Shown here: in pieces, positions 1 to 64,000 of the stretch
How positions within the stretch are numbered: position 1 is the first letter of the stretch
How the letters are laid out: every line of letters begins with the position of its first letter
Source of the DNA: a bacterium
GTDB lineage: Bacteria > Patescibacteriota > Minisyncoccia > JACQLN01
Assembly: GCA_030697795.1 (NCBI GenBank)
Contig: JAUYOV010000007.1
Coordinates: 73,810 to 137,809, forward strand
DNA: 64,000 nucleotides
Direction: 5' to 3'
Notes under the pieces: model-generated
The model's database searches: none
Seen by the model: only the letters and a program-made list of their open reading frames with translations
Told to the model about the DNA's origin: nothing
Position numbers and translations under genes: made by a program

Positions 1-930
1 CTTCTTCTAGTATTTGATTTATAAGCTCTGGATTGTTTTCAAATTCAGCTCGGCGAGCGCGAATAGGCTCTAAAAAGTTATTTATAGCTACCACCAGCTT
101 TTCTTTAACTTCCACATCTTTAACAGTGCCTTTTTGATAGCGCGACTTTAGGTCGACAACTTCTTCTTTATTTGTATTAAAAATATCATGATAAATAAAA
201 ACAGGATTGCCTTCTACTTGCCCATGTTCATCGCCGTGAACGCGATTGGGATCAGTATACATACTCATAACTTTCTTTTTCACTTCTTCGGCGCTGTCCG
301 AAAGATAAATACAATTATTAAGCGATTTAGACATCTTGGCTTTGCCATCGGTGCCGACCAGCGTAATCGACTCATTTCCAATTAAAGCTTCTGGTTCTGG
401 AAAAACTTCGCCATACATTTTATTAAATTTATTTGCAATTTCGCGCGTAATTTCTATATGCGATTCTTGATCTTTACCCACGGGCACCAAATTAGCCCGC
501 ACCATTAGAATATCGGCAGATTGCAAAACGGGATACGATAACAAACCCAACGAAGCATTGGCTATTTTAAGATCGCGCATTATATCTTTTAAAGTGGGCA
601 CTCTTTCCAAGCGGGGCTTGCTAACCAACATAGAAAACAAAAGATATAGATAAGCTACTTCGGGCACTTGAGATTGCCGGTAAAAAACAACCTTTTTGGG
701 ATCCAAGCCCACCGCTAAATAATCCAACATAAGTTGGCGAATATTTTCGTTCAGTTTTTGGATATTTTCTTTTTCGGGTTTAGTAGTGAGCGTGTGCAAA
801 TCGGCGAGAATTATAAAAGTTTCGTATTCATTTTGTAATGCAATACGATTTTTTAGTGTGCCTACATAGTGTCCTAAATGCAGACGACCAGTGGGACGAT
901 CTCCAGTTAAAATTCTTTTTCTATTCTCCA
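1..930 (-). CDS. trpS: Tryptophanyl-tRNA synthetase (class I aaRS), C-terminus runs off window start
   Basis: Minus-strand translation from ATG at 928-930: MENRKRILTGDRPTGRLHLGHYVG (HIGH-type motif) and later KMSKS (around 323-337), the TrpRS-like order of motifs. ORF not in 6-frame track because it is open at the window edge. Confidence 0.75.
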
Positions 931-975
931 TAATATTTTTGATATTTGATATTTGATATTTGATATTTAATTTAT
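931..975. repeat. Tandem heptamer repeat (GATATTT)x4-5 upstream of trpS
   Basis: tttgatatttgatatttgatatttgatattt read directly. Confidence 0.7.
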
Positions 976-980
976 TTGTG

Positions 981-1052
981 TGCCCCCGCCAGGACTTGAA
1001 CCCGGAATACGACGTCCGAAGCGTCGCGTGATATCCATTTCACTACAAGGGC
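981..1052 (-). tRNA. tRNA-Arg (anticodon TCG)
   Basis: Reverse complement GCCCTTGTAGTGAAATGGATATCACGCGACGCTTCGGACGTCGTATTCCGGGTTCAAGTCCTGGCGGGGGCA folds as cloverleaf. Anticodon loop CTTCGGA, T-arm GGTTCAAGTCC, acceptor with two G-U pairs, no encoded CCA. Confidence 0.85.
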
Positions 1053-1141
1053 CTCTTATTTATCTAATATCTAGTGGCTATTTACTAATTACTTCTTTAC
1101 TGCTACCTTCCTAGCGTAAATATAGCATATTGTACTAACCA

Positions 1142-1170
1142 TTGACAAGTTAATAATAATATGCTAGTAT
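1142..1170 (+). promoter_or_regulatory. Candidate sigma70-type promoter (TTGACA-17-TAGTAT) followed by small hairpins
   Basis: TTGACA at 1142-1147, 17-nt spacer, TAGTAT at 1165-1170. Downstream hairpin cgcgtttctgacgcg+T-run (1181-1202). Confidence 0.35.
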
Positions 1171-1323
1171 TGCACCATATCGCGTTTCTGACGCGGTTTT
1201 TTGTTTGTTTATCTACGCTTTAGCGTAGGTATAAACCAAACACCCTTCCGAAGCTCCGAGCTTTATCGAGGAGCGAAGGAGGGTATTCCCTACAAATAAC
1301 GTAGGATGATTCTCTAAACTACT

Positions 1324-1866
1324 ATGAAAAATATTATACAAAAAGCGTTTATTATAAGGCTGATTATAGCCATCATAATAATGTCTGCTATACCCGCTTA
1401 TGCGCAGGCCGGCTTAATTGATATAAGCGCCGATAGCATAAGCTCTTGGTTTAAAACAAAACTAGCTCCGGTAGTTTTAGCCGACAACGAAAAAGATATT
1501 AATGGCCTTGCCACCATAAACGGAATCGCTTTGATTACTTCTAAGCAACCTCTGATAGGTGTACTTAAAGTTTACGAAACCTATGTAACCGCTTATTCAT
1601 CTAGCGTAGATGAAACAGACAGCACCCCGTTTATAACCGCTTCCGGTAAAAAAGTAAGAGACGGTATAGTGGCCGCCAACTTTTTACCAATGGGTACAAA
1701 AATAAGGATACCCGATATTTTTGGCAATAAAATATTCGTGGTTGAAGACCGCATGGCTAGACGCCACGCCGATAAAGTAGACGTTTGGTTTCCTACCAAA
1801 CAAGAAGCCAAAACCTTCGGCCGAAAAAAATTGCAAATTGAAGTTATAGAAGATTACTCGCTTTAA
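1324..1866 (+). CDS. Secreted 3D-domain protein (MltA/YuiC-like cell-wall binding/lytic domain)
   Basis: N-terminal signal peptide (IIAIIIMSAIPAYAQA). C-terminal VTAYSSSVDETDSTPFITASGKKVRDGIVAANFLPMGTKIRIP...VVEDRMARRHADKVDVWF matches the 3D (Asp-Asp-Asp) domain pattern. Confidence 0.6.
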   Translation: MKNIIQKAFIIRLIIAIIIMSAIPAYAQAGLIDISADSISSWFKTKLAPVVLADNEKDINGLATINGIALITSKQPLIGVLKVYETYVTAYSSSVDETDSTPFITASGKKVRDGIVAANFLPMGTKIRIPDIFGNKIFVVEDRMARRHADKVDVWFPTKQEAKTFGRKKLQIEVIEDYSL

Positions 1867-1874
1867 ACAAAATT

Positions 1875-1907
1875 CCCCCGACAGAATGTCGAGGGGGTTT
1901 TTGTTTT
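1875..1907. terminator. Bidirectional rho-independent terminator
   Basis: cccccgacagaatgtcgaggggg hairpin followed by tttttgtttt. Lies between convergent genes 1324-1866(+) and 1914-2114(-). Confidence 0.6.
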
Positions 1908-1913
1908 GACTAC

Positions 1914-2114
1914 TTATTCACGTGTTACTTTCGTAGCAGATGTTCTGCCTTCTTTTTCAACAATTTCGAAAGAAACTGTATCTCCAGAATTTAGTTCATC
2001 GGGTGTAACACCCACAAGTTCTGAAAAGTGAAAAAAGGTATCTTTTTCTTGACCTTCGCGAGAAATAAATCCATAGCCTTTTCCTTTTAGAACGCTTTTG
2101 ATTGTACCTGTCAT
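1914..2114 (-). CDS. Cold-shock protein (CspA family)
   Basis: 66 aa. MTGTIKSVLKGKGYGFISREGQEKDTFFHFSEL matches the cold-shock RNP motifs (KGFGFI / VFVHF). Confidence 0.85.
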   Translation of the reverse strand: MTGTIKSVLKGKGYGFISREGQEKDTFFHFSELVGVTPDELNSGDTVSFEIVEKEGRTSATKVTRE

Positions 2115-2204
2115 CGTATGATTATTTTTAAATTTTTAATTTGAAACATTCGACGTTGCTCACACACCATAACACTATTTACGAATAACACAAACTTTAA
2201 AATG

Positions 2205-2286
2205 TGTCGGGAGGGAGACTCGAACTCCCATGGGTTGCCCCGCTAGCTCCTAAGGCTAGTGCGTCTGCCAATTTCGCCATCCCGAC
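2205..2286 (-). tRNA. tRNA-Leu (anticodon TAG), long variable arm
   Basis: Reverse complement GTCGGGATGGCGAAATTGGCAGACGCACTAGCCTTAGGAGCTAGCGGGGCAACCCATGGGAGTTCGAGTCTCCCTCCCGACA. Anticodon loop CTTAGGA, type II variable arm, T-arm GGAGTTCGAGTCTCC. Confidence 0.85.
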
Positions 2287-2425
2287 ATGTGCATTTATGT
2301 TATCAGAATCCGAATCTATTCGCACTTGACTTTTATACTGTTTTGATATATCATATCGGAATTACAGAAAATGGCAAGTTATTTGAAAATTGAATAACAA
2401 ATAAACCTTACCTAAGGAGGCCTAT

Positions 2426-3157
2426 ATGGCAGGCGAGCGAAGACCCAGACGAGAAGAGTTTAAATCTACGCCTTCTCAACCCGTAACCGTAACAGACGTT
2501 CGGCTTGAACAAGTTGGGCGTTCTGGAGACAGGTTAAAAGGACGTATCGCGGCCACCGCGAAGAAGGGTGGCCAGCCATGGTCTGGAGCGGATATAAGTT
2601 TCAAAGTCGGCGGAGTGCAGACGCCAAACTCACCATTGCAAAGTGGTGATGATGGTACTGCCAACGACGATTTTGATATTCCGCTTGATCCTGCCACAAG
2701 CAGGGTTCTCATTGAGGCTTGGTTTACAGGATCAAATCCAGCAAGAAAGTTTCTGGATATTGCCACAGCAACGAAACCTTCAGCACCAAAGAAAATAGAT
2801 AAGCTGGCGGTTAATGCTACGGGCAATAAGAATGGTCAGTGGGTTGTGTCTGTTATGGCCTCAACTCAAGACAACCAACCCGTTGAAGGAGTTGAAGTAA
2901 TTTTTCTTTACAATGGTGAATCGAAACCTGAAACTCTGACTAAAGGCGTGGCCTCGCATACAATCTTGGTAACAGGAAAATCTTGCGAGGTAGTTGTGCA
3001 AGCACCGGGCATAGAGCCAAAAACTCTGCGCCTGGCGGGACCAAAAGAAAAAATTAAAGTCCCGCCTGTTCCAGAAGAAGTAAAAACATGGTGGCAGAAA
3101 ACCAAAGCCGCGTGGAACATGGCAGCTGAAGACTCAAAAAAAGAAAAGGAGAGATAA
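2426..3157 (+). CDS. Hypothetical protein, first gene of GC-rich 3-gene operon
   Basis: 243 aa, no TM. Strong RBS taaggagg 6 nt upstream. Local GC about 50% versus about 35% for surroundings. Confidence 0.5.
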   Translation: MAGERRPRREEFKSTPSQPVTVTDVRLEQVGRSGDRLKGRIAATAKKGGQPWSGADISFKVGGVQTPNSPLQSGDDGTANDDFDIPLDPATSRVLIEAWFTGSNPARKFLDIATATKPSAPKKIDKLAVNATGNKNGQWVVSVMASTQDNQPVEGVEVIFLYNGESKPETLTKGVASHTILVTGKSCEVVVQAPGIEPKTLRLAGPKEKIKVPPVPEEVKTWWQKTKAAWNMAAEDSKKEKER

Positions 3158-3158
3158 A

Positions 3159-3689
3159 ATGTTTAGATTCGTTTACCTTCTGCGTCGGAGCAACAACTTC
3201 CGACTGGTAATGTTGTGGCTGTTGGTTGTGATTCATTGGATCATCAACCATACAATCCTTTCCACTACCGCATCAAAGTTTTCTCACCTTTCGGATATAC
3301 GGCAACGCCATATGAATTTTTATGATATTGGCGATGCCAAAACCGATAATGAAATCGCTGATCTGGGGTCACAGTTTCCTTGGACAGAGCTCAAAGCAAA
3401 CTGGCTCCACACCTCGGAACAAATCTGGTTGCTCCTGCTGATAGGGGCGATTATATATATACCTATCGCCTTATGTGAAGAATGGGGCCGAGCATGGACA
3501 GTTGCCCGCGCTAAAAAAGAAGCATGGGTGAATTTACCGGATGATCCACTTCCAGCAATTACTGGAACAATAACTACCGCAGTAACTCCCAGACATAACC
3601 AGATACTCAAACAAGCCTATATTTTTACTAGAGAGTTCGTTACAGCTCTTATAGCCGAACTCCTTGGAGAAAGGATGATGATACGATGA
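3159..3689 (+). CDS. Hypothetical membrane protein (2 predicted TM)
   Basis: 176 aa. Start overlaps previous stop (taaAATG); translationally coupled. GC-rich. Confidence 0.45.
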   Translation: MFRFVYLLRRSNNFRLVMLWLLVVIHWIINHTILSTTASKFSHLSDIRQRHMNFYDIGDAKTDNEIADLGSQFPWTELKANWLHTSEQIWLLLLIGAIIYIPIALCEEWGRAWTVARAKKEAWVNLPDDPLPAITGTITTAVTPRHNQILKQAYIFTREFVTALIAELLGERMMIR

Positions 3690-5068
3690 CGACGAAACCT
3701 TGGATGATTGTTTGCGGTCTAGCCATAATAGCGTTCTTCAAGTTCGCGGGCTGGATTGGTAGCTGGAGTATTGGTTTAGGTATTATTGCCATTGTTCTCG
3801 CAGTTGTGGTTTTACAGAACGTGGCATCAGCTCAACTAGGAACATTCAGCAAGATTTTTTTGTGGATGTTCGGAATAGCTGTGGTTGTTCCCGGTTTATA
3901 TAACGCAATTCTCGGTGAAGCTCCGCTAACAAGCGAAGCCATAGAAATGCGCAAACAAGAAGCCGATGTTAGTACAGGCCAAAGAATCCGCCCGCCTATG
4001 CTTTATGGTGTGGAAGGAATTTTGAGCGCTGCCAACGAACTAGACGACGAGATTGGCAAGACTTTGGGCAGAAAAGCAAAAAATCTGGTTGATCAATACT
4101 CGCAAGCCACTGGATCAAATACCGAAATTATCCAAAGAGAATTATTGGTGCTAACCGAGGAAATCAACCAGCACAAAAAATACCTAGAACAGATAAGATT
4201 AAAGACTACCGGTGACCAAGTAAGCTTTACAGGTTTTATAAGTGACCTACAAAAATCGTCCTTGCGGATGGTTATGTGGATCATCTGCTTTATCGGCATA
4301 GCCGTTCTCATAGCCTCCCCATGCTTCGCAAGAGAGTGGAAAAAACTCCCCAAAGGCATAGGCTTATCGCTGGCAATTTTTGGAGGAGTATTCTTGCTAG
4401 ACAGTATCGTCTATGCCGAAGGTACTGTTGGTTCGCCAAATGTGCCCAGTATAAACATGCCGAACCTAGAAGGCCAGGCGTTGTTCTGGATCACAGTTGC
4501 TGTAGTGGTCGGCTTTATAATCGTAAGTATAGCAACCAAAAAAGCCCGATGGGCCTTTATCGGAATCACCATTGGCATAGCTGTGATCGCCGCTACCCAT
4601 TTTTCGGGTTGGTATTACGGCGGTGGGTATGCTGCCGAAGTAGCCGCTCATAACAGGTTGGTGGCTAGTGTTCGAAATGTTGAAAAACGTAAGGAATCTT
4701 TAAACCCTCCGCCGAGTCAACGTGGGCGCTATAATAATCCTGTGCTAAAAGTGCAGGGTCTCGCCCAGAAAGTTACAATAAACATGGACGAGGTTCATTG
4801 GTCTCGACCAATCCAGTGGAGCAGGGATTACAATGTCATCTGGGAAATGCCGGGCTGGTATGAAATAATGCTTCTACCCACCGAGGATAGGATTATAAAT
4901 CGTAATGACGGCACCCTTAGTTCTGGTTTTATCACCTATATTCAAAAAATAGGTCCCGTCATTAGCTATCCCAATAGTATGGAGTTTCGGCAACCGGGCG
5001 TAGTTAAGTCGTTCATAATGCGCGGTGCGCCTGGCACCGGCACGGTGACAGTTTATGACAACTTCTAA
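3686..5068 (+). CDS. Hypothetical polytopic membrane protein with coiled-coil and C-terminal soluble domain
   Basis: 460 aa. ATGA overlap with upstream gene. Hydrophobic segments at N-terminus and mid-protein. GC-rich. Confidence 0.5.
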   Translation: MTTKPWMIVCGLAIIAFFKFAGWIGSWSIGLGIIAIVLAVVVLQNVASAQLGTFSKIFLWMFGIAVVVPGLYNAILGEAPLTSEAIEMRKQEADVSTGQRIRPPMLYGVEGILSAANELDDEIGKTLGRKAKNLVDQYSQATGSNTEIIQRELLVLTEEINQHKKYLEQIRLKTTGDQVSFTGFISDLQKSSLRMVMWIICFIGIAVLIASPCFAREWKKLPKGIGLSLAIFGGVFLLDSIVYAEGTVGSPNVPSINMPNLEGQALFWITVAVVVGFIIVSIATKKARWAFIGITIGIAVIAATHFSGWYYGGGYAAEVAAHNRLVASVRNVEKRKESLNPPPSQRGRYNNPVLKVQGLAQKVTINMDEVHWSRPIQWSRDYNVIWEMPGWYEIMLLPTEDRIINRNDGTLSSGFITYIQKIGPVISYPNSMEFRQPGVVKSFIMRGAPGTGTVTVYDNF

Positions 5069-5091
5069 GTTCTTTATTTTGTACACTCATC

Positions 5092-5128
5092 CCCCGAGAC
5101 GCAACGCGTCTCGGGGCTTTTTATTTTT
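5092..5128 (+). terminator. Rho-independent terminator of GC-rich operon
   Basis: ccccgagacgcaacgcgtctcgggg perfect hairpin + ctttttatttttct. Confidence 0.7.
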
Positions 5129-5155
5129 CTAAACACAAATGTATAATAATAGTTA

Positions 5156-5548
5156 ATGGAAAAAGATTTTGACAAATGGAACATTAAGAAAAAATCAGTC
5201 CACTATCACGGAGCTTCCTTATACTGTCATCCGAGAGAGGTCTGGTGGTGTTCCCTTGGTGTTAATGTTGGTTTTGAGCAGGATGGCACGGGTGAAAATT
5301 TCGATCGGCCAGTTGTAGTTATTCGCGGATTTAACGAATATATATTTTTTGGTGTAGCTCTTATTGGTAAAAATAAAAAAGGGAAATATTATTTTCCTGT
5401 TGGAAAAATTGAAGAAAGAGAAGCATCAGCAGTGCTTTCTCAAGTTAGAATCATCGATACTAAAAGGCTAATAAGGAAAATAACTACACTTGATGAGGAA
5501 CTATTTATAAAGTTAAATAACTCTCTCAAAGAGATACTTTTCGGCTAA
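5156..5548 (+). CDS. MazF/PemK/EndoA-family endoribonuclease toxin (no adjacent antitoxin seen)
   Basis: FEQDGTGENFDRPVVVIRGFN...SQVRIIDTKRLIRKITTLDEELFIKLNNSLKEIL parallels B. subtilis EndoA (SEQGGVRPVLVI...EQIRTIDKQRLTDKITHLDDEMM). Confidence 0.6.
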   Translation: MEKDFDKWNIKKKSVHYHGASLYCHPREVWWCSLGVNVGFEQDGTGENFDRPVVVIRGFNEYIFFGVALIGKNKKGKYYFPVGKIEEREASAVLSQVRIIDTKRLIRKITTLDEELFIKLNNSLKEILFG

Positions 5549-5765
5549 AAATAGTTTACCTCCGCTTGCGCGGGGGCGAGGCCGAAGCCCTTTATAAACT
5601 GATTCTAACAAGCTATGTAAAACCAGTCAAGGCTATTGCTGGCAAACCAAAATATCATATAATAAATTAAACAGTTCTTTGTTTTTCTGTTCCGAAGGAA
5701 TAACCTTTAAAACCAGAAGGTCATTCCTTCGGGAAATACTGCTCTTTAAAAATTAGGAGGCATAA

Positions 5766-6248
5766 ATGGATAAGCCCGCTTTAGCTGGCACGGCTGGATT
5801 GCTGGACCCTGTGTTGATAAGTTTAGCCCGCGAAATTGCCAAAATAATTCCTGCTAACAGTTTGTTGCGTTCAAGATTTATGGAATCTTTTATGGGCGCT
5901 GTTCGCGGTTTTTTAGAAGCGCGCACGGAACAACTCCCCGCAGTACCTGCGGTAGTTTCGGAAAAAGCCCTAGACGTTTGGGGATTTGTATCGGCTTTTT
6001 TAGCCAACAGCAAAAAATCTCTCCCAGAAACTGACCCCGAAACTATAATGCTTGCCGCCATAGCCGAAAGATTGCAAAAAGCGGAAGATCCCAAAAAAGA
6101 AGCCGAGAAAATAAAAGAAGAATTAAGGCTAGTTAAAGAAATAATGGACCAGGCACGCCCAGAAGAAGAATCCGAGGATTCGGCTGTGTTACAAGTAATA
6201 AACAAAAAACTTAGAAAAATCCGCCAAGATTTGCAAAAAAGGAGATAA
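5766..6248 (+). CDS. Hypothetical protein
   Basis: 160 aa. RBS aggagg at 5753-5758. Overlapping antisense ORF 5753-6349 judged spurious. Confidence 0.45.
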   Translation: MDKPALAGTAGLLDPVLISLAREIAKIIPANSLLRSRFMESFMGAVRGFLEARTEQLPAVPAVVSEKALDVWGFVSAFLANSKKSLPETDPETIMLAAIAERLQKAEDPKKEAEKIKEELRLVKEIMDQARPEEESEDSAVLQVINKKLRKIRQDLQKRR

Positions 6249-6251
6249 ATC

Positions 6252-7103
6252 ATGGCCACAAAAACGGCGTCATTCGCAGAAACTATAGAAATTTTATGGG
6301 ATATACTTGGCCTTAAAAAAGATGAGGCTTTAGCTAAGATAAAAAGCATAGGCCTTTCATATACAAAAACTCTTCTTTTGATTTTAGCTCTATGGGCTGG
6401 ATCTACTTTTTTCCTGATTTATTTGAAAGCTCTAACCGGAATAAAGTTTTTTGCTTTTTTGGCAGCCCTAGTTTCTTTTGTGTTCGCAGTAGCTATGAGA
6501 ATTTTATGGCTACCTATATCCACATGCCTTAGCATGATGGCACAAGAAACACTAAACCCCGCCAAAGCCAGCGAAGACTATATGAAAAGATCTGCAATGT
6601 TTGTTCTGGCGGGTCTTTCTGCATCTCTTTATGCTATGAATAACCCAATAGAAAACAACACAGATCTTCTTATGGGTTTAGCCGTAGCATTCATTGCGCT
6701 TTTGTTGCTAATTTATATTGCCGGTACTGTTGTTCCAATAAATGTATACGCGATTGCGCTTGGTATATATATAATTTATACCACTCTTCTTTTTAGGACT
6801 GATAAGCCGATTGACTATCTCCTAAGCGGATGCAATCAGCAAGTAACTTACTCCATCTACCAAGGCAAAACATACGGATCAAGCGAAGAGATAACGGTTT
6901 ATAATAAACCAGGAGAATTTTCTAGTGTAATTACTTTATCTGGAGTCTATAAACCAAGGTTCGTGGGTTCGGCAGAACTTCTGCCAGCTGGTTCAAATAC
7001 GGCTGTAAAAATAAAATCTGGCGAAAGATTCAATCTTGATTTCAATACATTCCAAGTCCGTAGCCAACTTGACTGGATAACATTTGTTCCTGCAAACAAA
7101 TAA
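6252..7103 (+). CDS. Hypothetical integral membrane protein
   Basis: 283 aa, multiple hydrophobic helices. 3 nt after upstream stop. Confidence 0.5.
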   Translation: MATKTASFAETIEILWDILGLKKDEALAKIKSIGLSYTKTLLLILALWAGSTFFLIYLKALTGIKFFAFLAALVSFVFAVAMRILWLPISTCLSMMAQETLNPAKASEDYMKRSAMFVLAGLSASLYAMNNPIENNTDLLMGLAVAFIALLLLIYIAGTVVPINVYAIALGIYIIYTTLLFRTDKPIDYLLSGCNQQVTYSIYQGKTYGSSEEITVYNKPGEFSSVITLSGVYKPRFVGSAELLPAGSNTAVKIKSGERFNLDFNTFQVRSQLDWITFVPANK

Positions 7104-7152
7104 CCTGTGCCTCCGAAATTTATCCCGCATATAAATTTATGTGCGAAAACCA

Positions 7153-7182
7153 AAACACTCCGACATATATCGGAGTGTTTTT
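7153..7182. terminator. Bidirectional terminator
   Basis: aaacactccgacatatatcggagtgttt hairpin with T-runs on both strands, between convergent genes. Confidence 0.55.
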
Positions 7183-7219
7183 AAATATCTGCTTTGGAAA
7201 AAACTAATACCTAATAGTA

Positions 7220-7588
7220 CTACCCTAAGAAACTCCTTGCAAAACTAACTATAGAATAAGAAAGTATAACCACAACTATACCAATCACACCATAAAGAAG
7301 CATCTTTTTGGCCTTTTCAACATTCTTCTCGTCCATACCAGCTGTGATATATAAATAGCCCGCCCAAACAATCATAACCACAGCTATTATGGCCACAATT
7401 CCTATAATATAATTAACCACGATTGTTATGGTATCTGTCAGACGCTCTTTAGTAAAGCTTTCTACACCCACTATCTCTGGCTGTATATCTCCATCCTGTG
7501 CTCCAACAACCGCATAACTAAAGGCGAATAAGAAAACCGAGAGTAAACCTACAGAAATCAACTTATTCAAATTTATACTTTTAAACAT
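7220..7588 (-). CDS. VirB2/TrbC-like pilin-family small secreted membrane protein (paralog 1)
   Basis: 122 aa. Signal peptide, then hydrophobic helix - loop (AGMDEKNVEKAKKML) - hydrophobic helix, the VirB2/TrbC helix-loop-helix topology. Same motif in 7746-8120, 8101-9117 and 48880-49722. Confidence 0.5.
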   Translation of the reverse strand: MFKSINLNKLISVGLLSVFLFAFSYAVVGAQDGDIQPEIVGVESFTKERLTDTITIVVNYIIGIVAIIAVVMIVWAGYLYITAGMDEKNVEKAKKMLLYGVIGIVVVILSYSIVSFARSFLG

Positions 7589-7745
7589 TTTTAAATTTTA
7601 GAGAATTTTTTATTTAATTAAATAACAAGAAACGACTTTATAGCATCATTCTATCACATAGACATAATACAAAACAACAAGCCTGTGGATATTACTGCGT
7701 TAGGAATGACAGCCCTTCCAAAAAGGGCGGTCCTTCCTGAATACT

Positions 7746-8120
7746 CTACTTCAAAAAGCTTTCCACAAACACAACCGCCGATTTTGAAAGTATAAGCACT
7801 ATTACACCGATAACAATCCATAACAGCATTTGCCTAGCTTTTTTAACTTGTTCCGGCTTATCACCGCCCGTTATAAATAAAAACCCAGCGTAGACTGTCA
7901 TTATAACTGCTATGGGACCCGCCAAATATAGAAGAAAGTTTACAATTCTATCAACCAAAACTGTTATATCAGCATTATTTCCTAGGGGATTACATATAAC
8001 ACCATCGCAAGCAGGCGCAGGCGCTTGAGCTAGGGAAATTAAAGGAAAAATAAATAAAGCTAGCAAATAAAGAATTTTTTTCATATTTTTATATGTTAAA
8101 TTAATTACAAGTAAAAACAC
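7746..8120 (-). CDS. VirB2/TrbC-like pilin-family protein (paralog 2)
   Basis: 124 aa. Signal peptide (LISLAQA), CxxxxC, helix-GGDKPEQVKKARQML-helix. Confidence 0.5.
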   Translation of the reverse strand: MFLLVINLTYKNMKKILYLLALFIFPLISLAQAPAPACDGVICNPLGNNADITVLVDRIVNFLLYLAGPIAVIMTVYAGFLFITGGDKPEQVKKARQMLLWIVIGVIVLILSKSAVVFVESFLK

Positions 8121-9117
8121 TTAGCCTATTTTTATCTTTTTCTAAATTAGATTTAAGTTCAAAATGCCAAGGTTCTTTGTTGTAAACGCAAAAACCGTTA
8201 ACTTTCATTACTTGTATAACTCTATCTTGACAGCATTTAGATCCACTCTCATTATAACCCCAAACATCTAAAGCCCTACCTGTAGTATGGCGGCAGTTTT
8301 GACCATCCACGCTTCCATTGCCATCAGTGTCTTTAGGAATGCAGGTTATAGCATGTCCTGGTATTGGATCACATTTAACAGCTTCGGGATCTTTGCAATT
8401 TTCTTTAACAAGCTCTTCTTGCCTATCTAAACTTCTAAAACCAGACGCAACTTTTAAATCTACTAGATTTAATTTAGCATCTACTACTGCTCCTCTTAGA
8501 TTGCTAAGAACGTTTCTGCCTATATTATCCAAATCTACACCTGGATTTGTTTTTATTTCCACAGCAATACCTTCATTAGTATCGCCTAAATCGATAACCT
8601 CCTCCTGTCCAGACACAATTTCCGGAGCTGGTTCTTCTTCGGCTAATAAAATTTCTTCCTTTATTTCAAACGAAAAACTTCCGTTTTGCAGATATTTGCC
8701 TGTAACATCATTGATTGTTCCTCCTGTGCACTGAATATCAAACTGGCCATTTTTAAAACTATATCCAGCCACGCTATTTTCGCCGGCAAAAAATCTAACC
8801 ACAAAAGAAGCTAATATATAAGAAGAATAAACAATAGCTATGCCAATTAAAGTGGCGGTTATCATTTTTCTGCCTTTTTTAACTTGGTCGGGCTTGTCGC
8901 CTGCGGTTAAAATTGTAAAACCGCTCCAAATAATCATACCGGTGGCCAATATCGGCACCAGCGTCCACACCACAAGATTAAAAACATTTTGCACCAAATC
9001 AAAAAGACTGCAGAGGGAACAGTCTATGCCGGTACAGGGCACAAGCCCTTGAGCATAAGCAGACAGTGAGATTGTAACAATTACCGCTAAAAAAATAGCA
9101 ACTTTAATAATTTTCAT
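8101..9117 (-). CDS. Fusion protein: VirB2/TrbC-like pilin N-terminal domain + M15 (VanY-like D-Ala-D-Ala carboxypeptidase) peptidoglycan hydrolase domain
   Basis: N-term: signal peptide, CxxxxC, helix-AGDKPDQVKKGRKMI-helix. C-term: SGFRSLDRQEEL...GHAI...HTTGRALDVWG...EPWHFE, the Zn ligands/motifs of peptidase M15. Overlaps upstream gene by 20 nt. Confidence 0.6.
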   Translation of the reverse strand: MKIIKVAIFLAVIVTISLSAYAQGLVPCTGIDCSLCSLFDLVQNVFNLVVWTLVPILATGMIIWSGFTILTAGDKPDQVKKGRKMITATLIGIAIVYSSYILASFVVRFFAGENSVAGYSFKNGQFDIQCTGGTINDVTGKYLQNGSFSFEIKEEILLAEEEPAPEIVSGQEEVIDLGDTNEGIAVEIKTNPGVDLDNIGRNVLSNLRGAVVDAKLNLVDLKVASGFRSLDRQEELVKENCKDPEAVKCDPIPGHAITCIPKDTDGNGSVDGQNCRHTTGRALDVWGYNESGSKCCQDRVIQVMKVNGFCVYNKEPWHFELKSNLEKDKNRLSVFTCN

Positions 9118-9127
9118 CTAAGTAATA

Positions 9128-9260
9128 TAAAATATATTTTTAAATTTCCAATTTCTAATATCTAATTACTAATCAAATCCCAATGACTAATGAACAAATA
9201 ACTAAAAAACTTTCTGACATTAGGCGTTTAAGCATTAGACATTGATTAGAAATTGGTAAT
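9128..9260. repeat. Inverted-repeat intergenic element, TCTAAT-unit family (copy 1)
   Basis: Arms aatttccaatttctaatatctaattactaatcaa ... ttgattagaaattggtaatt are reverse complements of each other. Same architecture at 10631, 34508, 36560, 47428, 52253. Confidence 0.7.
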
Positions 9261-9336
9261 TGCTCGCCCTGCGAAGCTTTACTGTGTCCTTCCGAAGCCT
9301 CGTGCGAAGGAGGAGCGGAGTAGGGGAAATTAGGAA

Positions 9337-10629
9337 TTATCTAAGTAAATTTGTTACTTCCGCTACTCCCTCCTTTAAGGCTTCTTTAGCCGAGGACTGG
9401 CTTAGGGCCACAGAATTTATCATCCGTTCAAATATTTTCTTAACCTCGGCGTCATCCGGTTGCGCCCAACTGGCGGCCGTTAAAATTTGTTTGGCAAAAA
9501 CATTTAAAGCCGCGTCCGAGGCGGTATAAGAAATTAAATCGCGCCTAGCCGGCGGCAAATGCGAAACAGCAATATAACTGCCCTCGGCGTTTTTGGTTGA
9601 AACAAAAAATAAAAACTTCCAAGCGGCATCTTTTTTAGCACTGGCGCCCGTGACCGCGCCGGCTTGATAAGAAGCAAAATTAATATCTAAATAAGAACTA
9701 TCTTTTTGCGAATCTTTAATCTGGGGCGCAGGCGCTACGCCTAAATTATTAACTGCGAAAGCAACTTGTTTTAAATCCTTGGCATAGCCTAAATACATTG
9801 CGGTTTTTCCCGTCTTAAAAGCTTCTAAAGCTTGGGGCATTCTAGCGTTCCAAGTATAAACGGGTTTAGAACTTACGGCAAAACTGGTATAAAAATTTAA
9901 AGCCGATTCGCCTGGGTTAAAAGCCTTGCCTTGCGAGGAGATAGAAGCGTCAAAAGTTGCGCGCTGGCCGTCTTTACTTAGCATAGGCGCGCCGGTTTGG
10001 AGCATTAAAAGAGAAAGAATATCGCTGGCATAATTAACATTAGCCACCGTGCCTAAAGCCGCGCCCGATCTAACAAAATCGCCCGAACTATCTTTTTGGG
10101 TTAGCTGTTTTACAGCCTCGTTAAATTCGTCCCAAGTTTTGGGCGGATTTATTAGGCCAGCATTATTAAAAAGCGCTTTATTGTAATAAAGGCCGATAGT
10201 ATCTATATAAAAAGGTACAGCATAAACTCTGTTAGCTCTAACTAAATCGCTAAAAGCCACATCGGCAAAAGTATCTTTAAAAATTTGCGCGGTCATCAAA
10301 CTGCCGGGCATAGGCGATAATTTATTTAAGTGCTTGTTTAGCCAAGTATTGTTTATGGCTACAATATCTGGGCCCGTGCCCGAAGCTAGAGAATTTACAA
10401 AATCTTTTTCGTATGAAGAAACATTTTTTTGAACATATTTAATAGTAACGTTGGGATTGGCGGTTTGATAAGCAGAAATTATAGGCGTCCAGTAACTGGC
10501 CGGATCGGTGCCCCAAAATTCTAAAGAAACTTTATCGCCTGCCCCCGGCTTTTTACCAAACAAAAAAGCTGAAACTGCCAAAAGCACTAGAATACCGATT
10601 ATTGAAAATATAATTATTTTGTAACGCAT
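9337..10629 (-). CDS. ABC transporter extracellular solute-binding protein (family 1, sugar-type), no adjacent permease
   Basis: 430 aa. N-terminal TM/signal. GPDIVAINNTWLNK...YAVPFYIDTIGLYYNKALF...PKTWDEF is typical of MalE-like SBPs. Confidence 0.75.
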   Translation of the reverse strand: MRYKIIIFSIIGILVLLAVSAFLFGKKPGAGDKVSLEFWGTDPASYWTPIISAYQTANPNVTIKYVQKNVSSYEKDFVNSLASGTGPDIVAINNTWLNKHLNKLSPMPGSLMTAQIFKDTFADVAFSDLVRANRVYAVPFYIDTIGLYYNKALFNNAGLINPPKTWDEFNEAVKQLTQKDSSGDFVRSGAALGTVANVNYASDILSLLMLQTGAPMLSKDGQRATFDASISSQGKAFNPGESALNFYTSFAVSSKPVYTWNARMPQALEAFKTGKTAMYLGYAKDLKQVAFAVNNLGVAPAPQIKDSQKDSSYLDINFASYQAGAVTGASAKKDAAWKFLFFVSTKNAEGSYIAVSHLPPARRDLISYTASDAALNVFAKQILTAASWAQPDDAEVKKIFERMINSVALSQSSAKEALKEGVAEVTNLLR

Positions 10630-10630
10630 C

Positions 10631-10760
10631 TTGGAAATTACTAATTACCAATTTCTAATTACTAATAAAACTTTAAATGACTAATGACTAAATACTTTTG
10701 GACATTGGGATTTTGGTATTAGACATTGATTAGAAATTAGGTATTAGATATTAGAAATTC
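10631..10760. repeat. Inverted-repeat intergenic element, TCTAAT-unit family (copy 2)
   Basis: ttggaaattactaattaccaatttctaattactaat ... attagacattgattagaaattaggtattagatattagaaatt. Confidence 0.7.
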
Positions 10761-11296
10761 TTTTTAAATAAGAGTCCCCAATGATCGTTCGTTGTAATAA
10801 TTTCTTTATCTAAATTAAAACCAAGCCCTGCTACTATTTGCTGACATTCTGCCTTAGAAAATTTGTAACCGGCTTCTTTTGTGCCAAAAAGAGAGGTTGG
10901 TTCCCAATCTATAACAACCAATTCCCCGCCAATTTTTAAAACCCGGTGAGCTTCTTTTATTATTTCTAACTTTTTTTGGGATTGAAACAAAATATTTGTA
11001 AGCAGTGCCACATCCTGGCTGGAGTCGTTAAGTTTAGAACTGCCCCAAACCTCTAAATCGCCCCTGACATAATTTATATTAAAAAGTCCGCGTGATTGCG
11101 CCGCAGACTTTAGCGTATCTAACTTGCCCTGCAAAACATCTATAGCCGTAACCGAACCGGTATCGCCCACGATCGCCGCAATAAGCAAAGCAAAATAACC
11201 CGAACCAGAACCAAAATCGGCCACATTGTAGCCCGTTTTAATATTTAAACTAGAAATTATAGTGTCTGGATTTAAAAATCCGCCTTGGGGAATCAT
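10751..11296 (-). CDS. Class I SAM-dependent methyltransferase
   Basis: 181 aa. VADFGSGSGYFA motif I, and D/E after a beta-strand (AIDVLQ). Confidence 0.6.
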   Translation of the reverse strand: MIPQGGFLNPDTIISSLNIKTGYNVADFGSGSGYFALLIAAIVGDTGSVTAIDVLQGKLDTLKSAAQSRGLFNINYVRGDLEVWGSSKLNDSSQDVALLTNILFQSQKKLEIIKEAHRVLKIGGELVVIDWEPTSLFGTKEAGYKFSKAECQQIVAGLGFNLDKEIITTNDHWGLLFKKNF

Positions 11297-11366
11297 CTAG
11301 CTTTTAGCTTTTAGCTTTTAGCTTTCTAGGGAATTTCCTAAAAAGCTGAGAAGCTAGAAAGCTATT

Positions 11367-13889
11367 TTATAATGTTGTCGTTGAGCCTATCTGATCGCCA
11401 TCTTTTAGCTTCATCACTCTGACGCCTTGCGTGGCGCGCCCTAAAACAGAAATATCTTTTAAGGGAGTTCGGATTAGCTGGCCTTTTTTAGAAATTACTA
11501 TCAAATCCTCTTGTTCCGGATCAAGAATCTTAGCCGAAACTATTTCGCCTGTTTTGGGTGTAACTTTAGCCGTTTTTATGCCCGAACCAGCTCGCTTTTG
11601 ACGTTTATACAGCTTAACGGGCGTTCTTTTGGCATAACCCTTAGCTAGCACCACCAGCATTTGCGCATCTTTATTTTGCGAACTAATTACATCGGCTCCC
11701 GCAATTAAATCGCCATTTTTTAGCCTCATCGCATTAACACCGCTGGCGTTTCGGCCCATATCGCGAACATCATTTTCGGAAAACTTTATAGCCTGCCCCT
11801 TTTGGGTAACTAAAATAATTTCGTCCTTACCCGAAGTTAACTTAACCCAATCCAGCTCGTCATCTTTACGGAGCTTGATGGCAATTAAACCAGACCGCCT
11901 GACGTTAGCAAAATCTGCAACCTCTGTTTTCTTAATTATACCACTGCGGGTTATCATAACTAAAAACCTGCCAGCCTCGTTTGACGAGATTTTTGATTTC
12001 TTGATGTCGAATTTCACCGGCACAATCGCCGTAATGACTTCTTCTTGAGCAATTTCTAAAAAGTTAACCAAAGCCCTGCCCTTAGAAGTTCTAGTGGCTA
12101 CTGGGATCTCGTGAACTTTAGCCAGAAATACTTTGCCGGTAGAGGTAAAGAATAAAATGCTGTCGTGGGTATTGGCTACAACCAAATTCTGTATAAAATC
12201 TTCTTCAGCTACGGCCGCGCCAATCTTGCCCGAACCGCCCCGTTTTTGCGTGCGATAAGTACCCGGGGGCAAGCGCTTAATAAAGCCATCTCGGCTTAGC
12301 GTAATAATAACTTCTTCGTTTGGAATTAAATCTTCTTCGCTAAATTCGCCAATAGGGTTGGCATAAATTTTAGTGCGGCGTTCACTAGGATAGCGCGTCC
12401 TGACTTCTTTAAATTCTTCTTTAATAACGCCCAAAAGTTTTTTAACATCGTCTAAAATGCTATTTAAATAAGCAATCAGTTTCTTTTTCTCGACGAGTTC
12501 GTCTTCTATTTTCTTTCTTTCTAAACCCGCCAAAGTTTGCAAACGCATTTCCAAAATAGCGGTGGACTGAACTTCGGACAGCTTAAACTTTTTAATTAAA
12601 TTAACGTGAGCCTCTTCGCGAGTTTCTGATTTTCTGATGGTATTAACAACTTCATCTATATGATCCAGCGCTTTAGACAGGCCTTCTAAAATATGTTTTC
12701 TTTCCTCGGCTTTTTTAAGATCAAATCTGGTTCGGCGTTCCACAATAACTTTTCTGTGGGCCAAATAATGCTCTAAAACAGATTTTAGCGATAAAACCTG
12801 TGGTTGAATACCGTCAACCAACGCCAGCATATTTAAGTGAAAAGTTTTTTGAAGATCGGTTAATTTATAAAGCTTATTTAAAACTTTTTGAGGATAAGCG
12901 TCGCCCCTTAACTCAATCATTATCCTAATACCGTCTTTATCGGATTCATCGCGAATATCTTTTATGCCTTCAATCTTTTTTTCTTTTACCAAATCGGCCA
13001 AATGTTCCAACATAGTGGCCTTATTAACTTGGTAAGGAATTTCTTTAATAATTATTTGAAAACCTTTTGCACCCTCGCCCTTCGTAGCCTTGGCGGAGGA
13101 GGGTTTGCCTTCTATAACATCGGCCACACCCCGCACCACCATCGGCCCGCGCCCCGAAGCATAAGCTTGTATAATATCTTTTTTGCCATAAATTGCCCCG
13201 CCAGTTGGAAAATCTGGGCCTTTTACAAACTGCATCAAATCTTCGCCTGTAGCTTTGGGGTTATCGGACAAATAAAGCAAAGCGTCTATAACTTCCACTA
13301 AGTTATGAGGCGGAATGTTGGTGGCCATACCAACAGCAATACCCACCGAACCGTTAAGCAATATGTTGGGAACTTTGGCTGGCAAAACCGAAGGCTCTTC
13401 CCTACTGCCATCATAGGTTTCTTTCCAATTTACAGTTTCTTTATCTATATCTGTAAGCATTTCTTCGGCTACAGTTTCCATACGGCATTCGGTGTAACGA
13501 TAAGCCGCTGGCGCATCGCCATCTATAGAGCCAAAATTGCCCTGGCCATCTACCAATGGATAACGCAACGAAAAATCTTGAGCCATACGCGCGAGAGCAT
13601 CGTAAATGGCGGCATCGCCGTGAGGATGATACTTGCCAATAACGTCGCCCACCACCGTGGCGCATTTTCTATATTTAGCACTGTGGCGCAAGCCGTTTTC
13701 GTGCATGGAGTAAAGAATTCTGCGGTGCACCGGCTTTAAACCATCGCGCACATCCGGCAAAGCGCGCGAAACTATAACGCTCATAGCATAATCTAAATAA
13801 GCGTCCTGCATCTCGTGCGTTATTTCGCGCGCTTGAATTTTTTGTTCTATATTTGTTCCTTCGGAGGCGGCTTGTTTTTTTGATTCCAT
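11367..13889 (-). CDS. gyrA: DNA gyrase subunit A
   Basis: 840 aa. [27 protein letters not shown], active-site region, and C-terminal beta-pinwheel repeats. Confidence 0.95.
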
Positions 13890-13893
13890 TTTT

Positions 13894-14241
13894 TTATTCT
13901 ACAGGCAGTTCATATACTGTCCTTTCTTTTTCTACTTTTTCTTGACCGCCATTTGATACACTATTTCCATATTCACTAATTTTGTTAGTAGCATCCTTTT
14001 TAAAACTTTTAAAACCCTGAACCAAAGCGGCCAAGGGGCTAGCCATTTTTTCTTCTTCACCCAGCAACTTAGTTACGCCCGAGCCCTGTGATAAATCTAC
14101 CTTACGCAGCTGACTTTTAAACATCAACACCCAAAAAGACATTAACAATATAAAAGAAACGGCTAAAAGCCCAACCAATATTCTTTTCTTGGCTTTATGG
14201 CTTTTTCTTTGAAGATTATAAACGAAATTATATAAACTCAT
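13894..14241 (-). CDS. Hypothetical small membrane protein (start ATG 14241; GTG 14265 alternative)
   Basis: One TM ([21 protein letters not shown]). 5 nt upstream of gyrA start, so co-operonic. Confidence 0.4.
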
Positions 14242-14247
14242 AAATAC

Positions 14248-14352
14248 CAATCTACGAATGTACACGAATTATACTAATGGCTTCACAAATTCGTTTTCTA
14301 TTCGCATTATTCGTTAAACTTATTCGTAGCATTCGCATAAATTCGTATATTG
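14248..14352. repeat. Inverted-repeat intergenic element, ATTCG/CGAAT-unit family
   Basis: ctacgaatgtacacgaatt...aaattcgttttctattcgcattattcgtt...cgtagcattcgcataaattcgtatattggc. Confidence 0.6.
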
Positions 14353-14359
14353 GCATAAA

Positions 14360-14971
14360 TTACACTACGTTTAGTAACAAAGTTTTGGTTTCCTCCTGCG
14401 GCAAATCTTTCTTTTTTATATTAAGTTTATTCTGCGGTTCAACATCGGAAGCGCCCATTTCTTTAAAAAATACCGAGGCTTTTTTGCTATCATCGTAACC
14501 TATGGGAATAACAATTCTCGGTTCTATTTGGTTAACTATTTTACTGGCAGTTTCGTTAGAATCATCAGTTGAACCTATATCTATTAGCAAAATATCTATA
14601 TCGGAAAAATTTTCTAACTGCGCATCGGTTAGTTCTTTGTCTAAACCAGCCAAATGGCAAAGTCTTACCCCTTCTACTTCTATAGTATAGGCAATATTTT
14701 CGCCAAAACCGCCAAGCCCCATAACAAAAAAGCCCTTAACATCGTATTCGCCGGGATTATTTATTAAAAAAGAATTTGTTTTGGATGGCACTTTGACCTC
14801 TTGAAGCTGTGACACCAAAACCACATCAGCGCCCCTAGCCGACTTGCCTGCCGACGAGGCAGGCTTTAATTCTTTTTCCAAATCCAAAGAACTGACAACA
14901 AGAGAATTTTCCCCGCTATCAATACCTACGGAGTTCTGACCGTACCAATACAAATTCATGTTTGATAACAC
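14360..14971 (-). CDS. Putative MBL-fold metal-dependent hydrolase (UPF0173-like)
   Basis: 203 aa. Weak resemblance (GEYDVKGFFVMGLGGFGENIAYTIEVEGVRLCHLAGL). Assignment tentative. Confidence 0.4.
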   Translation of the reverse strand: MLSNMNLYWYGQNSVGIDSGENSLVVSSLDLEKELKPASSAGKSARGADVVLVSQLQEVKVPSKTNSFLINNPGEYDVKGFFVMGLGGFGENIAYTIEVEGVRLCHLAGLDKELTDAQLENFSDIDILLIDIGSTDDSNETASKIVNQIEPRIVIPIGYDDSKKASVFFKEMGASDVEPQNKLNIKKKDLPQEETKTLLLNVV

Positions 14972-15157
14972 TAAAACATAAACATAACAAAAGAATATTT
15001 GTTATATTTCGCTTTTCAATTTGCTTATATTAGTGAAAAGCATAACATATCATTATTTTTTTCTCACTATTGACAAATAGATGTTATAGAGTGTATAATT
15101 AAAATATACAGTCAAAGCAAGCACCTGAAACCAAAACAACCCCAAAAGGAGGTAAAT

Positions 15158-15436
15158 ATGAGTCGCGGAAAATGGTACTTTACGTACATATATCGAGACA
15201 CATTTGGAGGCGGCCTCGCTGGTACAACCGAGCATGAGGAAATTCCTCTGAACGCAATTACTGAAGACGAAGCGATCATAGAGGCGAAGGTAATGTTAGA
15301 TAAGAAAGTTGTAGCGGCAAAAGCCTATTGGGAAAAACAAAGAAAGGAATGGGTGAATCCGCCTGCAACTCCATTTGAAGACGGACCTATAAATCCTTAT
15401 GTCGTATATAAAATCCCACTACAATGTCCAGATTGA
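15158..15436 (+). CDS. Hypothetical protein
   Basis: 92 aa. Strong RBS aaaggagg. Terminator follows. Confidence 0.5.
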   Translation: MSRGKWYFTYIYRDTFGGGLAGTTEHEEIPLNAITEDEAIIEAKVMLDKKVVAAKAYWEKQRKEWVNPPATPFEDGPINPYVVYKIPLQCPD

Positions 15437-15461
15437 TCGAAATTCGACTTCAACCACAACC

Positions 15462-15491
15462 CCCCGACGCTAAGCGTCGGGGCTTTTTTTA
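15462..15491 (+). terminator. Rho-independent terminator
   Basis: ccccgacgctaagcgtcgggg + cttttttttatttt. Confidence 0.7.
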
Positions 15492-15518
15492 TTTTGTAAA
15501 TTTAGCTAAGATAACATT

Positions 15519-15953
15519 ATGGTACTGGATATTAAAAAGAATAAACTAAAAATAGAAAAAATCGCCCAGAACCGCAACTTAAAATTTGCGGTGGTTTTTG
15601 GCAGCGCGGCTTCTGGTTTAATGAGGGACTCCAGCGACACCGACATAGCAGTTTTGCAGAAAAACCATATTCCCCTTGATTATAGATCATTCTTAGATAT
15701 CAACTCTGAATTGACTGACGCCTTGGCGCTGGGCTTTAGAAAAATAGACCTAGTGGATCTGGCAACAGCTAATATACTTTTACGTTACGAAGCTACCCAA
15801 AATGGAATCCTGCTTTATGGAGATGAAACTGATTACCAAAATTACCGAACCTTCGCCTTTAAAGACTATATAGACAGCCAATCACTACGAGATCTGGAGT
15901 CATTGATTATAAGAAAACGACAAAGCGCCCTAGCCACTCAACTTAATGTTTAA
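15519..15953 (+). CDS. mntA: MntA-type minimal nucleotidyltransferase (antitoxin of HepT/MNT TA pair)
   Basis: 144 aa. AVVFGSAASGL...SDTDIAVL matches the Pol-beta NTase GS...D.D motif. Overlaps next gene by 8 nt. Confidence 0.6.
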   Translation: MVLDIKKNKLKIEKIAQNRNLKFAVVFGSAASGLMRDSSDTDIAVLQKNHIPLDYRSFLDINSELTDALALGFRKIDLVDLATANILLRYEATQNGILLYGDETDYQNYRTFAFKDYIDSQSLRDLESLIIRKRQSALATQLNV

Positions 15954-16377
15954 AAAAGATCTAGTTCAAAGGAAAATATCTCTTATACAAGACGACTTGA
16001 GCAATCTTGCTCAATTGTCTAGTTTTTCCATTGAAGAAATCGCGGGCGATTTTTTAAAACAAGCCACAGTAGAACGACTTTTAGAGCGAATCATTTCGCG
16101 GGCTATAGACATTAACGAACATCTTATTGCCGAACTGGCAACCGCAAACACTGTGCCGCCCAAAGATTACCGAGAAACATTTTTTAGACTTTCAGATTTA
16201 AACATCTATCCCAAAGAGTTTGCCAAGGAAATCGCCAAAAGCATCGGCACCAGAAATCTTTTAGTTCACGAATACGACAAGATAGATTATGAAAAAGTGT
16301 ACGCCTCTATCGGCGATTGCTTAAAAGACTATCATCAGTATGTTGATTATATTATAAAGTTTTTAGAAAATCGCTAG
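15946..16377 (+). CDS. hepT: HepT-type HEPN-domain toxin (DUF86)
   Basis: 143 aa. RNLLVHEYD matches the Rx4HxY HEPN motif near the C-terminus. Confidence 0.65.
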   Translation: MFKKDLVQRKISLIQDDLSNLAQLSSFSIEEIAGDFLKQATVERLLERIISRAIDINEHLIAELATANTVPPKDYRETFFRLSDLNIYPKEFAKEIAKSIGTRNLLVHEYDKIDYEKVYASIGDCLKDYHQYVDYIIKFLENR

Positions 16378-16396
16378 TTCTAAACCAGCTTTTACC

Positions 16397-16428
16397 CCGC
16401 ACCTTTTTAATCAAAAAAGGTGCGGGAT
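16397..16428. terminator. Bidirectional terminator hairpin (cccgcaccttttt...aaaaaggtgcggg)
   Basis: 13-bp stem, A/T-rich flanks, between convergent HepT and RelE genes. The same stem sequence recurs at 53287-53335. Confidence 0.6.
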
Positions 16429-16704
16429 TTATTTTAGACCCTTATAAACATCTTTGCGGTGACGGATTCGCAATAATATTATGGAATCTTTATTAAATGA
16501 ATAGATTAAACGATGTGTTCCCACTCTAACACGCCATAGATTAGTGCCAATTTTTAATTTTTTAAGTTTAAGCGAAATATCCGTTAGATTTAATTTCAGC
16601 ACAGATAAAACCATCTCGGCTTTGGCAAAAATATCTTTGTTGACTTCGGCTAAGTCTTTTTTAAACTGCGGTGTAGCAAAAATATTCCGCATACAACGAG
16701 CCAA
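16429..16704 (-). CDS. relE: RelE/ParE-family toxin
   Basis: 91 aa. LWRVRVGTHRLIYSFNKDSIILLRIRHRKDVY is the classical RelE/ParE C-terminal signature. Confidence 0.7.
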   Translation of the reverse strand: MARCMRNIFATPQFKKDLAEVNKDIFAKAEMVLSVLKLNLTDISLKLKKLKIGTNLWRVRVGTHRLIYSFNKDSIILLRIRHRKDVYKGLK

Positions 16705-16741
16705 AAGGACCGCCCTTCCTGGAAGGGCGGTCCTTTTTCGA

Positions 16742-16963
16742 TTATTTAAGGTTCTTTAAGGATTTAATTTTCTTAAGCTTCCCGTTTTTAGCTTCTTTAA
16801 CAGACTGTTCTAGCCCTAACAAAAATTCTTGTTTATATTCTCCCAATTCTTCCAGAACCTCCTCTGCTAATTCGGCAACTTCCGAGCCAACATTAAACAA
16901 TCGGCGTATTTTACTGATACCTAGAGGAGTTACTTCCCTATTTTTGATTATAGCCCCATTCAT
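16742..16963 (-). CDS. Putative antitoxin partner of RelE (start uncertain; internal Met of the 116-aa track ORF)
   Basis: Small acidic, helical protein (EVAELAEEVLEELGEYKQEFLLGLEQSVKEAKNGK) immediately upstream of the toxin. The longer N-terminal extension would overlap the rpsA start, so a shorter start was chosen. Confidence 0.35.
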   Translation of the reverse strand: MNGAIIKNREVTPLGISKIRRLFNVGSEVAELAEEVLEELGEYKQEFLLGLEQSVKEAKNGKLKKIKSLKNLK

Positions 16964-17045
16964 AAGTAAGTATATTAGCATATTACTATCATTTTTGACT
17001 ATATTGTCTTTGTCTAGGCGTTCTGTTATAGTTTCTACACAAAAT

Positions 17046-18197
17046 ATGACTATCAACGAAACCAACACTTTTGTTTCCCTAGCCCCTCCCAAAGAGGCTC
17101 AATCTATGAAGGATTTGCTTCTGGAAAAAAACATAAATATCGTCGTGCCTAAAGTGGGCGATACCTTACAAGGCCTAGTTATAGAAAAGGGCCGAAACAG
17201 AATATATCTAGATTTAAGCGGTTTTAGAACTGGCGTTCTATATAAGAACGATCTGGAGTCTTTTAATGCCAGTTTTCAAGATATTAAAAAAGACGATATT
17301 TTGACAGTTAAAATAACTGAAATAGAAAATAAAGATGGCTTGGTGGAAGTTTCTTTAATACAAGCTACTATGGACCAATCTTGGGATGTTATAAGAAATC
17401 TTAAAAATAGCGGCGAAGTTATAGAAGCCAAAATAACCGGCGCTAACCGTGGCGGTTTAACCGCTCAAGTAGAAGGGCTTGCCGCTTTTTTGCCGGTATC
17501 CCAGCTGGCCAGCCAAAACTATCCTCATGTTGAAGGCGGCGATAAAGAAGAGATATTAAAAATACTTAAAAAGTTTGTGGGCCAAACAATTTTGGTTAAA
17601 GTTATTGATTACGATCAAAAAAACCAAAAAATAATCCTTTCCGAAAAAGCCAAAATATCTAAAGAAATGGAGGCTAAATTATCTGGCTACAATGTGGGCG
17701 ACAACGTAGCGGGCGAAATATCTGGCTTAGTTGATTTTGGGGCTTTTGTTACATTTAACGGCATTGAAGGTTTAATTCATATTTCGGAAATAGGCTGGCA
17801 ACTGGTGGAAAAACCTAGCGATGTTTTAAAAATAGGCGACAAGATAGAAGCCAAAGTTATTTCTGTAGAAGGCGATAAAATCTCTTTATCTTTAAAGACC
17901 TTAAAGCAAAACCCATGGGATGAAGTTGAAAATAAGTATAAAAAAGGCGATGTGGTTGATGGCACAGTGGTTAAATTTAACCCCTTTGGCGCTTTTGTTA
18001 GATTAGATTCCGAAATACAGGGCTTAGCCCATATTTCCGAATTCAAAACCTATAAAGATATGACCGCCGCCATGGAGCTAGGTAAAACCTATCCTTTTAA
18101 GGTCTCTACTCTAGAGCCCAAAGAATACAAACTGGCCTTACAGCCAGCCTTTGAGTTTAAAATAAGCGGCAGCACCGAAAACTCTATCCAGAGTTGA
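17046..18197 (+). CDS. rpsA: 30S ribosomal protein S1 (short, 4 S1 domains)
   Basis: Four S1-domain repeats (GDTLQGLVIEKGRNRIYLDL; GEVIEAKITGANRGGLTAQVEG; VGDNVAGEISGLVDFGAFVTFNGIEGLIHISEI; KGDVVDGTVVKFNPFGAFVRL...GLAHISEF). Start could alternatively be ATG 17106. Confidence 0.75.
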   Translation: MTINETNTFVSLAPPKEAQSMKDLLLEKNINIVVPKVGDTLQGLVIEKGRNRIYLDLSGFRTGVLYKNDLESFNASFQDIKKDDILTVKITEIENKDGLVEVSLIQATMDQSWDVIRNLKNSGEVIEAKITGANRGGLTAQVEGLAAFLPVSQLASQNYPHVEGGDKEEILKILKKFVGQTILVKVIDYDQKNQKIILSEKAKISKEMEAKLSGYNVGDNVAGEISGLVDFGAFVTFNGIEGLIHISEIGWQLVEKPSDVLKIGDKIEAKVISVEGDKISLSLKTLKQNPWDEVENKYKKGDVVDGTVVKFNPFGAFVRLDSEIQGLAHISEFKTYKDMTAAMELGKTYPFKVSTLEPKEYKLALQPAFEFKISGSTENSIQS

Positions 18198-18305
18198 CAT
18201 CTTATATTCAGTGTGTTAGACTGAACAAGTTTTAAATTAAGTATCAAAAATAAAATATAAAAATTTAAGATTTTTTATATTTGATATTTAATCTTTTATT
18301 TTTTT

Positions 18306-20141
18306 ATGAAAGATGTGTTAAAAAATATATTTTTTGCTTTGGTAATTTTTATGGTTTTGGTCTCCCTTTTCTCGGGAGCTAATACCTTTTTTGTTAAGGA
18401 AAACGTTATTTCCTTGTCCGATTTAGCTCTAAAAGCTAAAGCCGGAGAAATTAAAACTGCTCTAATTTCTGGCGATAAAATAGAACTGGCCTTAACCGAT
18501 GAATCTAAGGCGGTGGCTTACAAAGAAGCTTCCGGTTCTCTTTTAGAAAGCTTAAAGAATTTAGGCGTAAGCGACAACGATATAAAGAAAATAAATATTC
18601 AGGTTAAAACCGAAGGCGGTTTAGCCTATTTTTTAATAAATATTCTGCCTATAGTTCTACCTTTTCTTTTGATCCTGCTTTTCTTTTACTTTATGTTTCG
18701 CCAAGCCAAAGGCGGGCAGATGCAAGCTTTTAATTTTGGCGCTTCCAAAGCTAAATTGTTTGATGCCAATAAAGAAAAAATAAATTTTAAAAATGTGGCG
18801 GGCGCCCATGAAGCCAAAGAAGAACTAAAAGAAGTTGTGGAATTTTTAAAAAGTCCGGCCAAGTTTTTGGGTATGGGCGCTAAAATTCCTCGCGGCGTAA
18901 TTTTAATAGGCTCGCCCGGCACAGGCAAAACCCTGCTCGCCCGGGCCGTAGCCGGCGAAGCCAGTGTGCCGTTTTTTCATATTTCTGGCTCGGAATTTGT
19001 GGAAATGTTTGTGGGCGTAGGCGCCTCTAGAGTTAGAGATTTATTTAATGTAGCCAAAAAACACGCACCCGCCATTGTTTTTATAGACGAAATTGACGCC
19101 GTCGGTAGGCACCGCGGTTCGGGTATGGGCGGTGGCCACGACGAACGCGAACAAACCTTAAACCAAATACTGGTGGAAATGGACGGTTTTGAGCGCGACA
19201 CCAATATTATTGTTATAGCGGCCACCAACAGACCAGACATTTTAGACCCGGCTTTATTGCGCCCGGGACGTTTTGATAGGCGCGTAATAATAGACGAACC
19301 AGATATAAAAAATCGAGAAGAGATTTTAAAAATACACTCCGAAGGCAAACCCTTATCCAGCACTGTTAATTTGCGAATAATTGCCGAGCGCACCCCCGGT
19401 TTTAGCGGAGCTGATTTAGCCAATTTAATGAACGAAGGCGCGATTTCGGCCGCTCGTAAAAATCAAAAAGAAATTACCCAAACCGAGCTGACCGAATCCA
19501 TAGAAAAAGTTATGATGGGGCCGGAAAGGCGCAGTAAAGTTTATTCGGCTAAAGAAAAAGAAATCGTGGCTTTCCACGAAGCTGGCCACGCTTTGGTGGC
19601 CGCTTCCCTTTCTAACGCTGATGCTGTTCATAAAATTTCTATAATTTCGCGTGGCCGAGCTGGGGGTTACACCTTAAAATTGCCAGTGGAAGAAATAAAT
19701 TTTTATTCCAAAAATAAATTTGTAGATGAACTAGCTACTTTGCTGGGCGGTTACGCCGCCGAAAAAACTGTTTTTGGCGATGTGACCACCGGCCCGCATT
19801 CCGATTTAAAAACCGCTTCCGATTTAGCCCGCCGGATCGTGACCGAATACGGTATGTCGGAAAAAATGGGGCCGATGACCTTTGGCGATAGGGAAAGGTT
19901 GGTATTTTTGGGCAAAGAACTCTCGGAAAACAGAAACTATTCCGAATCTGTGGCCACTAAAATAGACGATGAGGTTTCCAGTTTTATAGATAAAGCCTAT
20001 AAAACAGCTATGAAAATTGTTAAAGAGAAAAGAAATGCTCTAAACAAAATCGCGTCTGTGCTTATAGAAAAAGAAACCATAGAGCAAACTGAATTTAATG
20101 AGCTGATGAAAAGCATGCGCATCTCGGGATCAACGGCTTAA
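18306..20141 (+). CDS. ftsH: ATP-dependent zinc metalloprotease FtsH
   Basis: 611 aa. N-terminal TM, Walker [18 protein letters not shown] zinc motif. Confidence 0.95.
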
Positions 20142-20163
20142 AAAATTTCTGAAATGATTATAA

Positions 20164-20193
20164 AAACACCTCCTTGAATAAGGAGGTGTTTTT
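20164..20193 (+). terminator. Rho-independent terminator after ftsH
   Basis: aaacacctccttgaataaggaggtgttttt. Confidence 0.65.
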
Positions 20194-20252
20194 AGTTAAA
20201 GTAAGTTCATATGTAAGGGCATTGCCCTTCGTAGCTCCAAAGGAGCGAAGTA

Positions 20253-20329
20253 GGGCGTGTAGCTCAATTGGTTAGAGCACAGAGCTTATACCTCTGCGGT
20301 TCTAGGTTCGAGTCCTAGCACGCCCACCA
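20253..20329 (+). tRNA. tRNA-Ile with anticodon TAT (UAU), CCA encoded
   Basis: GGGCGTGTAGCTCAATTGGTTAGAGCACAGAGCTTATACCTCTGCGGTTCTAGGTTCGAGTCCTAGCACGCCCACCA. Ile-like body (compare E. coli Ile GGGCCTGTAGCTCAG...). Anticodon loop CTTATAC. Confidence 0.75.
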
Positions 20330-20406
20330 CGTAGGAAAAGTCAAAGAGTTTTGGGGGCAAAAACAAATTGGCGGTTTCGCATTTTGGGGGAAGAAAATTT
20401 TTAATC

Positions 20407-20637
20407 ATGATGAATAAATTAGAAAAAACAATTTTTTGGGGCGGTTTGATAGTTATAATCATAGATAATATCTATTGGCAGTGGTGGATTAAACTAACAG
20501 TAGACCCGTCTGTTGGCGGAGATGTCTTCAAAGGGTGGAGTATGGCTTGGGATATAATTTTTTTGGCTGTATGGGTTTATGTTCTTATCCGAATTTATAA
20601 AAGAGCCAGCAGAAAAGAAAAAGAAACAGGCGAATAG
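20407..20637 (+). CDS. Hypothetical small membrane protein
   Basis: Two hydrophobic helices. Start taken at first ATG (MMNKLEKT); the track ORF starts upstream at a non-ATG codon. Confidence 0.35.
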   Translation: MMNKLEKTIFWGGLIVIIIDNIYWQWWIKLTVDPSVGGDVFKGWSMAWDIIFLAVWVYVLIRIYKRASRKEKETGE

Positions 20638-20652
20638 GAACTTAAAAAATAC

Positions 20653-21108
20653 ATGGACTCTCAAAACAAAACTTTTAGTTACGCTGGATTTTGGAAAAGA
20701 TTTGCCGCTTTTATCATAGACATGTTTATTGTGTCTATCGGTGGTTTTATTATTGGTTTTATATTTGGAGTTCCCTACGATGTTCTCACTGGCAAAGCTG
20801 AGCTTGTTGGATTTGCCGATGATTATATTCTTAGTTTCATTTTGAGTTTTCTGCTTGTTTGGATTTACCAAGCGGTCATGGAAAGCTCTTCTAAACAAGC
20901 GACTCTTGGCAAAATGGCTCTTGGAATAATAGTTACTGATTTAGATGGAAGCCGAGTATCTTTCGGAAAAGCATCGGGTCGCTATTTTGGACAAATGCTT
21001 TCCGGGTTTATCCTCGGTATAGGATTTCTCATGATTGCTTTTACTGCAAGAAAACAGGGTCTTCACGATAAAATGGCTGGTTGTTTTGTTGTAAATAAAA
21101 ATGCATAG
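20653..21108 (+). CDS. RDD-family membrane protein
   Basis: 151 aa. FWKRFAAFIIDMFIV...KQGLHDKMAGCFVV matches RDD-domain topology/motif. Confidence 0.6.
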   Translation: MDSQNKTFSYAGFWKRFAAFIIDMFIVSIGGFIIGFIFGVPYDVLTGKAELVGFADDYILSFILSFLLVWIYQAVMESSSKQATLGKMALGIIVTDLDGSRVSFGKASGRYFGQMLSGFILGIGFLMIAFTARKQGLHDKMAGCFVVNKNA

Positions 21109-21200
21109 ATTTTTGTCACCAAAGAAAAACTTGAAATCGTAAAAACTTAAGTTTTAATTTCGGAATATTTAACCAGACTACCAATACCAAACTCACAACT

Positions 21201-21230
21201 CTCATTTTCACGCTCGAGCGTGAAAATGAG
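21201..21230. repeat. 30-nt perfect palindrome ctcattttcacgCTCGAGcgtgaaaatgag (CTCGAG-palindrome family, copy 1)
   Basis: Read directly. Preceded by ccaata and followed by ggaaagtttaa, as is copy 2. Confidence 0.8.
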
Positions 21231-21366
21231 GAAAGTTTAAATCTAAATTAGTCCAATGTTGACTTATAAATTATGTTTTGTTATAAATCTTAAATCGGAA
21301 AAACCGATAATCCCTTAACAGGGAAATTGCAATAACTTAGTCCCTTAAAAGAAAGAGAGTGATACC

Positions 21367-21669
21367 GTGAAAAGATCTAGATCTACGCTGTATCTAGTTC
21401 TCCTAGCTACAATTTTTGCCATCAGCTGTACTGCTGGACCAAACTCTGCAGTAGGGACATCTGCTTTGGATGGCAATATCGCTGGTTTCTGGCTCGGTCT
21501 ATGGCAAGGAATGATTATAGGGTTTTCGTTTATTATTTCACTCTTTTCTGATAGTGTGCGCATATACGAAACGCACAACAACGGAAGCTGGTATGACTGG
21601 GGTTTTGTGCTCGGTATTGGCGGACTAAGTGCTTCTTTAAAATTACTAGACAGAAAAAGTAATAAATAA
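21367..21669 (+). CDS. Hypothetical small lipoprotein/membrane protein (GC-richer)
   Basis: 100 aa. Signal peptide with lipobox-like IFAISC. Terminator follows at 21697-21735. Confidence 0.45.
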   Translation: MKRSRSTLYLVLLATIFAISCTAGPNSAVGTSALDGNIAGFWLGLWQGMIIGFSFIISLFSDSVRIYETHNNGSWYDWGFVLGIGGLSASLKLLDRKSNK

Positions 21670-21696
21670 TAGAGTTACTCCTAACAACCTTCATCA

Positions 21697-21735
21697 CGAA
21701 CTCCTAGCAGGCAAACTCCGCTAGGAGTTTTTTTA
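21697..21735 (+). terminator. Rho-independent terminator
   Basis: aactcctagcaggcaaactccgctaggagtt + tttttattt. Confidence 0.6.
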
Positions 21736-21759
21736 TTTAATTAACAAAATCCAATAACT

Positions 21760-21789
21760 CTCATTTTCTCGCTCGAGCGGGAAAATGCG
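21760..21789. repeat. CTCGAG-palindrome family, copy 2 (ctcattttctcgCTCGAGcgggaaaatgcg)
   Basis: Read directly. Stem differs from copy 1 by compensatory changes. Confidence 0.75.
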
Positions 21790-21821
21790 GAAAGTTTAAG
21801 ACTGATAGACAAAATTAAATT

Positions 21822-22388
21822 TTAAGATAATCCGAAGCTATTCTTGAGAGCTAAGTCATCATCAAACTTACTAATTTCCAAAAACCTTACGTGCGGGCGT
21901 AAGTTGAAGAATTCAACCACGTAATCAACCTCATTTTTGCATTCATAAGGCAAAATGAAAGCGCTTTCCTGGTATTTTATAAATCCCAGCTGTTTTAGCA
22001 TATTTCTTAGCACATCCCTTTCTTTTTTACGTTTATTGGGTATATCGAACATAACCATTCGCCATTTGCCGTCCCATCTGGCGGGTTTTTTGATGGTCAT
22101 GGTATCCATATTGTAAGTTAAAGCCTTTTTGCGCCCATCATCCGAAAGAACCACCGTCATAGAACCGTTTTCATGTTCTCTGGCTTCTATAAGTTTAGAT
22201 TCATAAAGTGATTTTATAGCGCGCTTAAGCGAGGTCTCATTAATTTTATTCCATTCATCTGCTACACTTTTAATAACAGCAAAATATTTTTTAGGCGTAC
22301 CCGCCAAAGAAAGCCCTACTCCCCCAGCCAGCAATAATATAATTTTTTTCTTTGTTGGGCCTAATTTGTTAAAACTATTCTTATCCAT
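21822..22388 (-). CDS. PaaX-like winged-helix transcriptional regulator (short form)
   Basis: 188 aa. ...ARWDGKWRMVMFDIP...LKQLGF...ESAFILPY parallels the E. coli PaaX central WDGKWLLLLSEGL...LIWQGFG region. N-terminal wHTH-like segment. Confidence 0.45.
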   Translation of the reverse strand: MDKNSFNKLGPTKKKIILLLAGGVGLSLAGTPKKYFAVIKSVADEWNKINETSLKRAIKSLYESKLIEAREHENGSMTVVLSDDGRKKALTYNMDTMTIKKPARWDGKWRMVMFDIPNKRKKERDVLRNMLKQLGFIKYQESAFILPYECKNEVDYVVEFFNLRPHVRFLEISKFDDDLALKNSFGLS

Positions 22389-22490
22389 TTTATATTTTTA
22401 TTTATCTTATTATATATAATATTTTTATATAAGATTATTTTATTTATACAACACTTTATACAATATTCTAACCTACTTCCGCTAGACAAT

Positions 22491-22520
22491 CTCATTTTCA
22501 AGCTCGAGCGACAAAATGAG
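22491..22520. repeat. CTCGAG-palindrome family, copy 3 (ctcattttcaagCTCGAGcgacaaaatgag, imperfect)
   Basis: Read directly. Confidence 0.7.
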
Positions 22521-22569
22521 AATAGTTAGAAACGGATGTTTTAATTAATTAGAGTATACACCATATTTT

Positions 22570-23079
22570 ATGTTCCATATAGAATCAAATTCTCCACAAC
22601 ATTTAAAAGTAGGAAAAGCAGGCGAAGACATTGCCTGTAAATATTTAAAAAACAAAGGCTATAAAATAATAGAAAGAAATTTTAGAAGAAAGTGGGGCGA
22701 AATAGATATTGTTTGTTTAAAAAAAAATAATAACGGTTCTATATGGAATAAAATAGCTAATAATGTTTTAGTTGTTCTACAGGGAACAAATTACAACAGA
22801 CAAAACTTAAATATTGATCTGTGCGATGATCCACAAGAAGCAAGTAATAATAAACTTATTTTTGTTGAAGTAAAAACATTAAAAGAAGGATCTGGCTTAA
22901 GTCCGGAAGATAATCTGACTTACTCCAAACAAAAGAAACTAATTAGAACATGTAAATTATATGTTTCAAATAATCCTACATATGCAGATTACGACTGGCA
23001 AATAGATGTGATATTAATAAACATAAATAGTGATCTAAAGAAAGCAAAAATAAAACATATGGAATCAGCCATATATTGA
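22570..23079 (+). CDS. yraN: YraN-family (UPF0102) endonuclease-like protein with low-complexity insertion
   Basis: GKAGEDIACKYLKNKGYKIIERNFRRKWGEIDIV...LIFVEVKT matches the YraN/UPF0102 core. Asn-rich insert in the middle. Confidence 0.6.
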   Translation: MFHIESNSPQHLKVGKAGEDIACKYLKNKGYKIIERNFRRKWGEIDIVCLKKNNNGSIWNKIANNVLVVLQGTNYNRQNLNIDLCDDPQEASNNKLIFVEVKTLKEGSGLSPEDNLTYSKQKKLIRTCKLYVSNNPTYADYDWQIDVILININSDLKKAKIKHMESAIY

Positions 23080-23163
23080 TATAATAGAAAAATATTTTTA
23101 TTAATTCCTTACAGGAAACCCCGCACTCTGTGCTGGGAGAAGATAATTTAACCTAAACCTACT

Positions 23164-23201
23164 CAATCTCATAATCACGCTCGAGCGTGATTATGAGATT
23201 G
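23164..23201. repeat. CTCGAG-palindrome family, copy 4 (38-nt perfect palindrome caatctcataatcacgCTCGAGcgtgattatgagattg)
   Basis: Read directly. Confidence 0.8.
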
Positions 23202-23463
23202 AATTTCATTAAAGAAAAAAACAAAAAGAACAAAAAAATGGAAAATGGAATGGAAAATGGTCAGATTGTTATTGGTTTATTTGATTCATTTGGTTTATAG
23301 GCTTATCTCTAAGCTATTTAATATGAAATTATTTAATATTAAATAAAGAGACCAGATATTACAAACAATATCCACATTTGCCAAAAAAGATAATGGCTGT
23401 TAATATTATATAAATAAGTTAAGTACCCACTTGGAACAGTGACGCTGTCCCAGTTGATCTTTC

Positions 23464-23730
23464 ATGCTTACAACAAAACAAAAGGATAAAATAATCAAGT
23501 CTTATCAAGACCACGAAAAAGACACTGGTTCAGCCAGTGTTCAAGTTGCCGTAACCACAGAAGAAATAGAACGGCTAGCTTCACATCTTAAGAAAAACCC
23601 TAAGGATAACCACTCGCGCCGAGGGCTTCTTAAGATGGTATCCAAAAGAAAATCCCTTTTGGATTATTTATCTAAAAACGACGAGAAAAAATATAATTCT
23701 CTGATCCGCAAATTGGGATTAAAGAAGTAA
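23464..23730 (+). CDS. rpsO: 30S ribosomal protein S15
   Basis: 88 aa. ...DTGSASVQVAVTTEEIERLASHLKKNPKDNHSRRGLLKMVSKRKSLLDYL is the canonical S15 sequence pattern. Confidence 0.9.
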   Translation: MLTTKQKDKIIKSYQDHEKDTGSASVQVAVTTEEIERLASHLKKNPKDNHSRRGLLKMVSKRKSLLDYLSKNDEKKYNSLIRKLGLKK

Positions 23731-23746
23731 GATAGCCAATCAAAAG

Positions 23747-24262
23747 ATGAGCGCAATAAAGCATAAAGAACAAAGAGTAGGCGTTTTTATAGACGTCCAA
23801 AACTTATACCACTCTGCCAAACATATATACAGTAGCAGAGTTAATTTTAAAGAAGTCTTGCGCATGGCCACCTCCGGCAGGAAACTTGTTAGAGTTATCG
23901 CCTACGTTATAAAAACAGAGTCTGGCGAGGAAAAGTCTTTTTTTGAGGCTCTAAATAAATTAGGTATAGAAATGAGGGTTAAAGATCTTCAGATTTTTCC
24001 TGGTGGCATGAAAAAAGGCGATTGGGATGTAGGCCTGGCCGTTGATGCTGTTAGGTTATCGGCCCAGCTGGATGCCGTTGTTTTAGTTACGGGCGATGGT
24101 GATTTTGTGCCATTGGTTGAATATTTAAAGTTTAATCGCGGACTTCAGGTTGAAGTTATGGCTTTTGAAAGAACCGCCTCGAGCAAACTTATGGAATCTG
24201 CCGATATTTTTATTAATTTAGGAATTAACGAACAATATTTACTAGGTAAAAACAATAAATAA
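23747..24262 (+). CDS. NYN-domain (LabA-like/DUF88) protein inserted between rpsO and pnp
   Basis: 171 aa. VGVFIDVQNLYHSAKH...DVGLAVDAVRLSAQLDAVVLVTGDGDFVPLVEYL is the NYN/LabA signature. Confidence 0.6.
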   Translation: MSAIKHKEQRVGVFIDVQNLYHSAKHIYSSRVNFKEVLRMATSGRKLVRVIAYVIKTESGEEKSFFEALNKLGIEMRVKDLQIFPGGMKKGDWDVGLAVDAVRLSAQLDAVVLVTGDGDFVPLVEYLKFNRGLQVEVMAFERTASSKLMESADIFINLGINEQYLLGKNNK

Positions 24263-24342
24263 AGCCGACACTCAATCGGAAAGCGAGTTTATCCTTATGT
24301 TTCTTGGCGAAGGGAATATAAGGATATATTCGAGCCTTGGTT

Positions 24343-24362
24343 GTATTGTCGGCCGACAATAC
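24343..24362 (+). promoter_or_regulatory. 20-nt perfect palindrome in pnp 5' leader, 2 nt before the start codon
   Basis: gtattgtcggccgacaatac read directly. In position to occlude the translation-initiation region. Confidence 0.35.
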
Positions 24363-24364
24363 AA

Positions 24365-26464
24365 ATGAATAACAAAAAAAGATTTGAAACCGAAATCGGT
24401 TCAAAGAAATTAGTGGTAGAAACAGGACACTGGGCTATACAAGCCAGTGGCGCTGTAACGGTAAGCTATGGAGAAACAGTAGTACTAGCTACTGTAGTTA
24501 TGTCTAAAAACGAAAGAACTGGCATAGACTATTTCCCTTTAACCGTAGATTTTGATGAAAAATTTTATGCCGCAGGTAAAATCAAAGCTTCCCGCTGGGT
24601 TAAAAGAGAGGGTAGACCTACGGACGAGGCTATTTTAACAGCCAGATTAGCCGATAGAACCCTGCGACCACTTTTTAACCACAGATTAAGAAACGAAGTT
24701 CAGCTTATCTTAACTGTACTGTCTTTTGACGGAGAAAACGATCCAGATGTACCAGCCATAATTGCAGGCTCCACCGCTATATTAATTTCCGGTATTCCTT
24801 GGAACGGGCCGGTTGGGGCTATAAGAGTAAGTCGAGATGAAAATAAAAAAATAGTAATAAACCCTACTTATGCCGAGCGCGCAAAAAGCGATTTAGATTT
24901 AGTAGTGGCCGGCCCAGAAAAATTAGTAAATATGATAGAGTGCCGGTCCCGCGAAGTAACCGAGGAAGATTTGCTGGTGGCTTTTGAAAGCGCCCAAAAA
25001 GAAATTCAAAAGATAATAGATTTTCAAAAAAATATTGCCGAATCTCTTGGTCATAAATCGTTATTAACCGCTGTGCCTTCGGCCGATGAAATCTTAAGAA
25101 AAGAAATAAAAAATTTTGTGGGCCAGCGCTTAGCAGAAACAATTTCTAAGGGCGATATGAACGCAACTGAAGAAATTAAAAAAGAATACTTCCAAAACCT
25201 GTCCGAAGAAAAGAAAAATCCCAAAAATATAGCCGAGGCCAACATTCTTTTTGAAGAAGAAATGAATGAAATAATCCACAGAAATGTTTTAGAAAAAAAT
25301 CAGCGTGTGGACGGCAGAAAAATAGAAGAAATTCGCCCTTTGAGCATTGAAGTTGGTGTATTACCGCGCACCCATGGTTCAGCTATTTTCCAAAGAGGCC
25401 AAACCCAAGCTTTGTGTGTAGCTACACTGGGCGCGCCAGGTATGGAGCAAGCCATTGAAACCATGGAATTTGAAGGCACTAAGCGCTATATCCACCATTA
25501 CAACTTTCCTCCGTTTTCATCTGGAGAAACAGGTAAAACTGGCAACCCCGGCCGAAGAGAAATCGGTCACGGCGCTTTAGCCGAAAGCGCGCTAGAACCG
25601 GTAATTCCTGCTAAAGTGGATTTTCCTTATACCGTTAGAATCGTAACAGAAATACTTTCTTCCAATGGTTCAACGTCTATGGCCGCAACTTGCGGTTCGA
25701 CTTTGGCTTTAATGGACGCTGGGGTGAAAATTAAAAAACCGGTGGCGGGCATAGCTATGGGCTTATTTATTGAAGACGAAACCAATCCAGAAAAAAAATT
25801 CGTGGTGGTCACAGATCTGCAAGGCGCGGAAGATCACTACGGCGATATGGATTTTAAAATAGCTGGCACCACAGAAGGTGTTAACGTTTTGCAGTTGGAC
25901 GTAAAAATATCTGGTCTAACTTCTAAAATACTGGCTCAAGCCTTAACTCAAGCCAAAAAAGCTAGATTAGAAATTCTGGAAGCCATGCTTAAAGTTATAC
26001 CTAAACCCAGAGAGAAAATGTCACCTTATGCACCGAAAATATTAACTTTAAAAATAAATCCTGCTAAAATTAGAGATGTTATTGGCGTCGGCGGAAAAAC
26101 TATACACCAGATAACAGACGAAACAGGTGTTACAATAGATATAGATGACGATGGCACTATATTTATAACTTCCAGCGATGAAGCCTCGGCCGAAAAAGCC
26201 AAGGAATGGATAAACAACCTGACGCGCGAGATTATTCAAGGCGAAATATTCCAAGGTAAAATAGTAAAAATATTAGATTTTGGAGCCTTTGCCGAAATAC
26301 TGCCGGGCCAGCAGGGTCTGATTCACATTTCCGAATTAGCGCCCTTTCGCGTAAACAGAGTGGAGGATATTGTTAATATAGGCGACATTGTGCCTGTTAT
26401 AGTAAAAAACATAGACACCGAAGGCAGAATTAATCTTTCGCTTAAAGACGCGCAAAAAAAATAA
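24365..26464 (+). CDS. pnp: Polynucleotide phosphorylase
   Basis: About 700 aa. Two RNase PH domains, KH and C-terminal S1 domain (GKIVKILDFGAFAEILPGQQGLIHISEL). Start chosen at ATG MNNKKRFETEIG; the track ORF begins at upstream TTG inside the palindrome. Confidence 0.92.
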   Translation: MNNKKRFETEIGSKKLVVETGHWAIQASGAVTVSYGETVVLATVVMSKNERTGIDYFPLTVDFDEKFYAAGKIKASRWVKREGRPTDEAILTARLADRTLRPLFNHRLRNEVQLILTVLSFDGENDPDVPAIIAGSTAILISGIPWNGPVGAIRVSRDENKKIVINPTYAERAKSDLDLVVAGPEKLVNMIECRSREVTEEDLLVAFESAQKEIQKIIDFQKNIAESLGHKSLLTAVPSADEILRKEIKNFVGQRLAETISKGDMNATEEIKKEYFQNLSEEKKNPKNIAEANILFEEEMNEIIHRNVLEKNQRVDGRKIEEIRPLSIEVGVLPRTHGSAIFQRGQTQALCVATLGAPGMEQAIETMEFEGTKRYIHHYNFPPFSSGETGKTGNPGRREIGHGALAESALEPVIPAKVDFPYTVRIVTEILSSNGSTSMAATCGSTLALMDAGVKIKKPVAGIAMGLFIEDETNPEKKFVVVTDLQGAEDHYGDMDFKIAGTTEGVNVLQLDVKISGLTSKILAQALTQAKKARLEILEAMLKVIPKPREKMSPYAPKILTLKINPAKIRDVIGVGGKTIHQITDETGVTIDIDDDGTIFITSSDEASAEKAKEWINNLTREIIQGEIFQGKIVKILDFGAFAEILPGQQGLIHISELAPFRVNRVEDIVNIGDIVPVIVKNIDTEGRINLSLKDAQKK

Positions 26465-26552
26465 GCACGAAGCACGAAGCACGAAATCCGAAACATTTTG
26501 AATTTAGAATTTGGGATTTGTTTCGAATTTCGAATTTCGATATTCGAATTTA
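26465..26552. repeat. Inverted-repeat intergenic element, CGAAAT/GCACGAA-unit family (copy 1)
   Basis: gcacgaagcacgaagcacgaaatccgaaaca ... tgtttcgaatttcgaatttcgatattcgaattt. Similar modules at 48786-48879 and 50866-50990. Confidence 0.65.
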
Positions 26553-26621
26553 AGAAAATTGCCTCCAGCTTCTTCAACAACCCAAGAACCTAAAAGTGCT
26601 CCGGCTTACAAAATAAGAACT

Positions 26622-28001
26622 ATGGCCGGCGATATTGAAGCCCTCAAAAAAGGCTCGGTGCCTTCGCATTCAGAAATAAAAATAGACCCAGCCATCGTAC
26701 CTCAAAACAACAATATTAAATTATCTTTTCCTAAATTAGAACCTTTAAAACAAGAAGAAAAACCTACTATAAAACCTATATCGATGGGAACAGCCAACCC
26801 AAAAGAGGAAATACCAAAACCAATAATAACGCCTCCTGTTTATAAACCATTAGTTTCTCCTCCTCCGCTCTCTCCTAAGCAACCTCAACCTTTTGAAAAT
26901 CCAATCAAAAAACCTATTATGCCTCCGGAAAATTTAAATCAACAACGTGTTCAAGCTCCACCGCTGGGCTTACCAACAGAGCCATCAACACCTCCGCGCC
27001 CAACAACCACACCTATGAGGCCACTAACACCGCCTCCAATATACCAACAAGCGCCAAAACTACCCCCGCTACCTCCTTTACCAGTATCAAGGCCAAACCT
27101 GCCACCCTTGCCACCTATACCATCAAGACAGGCAATCCAAATGCCTTCTTTACCTTCCAGAGGTGGTAAGAGTAAGTTGATTTTGATTGGAATTGTATCG
27201 GTTTTAATTTTATCTTTTGTGGCTGGAGAAATATGGTGGTTCTTTTTAAGACAAACCCCAGCAACCGAACAAGCGACCACGCAAGATATTTTGCCCCCAC
27301 CCCAAGAACTTCAGCCTCTTTTACCGGTTGAAGAAGCCCCAGCAATAACAGACACCTCAACTGAAACAGTAATCCCCGCCGTACCGGCAGGACTTCTTTC
27401 TTATAATCAATCAGAACAAATTGTAAGTGTTGCCAATATAAAAACCTTAAATAGTGATTCTGTAGCGGAAAATGCCTTTGTTAGGCTAATGGTTGAGCAG
27501 AGCATAGTTGATAAAACAACGAGTGAAGCTTCAACTTCAGAAATAACGACTATAGACGAGCTACTGACGGCTTTAAAAATTAAGATACCTGCTTCGGTAA
27601 AAAAAGAACTATCTGAAGAATTTGATGTGTTTGCTTTTGGAGGAAACACATTCGATAAAACCGAATGTGAAAAAATAAAAAATACTTCTCCTTCTTGTTA
27701 CGGGCCAAGATTGGGTCTCGCTTTAAAGGTTTTAGATTCTGCTAAAATGAACCCCTTGCTTAAAACTTGGGAAAAAACAATGGTTACCGACCTTAAACCT
27801 ATGATACTAGCTAAAGTAGGTTCGTCGGCTAGCACTATTTTTCAATCTGGGATTTATCAAGATCAAACTATCCGCTATAAAAATTTACCCTTAAATACCA
27901 TAACAGTTGAATACGCTTTGGTGGGAAATGTTTTGATAATAACTACTTCTAAAAGCGCGGTGCTTAAAGCTATAGATTCTGTAAACGTTTCAAACCCGTA
28001 A
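26622..28001 (+). CDS. Proline-rich single-pass membrane protein with C-terminal globular domain (function unknown)
   Basis: Start at ATG MAGDIEALKKG; the track ORF extends upstream into the repeat via a non-ATG start. Long PPxP-rich region, then TM LILIGIVSVLILSFVAGEIWWFFL. Confidence 0.5.
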   Translation: MAGDIEALKKGSVPSHSEIKIDPAIVPQNNNIKLSFPKLEPLKQEEKPTIKPISMGTANPKEEIPKPIITPPVYKPLVSPPPLSPKQPQPFENPIKKPIMPPENLNQQRVQAPPLGLPTEPSTPPRPTTTPMRPLTPPPIYQQAPKLPPLPPLPVSRPNLPPLPPIPSRQAIQMPSLPSRGGKSKLILIGIVSVLILSFVAGEIWWFFLRQTPATEQATTQDILPPPQELQPLLPVEEAPAITDTSTETVIPAVPAGLLSYNQSEQIVSVANIKTLNSDSVAENAFVRLMVEQSIVDKTTSEASTSEITTIDELLTALKIKIPASVKKELSEEFDVFAFGGNTFDKTECEKIKNTSPSCYGPRLGLALKVLDSAKMNPLLKTWEKTMVTDLKPMILAKVGSSASTIFQSGIYQDQTIRYKNLPLNTITVEYALVGNVLIITTSKSAVLKAIDSVNVSNP

Positions 28002-28003
28002 CT

Positions 28004-28714
28004 ATGTTAGAAAAAGATTATAAAATATCTCTACTAAAAAAATTTTTACCAATACTAATAAACTGTCCCTATACTCGCGCAATTTTTTTAGCGGGCTCTA
28101 CCGCAGTAGGTAATCCCAAACCGGAAAGCGATATAGATTTAATAATAATTTCTCAAGAAAAAAGAGTCTGGTTAAACAGACTCTTTTTAGAACTAGCAAC
28201 TTTTATTTTTGGTAAAAAAAGATCAGGAAAAAAAATAAAAAATAGATTTTGTTTTAATATTTTTTTAGCCAACGCTTCGCCCTTATTACCCCACCAAGAT
28301 CTGATAGGCGCCAGTTTTTATAAAAATATAAAACCGGTCTGGGGCAGTGAAATTGAAATAAAAAAATTTTGGAGTGAAAACTTTTGGCTGAAAAACTTTT
28401 ATGAAAATGATTTTGAAAATGAAAAAAGTTTTTTAATCAAATATGATAATAAGAAAATCTGGCTTAAAAATATTTTAGAAAAAGTTTTAGAAAAAATTCG
28501 CCTGGGAAATATTTTAGAAAAAGTTTCTTACCAAACGCAAACCTATTATTTAAAAAAGATATTTGAAAAAAAGGTTTTTAATAAAAATTCTAAAAAATAT
28601 GACTTCGAAATTACCCCGGATTTAATCGCTTATCACTTTCCAATATCAAATCACTTTAAAGCCTCTTTGGGGTTATCCACTAAAAAGGAGAATTCAACCT
28701 CTGTGGAAAATTAG
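28004..28714 (+). CDS. Nucleotidyltransferase-domain protein (Pol-beta superfamily)
   Basis: 236 aa. AGSTAVGNPKPESDIDLIII has the GS...D.D motif. Confidence 0.45.
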   Translation: MLEKDYKISLLKKFLPILINCPYTRAIFLAGSTAVGNPKPESDIDLIIISQEKRVWLNRLFLELATFIFGKKRSGKKIKNRFCFNIFLANASPLLPHQDLIGASFYKNIKPVWGSEIEIKKFWSENFWLKNFYENDFENEKSFLIKYDNKKIWLKNILEKVLEKIRLGNILEKVSYQTQTYYLKKIFEKKVFNKNSKKYDFEITPDLIAYHFPISNHFKASLGLSTKKENSTSVEN

Positions 28715-28989
28715 CTGTTCTACATATATTTTTAGCTAATATTGTTCAAAAAAGCCAAGCATCCATCGGACGATTAACTTGCTGACAGCTCTCGACAGCA
28801 TTTTAAGATTCTGTTGTATTTACTTTTGAAGAACGAAGTGAGAAAATTAGATAGTTCTAACTAGTTCAATGTTTTTCTCGATGCCAGCTGGTCACAATGT
28901 TGGTGTCACTTGCTCTTTATTATTCCTTATTATATAGGATGAATTTGTTAGAACTCTAAGGTGTCCGTATTTAAATTGGGATACCCTAG

Positions 28990-29320
28990 AAATTTTTTCT
29001 TGCAGCAAAAAAACTGCTTGAATCTTGTTGGGTCGGTTCCGACCCAAATATAAATTAGTGGTCGCTAGAACCGGCTCCAACATATCCCCTCCGATAATAA
29101 TCGGGGAACAACGTTGTTCCGAGCCTAGAACGGAACAGGCAAATGTTTCTGTTAGTATAATCTTTCAGTTATGGATTGCTCTTTCTAAAAAAATAAAGGG
29201 AACAAGAGAAAAGTAATTTTCTCTTGGAGGCATAATGCCTCACACAGGGTGCTTAAACAATCTAGCAGTTTGGAAAAAAACAAACTGCGCAACCGGCTCG
29301 TTCCAGAGCCGGTTTTTTTA
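28990..29320 (+). ncRNA. Candidate structured non-coding RNA (unassigned family) ending in an intrinsic terminator
   Basis: About 770 bp with no credible ORF. Multiple perfect hairpins (gggtcggttccgaccc; ggaacaacgttgttcc; gaggcataatgcctc). Terminator ccggctcgttccagagccgg+T7 at 29293-29320. Confidence 0.25.
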
Positions 29321-29440
29321 TTGTTTATCTATGAGCGAAGCGAATAGTTATAAACAATAACCCGCTTAAGTTTTTGTTTTACAAAAATTTTGGCGGGTTA
29401 TAATATTAAAATAATATAATTTTTCTCTCCTGCAAGTATG

Positions 29441-29478
29441 AAAAATCCGCGCTCTTTGTAGAGCGCGGATTATTTTTT
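29441..29478. terminator. Bidirectional terminator
   Basis: aatccgcgctctttgtagagcgcggatt hairpin flanked by A5/T6 runs. Confidence 0.65.
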
Positions 29479-29488
29479 GGAACTAGTT

Positions 29489-30397
29489 TTAAAACCTGAA
29501 TATCACCGAGAGCTGACCGCCTTTGGGAAGATCATCGGCAAATCTAGACATAAGTTTCACATCTATATTTTTTGTGTAGTATCTTATTCCCGGTGTAAAA
29601 ATGTTTTCTCGCCCTCTAAGATTTTCATATCTTGCTGTAAAAATACAGTCTGGCGCAATCATCTTGCCGTAATTAAAAAACCATTGAATATCTTCTCCAA
29701 AACCAACAGCTTCGAAAGATATATTTTCAGAACTTCCTTTCCGCCATTTGACTGCTGCCGCCCAAAGATTATCTCTGGTACGGCTCCAACGATAACTGCC
29801 AGAAAGTCCTAGGCCGGCTGGCAAATCTAAAATCGCTTTGGAATAGAGATGGATCTTGCCATCTTTTTGTTCACGCATAACTCCGCCCTCACGTTCGCCC
29901 AAAAAAGAGGCAAGCGACCAGCGAAGTCTTTTTTCTATAAAATCAATCTGTGCGCCATCATCTCTGTACACCAATTGACCAAAAATCGATGAATATCCAA
30001 TCAAGTTTAGCTGATCAGGGTACTTCAACCATTCCTCCGCAAATGGAGGAGCGAAACGGCCCACAGTGACTTTACTGATCGCCTTAATTACCTTAAAAGG
30101 ATTTGCGCACTTGATACTAGCCTGCTTGACCTCTATCTTTCCACGAGACACCACTGTGGAAACCTCCATATAGGAATATTGGATATCTTTGGGATGGCCA
30201 ATATTTTTCATTCCGTTTATCCAAAGATCTCCTAAGGCAAGATGGTTATCGCTATTTGCACGCTTGTGCTCATAGTTGTAACCCAAACTCACAAATCCAT
30301 CAAAATAAACAGAGTCTCCTCTAGCCACAAAGGCAGAGGCGGTTCTCGGTAAAAACGTGAAAATCGCCAATAAAGCCATTAAAACAGCCTGTTTCAT
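29489..30397 (-). CDS. Secreted beta-barrel OMP/porin-like protein (GC-richer; C-terminal Phe beta-signal)
   Basis: 302 aa. Signal peptide MKQAVLMALLAIFTFLPRTASA. Alternating hydrophobic pattern. C-terminus ...GQLSVIFRF ends in F like BAM-dependent outer-membrane proteins. Confidence 0.4.
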   Translation of the reverse strand: MKQAVLMALLAIFTFLPRTASAFVARGDSVYFDGFVSLGYNYEHKRANSDNHLALGDLWINGMKNIGHPKDIQYSYMEVSTVVSRGKIEVKQASIKCANPFKVIKAISKVTVGRFAPPFAEEWLKYPDQLNLIGYSSIFGQLVYRDDGAQIDFIEKRLRWSLASFLGEREGGVMREQKDGKIHLYSKAILDLPAGLGLSGSYRWSRTRDNLWAAAVKWRKGSSENISFEAVGFGEDIQWFFNYGKMIAPDCIFTARYENLRGRENIFTPGIRYYTKNIDVKLMSRFADDLPKGGQLSVIFRF

Positions 30398-30528
30398 ACA
30401 TCAAACTCCTTATTATGGGGTAAGTTTATAAGGTTCTATCCATTTTCAGTGTCGTTATATATAAGCACAATACCTAAAACACGGCAAATGAGCTTTTAAT
30501 CTTTGAAGCAATAAAATATAATGGGGGT

Positions 30529-30876
30529 ATGAATCAGGAACTAATGAAAGAGCTAGGCTCGCTTTTAGAAAAAGAAAAGAAAGCTTTAACCGAAGAGCTG
30601 GGTACTTTTGCTCACCCCGACAAAAACGTAAAAGGCGATTGGGATGCTAACTACGAAAACTTAGGCGATGGTTGGGATGAAAATGCTCAAGAAGTAACTG
30701 AATACGCCACACGGCTACCTATGGAACATAACTTAGAAACAAGGTTGCAAGATATTAACGATGCGCTAGAAAAAATAAAAAATAACGCTTTTGGTATTTG
30801 TGAAAAATGCGGAGAAGCGATTGATGTTGAAAGATTAAGAGCTGAACCGGCAGCGAGAGTATGTGTTCAACATTAA
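30529..30876 (+). CDS. DksA/TraR-family C4 zinc-finger protein
   Basis: 115 aa. N-terminal coiled coil, C-terminal CEKCGEAIDVERLRAEPAARVC Cys4 finger. Confidence 0.7.
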   Translation: MNQELMKELGSLLEKEKKALTEELGTFAHPDKNVKGDWDANYENLGDGWDENAQEVTEYATRLPMEHNLETRLQDINDALEKIKNNAFGICEKCGEAIDVERLRAEPAARVCVQH

Positions 30877-30963
30877 AATCAAAAATTAAATAGTAAATAT
30901 TAAAAATACATATAAAAATATCAAATTTTGATTTTTTATATTTTATATTTTATTTTGTAAATC

Positions 30964-32481
30964 GTGCCCAGTAAAATTTATTCCGCCGCCCTAGTCGGCT
31001 TAGAGGCCCAACCCGTAGAAGTTGAAGTAGACATGGCTCGAGGTCTACATATTTTTAATATTGTAGGCCTGCCAGATAAAGCCATAGAAGAAGCTAAAGA
31101 CAGAGTTTCGGCGGCTATAAAAAACACAAAATTAATTCCGCCCAATCAATCTAACCGCAGGGTAATTGTTAATTTAGCTCCGGCCGATTTAAAAAAAGAA
31201 GGGCCAAAATACGACCTGCCCATTGCTCTCGCTTATCTTTTGGTTTCTAGGCAGATTAATTTTAACCCTGAAGGAAAGATATTTATAGGCGAATTAGCTT
31301 TAGACGGGTCTATTCGGCCTGTTTTTGGCGTTATGCCAATAGCGCTTATGGCCAAAGCCTATGGCGCCAAAGAAATTTATGTGCCCAAAGAAAATGCCCA
31401 AGAAGCGGGATTAGTTGATGGCCTAGCTGTCTATCCGTTAAAGAATCTAGCCGAAGCCTGCGAGCATTTTTCTAAAAGAAAAATAATAAAACCCATAGAT
31501 CCAGTTATACTCGAGCCTATTAAACAAGAATATGAACACGACTTTGCTTTTATTAAAGACCAAGATTTTGCTAAACGCGCTTTGGAAATTGCGGCCGCCG
31601 GTAGCCACAATGTGCTTATGTCTGGCCCGCCAGGAAGCGGCAAAACATTGCTAGCAAGAGCCCTAGTTTCTATATTGCCAGCTATGACTAAGGAAGAAAT
31701 TTTGGAAACTACAAGAATTTTTTCGGTAGCTGGCTTAATTAGCCACCAAGAACCTTTAATAAGAACTCGGCCATTTAGATCGCCCCACCATACTTCTTCG
31801 GCCGCAGCTTTAGTGGGTGGAGGCAGTATACCCCGCCCCGGCGAGATAACTTTGTCGCACCGCGGTGTTTTGTTTTTAGACGAGTTTCCAGAATTTAATC
31901 GCGACGTTTTAGAAAGCTTGCGCCAACCCTTAGAAGACGGCGTTGTTACGGTTTCGCGCGTAAAAGGCAGTTTAACTTTTCCCGCCAAGTTTATTTTAAC
32001 CGCTACTATGAACCCGTGCCCCTGCGGTTTTTTAAACGACCAGCAAAAAGAATGTGTCTGCACGCCTTTTCAGGTTCAAAAATACAAACGTAAAATTTCT
32101 GGCCCATTATTAGATAGGATTGACCTTCATGTGGAAGTGCCTAGGGTAAAATACGAAAAATTAGCTTCGGAAAGCGTAGCCGAAGCTTCTAATAAAATTA
32201 GGGAGAGAGTGGAAACAGCTAGAAAAATTCAGCGTGAAAGATATAAAAATTTTTCTTTCGCCACCAACGGCGAAATGCGGTTAAAAGATATAAAACTATT
32301 TTGCCGTATAGATGAACAATGCCAAGAGCTTATCAAAACCGCGGTTTATAAATATAATCTTTCCGCTCGCGCCTACCACCGAGTTTTAAAACTCGCCCGC
32401 ACCATCGCCGACCTAGGCGAATCGGAAAATATTGCCCCCGACCATATTAACGAGGCTTTGCAGTATCGACCACAGAGTTAG
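30964..32481 (+). CDS. comM: YifB/ComM-family Mg-chelatase-like AAA+ ATPase
   Basis: 505 aa. N-terminal Lon-like domain, Walker A GPPGSGKT, C-terminal chelatase domain. GTG start. Confidence 0.85.
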   Translation: MPSKIYSAALVGLEAQPVEVEVDMARGLHIFNIVGLPDKAIEEAKDRVSAAIKNTKLIPPNQSNRRVIVNLAPADLKKEGPKYDLPIALAYLLVSRQINFNPEGKIFIGELALDGSIRPVFGVMPIALMAKAYGAKEIYVPKENAQEAGLVDGLAVYPLKNLAEACEHFSKRKIIKPIDPVILEPIKQEYEHDFAFIKDQDFAKRALEIAAAGSHNVLMSGPPGSGKTLLARALVSILPAMTKEEILETTRIFSVAGLISHQEPLIRTRPFRSPHHTSSAAALVGGGSIPRPGEITLSHRGVLFLDEFPEFNRDVLESLRQPLEDGVVTVSRVKGSLTFPAKFILTATMNPCPCGFLNDQQKECVCTPFQVQKYKRKISGPLLDRIDLHVEVPRVKYEKLASESVAEASNKIRERVETARKIQRERYKNFSFATNGEMRLKDIKLFCRIDEQCQELIKTAVYKYNLSARAYHRVLKLARTIADLGESENIAPDHINEALQYRPQS

Positions 32482-32520
32482 AATTGACGTAGAACTAACC
32501 ATTGTATATACTTTGGTTAT

Positions 32521-32799
32521 ATGTCAAAAACTGTAATAAACATCAAAACCGAAAAAGAAGTAAAAAACCTAGTTCAAAAACTAGCTAAGGATTTGGGCTT
32601 ATCTTTGAGCGATGTAATGAATGCGGCCTTAAGAAATTTTATCCGTAGCCGCGAGGTTTATTTTTCCCATATTCCGCAAATGACACCAGAATTTGAAAGG
32701 CTTTTAGGCGACATTGAAAAAGATATACAGATAAAAAAGAACCTGTCGCCAGCTTTTGATTCGGCCGACAAGGCTATAAAATATCTTAATTCTCTATGA
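32521..32799 (+). CDS. dinJ: DinJ/RelB-family antitoxin
   Basis: 92 aa. INIKTEKEVKNLVQKLAKDLGLSLSDVMNAALRNFI is RHH-type. 4-nt overlap with the toxin gene. Confidence 0.6.
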   Translation: MSKTVINIKTEKEVKNLVQKLAKDLGLSLSDVMNAALRNFIRSREVYFSHIPQMTPEFERLLGDIEKDIQIKKNLSPAFDSADKAIKYLNSL

Positions 32800-33056
32800 T
32801 TATTCTTTTTCATAGAAATTTCAAAAAACAGTTTCAGAAATTAAAAGCGGGCGAGAAATCTAAATTAAAAGAAAGGCTAGAACTTTTTCTGGTGGATATA
32901 TTTAACCCTAGCCTAAATAATCATCCGCTTAAAGGTAAATATGCCGGTTATAGAAGCATAAACATAAGCGGCGATTTAAGAGCTATATATAAACAAAATA
33001 CTAAAGACGCAGCCATCTTTGTAGCTGTTGATAGCCATAATCATCTATACCAATAA
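32796..33056 (+). CDS. yafQ: YafQ-family (RelE superfamily) toxin
   Basis: 86 aa. ...LKGKYAGYRSINISGDLRAIYKQ...VAVDSHNHLYQ resembles the YafQ C-terminal ...GSHSDLF. Confidence 0.6.
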   Translation: MIILFHRNFKKQFQKLKAGEKSKLKERLELFLVDIFNPSLNNHPLKGKYAGYRSINISGDLRAIYKQNTKDAAIFVAVDSHNHLYQ

Positions 33057-33057
33057 A

Positions 33058-33096
33058 CAAAAACCGCATGGTTCGCCCAGCGGTTTTTTATTTTAT
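33058..33096. terminator. Putative bidirectional terminator
   Basis: aaaaccgc...gcggtttttt with 13-nt loop. Weaker than the others. Confidence 0.35.
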
Positions 33097-33118
33097 ATAT
33101 TAATTACTACTTTCAATA

Positions 33119-34225
33119 TTAATTCACAAAAGGATTTCTGGCGCCTCTAACTTCAAAGTGCACGTGGCAACCTGTAGTATTACCGGTGGAACCCATCAAG
33201 GCAATGGTTTGGCCCTTAGTTGCAAATTGGCCTTCGCTAATTAATAATTGCGAAGCGTGAGCGTAAAGAGTAATAGTGTTATTATCGTGAGCTATTTTTA
33301 TATATTTGCCGTAGCCACCATTCCAGCCTTGAGCATCGGCTGTAATAATTGTACCCGCCGCCGAAGCATAAAGCGGTGTGTTGCACCATTCGCGCCCACC
33401 AATATCCACGGCGTTAAATCTGTGTAAACCAAATGTTTTTCGCCCATTAGACGGGTAACCGTAATAACCCGTAAGATTTGGCAAACTTTCGGCCGGCGGA
33501 TTTTTGGCTGGAGCGTATTTTGCGCTTATAGGTACGTGATATTCGCCGCCAGGAATTGTTAAAATTTGCCCCGACACTATTTTGCCGTCGTCCGGTAAAT
33601 CGTTAAAAGCCAATATTCTAGCTTCATCGGCATTGTATTTAATGGCGATAGATTTAATAGTGTCTCCAGATTTTACCGTGTGCCTTACACCATCAACTGG
33701 TAAAACCGAAAGTTTATCGCCAATTTTTAATTTTGTGCCCCTAGGCAAGTTATTAGCGCTAAGCAGAGTAGCCACTGAAATTCCAAAATCATCTGCTATA
33801 GATTCCAAACTATCGCCCGATTCAACTTCGTAAGTAAGAATGTTGCCATCGGACAGAGAACCTTCGGCGCTAGCTGGAATTATGGCTAGCACCGAGCCTT
33901 GCGCTACTAAAGCGTTGCCCACGGTTTCCAAACTAACAGAATTTAAACTTTCGTCTGGACCGCCTAAAGCGCCGTTAGAATTTGTGCCACGGAAAATACC
34001 GCTAATTTTACTTTCCAAATTACCGGCAAAAAGAATAGCCGAAGTTACGGGAGATTCTTGAGGTATTATTTTTTTAATAAAACTTTCGTCTTCGGTATCT
34101 ATTTCTTCTACTATATTTTTATTAGCCGAATCTAAACTGGCAGAATCATTGCCAGAAAAAAACAAAATTGAGACAGAAAAAAACATAACAAAAAAAGCTA
34201 GTATATAAACCAGCTTTTTAGACAA
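33119..34225 (-). CDS. LysM-domain M23-family peptidoglycan metalloendopeptidase
   Basis: 368 aa. N-terminal TM. Two LysM repeats (GDSLESIADDFGISVATLLSANNL; GDTIKSIAIKYNADEARILAFNDL). C-terminal M23 motifs (GYGKYIKIAHDNN...HVHFEV). Confidence 0.8.
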   Translation of the reverse strand: MSKKLVYILAFFVMFFSVSILFFSGNDSASLDSANKNIVEEIDTEDESFIKKIIPQESPVTSAILFAGNLESKISGIFRGTNSNGALGGPDESLNSVSLETVGNALVAQGSVLAIIPASAEGSLSDGNILTYEVESGDSLESIADDFGISVATLLSANNLPRGTKLKIGDKLSVLPVDGVRHTVKSGDTIKSIAIKYNADEARILAFNDLPDDGKIVSGQILTIPGGEYHVPISAKYAPAKNPPAESLPNLTGYYGYPSNGRKTFGLHRFNAVDIGGREWCNTPLYASAAGTIITADAQGWNGGYGKYIKIAHDNNTITLYAHASQLLISEGQFATKGQTIALMGSTGNTTGCHVHFEVRGARNPFVN

Positions 34226-34507
34226 AGAAAAACTTAAAAATAAAACTCGCTTACCCCTTAGAGCAGTCAGAAGATTTTCAAAAAAAGATGAAATTTTATA
34301 CCAAATACTAATCGGATATTGACCTTTACTTAACTAATCTGGTTTAGATAACTATTCTAACCCCAAAATAGGTGGGTATTGGCCTAACAAGCTTACTTAA
34401 GCACAAAACCCTGGTGGGCAGGGTTGTAGGTAAATACTAGCTTTTTTGAGAAGTAAGGTCAATTAGGATATTCCACAGACTACAGCCAAAACACAAGGCT
34501 AGGAAAT

Positions 34508-34618
34508 GTCTAATTTCTAATATCTAATCAATGACTAATTCCAAAATGGCTAATTTTAAAATTTGATCATTAGGCATTAGGATTTGATTAGAAATTAGAA
34601 ATTGGTAATTAGAAATTT
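34508..34618. repeat. Inverted-repeat intergenic element, TCTAAT-unit family (copy 3)
   Basis: gtctaatttctaatatctaatcaatgactaatt ... ggatttgattagaaattagaaattggtaattagaaatt. Confidence 0.7.
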
Positions 34619-34643
34619 TATTATGATCTGCTATAATTTTGTG

Positions 34644-36554
34644 ATGTCTAATATTCTTGACTCTCTAAATAAAGAACAGCGCGAAGCGGTAACTACTATA
34701 GATGGCCCTATTTTGATAATTGCGGGCGCAGGAAGCGGAAAAACCAAAGCCCTGACGCACAAAATTGCCTATTTAATAGAACAAGGAATTTCCCCGGAAA
34801 ATATTTTAGCTTTAACTTTTACAAATAAGGCTGCGGGGGAAATGAAAAACCGTATCAATAAACTGCTGACTAATAACTATCCACTACCAACTTTTGTAGG
34901 CACTTTCCATTCTTTTGCGGCCAGAATTTTAAGACGAGAAATAGATAATATTGGTTATGGCAAAAATTTTGTTATATACGACGTAAGCGACGTACTCTCT
35001 CTCTTAAAAGAAATTGTAGCCGAACTCGGCTTAGACCCAGACCAATTTAAAGCCAATGGTATATATTCGGCTATATCGCGCCAAAAAAATGAACTTGTTA
35101 ATGCCACGATTTATGCTGAAAAAGCAGGAAATTTTAGAGAAAAAATAATAGCTAAAGTTTTCGAAAAATACGAAGCGAGATTAAAAGAAGCTAATGCTTT
35201 AGATTTTGATGACTTGCTTTTACTGCTGGTTAAAGTTTTAAAAAATAATCCTGTTATATTAGAAAAATATCAAAACCAGTTTAAATATGTTTTGGTAGAC
35301 GAATACCAAGACACCAACCATGCTCAATACACTTTGTTAAAGATGTTAGCGCAAAAACACAAAAATATTTGTGTGGTGGGCGACGACTGGCAATCGATAT
35401 ACCTGTTTAGAGGATCCGATTTTAGAAATATGCTTAATTTTGAAAAAGATTATCCCGGCACAAAAATAATTTTTTTAGAAGAAAATTATAGAAGTTCTCA
35501 AAATGTTTTGGATGCCGCCCACGCGGTTATAGCCAAAAATGTTTTTAAAACAGAAAAAAAATTATGGACCGAGCGGGGCGGGGGCGAAAAAATTAAAATA
35601 ATCCAAACGAGCAACGAAACAGAGGAGGGGATTTTTGTGACCGAAGAAATTAAAAAAATATTAAGGACGCAATCAGAAATAGCGCGGGATTTAAATGATT
35701 TTGTTGTTCTTTACCGCACCAACGCCCAATCTCGCGCCATAGAAGAAGCCGTTATAAGGGCTGGCTGGCCCTACCGAATGGTGGGTGCTATAAAATTTTA
35801 CGAACGCCGAGAAGTTAAAGATATTATTGCTTACTTGCGATTTATTCAAAACGAAAAAGATTTAATCAGCTTAAAAAGAATTGTTAATGTGCCACCGCGC
35901 GGGATTGGCAAAACCACGCTAAACCAAATACTTTTAGCCGAACATATTTATGTCTTTAAACATACTAAGTTCGAAGGCTTTCTTAATTTAATTAACGAGA
36001 TTAAAAATGAATCGGCTAATAAAAAAGTTTCCGAGTTAATAAAATTTTTATTAGAAAAAATAGATTATAAAAAATATTGTTTGGATGGCACGGCCGAAGG
36101 CGAATCCCGTTGGGAAAATATTTTAGAACTTATAACCGTGGTCACTAAGTTTGATGTTTTAGAAACACCGGATGGGCTTTCTTCTTTTTTAGAAGAAATA
36201 ACTTTAACAACTTCGGCCGACGATATTTCGGAAGAAAACGGCACGCTAAATTTAATGACACTACATTCGGCCAAAGGTTTAGAATTTCCTGTGGTGTTTA
36301 TTATTGGTGCCGAAGAAGGCTTGTTACCACATGCACGAAGCATGTTTGACCAAACCCAAATGGAAGAAGAACGCCGTCTGGCTTACGTGGGCCTAACTCG
36401 GGCTAAAGAAAAGGCCTATTTTGTTTTTACGCGCCGAAGAAGCATATATGGTAAAAGTGAACCCGCCTTGCCTTCACGTTTTTTGGGTGATATACCAGTA
36501 AGATTGGTGGAGTTTGAAGAATACCAAGCAGGAGAAGAGGTGTTGGATATATAA
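34644..36554 (+). CDS. pcrA: UvrD/PcrA/Rep-family ATP-dependent DNA helicase
   Basis: Start at ATG MSNILDSLNKEQREAV; upstream track extension lies in the repeat. Walker A AGAGSGKT and helicase motifs through to C-terminus. Confidence 0.9.
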   Translation: MSNILDSLNKEQREAVTTIDGPILIIAGAGSGKTKALTHKIAYLIEQGISPENILALTFTNKAAGEMKNRINKLLTNNYPLPTFVGTFHSFAARILRREIDNIGYGKNFVIYDVSDVLSLLKEIVAELGLDPDQFKANGIYSAISRQKNELVNATIYAEKAGNFREKIIAKVFEKYEARLKEANALDFDDLLLLLVKVLKNNPVILEKYQNQFKYVLVDEYQDTNHAQYTLLKMLAQKHKNICVVGDDWQSIYLFRGSDFRNMLNFEKDYPGTKIIFLEENYRSSQNVLDAAHAVIAKNVFKTEKKLWTERGGGEKIKIIQTSNETEEGIFVTEEIKKILRTQSEIARDLNDFVVLYRTNAQSRAIEEAVIRAGWPYRMVGAIKFYERREVKDIIAYLRFIQNEKDLISLKRIVNVPPRGIGKTTLNQILLAEHIYVFKHTKFEGFLNLINEIKNESANKKVSELIKFLLEKIDYKKYCLDGTAEGESRWENILELITVVTKFDVLETPDGLSSFLEEITLTTSADDISEENGTLNLMTLHSAKGLEFPVVFIIGAEEGLLPHARSMFDQTQMEEERRLAYVGLTRAKEKAYFVFTRRRSIYGKSEPALPSRFLGDIPVRLVEFEEYQAGEEVLDI

Positions 36555-36559
36555 AAACA

Positions 36560-36682
36560 AATTTCTAATTACTAATATCTAATTTCTAATCAAATCCTAA
36601 GGCCTAATTATCAAACCTTAAAATAGACATTTTAGAATTAGACATTGATTAGATATTAGAAATTGGATATTAGATATTTCAA
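36560..36682. repeat. Inverted-repeat intergenic element, TCTAAT-unit family (copy 4, clearest example)
   Basis: Left arm aaatttctaattactaatatctaatttctaatcaa. Reverse complement of right arm aaatatctaatatccaatttctaatatctaatcaa. About 50-nt unique centre. Confidence 0.75.
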
Positions 36683-36685
36683 AAT

Positions 36686-37564
36686 ATGTTAAAAAGAAAA
36701 AATAAATTGTTATTAGAATCAGCCGACATTCGCCCAATTAAACATATGGGGCAAAACTTCTTAGTTTCCGAAGAAATTATAGAGAAAATAATTTTAGAGG
36801 CAAAGATTAAAACGGGCGAAACTATTTTAGAAGTTGGACCAGGTACGGGCAATTTAACTATGGCGTTATTGGCAACAGGGGCAAAAGTGGTAGCAATAGA
36901 AAAGGATTCTAAATTAGTTCATCTGTTAATTTCTAATTTCCAATTTCTAATTTCTAAAAAAAAATTAAAGGTAATTGAACAAGATATTTTGAGTTTTGAT
37001 GAAATGGCGATCAAATCGCCATATAGAGTAATCGCCAACATTCCCTATTATTTAACGGGCAAGCTGATTCAAAAATTTCTGCTTTCGGCTAATAAACCAT
37101 CGGAATTAATACTTATGGTTCAAAAAGAAGTGGGCGAGAGGATAACGGCGCAACCACCCAAAGCTAATTTTCTTTCTTCGCTAGTGCAGTTTCTGGCCGA
37201 AACCAAAATTTTATTTAAAGTAGGTAAAGAAAACTTCTGGCCTCAACCTAAAGTAGATTCAGCCTTGATTAAACTAACCCCGTACCAATATACACCGAGC
37301 ATACGATCGTATGCTCGTGATACGGTTGGAATCAATATCAATAATAATGAGGAATTTATAGAGTTTTTGAAGATGGTTTTTAGGCAACCGCGGCAGACGC
37401 TTTTTAATAATCTAAGAAAATATCTAGTTAGCACGAGTCAGCGATCGCCAGCTCATGCTAAATTAGATTCAGTCTTTCAAGAGCTTGGATTTGATAAAAA
37501 AATACGAGCTCAAAACTTGGGCAAGGAAGACCTTGTCAATCTTTTTAGCTTATTAGGATATTAG
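36686..37564 (+). CDS. rsmA: 16S rRNA (adenine1518/1519-N6)-dimethyltransferase RsmA/KsgA
   Basis: 292 aa. ILEVGPGTGNLT (SAM motif I) and NIPYYLTGKL match KsgA. Contains an internal ttaatttctaatttccaatttctaatttctaaaaaaaaa stretch coding LISNFQFLISKKK. Confidence 0.8.
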   Translation: MLKRKNKLLLESADIRPIKHMGQNFLVSEEIIEKIILEAKIKTGETILEVGPGTGNLTMALLATGAKVVAIEKDSKLVHLLISNFQFLISKKKLKVIEQDILSFDEMAIKSPYRVIANIPYYLTGKLIQKFLLSANKPSELILMVQKEVGERITAQPPKANFLSSLVQFLAETKILFKVGKENFWPQPKVDSALIKLTPYQYTPSIRSYARDTVGININNNEEFIEFLKMVFRQPRQTLFNNLRKYLVSTSQRSPAHAKLDSVFQELGFDKKIRAQNLGKEDLVNLFSLLGY

Positions 37565-37722
37565 CTTCCTAGTTTTCTAAAATATTATCTTCCTAATTCC
37601 TAAAAACCTAGAAAGCTAACTCCTAGTTAGCATAGTTTATTAATGTTTTTGCTGTTTTTCTGTGGAAAACATTAATAAATTTGCAGACGTAAAAACTCGC
37701 TAATAGTGTTAAAATTTACCTA

Positions 37723-38508
37723 ATGATTAATCACCCGAGAAAATACTTTTGGCTTGGCTTAGTTTTGGTTTTTTTGTTGGGTATTTTTGGTGGCGCTTAT
37801 TTGGTTTTAAGAACCACGGTTAGCTATGGCGAAGAAGAAGCTTCTACACCGCTGTCGGCAGGGAAATCGAGCGACGAACTGTTAGCCGAACTTTTAACAC
37901 TTAACGAACAAGAAAAAGAAAGCCAAAATGCTTATGTCGCGCCCGAAGATAAAAACTTAACAGATGATTTTTTAAGCACAATGGTTTCTGCCACTGGCAT
38001 ATCTGAAGCAGCTGTCAGAAAAGCTGAGAGTTCTGATTTTATGGTAGAAACGGTTTTGCCTTATTTTAAGTCAAACGAAATCAACTTACTTCCTATAATA
38101 CCGACTTCTGTTTTTAAAACAGTATCAGATTCAAAACTAAATTATAAAAAATATTTTACCGATACCGAAAAAGACGCGACAAATATATATGGTGCCATTA
38201 ACAAGATTCTAGATGTTGATTTAGAGAACATATCCGAAACGAAAGTTATAAATAATCTTACAACTTACTCCGAAACCTTAAGCATATCGTTTGGAAAACT
38301 TTCAGAAGTAAGTGTTCCTAAAAAATATACCGAACTTCACAAAAATATTTTGTTAAGTGCCATCTCTGCAAAAAAAATTGCGGAAGCAATGATTAACCGA
38401 GAAGAAGACCCTTTAAAAACCTTGATTGTTCTAAACCAATTCGACGAAGTTGTTTTGTTTTGGACAAAAACTTTTGGCGATTATCAAAAATATTTTTTGT
38501 TAAAGTAA
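37723..38508 (+). CDS. Hypothetical secreted/membrane-anchored protein (first gene of T4SS-like cluster)
   Basis: 261 aa. N-terminal TM/signal. Confidence 0.45.
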   Translation: MINHPRKYFWLGLVLVFLLGIFGGAYLVLRTTVSYGEEEASTPLSAGKSSDELLAELLTLNEQEKESQNAYVAPEDKNLTDDFLSTMVSATGISEAAVRKAESSDFMVETVLPYFKSNEINLLPIIPTSVFKTVSDSKLNYKKYFTDTEKDATNIYGAINKILDVDLENISETKVINNLTTYSETLSISFGKLSEVSVPKKYTELHKNILLSAISAKKIAEAMINREEDPLKTLIVLNQFDEVVLFWTKTFGDYQKYFLLK

Positions 38509-38511
38509 CTA

Positions 38512-41124
38512 ATGGAAAATAATAAAAAACACAAAAAAATAATATTAGTTACTTTAATATTGTTTATGTTTTTTTCTCTATTAATACCTAAAAAAGTAGA
38601 TGCTTTTGCTCCTTTTGGCGTTACCATAACTCTAAAAGACGTAGAAAGAAAAGCAGACGCATTTAAAAAAAAGCTTGGAAAATTTGGTGAAATTGCCTTT
38701 CAAGCTCTAAGAAAAAGAATGTTGATCCAGATCCAAAATGATTTGGTTAATTGGGCGCAAGGCAACGGAGATCCAAGATTTATAACAAATCCTGGAAAAT
38801 TTATTAAAGAAAACGCTACGTTTGCAGCAGTATCAACTATAGATAAATTTTTTAGACAACACGGAACCGACATCTGTTCTCCATTTAAAGCTAACGTACA
38901 ATTTTTAGTAAACAAAACCCAATTTTTAAGGGAAGAACAGCTACGTTGCAGCTGGACGGACGTTAAAGAAAATATGGAAAAGTTTGCTAATAATTTTGAG
39001 GATGGCGGCTGGACATCTTGGTTAAAACTTCACGAAACCAGAAACACATTACCCGGAGTCTACTTGGCCTCTACACAGCTTATAGGCCAGGAAGTTGCTC
39101 TTGCCGGAAATACAGCCCAAGCCAAGCTTTCAGCTGGCAAAGGTTTTTTGGATCAGAAAAAGTGCGCGGTATATACAATTCGTGCCGAATATACAATAAG
39201 TGGCGATGCCATAGACTCGGAAGGAAATTTAATAAGTCCAGACTCTCCACAATTTCAAGGTTTTACTGGTGTGGGGATATCGGATCCTGTAAAACCCCTA
39301 AAACCAATAGATATGGATAAACTACCGCCAAACGCAACATGTATCCAAGAAGAAACTGTAACACCAGGAAGTGTTGTTGGGGATTTTGTTACACAAGGAT
39401 TATTAAAGGGAAGTTTAGACAGTATAGTAAATGCTACTGAACTTAGTCAAATAGTTAATGCTGTTTTAGATGCTTATATAAATAAAGTTGCCCGTGATGG
39501 TTTATCTAACGTAAAAACTGGCAATGGATCATGGACATCGGCAAGTAAAGCTAATGGTGGAACATATAGTAGTTTGGATACTATAAAAACAAGCCAATTA
39601 GGCTTTGAAAGTCCCGAGGTAATTTCTTTATTAAATAGACTGATAGGATTTCAAAATACAGCGGGCCAACTAATAAACCAAATAAATTCTTTGGTAAGAA
39701 GCGAAGAACAAGCTGAAAATTTTAAAGAGAAGCTGAAAAATGACATTACAGCAATCAAACTTTCTACTGTGGGTGTAAATTTGGGTGGCGAAACTGACGA
39801 AACAGATGATGTTATTGATAGGCTTTACCACAGAAAAAATTACAACGATGAACCAAAGAACCCTGGCCCATATGTGGCTAATCAAGTTTTTTATAATGTA
39901 ATTGGTGGCTTATGGGAACAAATAGAAACTAAGCTAGAAGACATAGAAAATAAAAGCTGTTCAATTGCCAGTATCCCAGATATTCGAATCTACGCATCGC
40001 CTAAAAAAGAAGCACTGCCATTCACGGATGGTAATGGTAAAGTTTTTATTTGGCTCCCAGAAACCCTTACTTCTCCTACTGGAGCTCGTGCACCTTTTAC
40101 ATATCTTACATATGATGGAACGTTTACCCAAAATGTTGAAGATGTAGAACCAACAAAAATGACATCTTTTGATGCTTGGAAAAGCAGCTACTTAACGACT
40201 AACGGACTAATAGTGGCTGGGTCGGCAAAAAGTATAAATAAAACAACGGCTCAAGCATATGCAGAATCTATATCAAATTCAAAAAAGATTGCAGAAACCT
40301 TTCAAGAGGACTTAAAGGAGGTGTCGGAAGTAGTTGATGGCACAAGCAGGCTTACTTCTTTGCTTACAGATTACGACAAAGCGCTAAGAGAAACTAACAC
40401 TATAAAAGCAATGCAAGACTACTTATCTGCCTTAGAATCTAGTGATGAAAACCAACTCAAAACCAAGCGATCTGTTCTATTAGAAAAACAGCTTGAAGCC
40501 AGAAATAAATGGCGTTTAGACCAAGAAACAATATTAAAAGACTCAAACATCTCTATAACAGAAAAAGATAAAGTTGCCGCTAAAATTAGAATAATAGAAA
40601 TAGCTATAGACGCTATAGAAAGCTCTTTAAGAGGTTTGGCATCACTTGCCCCAGATTTAACGTCAAATTATATTTCTCTTAATACCGAAAATTTTTCGGA
40701 ACTCTCAAAAGATGAAGTTATAGAACTGGAAGAAAACACCAGAATTTATATTCGTTCTAGGATACCTACACCAGAACTAATTAAAATAATAGCTGTTTTA
40801 GATTCAGTAGATTTTATTAAAAACGGAGAAAGCGTTTCTGATGCTGTAGCTAACGCTTTGAGTATAAATATTCCACAAATAGAAAAAATGCTGGAAGAAA
40901 AAGAAAGCAGAGCTAGTTCATATTCTACAGATGTAACTAATACAGTTGGTAATTTCCTAACAAAAGAAGACGAAAACGAGGTGGGTAACATAGCAGAAAA
41001 AAGAAAGGAATTGGGAGTTACTGGTGGAGAAAGCGAGTGGGAAAAATATTATAAAAATAGATTTCAGTTGGCTTATGCGGTCTTAATTGATGACTATTTT
41101 ACAAATAAATTTCCCTGCAAATAA
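38512..41124 (+). CDS. Large (870 aa) secreted protein of the T4SS-like cluster, function unknown
   Basis: Signal peptide (LILFMFFSLLIPKKVDA). Long coiled-coil-rich C-terminal half. Start 4 nt after upstream stop. Confidence 0.5.
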   Translation: MENNKKHKKIILVTLILFMFFSLLIPKKVDAFAPFGVTITLKDVERKADAFKKKLGKFGEIAFQALRKRMLIQIQNDLVNWAQGNGDPRFITNPGKFIKENATFAAVSTIDKFFRQHGTDICSPFKANVQFLVNKTQFLREEQLRCSWTDVKENMEKFANNFEDGGWTSWLKLHETRNTLPGVYLASTQLIGQEVALAGNTAQAKLSAGKGFLDQKKCAVYTIRAEYTISGDAIDSEGNLISPDSPQFQGFTGVGISDPVKPLKPIDMDKLPPNATCIQEETVTPGSVVGDFVTQGLLKGSLDSIVNATELSQIVNAVLDAYINKVARDGLSNVKTGNGSWTSASKANGGTYSSLDTIKTSQLGFESPEVISLLNRLIGFQNTAGQLINQINSLVRSEEQAENFKEKLKNDITAIKLSTVGVNLGGETDETDDVIDRLYHRKNYNDEPKNPGPYVANQVFYNVIGGLWEQIETKLEDIENKSCSIASIPDIRIYASPKKEALPFTDGNGKVFIWLPETLTSPTGARAPFTYLTYDGTFTQNVEDVEPTKMTSFDAWKSSYLTTNGLIVAGSAKSINKTTAQAYAESISNSKKIAETFQEDLKEVSEVVDGTSRLTSLLTDYDKALRETNTIKAMQDYLSALESSDENQLKTKRSVLLEKQLEARNKWRLDQETILKDSNISITEKDKVAAKIRIIEIAIDAIESSLRGLASLAPDLTSNYISLNTENFSELSKDEVIELEENTRIYIRSRIPTPELIKIIAVLDSVDFIKNGESVSDAVANALSINIPQIEKMLEEKESRASSYSTDVTNTVGNFLTKEDENEVGNIAEKRKELGVTGGESEWEKYYKNRFQLAYAVLIDDYFTNKFPCK

Positions 41125-43391
41125 TGCCTAAGCTAATAAATTTAATTACGAAAAATTATTTTAAACTCCTAACTTTTGTTGGCTTGTTTTTGTTTGTACC
41201 AAAAATGGCTTTTGCGCAGTGGACTTTAATGGGTCTGGCCATGGATTCATTTTGGGACATTGTGCTGGGTATAGTTTCCCTGGTTATAGATTTTTTTGGA
41301 ATGTTATTAATAACCGCGGCGGGGTCTATAGTAAATTATGTTTTTAGTTTTCAATCTTTCGCCACTGTACCCGTGGTTCAAATCGGCTGGACCATCAGCC
41401 GAGACTTAGCCAATATGTTTTTTATATTAATAATGTTGCTTATAGCTTTTGGCACGGTTTTGCGTATGGAAACTTATAGCTGGAAAAAACTTATACCCAA
41501 ACTGGTTATTGCCGCTTTAACCATTAACTTTAGCTTGATAATCTGCGCCGCCGTAATTGATTTTGGCAATTCTGTTTCTAAATTTTTTATTTCTGGCGGT
41601 AATACTAGCGAAGAACTGGACGTGAGCGCCTCTATTTTAAGTTCTTTGCGCGCCGGCACCATCGCCCAGTTAAGAAACAACGTCAGCGGCAATTCGCCTG
41701 TAACATCTTTAATAATGGCCTCCATCGGCCAGCTTATAATGTACGTGGTTATTGCTCTTATATTACTGGCTTACGCGGGAGTTATGATATCTAGGTTAAT
41801 AAAATTGTGGATTTTAATTATAATCTCGCCTTTGGCTTGGGTAAGCTCGGCCTTGCCGGGAATTAAAGGCGTGCCGGGGCTTAGCAACCGCTTTAGCGAA
41901 TGGTGGGGCAAATTTTTTAACCTGGCTGTATTTTTTCCTGTTTCTATAAGCTTTTTTTTGATGCTGGGCTTGATAGCTGGGTCTACATTTAATTCGCTGG
42001 AACAAAGCACTATAAATGATATTAGCGGTAGCAATTTTGACAGCCTAAGAGACGCCGGCGGATTTTGGGAAGTACTTTTTCCATCTACGGGTTTTTCGGT
42101 AATAATGCAGTTTATTCTGGTGATTGGCATTTTATGGTACGGCTTAGAGCAGGCCAAAGCCTCGGGCACTTACGGCGGTAAATTGGTGGTGGGCTGGGCC
42201 GAACAAGGCAGAAAATGGGCGGAAGGTAAGTTAAAAACCAGCCCACGATTGGTTGGCGGAACCGCCTTGAGAATGGCTGATCGGCTTGCGGGAACAGGAG
42301 CGGCCACCAGAGGTATAGCTAGAGGCTTAGAATATTTAGAAAAAAAGCCACTAATAGGCCGAGCTATTGGCGGAGCCGGCACAAGGTTTGCGGCTCAACA
42401 AAAGGCGCTTAATGATGCTGCGGGCAAAACTGCTAAGCTCCGTCCTAACGATATAGAAGTTAAATTAAAACAAGCAGCTTTTACGCCCGAAGGTTTAGCT
42501 GAACGCGCTGGTTTAATAAAGAATTTAATAGACAAGGGGCAATTTACTTTGGACCAAAAACCTGAATTTGAGAAGGAATGGCTTAGTATGCTTCAGACGT
42601 TTCAAAACTTTGGCGGAAGTGTAGTTGATCTTATAAAAAAACGTCCAGACTTAGCTTTAAACGAAAATGTTCAAAAAATGATTGGGCGCGATGTTAATGC
42701 TCCACCACCCGTACAGGCTAAATGGAACAAAATTTCAACCCTCGCAACACCAGAAGCTAAAGAAGCCGATATTCATAAAATACTTAATGAGGATATATTT
42801 AAAACATCTGCTGATATTGCAGGTATTCAAAAAGAAGCCTTTGATACAAAAGGAAAATTGGATCCAGTACAACTTACACAATACGATAGGATTGGTGGTG
42901 ATATGAAAACAAGAAAAGAAACACATGAAACAGACATCGAAAGCAATAATAGAGAAATTAAAGAACTGGAAATTCAACTTGCAGCCGCAAGAAACCAAAA
43001 TAACGCCGCTGACATTACCCGTCTTGAACATATAATAGAAGGACTAGCTTCGGCCGAAGAAAACCTAATGAGAAATTACACGGTAGAAATGAAAGATCTT
43101 ATGACTCAACAAATCCAAGTATCTGGCCGAACGGGGCAAAAAATGTTGCTTGATTTTTTGGCTAAGGAGTCTGAAAAAGCGGGCACTATGACCCAGGGCA
43201 ACTTAAATTCTTTAGCTTCCAAAAATAAGGCTGCTCATTTGGAACTTATGAAATATCTTAGCCTTGTGGCTCCTGGCATGAAAGGTAAATGGAAAGACAG
43301 TATTTATAAACAAGTCATAACCAACGAAACATTAAATACTATGCCTGATCCCTTAGCGGCAGCTCCACCACCACCTCCAGCAGGTCCATAA
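41124..43391 (+). CDS. VirB6/TrbL-like polytopic membrane protein with long C-terminal coiled-coil tail ending in poly-Pro
   Basis: 755 aa. 6+ hydrophobic helices in the first ~330 aa. Position adjacent to the VirB3/VirB4-like genes. C-terminus ...AAAPPPPPAGP. ATGA overlap with upstream gene. Confidence 0.5.
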   Translation: MPKLINLITKNYFKLLTFVGLFLFVPKMAFAQWTLMGLAMDSFWDIVLGIVSLVIDFFGMLLITAAGSIVNYVFSFQSFATVPVVQIGWTISRDLANMFFILIMLLIAFGTVLRMETYSWKKLIPKLVIAALTINFSLIICAAVIDFGNSVSKFFISGGNTSEELDVSASILSSLRAGTIAQLRNNVSGNSPVTSLIMASIGQLIMYVVIALILLAYAGVMISRLIKLWILIIISPLAWVSSALPGIKGVPGLSNRFSEWWGKFFNLAVFFPVSISFFLMLGLIAGSTFNSLEQSTINDISGSNFDSLRDAGGFWEVLFPSTGFSVIMQFILVIGILWYGLEQAKASGTYGGKLVVGWAEQGRKWAEGKLKTSPRLVGGTALRMADRLAGTGAATRGIARGLEYLEKKPLIGRAIGGAGTRFAAQQKALNDAAGKTAKLRPNDIEVKLKQAAFTPEGLAERAGLIKNLIDKGQFTLDQKPEFEKEWLSMLQTFQNFGGSVVDLIKKRPDLALNENVQKMIGRDVNAPPPVQAKWNKISTLATPEAKEADIHKILNEDIFKTSADIAGIQKEAFDTKGKLDPVQLTQYDRIGGDMKTRKETHETDIESNNREIKELEIQLAAARNQNNAADITRLEHIIEGLASAEENLMRNYTVEMKDLMTQQIQVSGRTGQKMLLDFLAKESEKAGTMTQGNLNSLASKNKAAHLELMKYLSLVAPGMKGKWKDSIYKQVITNETLNTMPDPLAAAPPPPPAGP

Positions 43392-43400
43392 AATAAAAAT

Positions 43401-44087
43401 ATGAACAGCCAACAACTAACATTAGACCAAATAGAACAACTAAACCAAGTTTCGGACCCAGTGGCCCGAAGACGCTTTTCTGTTCTGTTTCAGTTGCCCC
43501 AAGACTTGCAAACTGCTTTTGAAAGCGAGCAAACCGAAAATAGCGTTTGGGATATTGCTAAGGTAAAATATGATTTAGTCGATAGCGACGTCAGCAAAGT
43601 TTCACGAATAATCGGCTTAATATTTTTGGGTGAACTGCCCATTAAAAACTTTATTGCCGAATTAAAAAATAAATTAAATGTAGATATTCAAAAAGCCCAA
43701 GCCATTGCTCAAGATATTAACCAAGCCATCTTCCAGCCGGTCAGAACAAGTTTGATGCAAGTGCATGGGATAACCTCTACCGAAAATCCGAAATCCTCCT
43801 CCTTCGCTAAAGCTACGAAGGACAAGCAAATACCCCTACTCCGCCCACCCTTCGCCAGAGGCTACGGCGTGGCACAGCAACCTGTTAAACTTACACCACC
43901 GGCCTATCAACCTAGTTACGATAATGCCCAAAAAAGAAGAGATGAGGTGTTAAGTAAAATTAGACAGCAACCCCCTCCAGCTAAGCCCGCCTCGTTTTAT
44001 TTTTCTCGCAATATAAGACCAAATAACCTGAAGAAAAGTAAAATGACGAAGAGAGTTAATAATAAGTACGATGGATTTTTTAGTTAA
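43401..44087 (+). CDS. Hypothetical protein (T4SS-like cluster); contains in-frame GC-rich palindromic motif
   Basis: 228 aa. Internal segment aaatcctcctccttcgctaaagctacgaagg (43794-43821) coding SSSFAKATKD, see findings. Confidence 0.45.
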   Translation: MNSQQLTLDQIEQLNQVSDPVARRRFSVLFQLPQDLQTAFESEQTENSVWDIAKVKYDLVDSDVSKVSRIIGLIFLGELPIKNFIAELKNKLNVDIQKAQAIAQDINQAIFQPVRTSLMQVHGITSTENPKSSSFAKATKDKQIPLLRPPFARGYGVAQQPVKLTPPAYQPSYDNAQKRRDEVLSKIRQQPPPAKPASFYFSRNIRPNNLKKSKMTKRVNNKYDGFFS

Positions 44088-44122
44088 CACACTAATATAT
44101 AAATGACAAATGAATCCAAAAA

Positions 44123-44155
44123 CCCTAAATCATAAATCCGAAACTCTAAACAAAC
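44123..44155. repeat. Left arm of inverted-repeat element carrying four-helix-bundle gene (CTAAAT-unit family)
   Basis: ccctaaatcataaatccgaaactctaaacaaac. Reverse complement resembles right arm at 44531-44575. Confidence 0.6.
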
Positions 44156-44159
44156 ACTA

Positions 44160-44519
44160 ATGAACCAAATTACAAACAAGAATAATTACGACCTAGAAGA
44201 AAGGACGTTAAAATTTGCCCAAAGAGTAAATGAATATGTCCGTAAGTTATCAAGGACAATAACTAACATAGAGAATGGCAAACAATTAGTGAGATCAGGT
44301 GGATCAGTAGGAGCAAACTATATAGAAGCTAACGAATCCCTTGGTAGAAAAGACTTTATGATGAGAATTAAGATATCCAAAAAAGAAACAAAAGAAAGTA
44401 GATACTGGCTAATACTAACAGAGCCGAATAAAGACAACCTACTTGAAAAAGAAAGTTTGATTAAGGAATCTACGGAGCTTATGAAAATATTTGGTTCAAT
44501 CCTAGAAAAATCAAAATAG
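44160..44519 (+). CDS. Four-helix-bundle protein (family often found in 23S rRNA intervening sequences)
   Basis: 119 aa. ...TLKFAQRVNEYVRKLSRTITNIENGKQLVRSGGSVGANYIEANESLGRKDFMMRIKISKKETKESRYWLILTE matches the four-helix-bundle (TIGR02436-type) signature (QLxRS..SIGANI.EA...S.KDF...I..KE..ET.YWL). Confidence 0.7.
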   Translation: MNQITNKNNYDLEERTLKFAQRVNEYVRKLSRTITNIENGKQLVRSGGSVGANYIEANESLGRKDFMMRIKISKKETKESRYWLILTEPNKDNLLEKESLIKESTELMKIFGSILEKSK

Positions 44520-44530
44520 GTTATTGGTAA

Positions 44531-44575
44531 ATTGTGATTTATAATTTGTTTAGGATTTAGATATTAGAATTTAGT
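44531..44575. repeat. Right arm of inverted-repeat element carrying four-helix-bundle gene
   Basis: aattgtgatttataatttgtttaggatttagatattagaatttag. Confidence 0.6.
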
Positions 44576-44591
44576 ATTTCACACACATATT

Positions 44592-44870
44592 ATGCAATTT
44601 CAGGTTCCACAATTTATAGAAATGGAAGATAAAATAATCGGCCCGTTAACCCTAAAGCAGTTTGGCTTTGTGGCGGTGGCCGGTGTACTTTGTTTTATAT
44701 TTTTTAGCACTCTTACCACCACTTTTGCGTTTATTCTTTCTTTCCCTGTGGCTTTAGCGGCTCTGGTTTTGGCTTTTGGCAAAATTAAGGGCCTACCAGC
44801 CTTAAAATATTTATCGTCGTTTATTAAATTTTCCTTAAAGCCACAATTATACTTGTGGAAGAAGAAATGA
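44592..44870 (+). CDS. PrgI-family / VirB3-like small membrane protein (precedes VirB4 as in Gram-positive T4SS)
   Basis: 92 aa. MQFQVPQFIEMEDKIIGPLTLKQFGFVAVAGVLCFIFF... fits the PrgI family N-terminal pattern (..P.FI..EDKI.GPLTL.Q) plus two TM helices. Confidence 0.55.
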   Translation: MQFQVPQFIEMEDKIIGPLTLKQFGFVAVAGVLCFIFFSTLTTTFAFILSFPVALAALVLAFGKIKGLPALKYLSSFIKFSLKPQLYLWKKK

Positions 44871-44892
44871 TAAACAATCAAATTATAAATAC

Positions 44893-44985
44893 TAAATCCG
44901 AAACTCTAAACAAACTCCAAATGCCAATTTACCAAATTAGAATTTGTGATTTAAATATTGTTTAGGATTTAGATATTAGAATTTA
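44893..44985. repeat. 'Empty' copy of the four-helix-bundle-carrying inverted-repeat element (left + right arms with about 25-nt gene remnant)
   Basis: ctaaatccgaaactctaaacaaac | tccaaATGccaatttaccaaattag | aatttgtgatttaaatattgtttaggatttagatattagaatttag. Arms near-identical to those at 44123 and 44531. Confidence 0.6.
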
Positions 44986-44991
44986 GAGATT

Positions 44992-45660
44992 ATGGCAAAT
45001 ACTTCTTCAACCCACCAACTTATAGAAACCAAAGAAATTAAAGATGGTCTTGTTGTTTTAAAAAATGGGGGATTAAGAGCTATTTTGATGGTATCTTCCA
45101 TAAACTTTGCTTTAAAATCCAGCGAAGAACAAGAAGCCATAATCGACCGCTTTCAGGGTTTTATAAATTCCATAGATTTTCCTGTTCAAATTTTGGTTCA
45201 ATCCAGAAAACTGGATATTTCTGAATATTTAAAATTTCTAAACGAAAGAATCGGCATACAAACCAACGAGCTCTTAAAAATACAGACTTCTGAATATATT
45301 AATTTTATACAAGAATTAATTAAGCTAACCAATGTTATGTCTAAGTTCTTTTATGTGATAATTCCCCTAAGTACGGTGGCCGTTCTAGCAACAGGGTTTT
45401 TTTCTAAGTTTTTTTCTAAAAACAAAAAAGGCGTTCAAGATCAAAAAGACTTAAACTTTGAAACACAAAAAAATACAATTCAACAAAGAGTAGACCAAGT
45501 TACCAGTTTGTTAAGTTCTATGGGTTTAAAAGCGATACCCTTAGAAAAAGAAGCTTTAATCGAGCTTTTGTATACATCGTATAACCCCGGCAGCGAAGTT
45601 AAGCAAAAGAATATGGAGGCCTTAATTGCCACAGGGGATGAAGCTAAAAAATCAGGATAA
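44992..45660 (+). CDS. virB4: VirB4/TrbE/PrgJ-like ATPase, N-terminal fragment (gene interrupted at A6 run)
   Basis: 222 aa. ...IKDGLVVLKNGGLRAILMVSSINFALKSSEEQEAIIDRFQGFINSIDFPVQILVQSRKLDISEYL is the typical VirB4 N-terminal domain. Confidence 0.75.
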   Translation: MANTSSTHQLIETKEIKDGLVVLKNGGLRAILMVSSINFALKSSEEQEAIIDRFQGFINSIDFPVQILVQSRKLDISEYLKFLNERIGIQTNELLKIQTSEYINFIQELIKLTNVMSKFFYVIIPLSTVAVLATGFFSKFFSKNKKGVQDQKDLNFETQKNTIQQRVDQVTSLLSSMGLKAIPLEKEALIELLYTSYNPGSEVKQKNMEALIATGDEAKKSG

Positions 45661-45665
45661 AATAT

Positions 45666-47426
45666 ATGGAACCGAAAAACCAACAAATCGCCTCGGCCGG
45701 CACCCTAGAAGATCTTTTAGCCCCGCCGGCTTTACAGGTCAATCCTTCTAATTTGCAGATAGGCGAGAAATTTTCTAGAACAATATTTGTGGCTAATTAC
45801 CCTAGATTTTTGAGCGTGGGCTGGTTTTCGCCTATTATTAACTTAGATAAAATTTTTGATGTTTCTTTATTTATTCAACCCTCCGAAACTGGTCCTGTTT
45901 TAAAAAAACTAACCAAAAAAACAGCGCAGATCGGCGCGCAGATGTCGGAAAAAGAAGAGGGGGGTTTTATACGCGATCCCATGCTAGAAACAGCTTACCA
46001 AGATTTAGAATCTTTGCGCGATAAACTGCAACAAGGCACTGAAAGGTTTTTTCGGGCCGGCTTATATCTTACTTTTTATGCTAGTTCCGTAAAAGAACTG
46101 GATGATGTTGAAAGCAGAGTAAATACGATATTAGAATCAAAATTAATATATTCTAAAGTTGCGGTGTTCCAGCAACAAGAAGGCTATACCTCTACCCTGC
46201 CTTTAAATTTAGATAAGCTTCAGGTTTATAATAGCTTAAACACTGGCCCGCTTTCTTCTTTCTTTCCTTTTGTTTCAGCCGATCTTACCTCCAACAAAGG
46301 TGTGCTTTATGGCATAAACAGGCACAATAACAGCCTTATACTTTTTGATAGATTCTCTTTAGAAAACGCCAACACGGTTGTTTTTGCTAAATCCGGTTCG
46401 GGCAAAAGCTATACTGTTAAATTAGAGGTTTTACGTTCCTTAATGCTAGGCACCGATGTAATAATTATAGACCCAGAAAGCGAGTATAAATACTTAAACG
46501 ATGTAGTGGGCGGAACTTTTGTAAATATTTCTTTAACTTCTGCTAACCATATAAATCCGTTTGATTTAACTATACCCAGCGAAGATGAAAGCCCAGCCGA
46601 AGTTTTAAAAGCTAATATTATAGAGCTGACCGGCTTATTAAAAGTAATGTTGGGCCAGTTAACGCCCGAAGAAGATTCAATTATAGACAAAGCCTTAACC
46701 GAAACCTATGCTTCGCGCGATATCAGCATAAATTCGGATTGGCGGGGCAAACAGGTACCTTTAATGGGCGACCTGCATACCGTATTAAAAAACATGCAGG
46801 GCGCGGAAAAATTAGCCATTCGCATAGAAAAATATGTGACAGGCACATTCTCTGGCTTTTTAAATCAACCCACCAATGTGGCCTTAAACAATAACTTAGT
46901 TGTTTTTTCTATAAGAGATCTGGAACCAGAACTTCGCCCAGTGGCTATGTATATTTTATTGCACTATGTTTGGAACTTAATAAGAGCGCAAAGAAAGAAA
47001 AGAATAATGGTGGTGGACGAGGCCTGGTGGATGATGCAACATCAAGAAGCCGGCGCGTTTTTATTTAGCATTGCCAAAAGATGCCGTAAATATTATTTGG
47101 GGCTTACCACTATAACCCAAGACGTGGAAGATTTTATGAAATCGCAATACGGCAAGCCCATTGTAACCAATTCCGCCCTGCAAATATTGCTAAAGCAATC
47201 GCCGGCGGCCATAGACACGGTGGCTCAAACATTTAATTTAACCGATGAAGAAAAGTTTTTACTTTTAGAGTCCAGCGTGGGCGAAGGCATATTTTTAGCC
47301 GGTTTAAAGCGCGCGGCTATAAAAGTGGTGGCTTCTTATACCGAAGATCAAGTTATTACATCCGACCCAGCGCAATTATTGGAAATAGAAGCGGCTAAGA
47401 AAGAACTAGCCGAAGCACAGAAATGA
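45666..47426 (+). CDS. virB4: VirB4/TrbE/PrgJ-like ATPase, C-terminal ATPase fragment
   Basis: 586 aa. Walker A FAKSGSGKS, Walker B/DEAW (IMVVDEAWWMM), and the conserved motifs of T4SS VirB4 ATPases. Confidence 0.85.
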   Translation: MEPKNQQIASAGTLEDLLAPPALQVNPSNLQIGEKFSRTIFVANYPRFLSVGWFSPIINLDKIFDVSLFIQPSETGPVLKKLTKKTAQIGAQMSEKEEGGFIRDPMLETAYQDLESLRDKLQQGTERFFRAGLYLTFYASSVKELDDVESRVNTILESKLIYSKVAVFQQQEGYTSTLPLNLDKLQVYNSLNTGPLSSFFPFVSADLTSNKGVLYGINRHNNSLILFDRFSLENANTVVFAKSGSGKSYTVKLEVLRSLMLGTDVIIIDPESEYKYLNDVVGGTFVNISLTSANHINPFDLTIPSEDESPAEVLKANIIELTGLLKVMLGQLTPEEDSIIDKALTETYASRDISINSDWRGKQVPLMGDLHTVLKNMQGAEKLAIRIEKYVTGTFSGFLNQPTNVALNNNLVVFSIRDLEPELRPVAMYILLHYVWNLIRAQRKKRIMVVDEAWWMMQHQEAGAFLFSIAKRCRKYYLGLTTITQDVEDFMKSQYGKPIVTNSALQILLKQSPAAIDTVAQTFNLTDEEKFLLLESSVGEGIFLAGLKRAAIKVVASYTEDQVITSDPAQLLEIEAAKKELAEAQK

Positions 47427-47427
47427 C

Positions 47428-47538
47428 AAATTCCTAATTTCTAATCAATTTCTAATGCTTAAATGCCTAATTTCAGAACTTAGCCATTAGACATTTTGGT
47501 TTGATTAGATATTAGAAATTAGATATTAGACATTTTAA
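47428..47538. repeat. Inverted-repeat intergenic element, TCTAAT-unit family (copy 5)
   Basis: caaattcctaatttctaatcaatttctaatgcttaaatgcctaatt ... gtttgattagatattagaaattagatattagacatttt. Confidence 0.7.
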
Positions 47539-47539
47539 A

Positions 47540-47941
47540 ATGGATGAACAAAACGAATTAGAAGCCGAGGGCTTAACAGAAGAAGAAATTGAGGGCGTTA
47601 AAAACGGCGATATTAAAGAACCAGTGTTTCCAACTATGATTTTTGCCGCCGCTTTAACTAAAGATACTTTAGATATAATAGAGGCGTTGTGGGTTGTTAC
47701 TTTTGGTATAATAGGCACAATAACAAATACATTTATGGTGCCTCTAGTTTATACTTATGTGAATACTAACTTAAACCTATCCAGAAGATATATTTATAAA
47801 AGACTCATCGGCAAAGCTATAGCGGAATTTGTGCCATATTTATCGGCTGTCTCGTTTTGGTCGTTGTTTGTTTGGAAAGCTCATCAAAGAGAAAAAAAGA
47901 AAATGGAAAAGGTGCTAAGCATTATGAATAAATCATCTTAG
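47540..47941 (+). CDS. Hypothetical small membrane protein (acidic N-terminus, 2-3 TM)
   Basis: 133 aa. Immediately downstream of virB4. Confidence 0.4.
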   Translation: MDEQNELEAEGLTEEEIEGVKNGDIKEPVFPTMIFAAALTKDTLDIIEALWVVTFGIIGTITNTFMVPLVYTYVNTNLNLSRRYIYKRLIGKAIAEFVPYLSAVSFWSLFVWKAHQREKKKMEKVLSIMNKSS

Positions 47942-47944
47942 ATA

Positions 47945-48781
47945 ATGAAATTAAAACATACAAAACTATTTACGATTCTAGTTATAACTATTTCTATAAT
48001 AACAGTGCCTATTTTTTCTTTGGCTCAAGAAAATCTAGATCAAGTTAGCGATACAGATATTGAGCAGGTAGAAAATTTAATAAACTCTACAATAGAAACA
48101 GCTCTTAAGGAAGAGCGAGCAGAAGGCAACGACTTTAATTTAGATATAGTTTGGAAAGCCAATACTTTATTGCCTTACGATTATAAAGGTAAAGCCTGGC
48201 CCAGCTCTTTATCGTCTATCGTTTTTTACGCTATGGCCGACGTGCCCAACCCCGATAGTTTAGTTTATACCTGGTTAATAGACGATATTTCTTCTAACAA
48301 AGAGGGTCCCGAACTTCAAGGCCGGGGTAAAAGCACCTTTAACTGGTTTACATTCCAAACTCCAGAGTTTACACACGAGTTAAGGGTTTTTGCCCAAGAC
48401 AACGATGGGCGCAAGGGTAGTGCTTCTTTAAATATTAAAACAGTAAGCCCAGAAATTAATTTTAGTATAATCAACAACAATATTTTTAATAATTCAATTT
48501 TTGGTTCATTAAAACTCCAACCGGGTAGCAGTACTAATATATTGGTTCGCCCCTTTTACTTTAATTTATTTAATCTGGATGGTTTAGATTTTATATGGAA
48601 GTTAAACGGCAAAGCCGATAAAAATTCTGGCCCCAGAAAAGATATTCTGCCTTTGAACATTTCCTCTTCAGCCCTACCGGGCGCTTATTCTAATTTACGC
48701 CTAGAATTAAAAAATAATAAGCAAAAAAATAATATTTTTGACAGTGCTAATGCCACAATCAATATAAATATAATTAAATGA
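47945..48781 (+). CDS. Hypothetical secreted protein
   Basis: 278 aa. Signal peptide LFTILVITISIITVPIFSLAQ. Asn-rich. Confidence 0.45.
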   Translation: MKLKHTKLFTILVITISIITVPIFSLAQENLDQVSDTDIEQVENLINSTIETALKEERAEGNDFNLDIVWKANTLLPYDYKGKAWPSSLSSIVFYAMADVPNPDSLVYTWLIDDISSNKEGPELQGRGKSTFNWFTFQTPEFTHELRVFAQDNDGRKGSASLNIKTVSPEINFSIINNNIFNNSIFGSLKLQPGSSTNILVRPFYFNLFNLDGLDFIWKLNGKADKNSGPRKDILPLNISSSALPGAYSNLRLELKNNKQKNNIFDSANATININIIK

Positions 48782-48785
48782 TAAA

Positions 48786-48879
48786 TAAATCCGAAGCACG
48801 AAATCCGAAGCACGAAACAAATCTCAAATTCAAAATTTTAAATTACAAATTTTGGGTATTAAGATTTGGATATTGGAAT
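48786..48879. repeat. Inverted-repeat intergenic element, CGAAAT/GCACGAA-unit family (copy 2)
   Basis: aaatccgaagcacgaaatccgaagcacgaaacaaatctcaaattcaaaat ... attttgggtattaagatttggatattggaatttgtttg. Confidence 0.6.
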
Positions 48880-49722
48880 TTGTTTGTAATTTGTTGCTTG
48901 GGATTTGTAATTTTGTCGTCTTCGTCTTCGGCGCTGGAGGTTTCTTTTCCCACAGTTCAAGGCGCGGAAGTGGGCGACTCTATGGGGCCGGCTGAATGGA
49001 TAAAATATATTTTTCTTTTGGCCCAAGCTCTGGTGGGCCTCGCCATAATATACGCCTTTGTTAGAGCGGGCTTATTATGGATGACGGGCGGCGACAATCA
49101 AACCAGAATAGGCGAGGCTAAAAAGTGGATCACCGGCGCTATAACAGGACTCGTTATACTTTTAGGCTCTTATTTATTTTTAAAAACTATAAACCCGCAA
49201 CTGGTTAACATTAAAAACCCGGGCGTAAACTTTGGCACCGACGCACCCAGTGGTATATTAGATTTTTGGAATAAATTGTTTTTTAAAAAACATGGCGTGG
49301 GAGAATCTTGTGGGTCTAGTTTTGATTGCCAAGGCCTTCTTGAGTGCGTGAGAGACCCTAAAAACCCCAGAGCATCTAGTGGTGTATGCACCAACACAAG
49401 CGAGTTATTTTTAGGATATGAAGCTGGTCATGCATGCGGAAAAGATTCTGAATGTGGTGATGATTTAACTTGTGACGACGAAAAAAAAGTTTGTGTCGCT
49501 GGAACAAAAACAGCTGGGGGATCAATATGCGGACCAGGAAATCAGTGTTCTAGTGAACAAAGATGTTTTAAAACATCTTCTGGCGAATTAGCTGAAAACA
49601 TACCTGGCGAGTGTAGTTCTTACAAAGCGCTAGGCGAAGATTGTAGAACAGATATCGCCAATGAATGCCGTGGTATTGGAACAGAATGCGACCTAACAAC
49701 TAAAAAGTGTATAAAAAAATAA
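48880..49722 (+). CDS. VirB2/TrbC-like pilin-family N-terminal domain fused to a C-terminal domain of four Cys-rich repeats
   Basis: Probable TTG start at 48880 (signal-like LFVICCLGFVILSSSSSA). Helix-MTGGDNQTRIGEAKKWI-helix as in the 7220/7746/8101 paralogs. C-terminus has four repeats of C-x-C-type modules (CGSSFDCQGLLEC; CGKDSECGDDLTC; CGPGNQCSSEQRC; CRTDIANECRGIGTEC). The track ORF starts at 48778 inside the repeat. Confidence 0.5.
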   Translation: MFVICCLGFVILSSSSSALEVSFPTVQGAEVGDSMGPAEWIKYIFLLAQALVGLAIIYAFVRAGLLWMTGGDNQTRIGEAKKWITGAITGLVILLGSYLFLKTINPQLVNIKNPGVNFGTDAPSGILDFWNKLFFKKHGVGESCGSSFDCQGLLECVRDPKNPRASSGVCTNTSELFLGYEAGHACGKDSECGDDLTCDDEKKVCVAGTKTAGGSICGPGNQCSSEQRCFKTSSGELAENIPGECSSYKALGEDCRTDIANECRGIGTECDLTTKKCIKK

Positions 49723-50859
49723 ATGAGTCAAAAAGGTAAAAAACTTCTAATTATTTTATCGGTAATTTTAGGCTTAACTTTAATAAGTTTGGGTATATAT
49801 TATTTTTTCTTTAAAAAAACCGTTGAAGCACCGGCAACTGTAACAGATGAAGAATTACTAGGCGGAGAAGTAACTCCGAGTGCCAAAGAAAGGTTAATTC
49901 CCATAACCGAAGAGGCTGTTTTAGGCGCGGGCTTAAACATAATCGACCAAGAAGCTGGGGTAAGTAAAATTGTTTACGCGGCTTGGGACGGCAGTATTAA
50001 CCAAATAGATTTAAACGGCGCGGGTAAGAACAAAATTGGCCTAGTGGCTGTAGACAGAATCGGTGAGGTTAATGTTTCAGAATCCGGAGAGCTTTTGTCT
50101 TTTAAATATAGTTTAGCTTCGGGCGCCAATAGATTTATAATTTATAATGTAACCGACAAAACCCTAAAAACCCTGTCTCAAGAAACAGAGGATGTTTCTT
50201 TAAGTAATAGCAATAAAGAAGCAGTTATTGTTTATTCCGATAGAAATGGCAAAAAAATAGCTATAAGTTATGACGATTTTTCAAAAAATAGGGATATTAT
50301 TCCAACCAAAATACCCGATATTAAAATAGATTGGTTTAACAGCGATAACATTGCCCTAACCACAAGACCGTCCGGCGTGGCCCAAGGCATTTTTTATGTG
50401 TTAAATATTAAAACTAAAAAAAACACCCGTGTATTGGGCGGGGAATACGGTTTAACTACTAATTTTTCACCCAGTGGTAAAAAAGTTTTAGTTTCCAGAA
50501 CAAATTCCGATGGGCGCAATTTAAAACTTTCTAGTATTAACCTAGACAAAAAAACAGAAAGAAATATCAGCCTGTTTACACTGCCCGAAAAATGTTCGTG
50601 GGGCCAAGATGAAAGAATTCTATTTTGTTCTGTTTTTAAAGTTAACGACCCAGATATTTTTGTAATGCCCGACGATTATTACAAAAGACGCGTGCGCTCC
50701 AACGGCGAAGAAATTGTGAGAATAAACACCGAAACCGGCCAAATCCAAAAAGTTATAGACGGGTCTTTTGATGCTTCAAATTTGTTTTTAGTGCCAGACG
50801 AGAGCTACCTTTTCTTTATAAATAAGATAGATGGACGTCTATATCGTTTGACGCTCTAA
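49723..50859 (+). CDS. Membrane-anchored TolB-like (PD40) beta-propeller repeat protein
   Basis: 378 aa. N-terminal TM. Repeated ...SPSGKKVLVSRTNSDGRNLKL... / ...IVYSDRNGKKIAISYDD... blocks characteristic of PD40/WD40-like propellers. Confidence 0.5.
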   Translation: MSQKGKKLLIILSVILGLTLISLGIYYFFFKKTVEAPATVTDEELLGGEVTPSAKERLIPITEEAVLGAGLNIIDQEAGVSKIVYAAWDGSINQIDLNGAGKNKIGLVAVDRIGEVNVSESGELLSFKYSLASGANRFIIYNVTDKTLKTLSQETEDVSLSNSNKEAVIVYSDRNGKKIAISYDDFSKNRDIIPTKIPDIKIDWFNSDNIALTTRPSGVAQGIFYVLNIKTKKNTRVLGGEYGLTTNFSPSGKKVLVSRTNSDGRNLKLSSINLDKKTERNISLFTLPEKCSWGQDERILFCSVFKVNDPDIFVMPDDYYKRRVRSNGEEIVRINTETGQIQKVIDGSFDASNLFLVPDESYLFFINKIDGRLYRLTL

Positions 50860-50865
50860 AGAAAA

Positions 50866-50990
50866 TTCAAAGCACGAAATACGAAATTCGAAACAAATTC
50901 CAATGTTCAAAATCCCAAATCCAAAACCGTTTAGAATTTATAATTTGGTATTTAGATATTGTTTCGGATTTCGATATTGGGATTTCGTAT
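50866..50990. repeat. Inverted-repeat intergenic element, CGAAAT-unit family (copy 3)
   Basis: aaagcacgaaatacgaaattcgaaacaaattccaat ... attgtttcggatttcgatattgggatttcgtattt. Confidence 0.65.
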
Positions 50991-51446
50991 TTAAGCAGGT
51001 TTGATTACTACTCTCCTTTCCTCTCCTTCGCCCACACTTTCACTCTTAACCCCGTCAATCTGTTCTACTGTTAAGTGTATTATCTTTCTTTCCATGGCCG
51101 ACATAATTCCCAGTTCTACAGCTTGGCCGGTTTCTAAAACTTTATGGGCGCTATTTTTGGCTAAAGCCACCAAATAATCTTCTTTTTCTTTTTGGTAGTT
51201 ATTAATATCAAAAACAAAACTGGAGAATATAGAAAAATCTCCAGTTTTTTTAGCCACCAGTAAAGATATTATATACTGAAAAGATTTTAGATTCTCTCCG
51301 TCTCGGCCAATTAAAAACCCTGCTTCAGTAATAGAAACATTGGCTCTTATCCGTCCATTATTATTTTCTATAGTTAGCTCCGGTTCAATATTTAAAAAGC
51401 TAAATATTTTTAAAATAGTTTCCCGAATTATTTCTGCATTTTCCAT
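50991..51446 (-). CDS. jag: Jag/KhpB-like KH + R3H domain RNA-binding protein
   Basis: 151 aa. KH-like GFLIGRDGENLKSFQYII and R3H-like ERKIIHLTV. Conserved position downstream of yidC. Confidence 0.7.
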   Translation of the reverse strand: MENAEIIRETILKIFSFLNIEPELTIENNNGRIRANVSITEAGFLIGRDGENLKSFQYIISLLVAKKTGDFSIFSSFVFDINNYQKEKEDYLVALAKNSAHKVLETGQAVELGIMSAMERKIIHLTVEQIDGVKSESVGEGEERRVVIKPA

Positions 51447-51541
51447 GAGTTTTCGCCAATATGACTAATCTAAACTAATATACCAATAGATTTAATTAGC
51501 TATATTCGCGTCAATTCGTATATTAGCTTTTATTGGCTATA
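51447..51541. repeat. Inverted-repeat intergenic element, ATTCG-unit family; contains 27-mer identical to 56824-56850
   Basis: tatattcgcgtcaattcgtatattagc at 51501-51527 is identical to 56824-56850. Confidence 0.7.
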
Positions 51542-52249
51542 TTAGCGATTACGCATAATAACATACTGCTGAAGTAGGGTAAACAAAGTTGTAACTACCC
51601 AATAAAGAGCAAGCCCCGAAGGCAGTTTCCAAGAAATTAATACAGTAAACACTGGCAAAAAGTATAGAGTTTGCTTGGTTATGGCTTGAGTTATGTATTC
51701 ATCGGAGGCTTTGGGTGCGTTAGGCAATTTACTGTTTTTGGGCATCGTCATTTTAGCCTGAAAAAACTGGCTCACGCCGGCTAATATAGCCAAAACACTG
51801 TTCGGCAATGCTAAATTAACAAAACCAAAAAACATAGGATCAATAACATTTGGGTTATTAACAAAAGAATAAAGATCCGATAAACTATTTGGATCAAACC
51901 CCTTAAGAAAGACTTGATATAGAGCTATAAGAATAGGAATTTGGACCAACAAGGGCAAACAGCCAGACATGGGGTTAACCTTGTTCTCTTTATAGAACGC
52001 CATTAACTTTTTTGACTGCTCTTCTTTATTATCTTTATATTTTTCTTGAATTTCTTTGATTTTCGGCTGAATTTCTTGCAAAGCCCTTTGGGATTTAACA
52101 GCTTTGCCGGTCAGGGGCCAAAAAACAAGTTTAACAATCGCCGTTACAGCTATAATGGCAAGGCCAATGTCGGAACCGGGTATGGTGTTGTATAAAAAAA
52201 CTAAAAGATTAAATAAGGGGCGATATAAAAATTCGTTGAAAATATTCAC
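51542..52249 (-). CDS. yidC: Membrane protein insertase YidC (short monoderm-type)
   Basis: 235 aa. ...GLAIIAVTAIVKLVFWPLTGKAVKSQRALQEIQPKIKEIQEKYK...MSGCLPLLVQIPILIALYQVF is typical of YidC/Oxa1. Confidence 0.9.
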   Translation of the reverse strand: MNIFNEFLYRPLFNLLVFLYNTIPGSDIGLAIIAVTAIVKLVFWPLTGKAVKSQRALQEIQPKIKEIQEKYKDNKEEQSKKLMAFYKENKVNPMSGCLPLLVQIPILIALYQVFLKGFDPNSLSDLYSFVNNPNVIDPMFFGFVNLALPNSVLAILAGVSQFFQAKMTMPKNSKLPNAPKASDEYITQAITKQTLYFLPVFTVLISWKLPSGLALYWVVTTLFTLLQQYVIMRNR

Positions 52250-52252
52250 TTT

Positions 52253-52352
52253 AATATCTAATGTCTAATTACTAATATCTAATCAATTTCTAATGTCTAA
52301 ATAGTCTTATCATTAGTCATTGGGATTTGATTAGAAATTAGATATTAGAAAT
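52253..52352. repeat. Inverted-repeat intergenic element, TCTAAT-unit family (copy 6), inside the rnpA-yidD-yidC operon
   Basis: atatctaatgtctaattactaatatctaatcaatttctaatgtctaaat ... gggatttgattagaaattagatattagaaattt. Confidence 0.7.
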
Positions 52353-52355
52353 TTG

Positions 52356-52586
52356 TTACTTACACCTAATTATTCTTTTAATAGCCAGCCGAAGACCCCT
52401 GCACACCCCGTGTTTATCAATAGACTCCACACTATATTGTGAACAAGTAGGTTTTTGCCTGCAACCAGAAGGTAGGCCTGAGTTTAAGTTAAACATAGGC
52501 GATAAATAAATAAAATTAAAAAACCCCGTGCTAGGCGATAGGGTTTTTTGATAAATTTTAATCAAAAATATGGCTAGTTTCTTCAT
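52356..52586 (-). CDS. yidD: Membrane protein insertion efficiency factor YidD
   Basis: 76 aa. ...CRQKPTCSQYSVESIDKHGVCRGLRLAIKRIIRC matches the YidD Cys motif (CRF.PSCS.Y...A....G...G..L...RI.RC). Confidence 0.75.
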   Translation of the reverse strand: MKKLAIFLIKIYQKTLSPSTGFFNFIYLSPMFNLNSGLPSGCRQKPTCSQYSVESIDKHGVCRGLRLAIKRIIRCK

Positions 52587-52587
52587 C

Positions 52588-52854
52588 TTATAAATCGCTT
52601 AGTATTTCTGTCAGGCTTGTTTTAATATCGGAAAATTTAATATTAACAATACTGGGCAAAACAACAATCTTTAGACTCGCCGCCGATTTAGTTAAATCAA
52701 TCCTTCTTACTATTTCCCTTATTTGTCTCTTTATCTTATTCCTTACAACAGCTTTTTTAGACACGTTAAGCCCTATAACAATATCAATCCGGCGATCCTC
52801 GTTGGATTCTTTCTTACTAGCATAAACAACAAAAAACTTGCCGGAACGCTTCAT
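52588..52854 (-). CDS. rnpA: RNase P protein component
   Basis: 88 aa. ...GLNVSKKAVVRNKIKRQIREIV matches RnpA (VSKKVGKAVVRNRVKRRLRE). Immediately downstream of rpmH. Confidence 0.7.
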   Translation of the reverse strand: MKRSGKFFVVYASKKESNEDRRIDIVIGLNVSKKAVVRNKIKRQIREIVRRIDLTKSAASLKIVVLPSIVNIKFSDIKTSLTEILSDL

Positions 52855-52866
52855 TTTATATAAAAA

Positions 52867-53010
52867 CTAACGAGAAACAGTTAGCCTCTTCCTGCCTTTG
52901 GCTCTACGTCTTTTAACCGTATTACGTCCTGTATAGGTAGACATTCTATTCAAAAAACCGTGTGTTCTGGCTCTTTTTTTATTCTTTGGTCGATATTTAG
53001 TTATTTTCAT
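52867..53010 (-). CDS. rpmH: 50S ribosomal protein L34
   Basis: 47 aa from reverse complement: [46 protein letters not shown]. Not in the track (<60 aa). Confidence 0.85.
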
Positions 53011-53341
53011 TTAAAATAATCCTAATCTACGAATTTTATCCGAATTCTCCGAATAAATCTATTTGGAGCATTAGGATACATTCGGATTTTTTGGATTATG
53101 TCATTGTAGCAACAATGTAAAAGTTAGACAATATTTGGTTAAAGTATTCTCGCGTAAAATAACTTTACAAACTAGGCAAGATTTATTGCACAATTAATTA
53201 ACAAGTTATCCACAGTTTGGTACAATTGCTTAACAAATTTTATTATTTGCTTGGCGTGATATAATTCCCAACGTTAAAAGCCTCCCGCACCTTTTCAAAG
53301 TAAAAATATCTATACCACAAAAAGGTGCGGGACAAAAAATA
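53011..53341. promoter_or_regulatory. rpmH-dnaA spacer: oriC candidate / dnaA promoter region with perfect DnaA box TTATCCACA (53206-53214), an ATTCG-type inverted repeat and a hairpin immediately before dnaA
   Basis: TTATCCACA read at 53206-53214. AT-rich. Hairpin cccgcaccttttc...aaaaaggtgcggg at 53287-53335. Confidence 0.5.
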
Positions 53342-54715
53342 ATGGACAAAGACGAACTTTGGCAGGCGGCTCTGGCCGAATTAGAACTTTCTCTTTCTAA
53401 ACCTAATTTTATTACGTGGTTTAAAAATACTTCTATAGCTTCTAAAAAAGAGGGTATGGTTTTAGTCTCAACTCCCAGTGCTTTTATAAAAGAGTGGCTA
53501 GAAGATAAATATAATCTGCTAATACTAAAAACCCTTAGGGGACTATCTAACGATATTAAGGAAGTAAAGTTTTCAATTAAACCCCAGTTATCTGCGGAAG
53601 ACAAAAAAAGTTTAAAAAAGAAGGATATACCAAACCAAATCTTACTAGACCATCAGTTAAACTTAGCTGAATCTGCGGTTTTAGATAAAGAAACCAATCT
53701 AAACCATAAATATACGTTTGATAGCTTTATAGTCGGCTCATCCAATCAACTGGCTCACGCGGCCGCCATCGCTGTTAGCAAAGACATGGGCACGACTTAT
53801 AATCCGTTATTTATCTATGGTGGCGTAGGTTTAGGCAAAACCCATTTACTTCAAGCTATTGGTAACGAAATAGTTAAACAAAACCCCAAAAACAAGGTTC
53901 GCTATATGTCTTCGGAAAAATTTTTGGGCGATCTGATAAATTCCATAAGAAATAAAACTATAGATAAGTTTAAAGAGGAATACAAAAAAATTAACCTTTT
54001 AATTGTTGATGATATTCAATTTATTGCCGGCAAAGAAAAAACCCAAGAAGAATTTTTTCATATCTTTAACGAATTATACGCCAATAACAACCAAATAGTT
54101 TTGTCTTCGGATAGGCCACCTAAAGCTATTACCACGCTGGAGGAGCGCTTAAGGAGCCGGTTTGAGGGTGGTATGATAGCCGACATAACCCCGCCCGACT
54201 ACGAAACCAGAATGGCTATTTTAAAGGCTAAGTTAATAGAAAAAAACCTTGGCGATTTAGACGACAGCATACTTGGTTTTATAGCTAATACGGTAACTAA
54301 AAATATAAGAGAGTTGGAAGGGTCTTTAAATAGGGTGGTTATGTCGTGTAAGGTAGCTAATTCAATTCCGACGTTAGACAAGGTTAAATCTATCCTAGCC
54401 ACCACAAATTCGTTTAATAGTGCTAAAACCTCGCCTAAAGCCATAATTAAAATAGTATCCGAATTTTATGATATTAGAGAAGAAGAGTTAATTAATCAGT
54501 CCCGTAAAAGAGAAATTGTTTTACCCCGACAAATTTGTATGTATTTGATGCGGGAGGAATTAAAAAGCTCGTATCCTTTTATAGGCGACCGGTTTGGCGG
54601 TAGAGACCACACTACTGTTATGCACGCTTGCGATAAAATAAATAAAGAAATTCAAAGTAACGAAAATTTAGTTGAAGAATTAAGCATAATTAAAAATAGA
54701 ATTTACGAAGCCTAG
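53342..54715 (+). CDS. dnaA: Chromosomal replication initiator DnaA
   Basis: 457 aa. Walker A GGVGLGKTHL, sensor motifs, C-terminal DNA-binding domain (...YLMREEL..S...IGDRFGGRDHTTVMHA). Confidence 0.95.
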   Translation: MDKDELWQAALAELELSLSKPNFITWFKNTSIASKKEGMVLVSTPSAFIKEWLEDKYNLLILKTLRGLSNDIKEVKFSIKPQLSAEDKKSLKKKDIPNQILLDHQLNLAESAVLDKETNLNHKYTFDSFIVGSSNQLAHAAAIAVSKDMGTTYNPLFIYGGVGLGKTHLLQAIGNEIVKQNPKNKVRYMSSEKFLGDLINSIRNKTIDKFKEEYKKINLLIVDDIQFIAGKEKTQEEFFHIFNELYANNNQIVLSSDRPPKAITTLEERLRSRFEGGMIADITPPDYETRMAILKAKLIEKNLGDLDDSILGFIANTVTKNIRELEGSLNRVVMSCKVANSIPTLDKVKSILATTNSFNSAKTSPKAIIKIVSEFYDIREEELINQSRKREIVLPRQICMYLMREELKSSYPFIGDRFGGRDHTTVMHACDKINKEIQSNENLVEELSIIKNRIYEA

Positions 54716-54969
54716 TAGCGTGGGAAAACTTGTGGAATAAATTGTTGATTATAAGTGTTAAAAGAAAAATAAACTTATTAGAAAAAATTTTAAACAGGTT
54801 ATTCCACAAAAATAATAAATATTAACCTAAAATAATCCCACTATTTTCCACAATACTTTTTACCAAAAACATAAATAAAATCTGGCTATAATTTAACTTA
54901 ATAAAATATGTGGATAGCTAATAGTTATAATAATTTAATTAAACATATAAAGAATAATTATAAGAACAT
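54716..54969. promoter_or_regulatory. dnaA-dnaN spacer: AT-rich oriC candidate with DnaA-box variants
   Basis: TTTTCCACA at 54844-54852. TGTGGATAG (reverse complement CTATCCACA) at 54909-54917. Weaker ttgtggaataa (54729-) and ttattccacaaa (54799-). About 80% AT. Confidence 0.5.
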
Positions 54970-56085
54970 ATGGAAATAGTTTGTAATATAAATAAATTAA
55001 AAGAATCTTTAGGCTATACCGAAAGAGTTGTAACCCGTCATCTTACTTTACCTATTCTTAATAATGTTCTTATTAAGTCTGACAAGAATGGATTAAGAAT
55101 TTCTTCTACTAACTTAGAAATAGGTGTTAATTCATGGTTTCCTTGTAAGGTTGTTCAAGCTGGAGAAATAACTGTTCCGGCAAAAATATTTCATAGTATT
55201 ATTTCATCTTTAGTTTCAGATAAAGCCAGTTTAGAAGTAAAAGGAGATAATACTTTAAATATTACTTCAGAAGGATATAAGGCGTCTTTAAAAGGAGAAA
55301 GCGCAAAAGATTTTCCAATAATACCTAAGCTTAAAGATGATTTAGTTATTACGTTAAACTCTAGTATTTTTTGTAGGGCCTTGTCCCAACTGGTTGGTTT
55401 TGTTTCTAATTCGGAAACTAGGCCAGAAATAACCGGTGTTATGCTGTATAAAGATGCTGGAGAAAAATTTTTAACAGCCGTAGCCACCGACAGCTTTAGA
55501 TTGGGCGAAAAGAAGATAGAGTTAAAAGAAGAGTATAAAGATGTCACTTTCTCGGTGATCGTGCCTGCCAGGACTATCACAGAGGTTGTACGAGTGTTTT
55601 CTGATAAGACCGAGGATATAAATATTATCTTAGAGAAAAATCAAATAGGCTTTGAATTAAATAAAACGGAAATAATTTCTAGATTAATAGAAGGTAATTA
55701 TCCGGATTATAAAAGATTAATTCCTAATGAATTTAATACTGTGGTTAGATTGGACAAGGATAGATTTAGTAAAATAATAAAGCTGGTTGGTCTTTTTTCA
55801 AGCAAAGTTAATGATATTAAATTATCTTTTGTTAAAGAAAATGGACCCAAATTGGTTATTTATGCTGGAGATAGTGATTTAGGTGAAAACGATTCCGAAT
55901 TTAAAATAGATATGTCGGGTGAGGCTTTAGAAGTTAAATTTAATTGGAGATATTTAGTTGAGGGTGTTTCCAGTATTAGCGGCAATACCGCGGTTTTTAA
56001 TTTTATTGATGAACAAAAGCCTTGTTTAGTTAAATCTTTAGAAGATACCTCGTTTTTATATATAGTGATGCCCATAAGGGCTTAA
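54970..56085 (+). CDS. dnaN: DNA polymerase III beta sliding clamp
   Basis: 371 aa. Three-domain clamp pattern. Immediately downstream of dnaA. Confidence 0.9.
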   Translation: MEIVCNINKLKESLGYTERVVTRHLTLPILNNVLIKSDKNGLRISSTNLEIGVNSWFPCKVVQAGEITVPAKIFHSIISSLVSDKASLEVKGDNTLNITSEGYKASLKGESAKDFPIIPKLKDDLVITLNSSIFCRALSQLVGFVSNSETRPEITGVMLYKDAGEKFLTAVATDSFRLGEKKIELKEEYKDVTFSVIVPARTITEVVRVFSDKTEDINIILEKNQIGFELNKTEIISRLIEGNYPDYKRLIPNEFNTVVRLDKDRFSKIIKLVGLFSSKVNDIKLSFVKENGPKLVIYAGDSDLGENDSEFKIDMSGEALEVKFNWRYLVEGVSSISGNTAVFNFIDEQKPCLVKSLEDTSFLYIVMPIRA

Positions 56086-56196
56086 GGAGTAATCACTAAT
56101 ATACGAATATTAAACGAATATACAAATAATAAAGAATTAGATTCGTTATGCCTATTCGTATATTGAAATAGATTTGTATATTCGCGATTACTAAAT
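56086..56196. repeat. Inverted-repeat intergenic element, ATTCG-unit family
   Basis: gtaatcactaatatacgaatattaaacgaatatac ... ttcgtatattgaaatagatttgtatattcgcgattac. Confidence 0.65.
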
Positions 56197-56745
56197 ATGT
56201 CTGGTCACAGCAAGTGGTCTACCATCAAAAGAAAAAAAGAGGCAACTGATGCCAAAAAAGGTCAGTTGTTTTCCAAACTATCAAAATTAATAGAAATAAC
56301 AGCAAAAAAGGGAGCTGACCCTAAAACCAACTTTTCTTTAAAAGCTGTAGTAGATAAAGCCAAAGCTTCTAATATGCCCGTGATTAATATAGAGAAAGCT
56401 ATTAAAAAGGGCGCGGGTCTTGGGGCAAATGTGAGCAATTTAGAAGAGATTTTATACGAGGCCTACGGTCCGGGCGGAGTGGCTATTTTGATTACTGGTG
56501 TTACCGATAATAAAAACAGGACTACGGCCGAAATTAAACATATCCTTACCCAGCACGAAGCTAATTTGTCTGGAGTGGGTAGTGTTAAATGGCTTTTTGA
56601 ATCCAAATACGAAGACGGCAACGCGGTTTGGGTTTCCAAACAAACTATAAAATTAAGCGATACAGATGAAAACAAATTGGAAGGTCTAATGGAAGAACTG
56701 GATGAACAAGAGGATGTGTCGGAGGTATACACCAATGCGGAATAA
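56197..56745 (+). CDS. yebC: YebC/PmpR-family transcriptional regulator
   Basis: MSGHSKWSTIKRKKEATDAKKGQLFSKL is a canonical YebC N-terminus. Here 182 aa, shorter than the usual ~240. Confidence 0.8.
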   Translation: MSGHSKWSTIKRKKEATDAKKGQLFSKLSKLIEITAKKGADPKTNFSLKAVVDKAKASNMPVINIEKAIKKGAGLGANVSNLEEILYEAYGPGGVAILITGVTDNKNRTTAEIKHILTQHEANLSGVGSVKWLFESKYEDGNAVWVSKQTIKLSDTDENKLEGLMEELDEQEDVSEVYTNAE

Positions 56746-56858
56746 TTTGTAGTGTTCGCCAATATAGCTAATCAAAGCTAATATAGCGAATCGCGTCTGA
56801 CGCTACGAATGAATTCTTATTAGTATATTCGCGTCAATTCGTATATTAGCGAAAAGTA
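56746..56858. repeat. Inverted-repeat intergenic element, ATTCG-unit family (shares exact 27-mer with 51501-51527)
   Basis: ...agtatattcgcgtcaattcgtatattagcgaaaag. Confidence 0.7.
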
Positions 56859-57332
56859 ATGATTATCTTAGGCGTTGATCCCGGCACCAATAAAGCAGGT
56901 TATGGCCTAATTAAAAAAGATGGAGATAATATTTCTTTGTTAGATTATGGTTGTATAGAAATCAAAGCCAAGAGTGATCACAACAACGGGCTTCTTATCG
57001 TTCATAAGGCTTTTGGCAAAATTATTAAAAAATGGAAACCAGAAGTACTCGCCATAGAAAAACTTTTTTTCTTTAAGAATGCTAAAACCATAACCAAAGT
57101 CAGCGAAGCTAGGGGAGTTATTATTTTGGCTGGATTAAAATTAGGTTTGGCCATTAGAGAGTTTACCCCCTTAGAAGTAAAGCAAGCTGTTTCGGCTTAC
57201 GGTAGAGCCGACAAAAAAGCTGTTCAAAAAATGGTTAGGCTTATACTATCTTTAAAAGAAGACCCTCAACCAGATGATGCAGCCGATGCCTTGGCTGTGG
57301 CTATTTGTTCGGCGAACACTAGGGTTTTCTAG
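56859..57332 (+). CDS. ruvC: Holliday junction resolvase RuvC
   Basis: 157 aa. MIILGVDPGTNKAGYGLI and ...DAADALAVAICSA catalytic Asp motifs. Confidence 0.85.
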   Translation: MIILGVDPGTNKAGYGLIKKDGDNISLLDYGCIEIKAKSDHNNGLLIVHKAFGKIIKKWKPEVLAIEKLFFFKNAKTITKVSEARGVIILAGLKLGLAIREFTPLEVKQAVSAYGRADKKAVQKMVRLILSLKEDPQPDDAADALAVAICSANTRVF

Positions 57333-57466
57333 TCACTACAGGGTGGGGACAAAAAGGTCTTGACCTATGTTTAAGCTAAGTGTATTCTGTATAAAAATAA
57401 ATCTCACACCTTTTTAAGGTATACATTTTTACTCTGAAAAGGCGTGGGAAGTCATAAATAATAAAT

Positions 57467-57631
57467 ATGAAAAAAAATAAGCCTTACGGTGATGACTACA
57501 TACCTAGCGATGACGCGGCCGATACTGTGGACGCACAAGAAGAAGAATTAGACGATGAAGACGGGGACGAAGAAGATGCGGATCTCGATGATTCAGATGA
57601 AGACGATGATGAAGAAGAGGAGTTAGAATAA
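57467..57631 (+). CDS. Small (54 aa) extremely acidic protein (Asp/Glu about 60%); not in ORF track
   Basis: MKKNKPYGDDYIPSDDAADTVDAQEEELDDEDGDEEDADLDDSDEDDDEEEELE translated by hand. Followed directly by a strong terminator. Confidence 0.3.
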   Translation: MKKNKPYGDDYIPSDDAADTVDAQEEELDDEDGDEEDADLDDSDEDDDEEEELE

Positions 57632-57637
57632 GAAAAA

Positions 57638-57669
57638 GCACCTCCGACATAAGTCGGAGGTGCTTTTTA
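57638..57669. terminator. Bidirectional terminator (shared with tyrS on minus strand)
   Basis: gcacctccgacataagtcggaggtgc + ttttt. A-run on the other side. Confidence 0.7.
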
Positions 57670-58878
57670 ATCTTCAGGGATTATTTTTATAAATCTATGT
57701 TTGCCTATTTTTACAGTTATAGGTTTATCTACGGTTATTTTTTTATATGGAGAGGCAATAACTTCGCCGTCTTTGTCAGTGGCGCCGTCTTCTATTAAAC
57801 GCCTGGATTCTGTTTTTGATTTTGTTAATCCAGATAAATTTATCACCTCAAGCCAAGTGTATTCTCCTTTTTTAATCTTCTTTTCTTCTATGTTGCTAGG
57901 AGTTTCTTTTTTAGAAAATGTTTTTTCGAAATTATCGGCAACTGCTCTCGCTTCTTTGGCGGAGTGAAAGAAGGAAACTATCTCTTGGCCTAATTTAATT
58001 TTTAAGTCACGCGGGTTAACAGAGTTTTTTTCTAAAGATTCAGATATTTCCTTAATATCAGCTAACGGCAGGCGCGTTAGCAGGGTAAAGTAATCTACCA
58101 TTAAGCTATCTGGCAAAGACATTATTTTCCCAAATTTATCTGTGGCGGAATCATTTAAGGCAATATAGTTGTTCAAACTTTTAGACATTTTTTGATTACC
58201 ATCCAACCCCGCTAAAATTTTAATAGCCACAATATCTTGGGGTTCATCGCCGTGTTTCTTTTGTAAGTCGCGGCCAAAACTTTCGTTAAAAACTTGGTCA
58301 CTGCCTATGACGGTTAAATCGCTTTTTAACATTACAGAATCGTAACCCTGCAGTACTGGATAGATAAGTTCATGTAATTGAATGGCTTCTTTTCTTTTTT
58401 TTCTCTCTTGAAACATATCTCTTTCTAAAACTTGATCCACCGTAAAGTTAGACATTAACTTAAGCAGTTCTTCCGCATTCATTTTATCGTACCATTCGTT
58501 GTTGGTGCGCACCTCAAGCTTCTCTGGATCTAAAATACCACTTATTTGTTTAATATAATTTTTAGCAGCCTCTGTTGTTTCCTCTCTAGACTTTAAGGTT
58601 CTTGATTTTAGTTTTTGCGTGGGGTCGCCAAAACGCCCGGTAAAGCCACCTATTAAAAAGACTATAATATGGCCCATTTCTTGCAAATCGCGCAGTTTCA
58701 AGTAGACTGCTGCGTGCCCTAAATGCAAATCTTGGCCGGAAGGGTCAACACCGTGCTTAACCCTTAAAGGCTTGCCCGAAGACAATTTCTTTGTCACACT
58801 GTCACGGGTTATGATTTCGGAAACGCCCCGCTCTAGGAAGTCGGCTATCTTTTGTGGAGAAGTATCAATCTTATTCAT
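57667..58878 (-). CDS. tyrS: Tyrosyl-tRNA synthetase
   Basis: 403 aa. GVDPSGQDLHLGHAAV (HIGH), KMSKS, C-terminal S4-like domain. Confidence 0.9.
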   Translation of the reverse strand: MNKIDTSPQKIADFLERGVSEIITRDSVTKKLSSGKPLRVKHGVDPSGQDLHLGHAAVYLKLRDLQEMGHIIVFLIGGFTGRFGDPTQKLKSRTLKSREETTEAAKNYIKQISGILDPEKLEVRTNNEWYDKMNAEELLKLMSNFTVDQVLERDMFQERKKRKEAIQLHELIYPVLQGYDSVMLKSDLTVIGSDQVFNESFGRDLQKKHGDEPQDIVAIKILAGLDGNQKMSKSLNNYIALNDSATDKFGKIMSLPDSLMVDYFTLLTRLPLADIKEISESLEKNSVNPRDLKIKLGQEIVSFFHSAKEARAVADNFEKTFSKKETPSNIEEKKIKKGEYTWLEVINLSGLTKSKTESRRLIEDGATDKDGEVIASPYKKITVDKPITVKIGKHRFIKIIPED

Positions 58879-58907
58879 CTATCTAATATATAATATAAAA
58901 CAGAGCC

Positions 58908-61088
58908 ATGCCAGTCAGACGATTTTATAACAGCAGAAGTTTTAGGTTTTTAAAACCGATTTTTTTAATATTCTTTTTTTCGGCGATTGTAATTTCTGCC
59001 CTGCTCCTGATTCTTTTTGTTGTTTTTGCTAGAAACTTACCCAATCCCTATAATTTAGAGGATAGAAATATTACGGAGTCTACAAAAATTTATGATCGTA
59101 CTGGCAAAACTATTCTTTACGATATTCACGGCGAAGAAAGGCGCACGGTGGTGCCTTTTAACGAAATTCCTCAAGTGGTAAAAGATGCCACCATAGTTTC
59201 GGAGGATAGGAATTTTTATAAACATAAAGGCATAGATTTTGAGGCTATTATCAGAGCAGCTTGGCTAAGTTTAACCAGCGATTCTTTACAGGGCGGTTCA
59301 ACTATCACCCAGCAGTTTATTAAAAAATCTATATTAACTTCCGAAAGGACTTTTAGCCGAAAAATAAAAGAAGCCATTTTAGCCTTAGAATTAGAAAGGA
59401 AATATTCCAAAGACGAAATTTTAAATTTTTATTTAAATCAAATTCCTTACGGTATTAATGCTTATGGTATTGAAGCGGCGGCCGAAACATATTTTTCTAA
59501 AAAAGCTACCGAATTAGATTTAGCCGAAGCCGCTCTTTTAGCTTCTTTAATAAGAGCGCCCAGCTATTTTTCGCCCTACGGCGATCACAAAGAAGAATTA
59601 ATAAAGCGCCAACATTTAGTTTTAGATAGAATGCTAGAACTAGATTATATTTCTAAAAGCGACGCTACCAAAGCCAAAAAAGAGGTTTTAGAATTTTCCA
59701 AAATAAGAACAAGTATTTCGGCGCCCCACTTTGTTTTTTATGTTAAAGCTTTATTAGAAGAAAAATACGGCGAAGAATATATAGAAAAAGCCGGGTTAAG
59801 AATAATAACTACGCTGGATTGGGAGCTTCAAGCCCTGGCCGAAGAGGTGGTGGCTACGGGCGCTGAAAGAAACGATAAAGCTGGTGCCCGTAACGCTGCC
59901 CTTGTTGCTCTTGATCCAAAAACCGGGCAAATGTTGGCTATGGTGGGCTCCAGAGACTATTTTAAAGATCCTATTCCGGCAGGTTGTACGCCGGGTGTTA
60001 ACTGCCAATTTGAAGGCAATGTAAATGTGGTAACCCGTATGCGCCAACCGGGCTCTTCTTTTAAGCCTTTTGTTTATGCCACGGCTTTTAAAGAAGGCTA
60101 TACAGATAAAACAATTCTTTTTGATATACCCACGCAATTTGATACGGGTTGCAACCCTCAAGGCCAGCCCATAACGCTAGGCGCAAAATGTTATGCGCCC
60201 AGAAATTTTGATTTTAAATTTAGAGGCCCAGTTACTGTTAGGCAGGCTTTAGCTAATTCTTTAAACATTCCGGCGGTTCAAGTTCTTTATTTGGCTGGCG
60301 TGGATGATTCCATAAACACCGCCGAAGATATGGGTATCACCACATTAAAAGATAGATCTAGATTTGGTTTGTCTTTGGTTTTAGGCGGAGGAGAGGTTAA
60401 ACTTTTGGAAATGGCTTCGGCCTACGGAGCTTTGGCTACAGAAGGCGTCAGGCATCCCTTCGCATCTATTTTACGCATAGAAGATAACAAGGGAAATATT
60501 TTAGAAGAATACAAAGATGAACCGGTGCAGGTTTTAGACACAGAGGTTTCTAGAATGGTAACTAATATTCTTTCCGATAATGTGGCCAGAACCCCAACTT
60601 TTGGCGCCAGAAGCCCGTTATTTTTTTCAGATAGGCCGGTAGCCGCCAAAACCGGTACTACTAACGAATTTAGAGACGGTTGGACAGTGGGTTACACGCC
60701 TTCTTTGGTGGCTGGCGTTTGGGTGGGCAACAATGACAATACTCCTATAAAACAAGAGCCGGGTGTTTATGTGGCAGCGCCCATTTGGCATGATTTTATG
60801 GTGCAAGCTTTTGATAAATTAAATTTAGCGCCGGAAAGTTTTACTCCGCCACATTTTCCAGAAGTTTCTAAGCCCATTTTAAATGGGCAGTATTTAATAA
60901 ATGGAGAAATACATTCTACTTTATATTATGTAAATAAAGATGAGCCTACTGGGCCAGCGCCGGCTAATCCTAGCGCGGATCCGATGTTTAATAATTGGGA
61001 GACTGCAGTAAGAAGCTGGTTTGGGCCCGTGCCTGTGGTCAATAAAGAAACAGCTCCGCTGCAAACGGAAAATACGCCCCAACCATAG
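58908..61088 (+). CDS. mrcA: Class A penicillin-binding protein (glycosyltransferase + transpeptidase), PBP1A-type
   Basis: 726 aa. N-terminal TM. GT51 motifs (EDRNFYKHKGID; GGSTITQQFIKK). TP motifs (SxxK in RQPGSSFKPF, SLN, KTGTT). Confidence 0.9.
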   Translation: MPVRRFYNSRSFRFLKPIFLIFFFSAIVISALLLILFVVFARNLPNPYNLEDRNITESTKIYDRTGKTILYDIHGEERRTVVPFNEIPQVVKDATIVSEDRNFYKHKGIDFEAIIRAAWLSLTSDSLQGGSTITQQFIKKSILTSERTFSRKIKEAILALELERKYSKDEILNFYLNQIPYGINAYGIEAAAETYFSKKATELDLAEAALLASLIRAPSYFSPYGDHKEELIKRQHLVLDRMLELDYISKSDATKAKKEVLEFSKIRTSISAPHFVFYVKALLEEKYGEEYIEKAGLRIITTLDWELQALAEEVVATGAERNDKAGARNAALVALDPKTGQMLAMVGSRDYFKDPIPAGCTPGVNCQFEGNVNVVTRMRQPGSSFKPFVYATAFKEGYTDKTILFDIPTQFDTGCNPQGQPITLGAKCYAPRNFDFKFRGPVTVRQALANSLNIPAVQVLYLAGVDDSINTAEDMGITTLKDRSRFGLSLVLGGGEVKLLEMASAYGALATEGVRHPFASILRIEDNKGNILEEYKDEPVQVLDTEVSRMVTNILSDNVARTPTFGARSPLFFSDRPVAAKTGTTNEFRDGWTVGYTPSLVAGVWVGNNDNTPIKQEPGVYVAAPIWHDFMVQAFDKLNLAPESFTPPHFPEVSKPILNGQYLINGEIHSTLYYVNKDEPTGPAPANPSADPMFNNWETAVRSWFGPVPVVNKETAPLQTENTPQP

Positions 61089-61236
61089 GCGTATCTTGAG
61101 GTACTCGTTGGACTTTACAAACAATTTTCGCAATGGTATAGTCTTTTTAATAGTTCCTTGTCAATTTTCTTAAATAATGTCATAAACACACATTATTTCA
61201 ACCCTATACCTATCCTAAAAGGATAAGGAGGCAGTT

Positions 61237-63897
61237 ATGAACAAGAATTTCGGCTGTTTTTTGGCCATTCTCGCGTTGGTTTGGGCGACGAGTTTGCGGG
61301 CCCAGACGGTGGAGTTGGGCGGCATCAACAATGATGGTGGCAGTTTCGTAAACTTTGGCATCGCTGACAGCTCTAATAACGAAAAGATAACGATGCCCTT
61401 GAGTCTTTCGGCTCCAGTGGCCATCAGCAAGGTAGTTATCCATTTGGCAAAAGTCGGCAACCCAACCGATAATGCCGTGATAGAAGTCAGACAGGGTTCT
61501 CCCGATGGGGCTGTGCTTGCCAGCGGTTCTATAGGTGGATCTTCCGTCGGCGCTACGGGGTCTCGACACGAATTAACAGTGTCAAGTTTCGTGGTTCCTT
61601 CAGGAACTATCCATGTGGTTTATTCTCGATCTGGCGCCTCTGACCCAAGGAATTTTTTCAAGGCAATTAGAGGCACCAGTGCGTCGGCTTACGGCATTGT
61701 GAGTTCCGGCGGATACATGTACCTAAAAACAGGCTACGGCTGGAATGGCACTGATTTTGCCAACAGTCCCATCGTTTCCCTTTGGGGAACACTTGTTTCT
61801 TTGGGTCAAGTGACTTTGTCGCCGGCCAGTCTTGATTTCGGTAATGTTAATGTTGGACAGACTGCCCAGCTCACACTCCGAATCAAAAATACCGGTACGG
61901 CGGCGCTGGCGCTAAATAGCGCTGTGTCCAATAATTCCACGATTACTTTTTCTCCGGCGATTCCGCCGAGTGCAAACGCGAATGCGGGAGACAGCACCGC
62001 TGTCGTTGTTAGCTTTATGCCAACTGCGGCAGGAAGTATTTCTGGAAATATCACGATCACCCACAATGGGGTCAATAGCCCCACGGTGGTTGCGGTAACT
62101 GGAAACGGTGTTGCGAGTGGTGGAGGAGGAAGCTCTGGTAGTGGCGGTTCTATTGTCACCGGTCCGATGACTTTTTCTAATACCAATCCCAACATTGGCG
62201 CAGTTAATGTTGGTGCAAGCGCATCGACCATTATTTATCTACGTAACCCGAGTTCGTCGGTAGTAGCTGTGGGGCTGGCCGTTCCTAATTCTGAGTTTGG
62301 AGTTAGTCCGGTGTCTACATCGGTGCCAGTCAACGACAGCGTGGCTGTTACTGTGAGTTTTATACCTTCGTCCGGAGGAACCAAGACCACTACTTTAGTT
62401 GCCAGTTACGGCTCCAACAATAGTGCGTCGGCTGTCCTCACTGGTACAGGAGTAGGATCGACAAGTCCTATACCTGTATTGACGGTGTCCAGCACCAATG
62501 TCTCGGTCGATAGCACAATCGTCAACCAGACAAGGGGATTTACAGTCTCTATGCAGAATACAGGGGCCTCAAATCTTTTCATAACCAATATGTATATTGG
62601 CGGGAATAATGTGTCGGCGTTTACGCTGACATCGGCTTCCGCTGTTACTGTTGGTTCCGGAGAGACTTACCCTGTTTCCATACTCTTCGGTCCTCGTGTT
62701 GCAGGCCTAAGAACTGCTGTCTTGAACATTAACCATAATGGTTCTGGTGGCAGTACGCAGATTTCTTTGAGCGGTGTCGGGAAAGAGTCTCCTCCGGAGG
62801 CAAAACCTGTCATTAACATCAAGGCCACGTCGCTTTCTGGTATGCCCCCGTATTCGATTACTTTTACGAATGAGAATACGGGCGGCAGTGTTACCAGAAC
62901 AGAGTGGCAAGTAATACGGCTCAGGGATGATGCACTAGGTATTGGGATCAGAAGCACTGCCGAAGTTTTTCCTTGGTATCAAGAGAGCTACACATACAAC
63001 TTCACCGAAGTGGGGCGATATGTGATAGAACTTGATCTAGAAGGACGAGGCGGCGGAGATCATCAGCCTATGAGGGATACGGTATGGATTTCTATTAAGG
63101 ATCCGAAAATTTCCGTGTCCCAAGAGGTTGTCGCTTTGCCGGCGGTTGAGCTTGGTAAGGGTAGTAGTACTGCCAAGTTTTCTATCGCGAATGTTGGAGA
63201 ATCGGGTTTAAACGTTATTCGATTTCAGATGTCCGGTTTGGACTCAACTGATTTTCGGGTGATCACACTTCCGGATTTCAGTGTTAGTCCAAATTCAACC
63301 AAGGATATAGAGGTAGAATTTAGGCCAATCAAGACGATTGGCGATAAACAAACCTATCTTTATATTCATTTCATAGGTCCGGATTCTCCAGCAAGGGTCA
63401 AGTTGTCTTCTACGGCAACAGATCCTCCATATGGGCCGGCTTCGATCATCGATTTCACTGCCAACAAAAGGCAGGGAATCGACAGCCTCGCTGTTCAGTT
63501 TTCCTATAGGTTGGAAGGGGTTCGATATTCGTCGCTTATGATGTATTTCGGCGACGGAGATTCGTCTTCTGTGTTTGATCCTGTCCATGTCTATATGACC
63601 AAGGGTAAGTTCTCTCCAAATTTGGTGGTCACACTCGCTAATGGCGAGAAGGTGACGCCAAAAGTAAAAGAAAACTACATCGAGGTTATTACTTTGCCGC
63701 CGTCACCAGATTTTAATGGCAGTGGTGGCAAGATCGATTTCGCCGATTTTTTTATGTTGGCGGAACAGATCAACAAAGCGAGCCATACCGTTGAGGAGGT
63801 TAAGAAATATGACCTCAACGTGGATGGTTTTATCAATATGGATGACTTCTTTGCCTTCAATGATGTTTACGGAAAGGAGGCACCAGTAGTTCCTTAA
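61237..63897 (+). CDS. Large secreted protein with multiple ASH/HYDIN-type Ig-like repeats and a C-terminal dockerin-like module (GC-rich, about 50%)
   Basis: Signal peptide MNKNFGCFLAILALVWATSLRAQ. Repeated ...LDFGNVNVGQTAQLTLRIKNTGTAAL... / ...GAVNVGASASTIIYLRNPSS... blocks. C-terminal DFNGSGGKIDFADFF...DLNVDGFINMDDFFAF resembles paired dockerin Ca-binding loops. Confidence 0.55.
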   Translation: MNKNFGCFLAILALVWATSLRAQTVELGGINNDGGSFVNFGIADSSNNEKITMPLSLSAPVAISKVVIHLAKVGNPTDNAVIEVRQGSPDGAVLASGSIGGSSVGATGSRHELTVSSFVVPSGTIHVVYSRSGASDPRNFFKAIRGTSASAYGIVSSGGYMYLKTGYGWNGTDFANSPIVSLWGTLVSLGQVTLSPASLDFGNVNVGQTAQLTLRIKNTGTAALALNSAVSNNSTITFSPAIPPSANANAGDSTAVVVSFMPTAAGSISGNITITHNGVNSPTVVAVTGNGVASGGGGSSGSGGSIVTGPMTFSNTNPNIGAVNVGASASTIIYLRNPSSSVVAVGLAVPNSEFGVSPVSTSVPVNDSVAVTVSFIPSSGGTKTTTLVASYGSNNSASAVLTGTGVGSTSPIPVLTVSSTNVSVDSTIVNQTRGFTVSMQNTGASNLFITNMYIGGNNVSAFTLTSASAVTVGSGETYPVSILFGPRVAGLRTAVLNINHNGSGGSTQISLSGVGKESPPEAKPVINIKATSLSGMPPYSITFTNENTGGSVTRTEWQVIRLRDDALGIGIRSTAEVFPWYQESYTYNFTEVGRYVIELDLEGRGGGDHQPMRDTVWISIKDPKISVSQEVVALPAVELGKGSSTAKFSIANVGESGLNVIRFQMSGLDSTDFRVITLPDFSVSPNSTKDIEVEFRPIKTIGDKQTYLYIHFIGPDSPARVKLSSTATDPPYGPASIIDFTANKRQGIDSLAVQFSYRLEGVRYSSLMMYFGDGDSSSVFDPVHVYMTKGKFSPNLVVTLANGEKVTPKVKENYIEVITLPPSPDFNGSGGKIDFADFFMLAEQINKASHTVEEVKKYDLNVDGFINMDDFFAFNDVYGKEAPVVP

Positions 63898-63914
63898 AGC
63901 CTAAATAAGGCGAA

Positions 63915-63947
63915 CCCCCGACTGCAACAGCAGTTGGGGGTTTTCTT
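63915..63947 (+). terminator. Rho-independent terminator
   Basis: cccccgactgcaacagcagttggggg + ttttctttac. Confidence 0.65.
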
Positions 63948-64000
63948 TACTCAACACTTGATGTTGAGTAAAGACTCTGAGCGAGTCCGCGAGTCGAAGA

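What the first reader, a model, noticed from the sequence alone, without database searches (positions are those of the whole stretch)
7220..9117. Tandem array of three VirB2/TrbC-like pilin-family genes, 30 kb away from the T4SS cluster, the third fused to an M15 peptidoglycan peptidase
Three consecutive minus-strand genes share the same N-terminal module: signal peptide, often CxxxxC, hydrophobic helix, loop AG(M/G)D(K/E)xxVxKA(K/R)xML, hydrophobic helix. The third (338 aa) continues into a domain with the His/Asp Zn-ligand motifs of VanY-type M15 peptidases (HTTGRALDV, EPWHFE). A fourth member (48880-49722) carries four Cys-rich repeats instead. A conserved pilin/VirB2-like 'delivery' domain with interchangeable C-terminal modules is reminiscent of polymorphic-toxin or effector logic. 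A wall-cutting enzyme on the pilin scaffold would also suit a pilus that has to cross a peptidoglycan layer.
Basis: partly seen in the sequence, partly recalled or inferred. Interest (0 to 1): 0.75.

Follow-up and report, generated by a model that had tools for sequence, protein, structure and literature searches.

The report
Pilin-anchored cell-wall peptidase beside pilin genes
An ultrasmall (Patescibacteria) bacterium encodes three secretion-system pilin genes in a row, one fused to a zinc cell-wall-cutting enzyme; this fusion is conserved and apparently undescribed, and it suggests how these bacteria place wall-cutting enzymes at their secretion machine.

Summary
Genes at 7220-7588, 7746-8084 and 8101-9117 (minus strand) all pass Pfam's threshold for T4SS_pilin. 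The two short ones also pass TrbC/VirB2. The 338-aa protein ends in an intact M15/LAS zinc peptidase, closest to phage L-Ala-D-Glu endolysins. The window is a Patescibacteria chromosome near oriC. Tandem VirB2-like pilin arrays in this phylum are already published.

The fusion appears to be undescribed, and it is not a one-off. An exhaustive search with the peptidase half found 365 cluster representatives. Of the 154 proteins examined, 132 carry the pilin module upstream, and the catalytic residues are invariant in 120 full-length members. In other Patescibacteria, neighbouring genes fuse the same pilin module to M23, NlpC/P60 or lysozyme-like domains. The fusion lies at the end of a VirB4 operon in two loci. 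More often it sits beside a TolB-like propeller and a DsbA gene.

Best reading: a membrane-anchored peptidoglycan hydrolase that does the job of VirB1, with a VirB2-type pilin as its anchor. Whether it enters a pilus, and whose wall it cuts, is untested. VirB4 lies within 10 kb in only 2 of 15 well-flanked loci. I rate it a new variant of a known kind, of moderate interest.

The parts
8101..9117 (-). Pilin-M15 fusion gene (338 aa), first gene of the array
   Evidence: PF18895 36.9 bits and VanY 26.3 bits, both above cut-off. Identical to an NCBI MAG protein named 'D-alanyl-D-alanine carboxypeptidase family protein'.
9049..9117 (-). Sec-type signal peptide, residues 1-23 (MKIIKVAIFLAVIVTISLSAYA|QG)
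   Evidence: Hydrophobic segment 1-26 followed by an AYA-Q site, read from the sequence. Cleavage is inferred.
8788..9006 (-). Pilin hairpin, residues about 38-110: two hydrophobic helices joined by the basic loop GDKPDQVKKGRK (net +3)
   Evidence: PF18895 match to residues 38-106. AF2 helices 33-71 and 76-110. Hydropathy and loop charge.
8548..8787 (-). Linker, residues 111-190, with a conserved F-x-N-G-x-F...C beta-hairpin followed by an acidic low-complexity stretch
   Evidence: Conserved in the close subfamily. pLDDT below 50. Function unknown.
8104..8547 (-). M15/LAS zinc peptidase domain, residues about 191-338. Motifs SGFRS..Q (R228, Q233), H277-x6-D284 and E315-x-x-H318; eight Cys in this domain
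   Evidence: VanY hit. pLDDT 72-93. Foldseek to Ply500 at E 2.7e-6, then LysB4, ChiX, LdcB and VanY. PDB profile search: LysB4 2e-7. R228, Q233, H277, D284, E315 and H318 are invariant in 120 homologues.
7746..8084 (-). Short pilin 2 (112 aa from ATG 8084)
   Evidence: PF18895 44.0 bits and PF04956 33.6 bits, both above cut-off. Start position read.
7220..7588 (-). Short pilin 1 (122 aa)
   Evidence: PF18895 51.6 bits and PF04956 35.4 bits. NF045849 40.8 bits against a cut-off of 40. AF2 helical hairpin, pLDDT 84-90 over residues 47-121.
7146..7180 (-). Terminator-like hairpin (ACACTCCGA-TATATG-TCGGAGTGT followed by TTTGGTTTT) between the array and the convergent gene 6252-7103
   Evidence: Read directly from the sequence. 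The consensus scan did not list it.
48778..49722 (+). Fourth pilin-module protein, carrying four 4-Cys repeats at its C-terminus, inside the VirB4 cluster (start 48778 or 48880)
   Evidence: PF18895 25.5 or 26.7 bits. External pilin HMM E 1.4e-21. Cys pattern.
49723..50859 (+). Membrane-anchored TolB/PD40-like beta-propeller. Its homologues are the commonest neighbour of pilin-M15 fusions in other Patescibacteria
   Evidence: phmmer hits next to fusions in many loci. PD40 in 8 of 14 members; TolB chains at E about 7e-4 by profile. Within 3 kb of the fusion in 11 of 15 well-flanked loci.
44992..47426 (+). TrsD-like gene (44992-45660) and VirB4-like ATPase (45666-47426), the core of the T4SS cluster
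   Evidence: TraG P-loop, AAA_10 and DUF87. NCBIfam VirB4_plasma and TrsD matches.
9337..10629 (-). TM-anchored SBP_bac_1 solute-binding protein, always directly upstream of the fusion in the close subfamily. Syntenic neighbour; role unknown
   Evidence: Pfam 112.8 bits. Synteny in L001-L009, L052 and L061.
2426..7103 (+). Convergent block of unannotated membrane proteins (243, 176, 460, 160 and 283 aa), kept next to the array in related genomes. A MazF gene at 5156-5548 is inserted here
   Evidence: phmmer synteny in L001, L004, L006 and L008. No Pfam or NCBIfam family.

Best explanation
The 338-aa protein is a membrane-anchored, extracytoplasmic peptidoglycan peptidase that belongs to the Patescibacterial type IV secretion (T4SS) apparatus. 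It is a functional counterpart of VirB1, and its anchor is a complete VirB2-type pilin module.

Proposed sequence of events:
1. Sec export and signal-peptide cleavage after AYA (inferred).
2. The two hydrophobic helices insert as a hairpin, with the basic loop in the cytoplasm. The C-terminal M15 domain therefore lies outside the membrane. This topology is inferred from hydropathy, loop charge and the conserved cysteines.
3. The M15/LAS domain has all zinc ligands and the catalytic Glu (shown). It cuts stem peptides of peptidoglycan, probably as an endolysin-like L-Ala-D-Glu endopeptidase (inferred from its closest structural relatives).
4. Because the anchor is homologous to the two short pilins encoded downstream, the enzyme gathers with the pilin pool and the T4SS platform. 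Wall cutting is thereby confined to the place where the pilus or channel must cross the wall (inferred).

Other Patescibacteria build the same device with M23, NlpC/P60 and lysozyme-like domains. Together these make a set of separate pilin-anchored wall hydrolases, in place of the multi-domain VirB1 of Gram-positive conjugation systems.
For: - Pilin family membership of all three genes and the Mycoplasma ICE pilin-like model.
- M15 identity by motifs, Pfam, PDB profile search (LysB4 2e-7, Ply500 6e-4) and fold (Ply500 at E 2.7e-6). A PHROG endolysin family also matches.
- The fusion is ancient and under selection. The search found 365 representatives. Of the 154 proteins examined, 132 have the pilin module upstream of M15. 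PF18895 is found in 99 of 120 by Pfam. R228, Q233, H277, D284, E315 and H318 are invariant.
- Parallel fusions of the same module to NlpC/P60, M23 and SLT_3 occur in neighbouring genes.
- The fusion is the last gene of VirB4 operons in L070 and L044, and lies 7 kb from VirB4 in L027.
- Its commonest neighbour, the TolB-like propeller, sits in the window's own VirB4 cluster.
- An adjacent DsbA fits an exported Cys-rich domain.
- Precedent: in Southlakia epibionticum the essential gene next to virB4, SEML1_0007, ends in a Hedgehog/DD-peptidase (LAS) domain (PMC10633639 Table S2).
- All known Gram-positive VirB1 homologues are membrane-anchored with extracellular catalytic domains (PMC12857230).
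- No PG hydrolase is recognisable inside the window's VirB4 cluster.
Against: - In the window the array is about 36 kb from VirB4 and lies among housekeeping genes.
- Only 2 of 15 loci with at least 8 kb on both sides have VirB4 within 10 kb.
- The fusion's own module does not reach the TrbC/VirB2 threshold (16.1 against 27.9 bits).
- Structure and PDB sequence searches do not link the module to solved VirB2 or TraA pilins.
- hhalign against an A. tumefaciens VirB2 sequence recalled from memory is weak (probability 7%).
- No experiment shows that PF18895 proteins form a pilus.
- Bond specificity is unknown, and so is whether the enzyme cuts its own wall or the host's.
Confidence: 0.6

Rival explanations
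1. Enzyme-armed pilus. The pilin module is a working polymerisation unit. The T4SS extracts the fusion from the membrane and builds it into or onto the pilus as a minor subunit, so the M15 domain is carried outward to digest the wall of the host bacterium on which the epibiont lives.
For: - The module is a full-length mature pilin and is co-transcribed with two short pilins.
- Several different hydrolase classes share the same module, sometimes within one locus.
- Patescibacteria are epibionts whose T4SS and pilin array are essential for growth on the host (PMC10633639, PMC12857230).
- In solved conjugative pili the pilin termini face the outside of the filament (my own knowledge, not tested here).
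- L-Ala-D-Glu is a near-universal bond, which would suit varied hosts.
Against: - A 25-kDa domain on each subunit is sterically hard to fit in a VirB2-type filament.
- No pilus has yet been seen for these systems.
- The linker is about 80 residues and of unknown structure.
- Nothing here separates this reading from simple co-localisation in the membrane.
Confidence: 0.2
2. Housekeeping wall enzyme. The hairpin is only a membrane anchor that happens to descend from a pilin. The protein remodels the cell's own peptidoglycan (growth, division, turnover) independently of the T4SS.
For: - The array sits between gyrA, a methyltransferase and an SBP on one side and unannotated membrane genes on the other, 36 kb from VirB4.
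- Most fusions elsewhere are more than 10 kb from VirB4. Some lie among purely housekeeping genes (L068, L069).
- VanY and LdcB relatives are trimming carboxypeptidases.
Against: - The sequence-level pilin homology has been kept across at least 130 clusters.
- The fusion is always next to genuine short pilins in this lineage.
- It lies inside VirB4 operons in L044 and L070.
- Its usual partner, the propeller, is a T4SS-cluster gene in the window.
- The best sequence and fold matches are lytic endopeptidases, not carboxypeptidases.
Confidence: 0.15
3. Polymorphic-toxin or effector logic, or a non-catalytic adhesin. The pilin module is a delivery or secretion handle for interchangeable antibacterial payloads, or the M15 domain only binds peptidoglycan.
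For: Variable C-terminal modules sit on one conserved N-terminal module. Inactive VirB1 homologues acting as adhesins have been proposed in some Gram-positive systems (PMC12857230).
Against: - The recognisable payloads are all wall hydrolases, not toxins.
- The gene downstream of the fusion is another pilin or radA, not a small immunity-like gene.
- The catalytic residues are invariant, which argues against a purely binding role.
- The module stays a membrane hairpin rather than a cleavable secretion signal.
Confidence: 0.05

Closest known systems
VirB2-like pilin arrays of Patescibacteria (Southlakia epibionticum SEML1_0014-0019; 441 arrays of 2-11 genes in 383 assemblies; PMC12102498, PMC10633639)
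   Same: Same Pfam families (PF18895, PF04956). Tandem, divergent paralogues (32-37% identity here; 25% average in the paper). Same phylum. T4SS cluster close to dnaA.
   Different: The published descriptions I could search treat the arrays as short pilins. None mentions a member fused to a peptidoglycan hydrolase. Here the array is about 36 kb from virB4.
VirB1-like hydrolases of Gram-positive T4SSs (PrgK of pCF10, TraG of pIP501, Orf14 of Tn916)
   Same: Membrane-anchored proteins with extracellular peptidoglycan-degrading domains, encoded with the T4SS and thought to open the wall locally (PMC12857230).
   Different: Those use SLT, CHAP, muramidase or LytM domains on one polypeptide, with what I recall to be a simple TM anchor (my own knowledge). 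Here the catalytic domain is M15/LAS, the anchor is a two-helix pilin homologue, and different hydrolase classes sit on separate pilin-anchored proteins.
SEML1_0007 of Southlakia epibionticum ML1 (essential; adjacent to virB4)
   Same: A Hedgehog/DD-peptidase (LAS) domain at the C-terminus of a T4SS-locus protein in a Patescibacterium.
   Different: It is 1113 aa with no pilin domain reported.
Phage endolysin L-Ala-D-Glu peptidases Ply500 (2vo9) and LysB4 (6akv); ChiX
   Same: Best fold and profile matches. Same Zn-ligand and catalytic motif layout.
   Different: Only 17-20% identity. No cell-wall-binding domain. This protein is membrane-tethered, carries extra disulfide-forming cysteines, and has no phage or plasmid relatives by tblastn.
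VanY / LdcB (M15B) carboxypeptidases
   Same: The Pfam family that is formally matched, and the SGxRS / HxxGxAxD / ExxH motifs.
   Different: Weaker matches than the endolysin type (E 0.05 or worse by sequence). Those enzymes trim terminal residues and are not linked to secretion systems.

Membership tests
Pfam PF18895 T4SS_pilin | HMM score at or above the gathering threshold (26.6 bits) | tested here: met
   51.6, 44.0 and 36.9 bits for the three array genes. The fourth member is borderline (26.7 or 25.5 bits), but an external-sequence HMM gives E 1.4e-21.
Pfam PF18895 T4SS_pilin | Signal peptide followed by two hydrophobic helices joined by a short loop | tested here: met
   Hydropathy and loop analysis. 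AF2 hairpins.
TrbC/VirB2 pilins (PF04956) | HMM score at or above the gathering threshold (27.9 bits) | tested here: inconclusive
   Met by the two short genes (35.4 and 33.6 bits). Not met by the fusion (16.1) or the fourth member (11.7).
TrbC/VirB2 pilins (PF04956) | Fold or sequence similarity to solved conjugative pilins (TraA, VirB2) | tested here: inconclusive
   No PDB pilin found by profile. Foldseek gives no significant hit for a plain helical hairpin. hhalign against a recalled VirB2 sequence: E 0.005, probability 7%.
TrbC/VirB2 pilins (PF04956) | Encoded with VirB4 and the other mating-pair-formation genes | tested here: inconclusive
   The array is about 36 kb from VirB4 in the window, though the fourth member is inside the cluster. 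Fusions lie in VirB4 operons in L044 and L070, but in only 2 of 15 well-flanked loci overall.
TrbC/VirB2 pilins (PF04956) | Polymerises into an extracellular pilus | not testable with these tools
   No experimental data are available, and no multimer modelling tool was available.
M15/LAS zinc peptidases (VanY-type, PF02557) | HMM score at or above the gathering threshold (25 bits) | tested here: met
   26.3 bits on residues 203-290. VanY or Peptidase_M15 is found in 63 and 21 of 120 homologues.
M15/LAS zinc peptidases (VanY-type, PF02557) | Zn ligands H-x6-D plus a distal H, catalytic Glu in ExxH, and a substrate-binding Arg | tested here: met
   H277, D284, H318, E315, R228 and Q233 are invariant in 120 sequences.
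M15/LAS zinc peptidases (VanY-type, PF02557) | LAS (Hedgehog/DD-peptidase) fold | tested here: met
   The domain has pLDDT 72-93. Foldseek probability 1.00 to Ply500, LysB4, VanX, ChiX, LdcB and VanY.
M15/LAS zinc peptidases (VanY-type, PF02557) | Peptidase activity on peptidoglycan stem peptides, and which bond is cut | not testable with these tools
   Needs a biochemical assay.
VirB1-like T4SS wall hydrolases (Gram-positive classes) | Membrane anchor plus an extracellular PG-degrading domain | tested here: met
   Topology inferred. The M15 domain is predicted to lie outside the membrane.
VirB1-like T4SS wall hydrolases (Gram-positive classes) | Homology to the VirB1 catalytic domains (SLT, CHAP, muramidase or LytM) | tested here: not met
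   Only M15 is detected in the window protein. Sister fusions elsewhere carry SLT_3, M23 or NlpC/P60. It is therefore filed as a functional analogue, not a member.
VirB1-like T4SS wall hydrolases (Gram-positive classes) | Required for T4SS assembly or function | not testable with these tools
   Only an indirect precedent exists: SEML1_0006 and SEML1_0007 are essential in S. epibionticum.
Polymorphic toxin systems | Variable C-terminal toxin domain followed by a cognate immunity gene | tested here: not met
   The recognisable C-terminal modules are wall hydrolases or Cys-rich repeats. Downstream genes are pilins, radA or a propeller.

The most novel reading that the evidence does not exclude
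Patescibacterial T4SS pili are enzyme-armed. Minor pilins carrying M15, M23, NlpC/P60 or lysozyme-like domains are extracted from the membrane by the VirB4 machine and built into the filament. The pilus then digests its way through the wall of the host bacterium to set up the epibiotic feeding contact. This would be a route for delivering wall hydrolases that, to my knowledge, has not been described for any secretion system.
Probability: 0.2. Interest if true: 0.85.

Novelty: new variant of a known kind. Interest (0 to 1): 0.55.

Why it matters
The T4SS and its pilin array are essential for the only genetically tractable Patescibacterium (PMC10633639). What they do, and how a pilus-bearing T4SS crosses a monoderm wall, remains open. 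[quoted passage not shown]

A conserved family in which the pilin module itself carries the wall hydrolase offers a concrete answer: M15 here, and M23, NlpC/P60 or SLT elsewhere. It also supplies testable parts, namely a small soluble catalytic domain, defined catalytic residues, and recurrent partners (a TolB-like propeller and DsbA).

It further shows that automatic annotation splits these proteins into either 'carboxypeptidase' or 'pilin' and so hides the architecture.

Tried and rejected
- Structure test of the pilin module. The AF2 model of the 122-aa pilin from a 69-sequence alignment is good (pLDDT 75.5), but Foldseek against the PDB gave no hit below E 0.9. A helical hairpin is not diagnostic.
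- PDB sequence search with the pilin profile returned only chance GPCR matches.
I do not rely on it.
- The third homologous-protein search, with the broad 120-sequence profile, returned only 7 hits because of the candidate cap. It added little.
The narrower A2 and A8 worked.
- I tested whether the convergent 283-aa membrane protein (6252-7103) resembles the 278-aa protein of the VirB4 cluster. It does not.
- Pfam and NCBIfam give nothing for the convergent block or for most T4SS-cluster genes.
- The phage-endolysin or plasmid-cargo origin is rejected. There are no tblastn matches in 50,697 phage or 72,556 plasmid records, and synteny is conserved across related chromosomes.
- No DsbA homologue was found in the window.
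- Four literature searches found no description of pilin-hydrolase fusions. A fifth, for the SLT_3/PF18896 name, returned only unrelated papers. The library does not include most subscription journals.
Full report
**What is there.** Three minus-strand genes occupy 7220-9117.
- The first in transcription order (9117 to 8101) encodes 338 aa.
- The second most likely starts at ATG 8084, 18 nt after the first gene's stop, and encodes 112 aa. The listed GTG at 8120 would overlap the first gene.
- The third (7588 to 7220) encodes 122 aa. It follows a 157-nt spacer that begins with a stable stem-loop (z = -2.9).
- A hairpin with a T-run at about 7146-7180 separates the array from the convergent gene 6252-7103 (read).

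Pfam places all three genes in PF18895 T4SS_pilin, above threshold. It places the two short ones in PF04956 TrbC/VirB2 as well, also above threshold. The 122-aa protein also reaches the cut-off of NCBIfam NF045849, the Mycoplasma ICE 'pilin-like conjugal transfer protein'. Two other polytopic membrane proteins of the window do not hit PF18895, so composition alone does not explain the matches. The paralogues share 32-37% identity.

Each protein has a signal peptide, an acidic external segment (with a CxxxxC motif in two of the three), a hydrophobic helix, a short lysine-rich loop and a second hydrophobic helix. A fourth member with four 4-Cys repeats lies at 48778/48880-49722.

**The fused domain.** Residues about 191-338 carry the three motifs of VanY-type LAS peptidases: SGFRS..Q, H277-x6-D284 and E315-x-x-H318. 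VanY passes Pfam's threshold.
- The AlphaFold model is confident for this domain (pLDDT 72-93) and weak elsewhere.
- Foldseek finds the Listeria phage endolysin Ply500 first (E 2.7e-6), then LysB4, LysECD7, VanX, ChiX, LdcB and VanY.
- A profile of the C-terminal half finds LysB4 (2e-7) and Ply500 (6e-4) ahead of LdcB (0.05) among PDB sequences.
- A PHROG endolysin family also matches.

The domain is therefore an intact zinc peptidase and looks more like a lytic L-Ala-D-Glu endopeptidase than a trimming carboxypeptidase. Bond specificity cannot be read from sequence. Twelve cysteines, eight of them in this domain, and the hairpin topology place it outside the membrane. This placement is inferred.

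**Where the window comes from.** It holds dnaA, dnaN, yidC, gyrA, a VirB4-like ATPase with a TrsD-like gene in front, and no outer-membrane T4SS parts. The identical protein is from an NCBI MAG. Relatives are labelled Patescibacteria group, Candidatus Yanofskybacteria and Parcubacteria. This matches the published picture: a Patescibacterial T4SS of monoderm type near the replication origin, with VirB2-like pilins and 441 pilin arrays of 2-11 genes in 383 assemblies. The array in Southlakia epibionticum is essential (PMC12102498; PMC10633639; PMC12857230). The tandem array as such is therefore already known.

**The fusion is a family.** The word-indexed search found only seven close relatives. 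All share the same gene order: gyrA, methyltransferase, SBP_bac_1, fusion, two or three short pilins, then a convergent block of unannotated membrane proteins.

An exhaustive HMMER search of 1.84 billion cluster representatives with the linker-plus-M15 profile gave 365 hits at E <= 1e-3 and 163 at E <= 1e-10. I examined the 150 best together with the close relatives, 154 proteins in all. Of these, 132 carry the pilin module N-terminal to the peptidase by my own HMM. Most of the rest are fragments under 250 aa. Pfam's independent model finds PF18895 in 99 of 120 full-length members. Across those 120, R228, Q233, H277, D284, C310, E315, H318 and E320 are invariant.

So this M15 subfamily is found almost only fused to the pilin module, and the enzyme is under purifying selection. 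Many members have an additional Cys-rich N-terminal extension before the hairpin.

**Other payloads and partners.** I fetched 55 metagenomic loci with a distant subfamily. Their neighbouring 'long pilins' carry NlpC/P60 (L030), Peptidase_M23 (L051, L060) or the lysozyme-like SLT_3 domain (L049, L065). The other five tested have no recognisable C-terminal family.

The commonest neighbour is a homologue of window gene 49723-50859. In the window this gene directly follows the fourth pilin in the VirB4 cluster. It is a TM-anchored TolB/PD40-like beta-propeller. A DsbA-like thioredoxin often lies between the propeller and the fusion.

In L070 the order is TraC/TrsD-like, VirB4, two small genes, propeller, DsbA, fusion. 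L044 is equivalent. In L027 a VirB4 operon converges 7 kb away.

The link to VirB4 is not general, however. Among 15 distinct loci with at least 8 kb on both sides:

| Feature near the fusion | Loci (of 15) |
|---|---|
| Propeller within 3 kb | 11 |
| DsbA within 3 kb | 8 |
| Another pilin-module gene within 3 kb | 7 |
| VirB4 within 10 kb | 2 |

**Interpretation.** The evidence best fits a pilin-anchored peptidoglycan hydrolase that works with the T4SS.
- All known Gram-positive VirB1 homologues are membrane-anchored with extracellular catalytic domains (PMC12857230).
- In S. epibionticum the two essential genes beside virB4 encode lysozyme-like plus cysteine-peptidase domains (SEML1_0006) and a C-terminal Hedgehog/DD-peptidase, i.e. 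LAS, domain (SEML1_0007).
- The window's VirB4 cluster has no recognisable hydrolase of its own.

What differs here is the catalytic class (M15) and, above all, the anchor. It is a full VirB2-type pilin module, homologous to the short pilins encoded next to it. Such an anchor should partition with the pilin pool and so focus wall cutting at the assembly site. I put this at about 0.6.

A more novel version is that the module is polymerisation-competent and the enzyme rides on the pilus to attack the host's wall. Nothing here excludes this, and I give it about 0.2. A T4SS-independent housekeeping role remains possible (about 0.15), given how often the gene is far from virB4. Polymorphic-toxin logic or a purely adhesive role is unlikely (about 0.05): the recognisable payloads are wall hydrolases, no immunity-like gene follows, and the catalytic residues are invariant.

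**Limits.**
- The relationship of the fusion's own module to classical VirB2 rests on PF18895 and on its paralogy to the two short genes. It does not itself reach the PF04956 threshold, and structural comparison is uninformative.
- No PF18895 pilus has been observed experimentally.
- The context census is a sample of loci, not a genome-wide profile.
- The literature check covers open-access papers and bioRxiv only. Within that library I found no description of pilin-hydrolase fusions.
- Source databases label members either 'D-alanyl-D-alanine carboxypeptidase family protein' or 'VirB2 component (pilin)'.

**Verdict.** The array is a known kind of feature. The pilin-M15 fusion, and the wider pilin-hydrolase family it reveals, is a new variant of a known kind: a T4SS wall hydrolase. 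Interest is moderate (0.55).

Noticed in passing
window 49723-50859 (+); homologues e.g. L049 8431-9555, L070 8036-9298, L044 4929-6179: A TM-anchored TolB/PD40-like beta-propeller is the commonest neighbour of pilin-hydrolase fusions. It lies within 3 kb in 11 of 15 well-flanked loci, often with a DsbA-like thioredoxin between it and the fusion. In the window it follows the fourth pilin in the VirB4 cluster. Its role is unknown.
   Followed up: partly
window 9337-10629 (-): An N-terminally anchored SBP_bac_1 solute-binding protein lies directly upstream of the fusion in every member of the close subfamily, only 8 nt away in L004 and L005. No ABC permease or ATPase genes are adjacent. It may be co-transcribed with the fusion.
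   Followed up: partly
window 2426-7103 (+): A five-gene block of unannotated membrane proteins (243, 176, 460, 160 and 283 aa) converges on the pilin array. It stays next to the array in relatives whose fusion has diverged to about 35% identity. No Pfam or NCBIfam family matches.
   Followed up: partly
window 5156-5548 (+): A MazF/PemK-type toxin gene (Pfam 43.9 bits) sits inside the convergent block. No homologue of it appears in the gene lists of the related loci (e.g. L001). I did not look for an antitoxin partner.
   Followed up: no
window 44160-44519 (+); L044 1828-2199 (+): A '23S rRNA-intervening sequence protein' (four-helix-bundle family PF05635) gene lies inside or beside the VirB4 cluster, both in the window and in an unrelated metagenomic locus.
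   Followed up: no
window 7220-7588 (-): The short pilin reaches the cut-off of NCBIfam NF045849, the Mycoplasma ICE pilin-like conjugal transfer protein. This hints that VirB2-like proteins exist in monoderm MPF-FATA systems, although the 2025 survey treats VirB2 as absent from that class.
   Followed up: no
window 7700-7745 (-): A stable stem-loop (GGAAGGACCGCCC...GGGCUGUCAUUCC) lies immediately after the stop of the second pilin, with no U-run. The 160-nt spacer folds with z = -2.9. It could be an mRNA-processing or mRNA-stability element that sets the ratio of fusion to short pilins.
   Followed up: partly
window 48778-49722 (+): The start of the fourth pilin is ambiguous. ATG 48778 overlaps the stop of the upstream gene by 4 nt and adds 34 residues before the signal peptide. 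ATG 48880 gives a normal signal peptide. Its four 4-Cys repeats match no Pfam family convincingly (EB module, E 0.03).
   Followed up: partly
L069 17184-20246: A reverse transcriptase (RVT_1), a bAvd accessory gene and a recombinase lie about 6-9 kb from a pilin-M15 fusion. The RT and bAvd pair looks like a diversity-generating retroelement. I did not identify its target.
   Followed up: no
window 37723-44087 (+): Four consecutive genes upstream of the TrsD/VirB4 pair (261, 870, 755 and 228 aa) have no Pfam family. They have no detectable homologues in the T4SS-linked loci fetched.
   Followed up: partly

Follow-up and report, generated by a model that had tools for sequence, protein, structure and literature searches.

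The gene at positions 11367..13889 of the window (the whole 64-kb stretch of Patescibacteria DNA that was analysed) lies on the minus strand and encodes an 840-aa protein, which is 100% identical to P0001 'DNA gyrase subunit A' and contains PF00521 and PF03989. Within this gyrA, at 13074..13103 and on the same strand, there is a 30-nt unit, CCCTCCTCCGCCAAGGCTACGAAGGGCGAG, here called copy D. It is in-frame and codes for residues P263-E272. The seven closest homologues (P0002-P0008, 89-92% identity) have the sequence EGK-GSKGFQ here, without the copy D peptide, and when the DNA is aligned with that of the syntenic relative L001, positions 13074-13103 stand out as a clean insertion of 30 nt. An earlier sequence-only reading of the window had proposed an in-frame insertion in gyrA. 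Both the alignment with orthologues and the DNA comparison with L001 confirm this, although the size is 30 nt rather than the suggested 27 or so. According to these alignments, the insertion in gyrA is in-frame and specific to the lineage.

At the insert, solved GyrA structures are shorter than the window GyrA by 9-11 residues, and the peptide is absent from them. AlphaFold2 models the strands on either side, 255-261 and 276-283, with confidence, and the insert itself as a low-confidence loop, with pLDDT <50 for residues 264-273. According to this model the insert merely extends the tip of a surface β-hairpin.

The copy D site is empty in L001 and L006, while L002-L005 have a diverged copy at the same codon position of gyrA. 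At the junctions, the filled form reads AAA|CCCTCC...GGCGAG|GGT and the empty form AAA|GGA. No bases are duplicated between the two, and hence there is no target-site duplication. Copy D is identical at 29/30 positions between the window and L002, and at 26/30 between the window and L003, while the flanking third-codon positions have identities of 0.58 and 0.45 respectively. The nucleotides of copy D are therefore far better kept than the flanking synonymous sites, which implies constraint at the DNA level. A neighbour-joining tree of 41 GyrA sequences, crude enough that the counts are approximate, implies at least six gains or at least seven seamless losses at this single codon position. Several clades, down to 68-73% identity, have inserts of a similar kind (PxSAKAxxGE) at this position.

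This last observation, together with the tolerant nature of the surface loop, is what would be expected from a single ancient insertion or a native loop in ancestral GyrA, kept because it was neutral or useful and then lost repeatedly, with the likeness elsewhere reflecting a favoured low-complexity peptide. We regard this history as highly improbable. In the tree, the window lineage is nested among seven relatives with an empty site. The filled alleles P0011-P0014 lack the SKG codons kept by the empty sister alleles, which therefore cannot be derived from them by excision. The degree of nucleotide conservation relative to the flanking synonymous sites also argues against it, as does the use of other frames elsewhere for the same DNA, which places the similarity at the DNA level. 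Finally, a model trained on other phyla (R1, described below) gives the gyrA copy 48 bits.

Two further origins were considered and ruled out. Import of copy D by recombination is rejected because the flanks of the insertion match those of the empty L001, not those of the filled L002. Deletion between GAAGG repeats as the source of the empty alleles is rejected because the repeats are 29 nt apart, and thus out of frame. A metagenome scan for a second filled gyrA allele of the window's own lineage returned one contig, carrying the empty allele, and found no filled/empty polymorphism inside one population.

A covariance model, R1, was built from a seed of 88 copies, 84 of them from other genomes, the remainder being two window copies and two gyrA copies of close relatives. 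R1 gives copy D a score of 48.3 bits (range 13069-13107). The five GC-rich sequences quoted in the sequence-only reading are all located where it had placed them, and its view that they are related is correct: they belong to one DNA repeat family, and R1 recovers all five, together with a sixth site (43849-43867). The simple palindrome that it pointed to is not clearly enriched. CCTTC..GAAGG has four matches in the window against 1.28 expected, a number reached in 6/100 shuffles. As an enrichment test this count is not significant, and it was dropped in favour of tests at the level of the family. The pattern CCCTMCTYCGC-N(1-30)-GCTWCGNRGGGCRA has two matches in the window against 0.00 expected. 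The family-level tests, unlike the simple palindrome count, are decisive that the origin is not chance. The motif is thus not lacking in over-representation, nor do close relatives carry the GyrA segment in an AT-rich, non-palindromic form. The observation that started this work is confirmed, and its first interpretation is supported. Rfam 15 at the gathering threshold identified only tRNAs in the window, and at E <= 0.1 it gave nothing overlapping the element at eight element loci.

The window contains 6-7 element copies in total. Copy A (1244..1283, minus strand; CCCTCCTTCGC-TCCTCGATAAAGCTCGGA-GCTTCGGAAGGG; 15.2 bits with R1) is intergenic, upstream of the ORF at 1324-1866. L002 has a full orthologous copy at 14178, and L001 has only a 22-nt version at the same place. 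Copy B is nested. Its outer element (9260..9325, minus strand; CCCTACTCCGC ... AAAGCTTCGCAGGGCGAGCAA; 27.2 bits, E=2e-4, not in the seed) has 5/6 outer stem positions paired, and according to R1 has a 35-nt insertion in its loop, which is a nested copy that interrupts the loop. The inner unit, as read from the sequence, is TCCTCC-TTCGC-ACGAG-GCTTC-GGAAGGA (9287..9314, minus strand). Copy B sits in the spacer between the SBP and pilin genes, which is 219 nt long in the window versus about 57 nt, and element-free, in L001.

Copy C (20222..20255, minus strand; CCCTACTTCGC-TCCTTTGGA-GCTACGAAGGGCAA) matches the family pattern and scores 38.3 bits with R1 (20216-20259). It abuts the 5' end of a tRNA-Ile gene with anticodon UAU (20253..20329, plus strand; found by ARAGORN, 73.8 bits in Rfam), overlapping its first 3 nt (GGG). 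The motif had been described as lying near tRNAs, which strictly holds for this copy only and not for the other sites. Copy C is missing from L001. In its L004 orthologue (3692-3739) the stem in the loop differs but is still complementary (TCGGC..GCCGA).

Copies E and F share a host, the ORF at 43401..44087 (plus strand), whose hypothetical product has a hypervariable linker. This ORF lies within a type IV secretion-like cluster, and at the syntenic loci L148 and L149 the neighbours are TrbL_3, PrgI, TraC-like, VirB4-like and T4SS_pilin genes. Copy E (43797..43826, plus strand; TCCTCC-TTCGC-TAAA-GCTAC-GAAGGA-CAAG; 39.1 bits over 43793-43831, E=4e-7, not in the seed) is 30 nt long and codes in-frame for SSFAKATKDK. 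An in-frame copy in this ORF had been noticed from the sequence alone, and it stands: alignment of the best 40 of 57 homologues reveals no counterpart at the SSSFAKATKD position. Copy F (43833..43877, plus strand) is a composite, in which a half element, CCCCTACTCCGC, is followed by the unit CCACCC-TTCGC-CAGAG-GCTAC-GGCGTGG-CACAG. Its core (43849-43867) scores 16.3 bits with R1, and it too is in-frame, coding for PLLRPPFARGYGVAQ. L148 and L149 have decayed versions of it, and the linkers of homologues of this ORF contain further element-derived peptides, such as PPLRQGFVGQ and SAKGYGVTQQGSAGQA. Copies F and B are 75% complementary over 53 nt (I19), and the comparison shows one nested composite duplicated to two loci 34 kb apart.

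The nearest relatives lack at least three of the copies, namely those in gyrA, in the tRNA-Ile leader and in ORF 43401-44087, and all three have a common genome-specific signature, GCTACGAAGG. In the syntenic 22 kb of the closest relative, R1 detects no element at E<=1. Copies C, D and E do not have the form of an intrinsic terminator: the sequence after copy D is GGTGCAAAAGG and that after copy E is CAAATACCCC, while the tRNA comes next after copy C.

The family has the architecture [6-nt stem]-TTCGC-[YAAR or small hairpin]-GCTWC-[complementary stem]-CARG. The canonical unit, with a YAAR loop, is 30 nt long and folds to a hairpin with a conserved 3x3 internal loop, followed on its 3' side by a conserved single-stranded tail, CARG(YC). 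The loop is exactly 4 nt in 62/122 matches; 41 sequences close it with a UA pair and 39 with CG, and in three these positions do not pair. Fully complementary (6/6) outer stems are found in 30/186 unbiased cores versus 1.3 expected, and comprise at least 17 different stem sequences. GTAG is found only inside the stem of a CCCTAC/GTAGGG subtype. Multi-copy, nested and doublet arrangements are seen, with inverted doublets in L055 and L145. Copy D alone is a poor hairpin, with folding z-scores of -0.15 to -0.72.

A strict form of the pattern matches at least 120 genome stretches in GTDB genomes, from phyla that include Patescibacteria, Bacteroidota, PVC, Proteobacteria and Acidobacteria, and Rickettsiales are named in 0/80 titles among the matches listed. 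The phenomenon is thus not special to this genome, since the same element is found in many phyla. These comparisons show a family whose stems covary strongly around a conserved core, and which spans many phyla. Searches of the literature by topic, DNA words and peptide words, with subscription-only papers outside their scope, found no description of it, and it is apparently undescribed so far. As a counter-point, conservation of sequence across phyla is unusual for REP-like elements, and could reflect a conserved cellular function instead.

In genomes with GC <= 0.5, 32/68 copies (about 47%) lie inside ORFs of at least 90 aa. In-frame hosts elsewhere include IleRS, LeuRS, GluRS, ThrRS, RpoC, TopA, LigA, RNase J and MutS2. 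The element-derived peptides match all six reading frames, and the frame differs by gene, giving PSSAKATKG in gyrA and PLLRPPFARGYG at 43833-43877. Because the DNA is translated in different frames in different genes, the element is one of DNA and not a protein motif. The non-coding copies include about ten that are placed precisely at the end of a mature tRNA or tmRNA; most of these have one orientation with respect to the RNA, and the overlaps with tRNA ends are 3-7 nt. Viral contigs have only 21 stretches with the element, and viruses are therefore not the main reservoir, although one group has 3-5 copies per contig. One of these contigs, L145, codes for tailed-phage proteins, and its copies begin directly after stop codons. 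PLSDB (7.3 Gb) gave only partial, marginal matches, so that the element is not plasmid-borne.

The placement at tRNA and tmRNA ends, with its mostly uniform orientation, and the copies after stop codons in L145, raise the question of whether the element is a functional RNA (or DNA) hairpin module, such as a transcript-end, processing or stability signal read by a widely conserved factor. The coding copies would then be accidental, or have an RNA-level role in mRNAs. A structure that is recognised would be expected to keep its internal loop and tail while its stems covary freely, as is the case here. In addition, the strand with the purine loop folds 1.3-1.8 kcal/mol better than its complement, loop extensions frequently end in UUCG-type loops, and in L019 and L044 the hairpin is followed by a terminator-like T run. 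We nevertheless consider it unlikely to be the primary explanation. Rfam has no matching family. In low-GC genomes almost half of the copies are located within ORFs, where either orientation and several frames are used, and the 2-nt apical loop (AA, with a Y-R closing pair) is an awkward structure in RNA. Furthermore, one close relative may have the element and another lack it at gyrA, in the tRNA-Ile leader and in the SBP-pilin spacer, and therefore no site needs it. A function at some sites also fits a mobile repeat through co-option: the non-coding copies beside tRNA and tmRNA genes may be co-opted RNA end hairpins.

The gyrA segment is probably a copy of a DNA repeat that is short, non-autonomous and proliferating, and whose canonical unit is 30 nt. 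A single-stranded hairpin would spread by copy-and-paste or excise-and-paste, and a trans-acting enzyme, specific for both structure and sequence, would recognise the conserved core and tail. An enzyme of the Y1/HUH 'peel-and-paste' type would be the best fit, because of the lack of target-site duplication, the seamless empty sites and the reused gyrA codon position. Coding copies would persist because 30 nt is ten codons, because the form with a CAAG loop is stop-free in every frame, and because the commonest frame yields a flexible hydrophilic decapeptide resembling PSFAKASEGK.

A search for such an enzyme found no transposase, HUH, GIY-YIG or reverse transcriptase gene among the window-specific ORFs or in the precomputed annotation of the syntenic loci, and no RAYT in the 64-kb window, in the stretches of up to 8 kb from other genomes, or in precomputed Pfam lists. 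All-against-all clustering of 3128 ORFs from 141 loci gave no recurrent neighbour family beside the element across 140 loci, the top clusters being housekeeping genes. At four loci there are small GIY-YIG genes no more than 300 nt away from the element, which is a lead only.

The lack of a transposase would be natural if no dedicated enzyme were involved. An existing hairpin, at another locus or in a tandem or circular intermediate, would then be copied into sites with microhomology when replication slips or switches template. The gyrA target GAAGGCAAA resembles the 3' end of the element, GAAGGGCGAG, forming a 6-nt quasi-repeat GGCRAR whose members are exactly 30 nt apart. The overlaps with tRNA ends are also as microhomology predicts, and some loops show slippage-like expansions of CTTCG units and partial duplications. 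However, the quasi-repeat is weak in other lineages, and little preference is evident in the upstream flanks, where there is no strong target motif and the sole signal is a depletion of C at position -1. Template switching also leaves the conservation of core and tail across phyla, with variable stems, unexplained, and we consider it improbable as the origin of the family.

Returning to the proliferating repeat, a broader proposal can be offered tentatively, as possible but on balance doubtful. There may be one phylum-crossing family of 30-nt 'coding-neutral' hairpins, ten codons without a stop, in which the core is conserved and the stems are free to vary. A factor common to very distant bacteria would mobilise or maintain it, and it would repeatedly have written one family of decapeptides (PSFAKASEGK, LLRQGFGGQ and related) into essential proteins such as gyrase, RNA polymerase, topoisomerase I, DNA ligase and aminoacyl-tRNA synthetases. 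If true, this would add to bacterial mobile DNA a class that is close to universal and previously unrecognised, and one that widely supplies proteins with loop insertions, above all in Patescibacteria. In-frame colonisation of essential genes by so small a unit would, if it holds, explain why proteins predicted from metagenomes contain a class of unexplained short insertions and recurring low-complexity peptides, provide a marker of very recent genome change in uncultured lineages, and probably contribute to contig breaks and annotation errors. It would also pose a mechanistic question, namely what recognises a TTCGC..GCTWC core in Saccharibacteria, Bacteroidota and Planctomycetota alike. With the model R1, copies can be counted across whole genomes, and the mobilising enzyme can be sought by gene association.

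It is useful to compare the element with known systems. The GC clusters of yeast mitochondria (e.g. GC42) are GC-rich palindromes of about 30-50 nt with a putative AG target-site duplication; they are sporadically present between relatives, merge or nest, and spread horizontally by a mechanism that is unresolved (PMC4478555). These clusters, and related fungal and algal hairpins, share with the present element GC-rich palindromes in an AT-richer genome, sporadic presence, merging and nesting, and horizontal spread. However, they are organellar and have the AG duplication, whereas the present element has no duplication, and the sequences are unrelated.

MITEs are generally longer, with terminal inverted repeats, target-site duplications and an identifiable parent IS. 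Intragenic MITEs lack autonomy, and can become in-frame parts of host ORFs (PMC10969869). The element is like MITEs (ERIC, BOX, Correia and Nezha-type) in being non-autonomous and in its in-frame fusion with ORFs. It differs in that the greater length, the target-site duplication (absent at copy D) and the IS parentage are not seen. Its stems are inverted repeats, but vary freely between copies, and no parent IS was found in the stretches examined.

REPs and the IS200/IS605 group have imperfect palindromes of 20-40 nt and a short conserved tail; their empty sites are seamless, and insertion does not duplicate the target site. REPs lie outside genes, have sequences specific to a species, and start 5' with GTAG or GTGG. 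The properties of REPs, RAYTs and IS200/IS605 are reportedly set out by Nunvar in 2010, by Bertels and Rainey in 2011, and in the work of Ton-Hoang and Chandler. The element resembles the REP/REPIN-RAYT system in its imperfect palindrome, many copies, tail beside the hairpin, occasional inverted doublets, seamless empty sites and lack of target-site duplication. It differs from REPs in the large proportion of intragenic copies, in having its CARG tail 3' of the hairpin in place of a 5' GTAG/GTGG, and in a core common to several phyla.

RPEs are recognised by a length of about 100-150 bp and a conserved peptide of about 30-50 aa. They form ten families of about 150 bp, a feature of Rickettsia, and are interspersed palindromic repeats found in-frame in unrelated housekeeping genes, where they add a peptide, and also in non-coding DNA (PMC10969869). 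The likeness to RPEs put forward in the sequence-only reading holds by analogy only, given their size and restriction to Rickettsia. Both are palindromic repeats of a small, host-dependent bacterial genome, in-frame in housekeeping genes as well as in non-coding DNA. The present unit is only 30 nt (10 aa), has another architecture and occurs in many phyla, and no relationship in sequence is expected. In-frame palindromic repeats in essential genes have hitherto been seen as a Rickettsia curiosity; here there is a much smaller unit, common to many phyla and concentrated in the reduced genomes of Patescibacteria. In behaviour the element resembles RPEs or REP elements but departs from both in defining features, and it is most likely a proliferating, non-autonomous hairpin DNA element.

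All the sequences quoted in the sequence-only reading are present in the window where it placed them. Enrichment of its minimal palindrome in the window proved not to be significant; a longer pattern has 2 matches there, against 0.00 expected. The 10-mer GCTACGAAGG occurs three times in the window: gyrA, the tRNA-Ile leader and ORF 43401-44087 have one copy each. Complementarity of 75% over 53 nt links the spacer copy at 9279-9331 to 43828-43880 (repeat I19). Alignment of the window copies of the element, a GC-rich hairpin of around 30 nt, gives CCCTMCTYCGC-(loop)-GCTWCGRAGGGCRAG. A covariance model (R1), seeded with 88 copies (two from the window, two from gyrA of the relatives L003 and L005, and 84 from other genomes), recovers as one family every site listed in that reading, and adds a further copy, F (43833-43877). 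Its matches outside the seed include 43793-43831 (E=4e-7) and 9260-9325 (E=2e-4). Because the frame is CCC TCC TCC GCC (P S S A) in gyrA and CC CTA CTC CGC C (L L R) in copy F, the likeness among the copies is at the level of DNA, not of protein.

The copy in gyrA (D, 13074-13103) can be compared with those of relatives. The window has a G+C content of 38%, and its nearest other GyrA relatives in a protein homologue search are Patescibacteria/Parcubacteria MAGs; syntenic loci around gyrA are represented by L001-L006, L001 being the closest. When the 60 best homologues were aligned, the seven closest GyrA (P0002-P0008, 89-92% identity) had EGK-GSKGFQ, ten residues fewer than the window. In the DNA, AAA|CCCTCCTCCGCCAAGGCTACGAAGGGCGAG|GGT of the window stands against AAA|GGA in L001: a clean insertion with no repeated bases at the junctions to mark a target-site duplication. 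Ortholog alignment thus bears out the in-frame insertion proposed earlier, with a length of 30 nt instead of around 27. Solved gyrases (B. subtilis, S. aureus, E. coli and others) have 9-11 residues fewer at this site. An AlphaFold2 model of GyrA residues 1-520 has a mean pLDDT of 67 overall and 80-92 in the domain carrying the insert. Here P263-E272 forms the tip of a β-hairpin between strands 255-261 and 276-283, and within this hairpin pLDDT falls below 50 only at residues 264-273. On this model the insert is an extension of a surface loop; we take the hairpin to be part of the 'tower' domain.

In a neighbour-joining tree of GyrA, alleles with the element (filled) occur at six separate places, every one beside sisters without it (empty). 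The SKG codons are absent from the filled alleles P0011-P0014 but kept by their empty sisters, so the sisters cannot have arisen from these alleles by excision. Import by homologous recombination was also considered, but the flanks of the window insertion match empty L001 and are unlike filled L002, which argues against it. The gyrA copy is a degraded hairpin (folding z -0.15 to -0.72), and that of L002 has a further 63 nt inside the loop. The window element is identical to that of L002 at 29/30 positions and to that of L003 at 26/30, while flanking third-codon identities are 0.58 and 0.45. These values would imply either that the DNA sequence is under constraint or that the insertions are recent and independent.

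Other additions to GyrA were seen in related Patescibacteria, where P0031, P0032, P0069 and P0080 (around 1200 aa) contain inteins (PF14890, PF14528). In P0036 a different insert of 16 residues, AHSTKAQGDPERSRGV, precedes the copy D site by a few residues.

R1 finds 6-7 copies in the 64 kb of the window and none at E <= 1 in the syntenic 22 kb of the closest relative, which has only a 22-nt remnant at site A (1244-1283). Copies D, C (20222-20255) and E (43797-43826), which are missing from relatives, have GCTACGAAGG in common, unlike the pan-bacterial consensus GCTTCGGAGGG; a signature peculiar to this genome suggests that they were copied within it. Copies nested in the loop of another are found in copy B (9260-9325), in gyrA of L002 and in L040, and the nested composite of copy B recurs 34 kb away as copy F. 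Elsewhere, L044 has several copies within 8 kb, L055 and L145 have inverted doublets, and L098 has tandem copies.

The predicted consensus fold has an outer stem of 6 bp, a 3x3 internal loop with TTC opposite TWC, and an inner stem of G-C and C-G. A third inner pair, Y-R, is backed by covariation, since this loop-closing position covaries cleanly (UA 41, CG 39, GC 2, UG 2, unpaired 3). The apical loop is 4 nt in the predicted fold and would shrink to AA with the Y-R pair in place. The strand whose internal loop reads GAA/GAA is predicted to fold slightly better than its complement. A core-only search of all the sequence collected, after removal of anything that the original pattern could bias, left 186 cores; the flanks are complementary at 6/6 positions in 30 of them, where shuffling predicts 1.3. 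These perfect stems include at least 17 different sequences (CCCGCC/GGCGGG, CCCTGC/GCAGGG, TCCTGC/GCAGGA, CCATAC/GTATGG and TGTTCC/GGAACA among them), and each is followed by CAAG, CAGG or CGAG. To judge from these sequences, core and tail are conserved as such and the outer stem need only pair, as would be expected if a factor recognises the core within a hairpin.

The family proposed in the sequence-only reading extends more broadly than was suggested there, across many phyla. A scan of one genome per GTDB species with the pattern CCCTMCTYCGC-N(1-30)-GCTWCGNRGGGCRA gave at least 120 matches. Among those listed, 80 are titled: 31 are Patescibacteria (Saccharibacteria, Parcubacteria/Paceibacterota and others), 7 are unclassified 'bacterium', and the other 42 include Bacteroidota, Planctomycetota, PVC, Verrucomicrobiota, Kiritimatiellae, Lentisphaerae, Proteobacteria and Acidobacteria. 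The listed stretches range in G+C from 0.31 to 0.72, and show no conservation in the 5' flank. Features that the pattern did not demand also recur: the loop is exactly 4 nt in 62 of 122 listed matches, mostly TAAA or CAAG, and the bases after the element are G (70-78%), then C. Across bacteria the consensus reads CCCTCCTTCGC-YAAR-GCTTCGGAGGGCAAGC. The element is nearly absent from plasmids and rare in viral contigs. A group of related IMG/VR contigs (L131, L134, L135, L137, L143, L145 and L146; G+C 0.65-0.69) has 2-5 copies each, with varying outer stems; L145 carries tail-collar and lysozyme genes, and copies there often begin straight after stop codons.

Judged by its consensus, the canonical unit of 30 nt has no stop in any of its six frames with a CAAG loop, while a TAAA loop closes two of them. 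Peptides from all six frames are seen in long ORFs among the matches listed: PSFAKASEGK (the commonest), (S/T)LLRQG(F/Y)GGQA, PPSPRLRRAS, LPSEASAKEG, LALRSFSEGG and CPPKPWRRR. In genomes with G+C <= 0.5, 32 of 68 copies lie within ORFs (23 sense, 9 antisense), and host proteins include IleRS, LeuRS, GluRS, ThrRS, RpoC, TopA, LigA, RNase J, MutS2 and a copper ATPase. ORF 43401-44087, the host of copies E and F, belongs to a type IV secretion-like cluster (TrbL_3, PrgI, TraC-like, VirB4-like ATPase and T4SS pilins), with L148 and L149 as the relatives' syntenic loci. The linker of this protein family is a dumping ground for element units, which differ among homologues: copy E has no counterpart among the 40 closest homologues aligned, and copy F is an old one that is decaying in relatives.

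Among the roughly 120 matches listed, around ten adjoin a tRNA or tmRNA gene at its mature end. In the window, and in L046 and L062 (both of which lie in rRNA operons), the neighbour is tRNA-Ile, abutted at its 5' end; in L102, L116 and L120 it is the 5' end of tRNA-Lys or tRNA-Glu, and in L018, L019, L060, L064 and L044 the 3' end of a tmRNA or tRNA. In L019 and L044 a T run directly follows the hairpin. The orthologous copy of the window element in L004 seems to adjoin this tRNA-Ile too. Abutment may partly reflect tolerance, as any insertion into a tiny spacer of a compact genome adjoins its neighbours. The orientation bias at such sites leaves room for a role at RNA ends. The window tRNA-Ile (20253-20329) has the anticodon UAU, an uncommon means of reading AUA that does without lysidine modification of a CAU tRNA.

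Other repeats and variable loci are found nearby. Many intergenic spacers contain AT-rich arrays of 7-nt period (ATTAGAA/ATTTCTA or AATTTCG units), at 9123-9262, 10631-10765, 26491-26557, 34503-34625, 36554-36702, 44512-44579, 44880-44996, 47420-47542, 48786-48863, 50863-50985 and 52252-52380. They form long inverted repeats (families D1-D6, I1-I25), for example arms 34505-34557 and 34558-34610 with zero gap, and could be long AT-rich hairpins at gene boundaries. Comparable arrays lie beside genes in L002 and L004, and copy B sits within one. An unrelated in-frame GC-rich hairpin insertion of 21 nt, CCTGCCTCGTCGGCAGGCAAG (PASSAGK; perfect 6-bp stem CCTGCC/GGCAGG), lies at 14843-14863 on the minus strand in ORF 14360-14971 (Lactamase_B_3 family) and is missing from L001. 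So are a block of around 2 kb (14972-17020), which contains a nucleotidyltransferase (Polbeta/MNT) and HepT RNase toxin-antitoxin pair (15519-16377) and has at its end a terminator-like hairpin (16706-16734, GGACCGCCCTTCCTGGAAGGGCGGTCC), and a similar intergenic 30-nt hairpin at 7708-7737 (GGACCGCCCTTTTTGGAAGGGCTGTC). A 44-nt palindromic repeat (D7, core TCATTTTCACGCTCGAGCGTGAAAATGA) occurs at 21197-21240, 21756-21799, 22487-22530 and 23164-23207, spaced by 560-730 nt; the repeats bracket small genes (an unknown 100-aa ORF, PaaX_M/Cas2-like and UPF0102 endonuclease-like) in what looks like a cassette-like arrangement. In relatives, small 23S_rRNA_IVP/Avd-like four-helix-bundle genes are gained or lost between conserved genes (L002 7013-7384, L004 14570-14944, L148 3903-4262), one site being the SBP-pilin spacer, which in the window holds copy B and AT-rich repeats.

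No transposase, HUH, GIY-YIG or reverse transcriptase gene was found among window-specific ORFs or annotated syntenic loci, and clustering of the ORFs of element loci gave no recurrent gene family beside the element. As a lead only, small GIY-YIG genes lie less than 300 nt from the element at four loci in different phyla (L019 6248-6596, L116 148-378, L089 1104-1325, L032 6922-7167); in L019 the second half of the hairpin and its T run occur again around 190 nt downstream, immediately ahead of the GIY-YIG gene. Instead of a dedicated enzyme, template switching that uses microhomology could well account for the spread: GGCAAA in the gyrA target and GGCGAG at the end of the element are 30 nt apart. 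We infer that the element is nearer to Y1/HUH 'peel-and-paste' and REP/RAYT systems than to classical MITEs, on the basis of the missing target duplication, the seamless empty sites, the hairpin with its conserved tail and the re-use of one site.

No Rfam family matches the element and no description of it was found in the searchable literature, outside which an earlier one is possible. REP sequences are alike in architecture, but the element has no GTAG head, is not confined to extragenic positions and, unlike REP, is common to several phyla. The likeness to Rickettsia RPEs (PMC10969869) suggested earlier holds for behaviour, but not for size, taxon or architecture. Yeast mitochondrial GC clusters (PMC4478555) closely resemble the element in size and in the nesting of copies.

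What the first reader, a model, noticed from the sequence alone, without database searches (positions are those of the whole stretch)
21201..23201. Four CTCGAG-centred 30-38 nt palindromes spaced 0.5-0.7 kb apart, one per spacer, with compensatory stem changes
The sequence ctcattttcacgCTCGAGcgtgaaaatgag (21201), ctcattttctcgCTCGAGcgggaaaatgcg (21760), ctcattttcaagCTCGAGcgacaaaatgag (22491) and caatctcataatcacgCTCGAGcgtgattatgagattg (23164) all keep a 12-16 bp stem around a CTCGAG core, although the stem sequences differ. Covariation means the structure, not the sequence, is conserved. They separate single genes of mixed orientation and different GC (RDD protein | small lipoprotein | PaaX-like | YraN |), and copies 1-2 share extended flanks (ccaata...ggaaagtttaa). 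Options are REP-like elements, hairpin terminators lacking U-tracts, recombination sites delimiting gene cassettes (attC-like), or targets of a CTCGAG-recognising restriction-modification or nuclease system.
Basis: seen in the sequence. Interest (0 to 1): 0.65.

Follow-up and report, generated by a model that had tools for sequence, protein, structure and literature searches.

The report
Binding sites of a mini-PaaX regulator
The four CTCGAG palindromes are real and are most likely the DNA sites bound by the small PaaX-like regulator encoded between them, a gene-plus-palindrome pairing found across the ultra-small Patescibacteria that I did not find described in the paper library searched.

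Summary
Four CTCGAG-centred palindromes lie at 21201-21230, 21760-21789, 22491-22520 and 23163-23202. All are intergenic, against 0.02 sites expected by chance.

The palindromes belong to the 188-aa gene they bracket (21822-22388, minus strand). This is a truncated PaaX-family protein: a winged helix-turn-helix plus a Cas2-like domain.
- Close relatives keep the same palindromes at the same positions in the same gene order.
- Among the loci of homologues scanned (39-97% identical), sites seeded only on the central 8-mer are about 13 times denser beside the gene than elsewhere. 41 loci have two or more good sites beside the gene, typically one about 49 nt before the start codon and one about 45 nt after the stop.
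- Arm sequences differ between lineages, but a half-site consensus (CA-WWWW-C-NN-RC) persists.
- Two-fold symmetry is strong at ±1-4 and ±9-17 and weaker at ±5-8, the pattern of a dimer's operator.
- In 33 of 60 upstream sites, the −35 box of the gene's own promoter lies inside the palindrome.

Most likely these are operators of an autoregulated local regulator. Only pal4 also shows hairpin-type covariation. Everything here is computational; binding has not been tested.

The parts
21201..21230 (.). pal1: perfect 30-bp palindrome. It is a duplicate of pal2 with about 47 nt of shared sequence, and it lies 28 nt upstream of the -35 box of the lipoprotein gene's candidate promoter.
   Evidence: (I21); RNA fold -20.3 kcal/mol, z -7.2
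21760..21789 (.). pal2: 13/15-pair palindrome just past the stop codon of the mini-PaaX gene (centre 47 nt from the stop). It lies between convergent genes and corresponds to the downstream (D) site of the family.
   Evidence: same position in L013, L052, L058, L070, L072; D sites have a median distance of 45 nt after the stop
22491..22520 (.). pal3: 12/15-pair palindrome between the divergent mini-PaaX and yraN genes. Its centre is 117 nt from the mini-PaaX ATG and 65 nt from the yraN ATG. Its mismatches fall at positions 5-7, the weakly constrained part of the site.
23163..23202 (.). pal4: perfect 40-bp palindrome 84 nt after the yraN stop codon and 262 nt before rpsO. The core is the same as in pal1-3, with added outer arms that differ between relatives but stay complementary.
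   Evidence: (I7); RNA fold -28.3 kcal/mol, z -8.9
21822..22388 (-). Mini-PaaX gene (188 aa): an N-terminal MarR-like winged helix-turn-helix plus a Cas2-like domain, with no C-terminal PaaX effector domain. It is the proposed binder of the palindromes.
   Evidence: Pfam PaaX_M E 1.8e-21; AF2 model pLDDT 83.8; Foldseek best match E. coli PaaX 8a39, then 3kfw and 3l09, then MarR-type and Cas2 chains; 130 homologues at E <= 0.001, and every source name that gives an organism is a Patescibacteria/CPR lineage; 958 clusters at 50% identity with E <= 1e-30
22570..23079 (+). yraN (UPF0102 nuclease, 169 aa, matched in two stretches on either side of an internal insertion). It is bracketed by pal3 and pal4. 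This pairing with the mini-PaaX gene is seen in this clade and in L104.
21367..21669 (+). Small gene (100 aa, no family match) bracketed by pal1 and pal2. It is part of a variable islet next to tRNA-Ile.
21259..21287 (+). Candidate promoter of the 100-aa gene: TTGACT, a 17-nt spacer, then TGtTATAAA. Read from the sequence, not tested.
   Evidence: sequence. The consensus scan requires T at position 6 of the -10 box and therefore does not list it.
22527..22555 (+). Weak candidate yraN promoter: TAGAAA, a 17-nt spacer, then TAGAGT. It starts 7 nt after pal3. Low confidence.
   Evidence: sequence only
21713..21730 (+). Ordinary intrinsic terminator (G+C stem followed by a T-run) of the 100-aa gene, directly before pal2. 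It shows that the palindromes are a different class of element.
20253..20329 (+). tRNA-Ile(tat). In relatives it lies right beside pal2. In the window about 1.4 kb (the RDD gene, pal1, the 100-aa gene and a terminator) lies between them.

Best explanation
The four palindromes are the cognate DNA-binding sites (operators) of the small PaaX-family protein encoded between pal2 and pal3.

Proposed mechanism:
- The protein binds as a two-fold symmetric dimer to a site of about 30-34 bp.
- The site has a central box (GCTCGAGC here; RCGATCGY, GCTATAGC or hybrids elsewhere) and two half-sites about 9-17 bp from the centre (CTCAT....C here; family consensus CA-WWWW-C).
- One site upstream and one downstream bracket the regulator's own gene. 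In most lineages the upstream site overlaps the gene's promoter, the geometry of autorepression.
- In the window's clade the module has gained two further sites. pal4 lies beyond yraN. pal1 is a recent duplicate of pal2 in front of the small gene's promoter. The local regulon is therefore the regulator itself, yraN and the 100-aa gene.
- pal4 is also kept as a long perfect hairpin-former. It may additionally act at the 3' end of the yraN transcript.

Shown: the association of gene and palindromes, the anatomy of the site, the promoter overlap in other lineages, the fold of the protein, and the stable genomic context.

Inferred: that the protein binds these sites, that it does so as a dimer on duplex DNA, the sign of regulation in this clade, and the role of the downstream sites. 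Looping or roadblock are guesses.
For: 1. The protein is a DNA binder of the right family. It matches Pfam PaaX_M at E 1.8e-21. The best Foldseek match of a pLDDT-83.8 model is E. coli PaaX 8a39, followed by MarR-type wHTH repressors and Cas2 chains. PaaX is known to bind a widely spaced inverted repeat, TGATTC-N27-GAATCA, and to repress its own promoter (PMC9493321).

2. Sites and gene are conserved together. Close relatives keep three palindromes at the same three positions in the order S1, ftsH, tRNA-Ile, mini-PaaX, yraN, rpsO, NYN, pnp.

3. The association holds in a scan that ignores the arms. Seeding on the central 8-mer alone gave 139 sites in 46 kb beside the gene against 110 in 466 kb elsewhere. 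Near sites mostly have 9 or more of 16 arm pairs, while far sites sit at chance level. 61 loci have at least one good site and 41 have two or more.

4. Placement is fixed. The upstream site centre is a median 49 nt before the ATG, and the downstream centre 45 nt after the stop.

5. The symmetry profile looks like an operator. Symmetry is 0.8-0.95 at positions 9-16, 0.56-0.71 at positions 5-8, and falls to chance by about position 25. When the two copies in one locus differ, usually only one arm has changed (107 of 161 cases at positions 9-17). Outer arms at 18-24 show compensated changes only at the chance rate.

6. A family-wide half-site consensus survives even though the arms diverge.

7. 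Promoter overlap. 33 of 60 upstream sites, against 10 of 57 downstream sites, are followed by a -35/-10 pair whose -35 box lies inside the right arm (offsets +3/+4 or +10 to +14). The -10 box lies 6-8 nt before the ATG.

8. There is no sign of mobility. Identical proteins were read on 19 contigs (P0053) and 6 contigs (P0094), and every place shown has the same gene context.

9. Site divergence tracks the wHTH region slightly better than the Cas2-like domain. The partial Mantel r is 0.14 (p 0.0005) against 0.10.
Against: - No binding experiment exists. Everything rests on association and geometry.
- In the window's own clade the upstream site does not overlap the regulator's promoter. pal3 is 98-134 nt from the ATG in most members and 66 nt in L070. 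pal2 lies between convergent genes, where there is no promoter to control.
- Downstream sites in general have no promoter after them. About half of the downstream neighbours are convergent. Their role is therefore unexplained.
- A minority of copies are much longer perfect palindromes than a dimer needs (up to 58 bp). The pal4 orthologues show repeated two-sided compensated changes in outer arms that no protein contact would require.
- The Cas2-like domain keeps the Cas2 hallmark residues (invariant D115, R124, Q140, S142), so an enzymatic role is not excluded.
- The protein-site co-variation is weak.
- Neighbouring genes are unrelated housekeeping genes, so no physiological target is evident.
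Confidence: 0.6

Rival explanations
1. The palindromes act as hairpins in RNA. They would serve as transcript-end, processing or stability elements (for example RNase III sites, or protection against 3' exonucleases) that insulate each small gene. Any protein binding would be secondary or absent.
For: - All four fold well as RNA, from -10 to -28 kcal/mol, z -3.4 to -8.9 on the + strand.
- pal4 and its orthologues have lineage-specific outer arms that stay complementary.
- Downstream sites start 5-60 nt after stop codons.
- G.U-type mismatches on the sense strand outnumber A.C-type mismatches, 83 to 52.
- Some copies in other lineages carry A-runs and T-runs like bidirectional terminators (for example L121 and L157).
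Against: - In 33 of 60 lineages the upstream site overlaps the -35 box and spacer of a promoter whose -10 box lies 6-8 nt before the ATG. These sites would therefore not be transcribed with the gene.
- Symmetry is weakest at positions 5-8, next to the would-be loop, and reaches chance beyond about position 21-25. Differences between copies are mostly uncompensated.
- Sequence blocks are conserved where pairing is lost (pal2, pal3, L070).
- Such hairpins are about 13 times denser beside one particular gene, which a general terminator would not be.
- The genome has ordinary terminators, one of them directly before pal2.
- No Rfam family matches.
Confidence: 0.14
2. The mini-PaaX protein is an active Cas2-like nuclease or structure-specific DNA protein. 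It would recognise the palindromes as extruded hairpins or cruciforms and process them. The unit of palindrome, gene and palindrome would then be a domesticated selfish or recombination module, and the duplicated pal1/pal2 around the small gene would be its cassette-like product.
For: - Cas2 hallmark residues are invariant.
- The unit is compact, with palindromes within about 50 nt of both gene ends.
- Some palindromes are perfect over 40-58 bp.
- pal1 and pal2 form a direct duplication of about 47 nt around a 0.5-kb gene, inside an islet next to a tRNA whose content varies between relatives.
- Palindromes of the same class sit in-frame at insertions inside ksgA, in the window and in L127.
- The module occurs in many different genomic contexts across lineages.
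Against: - Identical proteins always sit in the same context, and the window clade is fully syntenic.
- No second copy of the gene lies in any fetched locus.
- The variable genes in relatives (L013, L058, L073) are not bracketed by palindromes.
- Most copies are imperfect, and their mismatches go uncorrected.
- There are no target-site duplications or terminal inverted repeats beyond the palindromes themselves.
Confidence: 0.1
3. The palindromes are a dispersed REP- or MITE-like family, integron attC sites, or targets of a CTCGAG-specific restriction-modification system. These are the first reader's options.
For: - They are repeated palindromes in intergenic spacers.
- The centre is the XhoI site.
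- Gene content varies beside the cluster.
Against: - Only four copies occur in 64 kb, all within 2 kb. In each related genome the strict pattern hit only the contig(s) that carry this gene cluster.
- CTCGAG occurs 7 times against 5.5 expected.
- The centre changes to CGATCG, CTATAG or CTGGAG in other lineages while the association with the gene stays.
- Among the genes scanned (16.9-26.5 kb), none matches a recombinase, transposase, methylase or restriction family.
- The bracketed genes yraN and mini-PaaX are fixed.
- The three viral-contig hits are unrelated high-G+C sequences.
Confidence: 0.03

Closest known systems
E. coli / Pseudomonas PaaX repressor and its operators (TGATTC-N27-GAATCA), which autorepresses Px
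   Same: - The N-terminal wHTH and the central Cas2-like domain are the same. PaaX is the best structural match, and the Pfam PaaX_M domain matches.
- The binding site is a long inverted repeat with half-sites far from the dyad.
- The site lies at the regulator's own promoter.
   Different: - The protein is 188 aa and lacks the C-terminal helical domain that binds phenylacetyl-CoA.
- There are no paa genes nearby, and the effector is unknown.
- The site has a conserved central box in addition to the half-sites.
- A second site follows the stop codon.
- The family appears confined to Patescibacteria.
- It scores far below the PaaX equivalog cut-off (33.5 against 264.55 bits).
MarR-family autoregulators with palindromic operators that overlap their own promoters
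   Same: - The winged-helix fold matches ZitR, AdcR and MarR chains.
- The operator is dyad-symmetric and overlaps the -35 box or spacer of the regulator's own promoter in most lineages.
   Different: - Dimerisation would go through a Cas2-like ferredoxin-fold domain rather than the MarR helical dimer interface.
- The site is about 30-34 bp instead of about 20 bp.
- Two sites bracket the gene.
Repressors with paired operators on both sides of a gene that loop DNA (lambda CI OL/OR, GalR OE/OI, LacI auxiliary operators)
   Same: Two near-identical dyad sites sit about 0.65 kb apart and enclose the regulator gene. Only one of them is at a promoter.
   Different: Oligomerisation and looping are pure inference here. 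Nothing shows that the downstream site cooperates with the upstream one.
REPtrons (a RAYT gene flanked by REP palindromes) and IS200/IS605 ends
   Same: A small gene is flanked on both sides by cognate palindromes whose sequence is specific to the lineage.
   Different: - There is no HUH/Y1 transposase.
- The palindromes are not dispersed through the genome.
- The context is stable for identical proteins.
- In many lineages the upstream palindrome contains the -35 box of the gene's promoter.
Integron attC sites
   Same: Palindromic elements sit at gene boundaries. One small gene is bracketed by duplicated copies.
   Different: - The palindromes are near-perfect and lack the attC extrahelical bases and the R/L boxes.
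- No integrase is present.
- The genes have mixed orientation, and at least the small gene has its own candidate promoter and terminator.
- The bracketed core genes do not vary between relatives.

Membership tests
PaaX-family transcriptional regulator with operator | N-terminal wHTH plus central Cas2-like (PaaX_M) domain | tested here: met
   PF20803 E 1.8e-21; Foldseek best match PaaX 8a39, E 3.5e-6, then 3kfw and 3l09; MarR-like and Cas2-like sequence matches
PaaX-family transcriptional regulator with operator | C-terminal helical effector domain; passes the PaaX equivalog model | tested here: not met
   The protein is 188 aa and ends after the Cas2-like domain. TIGR02277 scores 33.5 bits against a cut-off of 264.55.
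PaaX-family transcriptional regulator with operator | Inverted-repeat operator at its own promoter (autoregulation) | tested here: met
   Computational only. 33 of 60 upstream sites have the -35 box inside the palindrome and a -10 box before the ATG, against 10 of 57 downstream sites. In the window's own clade the geometry differs (pal3 is 117 nt from the ATG).
PaaX-family transcriptional regulator with operator | Control of phenylacetate catabolic (paa) genes | tested here: not met
   No paa-pathway family is among the 25 commonest of the 142 families matched by 119 flanking proteins; those are housekeeping families such as YraN, MiaA, KsgA, tRNA synthetases and FtsH. The four loci listed gene by gene also hold no paa genes.
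PaaX-family transcriptional regulator with operator | Protein physically binds the repeat | not testable with these tools
   Needs gel shift, footprinting or DAP-seq.
REP elements / REPtron | Many dispersed copies per genome | tested here: not met
   Four copies in 64 kb, all within 2 kb. In each related genome the genome-collection scan hit only the contig(s) that carry this gene cluster.
REP elements / REPtron | Associated RAYT (Y1/HUH transposase) gene | tested here: not met
   The flanked gene is wHTH plus Cas2-like, with no HUH or Tyr motifs among its invariant residues.
Integron attC / gene cassettes | Adjacent IntI tyrosine recombinase and attI | tested here: not met
   The genes from 16.9 to 26.5 kb are S1, FtsH, RDD, mini-PaaX, YraN, S15, NYN and PNPase. 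The rest of the genome could not be tested.
Integron attC / gene cassettes | Bracketed genes vary between relatives (cassette behaviour) | tested here: not met
   Mini-PaaX and yraN are fixed in all relatives. Only the stretch between tRNA-Ile and pal2 varies, and its genes are not palindrome-bracketed in L013, L058 or L073.
Intrinsic (rho-independent) terminator | G+C-rich stem followed by a U-run | tested here: not met
   pal1-3 are not called. pal4 is called only through a weak T-containing tail. Canonical terminators in this genome look different.
Restriction-modification target (XhoI-like) | Genome-wide bias of the hexamer; a fixed recognition sequence | tested here: not met
   CTCGAG occurs 7 times against 5.5 expected. 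The centre varies across lineages while the module persists.
CRISPR-Cas Cas2 (the name NCBI gives some members) | Stand-alone ~90-aa Cas2 next to cas1 and a CRISPR array | tested here: not met
   Only residues 110-146 match Cas2 models. No cas1 lies among the neighbours. The window has no array-like tandem repeats.

The most novel reading that the evidence does not exclude
The palindrome-gene-palindrome unit is not merely a regulator with operators. It would be a Patescibacteria-wide DNA-processing module, in which a wHTH-tethered, catalytically competent Cas2-like domain recognises and acts on the palindromes as hairpins or cruciforms.

This reading would account for four things the operator model leaves open:
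- the very long perfect copies;
- the promoter-less downstream sites;
- the in-frame palindromes inside ksgA;
- the pal1/pal2 duplication around a small gene in a tRNA-adjacent variable islet.
Probability: 0.1. Interest if true: 0.8.

Novelty: new variant of a known kind. Interest (0 to 1): 0.45.

Why it matters
Very little is known about gene regulation in Patescibacteria (CPR), whose genomes hold few regulators.

This work links a large, lineage-restricted protein family to a specific DNA element with a defined anatomy. The family has 958 clusters at 50% identity with E <= 1e-30. Some of its members are named 'CRISPR-associated endonuclease Cas2' by NCBI, and others 'PaaX' regulators by JGI.

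The result is a directly testable protein-site pair. It corrects a database annotation, and it suggests that these genes are leaderless and autorepressed.

In the window's clade the sites also bracket yraN, a nuclease recently tied to natural transformation. This hints at local control of a recombination gene.

The unexplained features (downstream sites, very long perfect copies, retained Cas2 residues) leave room for something beyond plain repression.

Tried and rejected
- Genome-wide REP idea. The strict-pattern scan of 185,579 species genomes gave 69 stretches. Only the low-G+C Patescibacteria contigs carried true copies, and those contigs carry this same gene cluster. The rest were chance matches inside high-G+C coding sequence.
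- Viral link. Three viral-contig hits all lie in 60-62% G+C sequence with no related genes.
- Known RNA families. An Rfam scan of 20-25 kb found only the tRNA and sub-threshold hairpin look-alikes.
- Mobility. Look-ups of two identical proteins read 25 contigs in all, and every place shown had the same context. No locus held a second gene copy.
- A constant partner gene. Pfam on 119 flanking proteins found YraN in 9 (8 of them in the window's clade), MiaA in 6 and KsgA in 4, with no common partner.
- General hairpin selection on the outer arms. Compensated differences between copies at positions 18-24 occur at the chance rate.
- Recognition-helix/half-site co-variation. The Mantel correlations are only weak, so this is not decisive.
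- G.U against A.C mismatch excess (83 to 52). This is compatible with an RNA role but also with strand-biased mutation, so I did not use it.
- parS resemblance (TTTCACG...CGTGAAA). Rejected, because exactly these positions vary between copies and lineages.
- Defence-system models. PADLOC gives only partial Cas2 matches.
- Literature. No paper listed in the searches of the held library links PaaX-like proteins of Patescibacteria to palindromes.
Full report
**1. What is in the window**

Reading 20.8-23.6 kb confirms four palindromes centred on CTCGAG.
- pal1, 21201-21230: 15 of 15 arm pairs.
- pal2, 21760-21789: 13 of 15.
- pal3, 22491-22520: 12 of 15, with a 3x3 mismatch at positions 5-7 from the centre.
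- pal4, 23163-23202: 20 of 20.

A degenerate pattern covering all four finds only these places in 64 kb, against 0.02 expected. The hexamer CTCGAG itself is at chance frequency, 7 copies against 5.5 expected. The other three copies are inside genes and have no arms.

The genes, from Pfam and the tRNA tools, run in this order:
- S1 and FtsH;
- tRNA-Ile(tat) at 20253-20329;
- an RDD protein;
- pal1;
- a 100-aa protein with no family match, followed by an ordinary terminator;
- pal2;
- a 188-aa PaaX_M/Cas2-like protein on the minus strand;
- pal3;
- YraN;
- pal4;
- S15, an NYN protein and PNPase.

pal1 and pal2 share about 47 nt including their flanks. The organism is a low-G+C member of the Patescibacteria (CPR). 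The closest homologue of the 188-aa protein (92% identity) is labelled Candidatus Sungbacteria.

**2. The palindromes travel with one gene**

The strict pattern was scanned over one genome for each of 185,579 species. True copies appeared only in a few low-G+C Patescibacteria contigs, and those contigs carry this same gene cluster.
- These contigs show the same gene order.
- They carry three palindromes at the same three positions: after the PaaX-like gene, between it and yraN, and after yraN.
- So the elements are neither dispersed nor cassette boundaries.
- The only variable part is the stretch between tRNA-Ile and pal2. It is empty in L070. It holds a 78-aa ORF in L013, two ORFs in L058, and RDD plus the small gene in the window.
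- pal1 is a duplicate of pal2 found only in the window among the loci compared; L013, L058 and L070 have no copy at that position.

I then fetched 80 metagenome loci encoding homologues of the 188-aa protein, 39-75% identical, without regard to palindromes. More loci came from exact-protein look-ups.
- Many of these genes are flanked immediately upstream and downstream by palindromes of quite different sequence, 30-58 nt long.
- The two copies are near-identical within a locus.
- The centres are CGATCG, CTATAG, the hybrids CGATAG/CTATCG, CTGGAG, and rarer forms.

To avoid choosing sites by their arms, I seeded on the central 8-mer alone.
- There are 139 sites in 46 kb next to the gene, against 110 in 466 kb elsewhere.
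- Near sites mostly have 9 or more of 16 complementary arm positions. Far sites sit at the chance level of 3-5.
- 61 loci have at least one good site and 41 have two or more.
- Upstream centres lie a median 49 nt before the start codon. Downstream centres lie 45 nt after the stop.

**3. What the protein is**

- The Pfam PaaX_M match has E 1.8e-21, with a partial Cas2 match.
- An AlphaFold model built from 24 homologues has mean pLDDT 83.8.
- Its best PDB match is E. coli PaaX (8a39), then Rv0674 (3kfw) and 3l09. MarR-type winged-helix repressors match the N-terminal half, and Cas2 chains match the C-terminal half (sequence level).
- The protein lacks the C-terminal effector domain of PaaX and scores far below the PaaX equivalog cut-off.
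- The Cas2-like domain keeps the Cas2 hallmark pattern FDIP...R...Q.S.F. D115, R124, Q140 and S142 are invariant in 24 sequences.
- The family is large: 958 clusters at 50% identity with E <= 1e-30.
- PaaX proper binds TGATTC-N27-GAATCA and represses its own promoter (PMC9493321).

**4. Anatomy of the site**

Half-sites aligned on the centre from 38 loci give the consensus CA-WWWW-C-NN-R-C-K-A up to the dyad. The window's CTCATTTTCACGCTC fits it. An L116 site, TCATATTCATACGA, is visibly the same motif with a different centre.

Two-fold symmetry across 120 sites is graded.
- It is 0.8-0.95 at positions 9-16.
- It is only 0.56-0.71 at positions 5-8.
- It falls to about 0.5 at position 21 and reaches chance by about 25.

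The mismatches in pal2, pal3 and the copies in L013, L058 and L070 fall at positions 5-8.

When two copies in one locus differ, usually only one arm has changed: 107 of 161 cases at positions 9-17. At positions 18-24, compensated differences occur at the chance rate.

This is what two protein-contacted half-sites plus a central box would give. It is not what a stem under pairing selection would give.

**5. Relation to promoters**

In the sense orientation, upstream sites are followed by TATAAT-like hexamers at fixed offsets. The peak is at +35 from the centre. These hexamers lie 6-8 nt before the in-frame ATG.
- A full -35/-10 pair with the -35 box inside the right arm of the palindrome occurs in 33 of 60 upstream sites, against 10 of 57 downstream sites.
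- An example is L121: TCGCGGGATTTTTTGACA, 17 nt, TAGAAT, 6 nt, ATG.
- So in most lineages the upstream palindrome overlaps the gene's own core promoter, the classical geometry of autorepression.
- The transcript would be leaderless, and the upstream palindrome would not be transcribed.

In the window's clade the geometry differs.
- pal3 is 117 nt from the regulator's ATG and 65 nt from the yraN ATG.
- pal1 ends 28 nt before a good promoter, TTGACT-17-TGtTATAAA, for the small gene.
- pal2 lies between convergent genes.
- pal4 is 176 nt upstream of the likely rpsO promoter.
- The sign of regulation here cannot be inferred.

**6. Is it mobile?**

Across lineages the neighbours are unrelated housekeeping genes. 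Yet identical proteins, read on 19 and 6 independent contigs, sit in the same context in every place shown. The window clade is fully syntenic. I found no evidence of mobility.

**7. What the operator model does not explain**

- Downstream sites have no promoter, and half of the downstream neighbours are convergent. Looping with the upstream site or a roadblock function are guesses.
- A minority of copies are perfect over 40-58 bp.
- pal4 and its orthologues carry outer arms that differ between genomes but stay complementary. They are TCAAT in the window, ACTAACTAACAT in L013, CCCTAACTCTTAT in L070 and TTCAC in L047. Their W positions change symmetrically. pal4 therefore seems also to be kept as a hairpin-former, perhaps at the 3' end of the yraN transcript.
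- Across 27 clade copies, arm covariation exceeds the shuffled and slid controls. Relatedness, and a shared protein preference on both half-sites, inflate such numbers.
- The Cas2 residues are retained.
- The protein-site co-variation is weak.

**8. Verdict**

The best explanation (confidence 0.6) is that these are the cognate binding sites of a truncated PaaX-family regulator. That regulator is autoregulated in most Patescibacteria. In this clade it is also placed to act on yraN and a small neighbouring gene.

The rivals are RNA hairpin function (0.14), a Cas2-like DNA-processing module (0.10), and REP, attC or restriction targets (0.03).

I found no description of this pairing in the searchable literature. 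I rate it a new variant of a known kind: a repressor with dyad operators. It has unusual features that deserve a binding experiment.

Noticed in passing
window 9147-9173, 10654-10755, 34505-34613, 36559-36679, 36932-36958, 44556-44987, 47433-47530, 52250-52349: A separate dispersed repeat. Arrays of the heptad TCTAATN (period 7) are often arranged as two inverted blocks of about 100 nt, mostly between genes, with one run inside the ksgA ORF. TCTAATNNCTAAT with at most 1 mismatch gives 39 hits against 3.2 expected. This, not the CTCGAG palindromes, is the REP-like family of the window.
   Followed up: partly
window 37296-37317 and 37430-37459 (inside ksgA, 36686-37564); L127 3845-3882: Two CGATCG-centred palindromes lie in-frame inside ksgA, both at insertions relative to other Patescibacteria KsgA proteins. 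Their arms (TTAGCAYGAGC...) resemble the site type that flanks a 54%-identical mini-PaaX in L079, and single sites beside the module in L073 and L077. L127, where ksgA follows the mini-PaaX gene, has a palindrome in the same KsgA loop. This may point to a second paralogue elsewhere in this genome, or to palindrome insertion into coding sequence.
   Followed up: partly
window 24341-24364: A perfect 24-nt palindrome, TTGTATTGTCGGCCGACAATACAA, lies directly before the pnp ATG at 24365. It is identical in L013, L034, L070 and L072. It may be a leader hairpin that controls PNPase, as the RNase III-cut hairpin does in E. coli.
   Followed up: no
window 20253-21789; L013 1961-2445; L058 4238-5444; L070 6595-6730; L073 6689-7473: The stretch between tRNA-Ile(tat) and pal2 holds different small genes in each relative. 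It is empty in L070. It holds a 78-aa ORF in L013, two ORFs in L058, and RDD plus a 100-aa protein in the window; in L073 a 203-aa ORF lies on the ftsH side of the tRNA. This is a small variable islet next to a tRNA.
   Followed up: partly
L128 10292-10408: Three different palindromes of this class stand head to tail just upstream of a strong TTGACA-17-TATATT promoter. One matches the arm type of that locus's own mini-PaaX, and one matches the arm type of a Campbellbacteria homologue (L156). This suggests several paralogues converging on one promoter.
   Followed up: partly
loci L081, L108, L109, L116, L120, L121, L128, L140, L147 and others: In many lineages the mini-PaaX gene has a TATAAT-like box 6-8 nt before its ATG, so the mRNA would be leaderless.
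   Followed up: partly
window 22570-23079: YraN here is 169 aa and matches UPF0102 in two stretches, on either side of an internal insertion (roughly residues 50-90). YraN was recently reported as the D-loop nuclease partner of ComM in natural transformation (bioRxiv 10.1101/2024.02.06.579203). What looks like a ComM/YifB-type gene, judged from the sequence alone, lies near 31 kb in the window.
   Followed up: no
proteins P0001, P0009, P0020, P0024: NCBI names several members of this family 'CRISPR-associated endonuclease Cas2', although only about 37 residues match Cas2 models and no cas genes or arrays are nearby. This is probably a propagated mis-annotation. Contigs L047 and L052, labelled Saccharibacteria, encode proteins 74-82% identical to the window's, so those taxon labels are doubtful.
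   Followed up: partly
L104 2950-2971: A canonical parS-like palindrome, TGTTTCACGTGAAACA, lies next to yraN in a distant relative.
   Followed up: no
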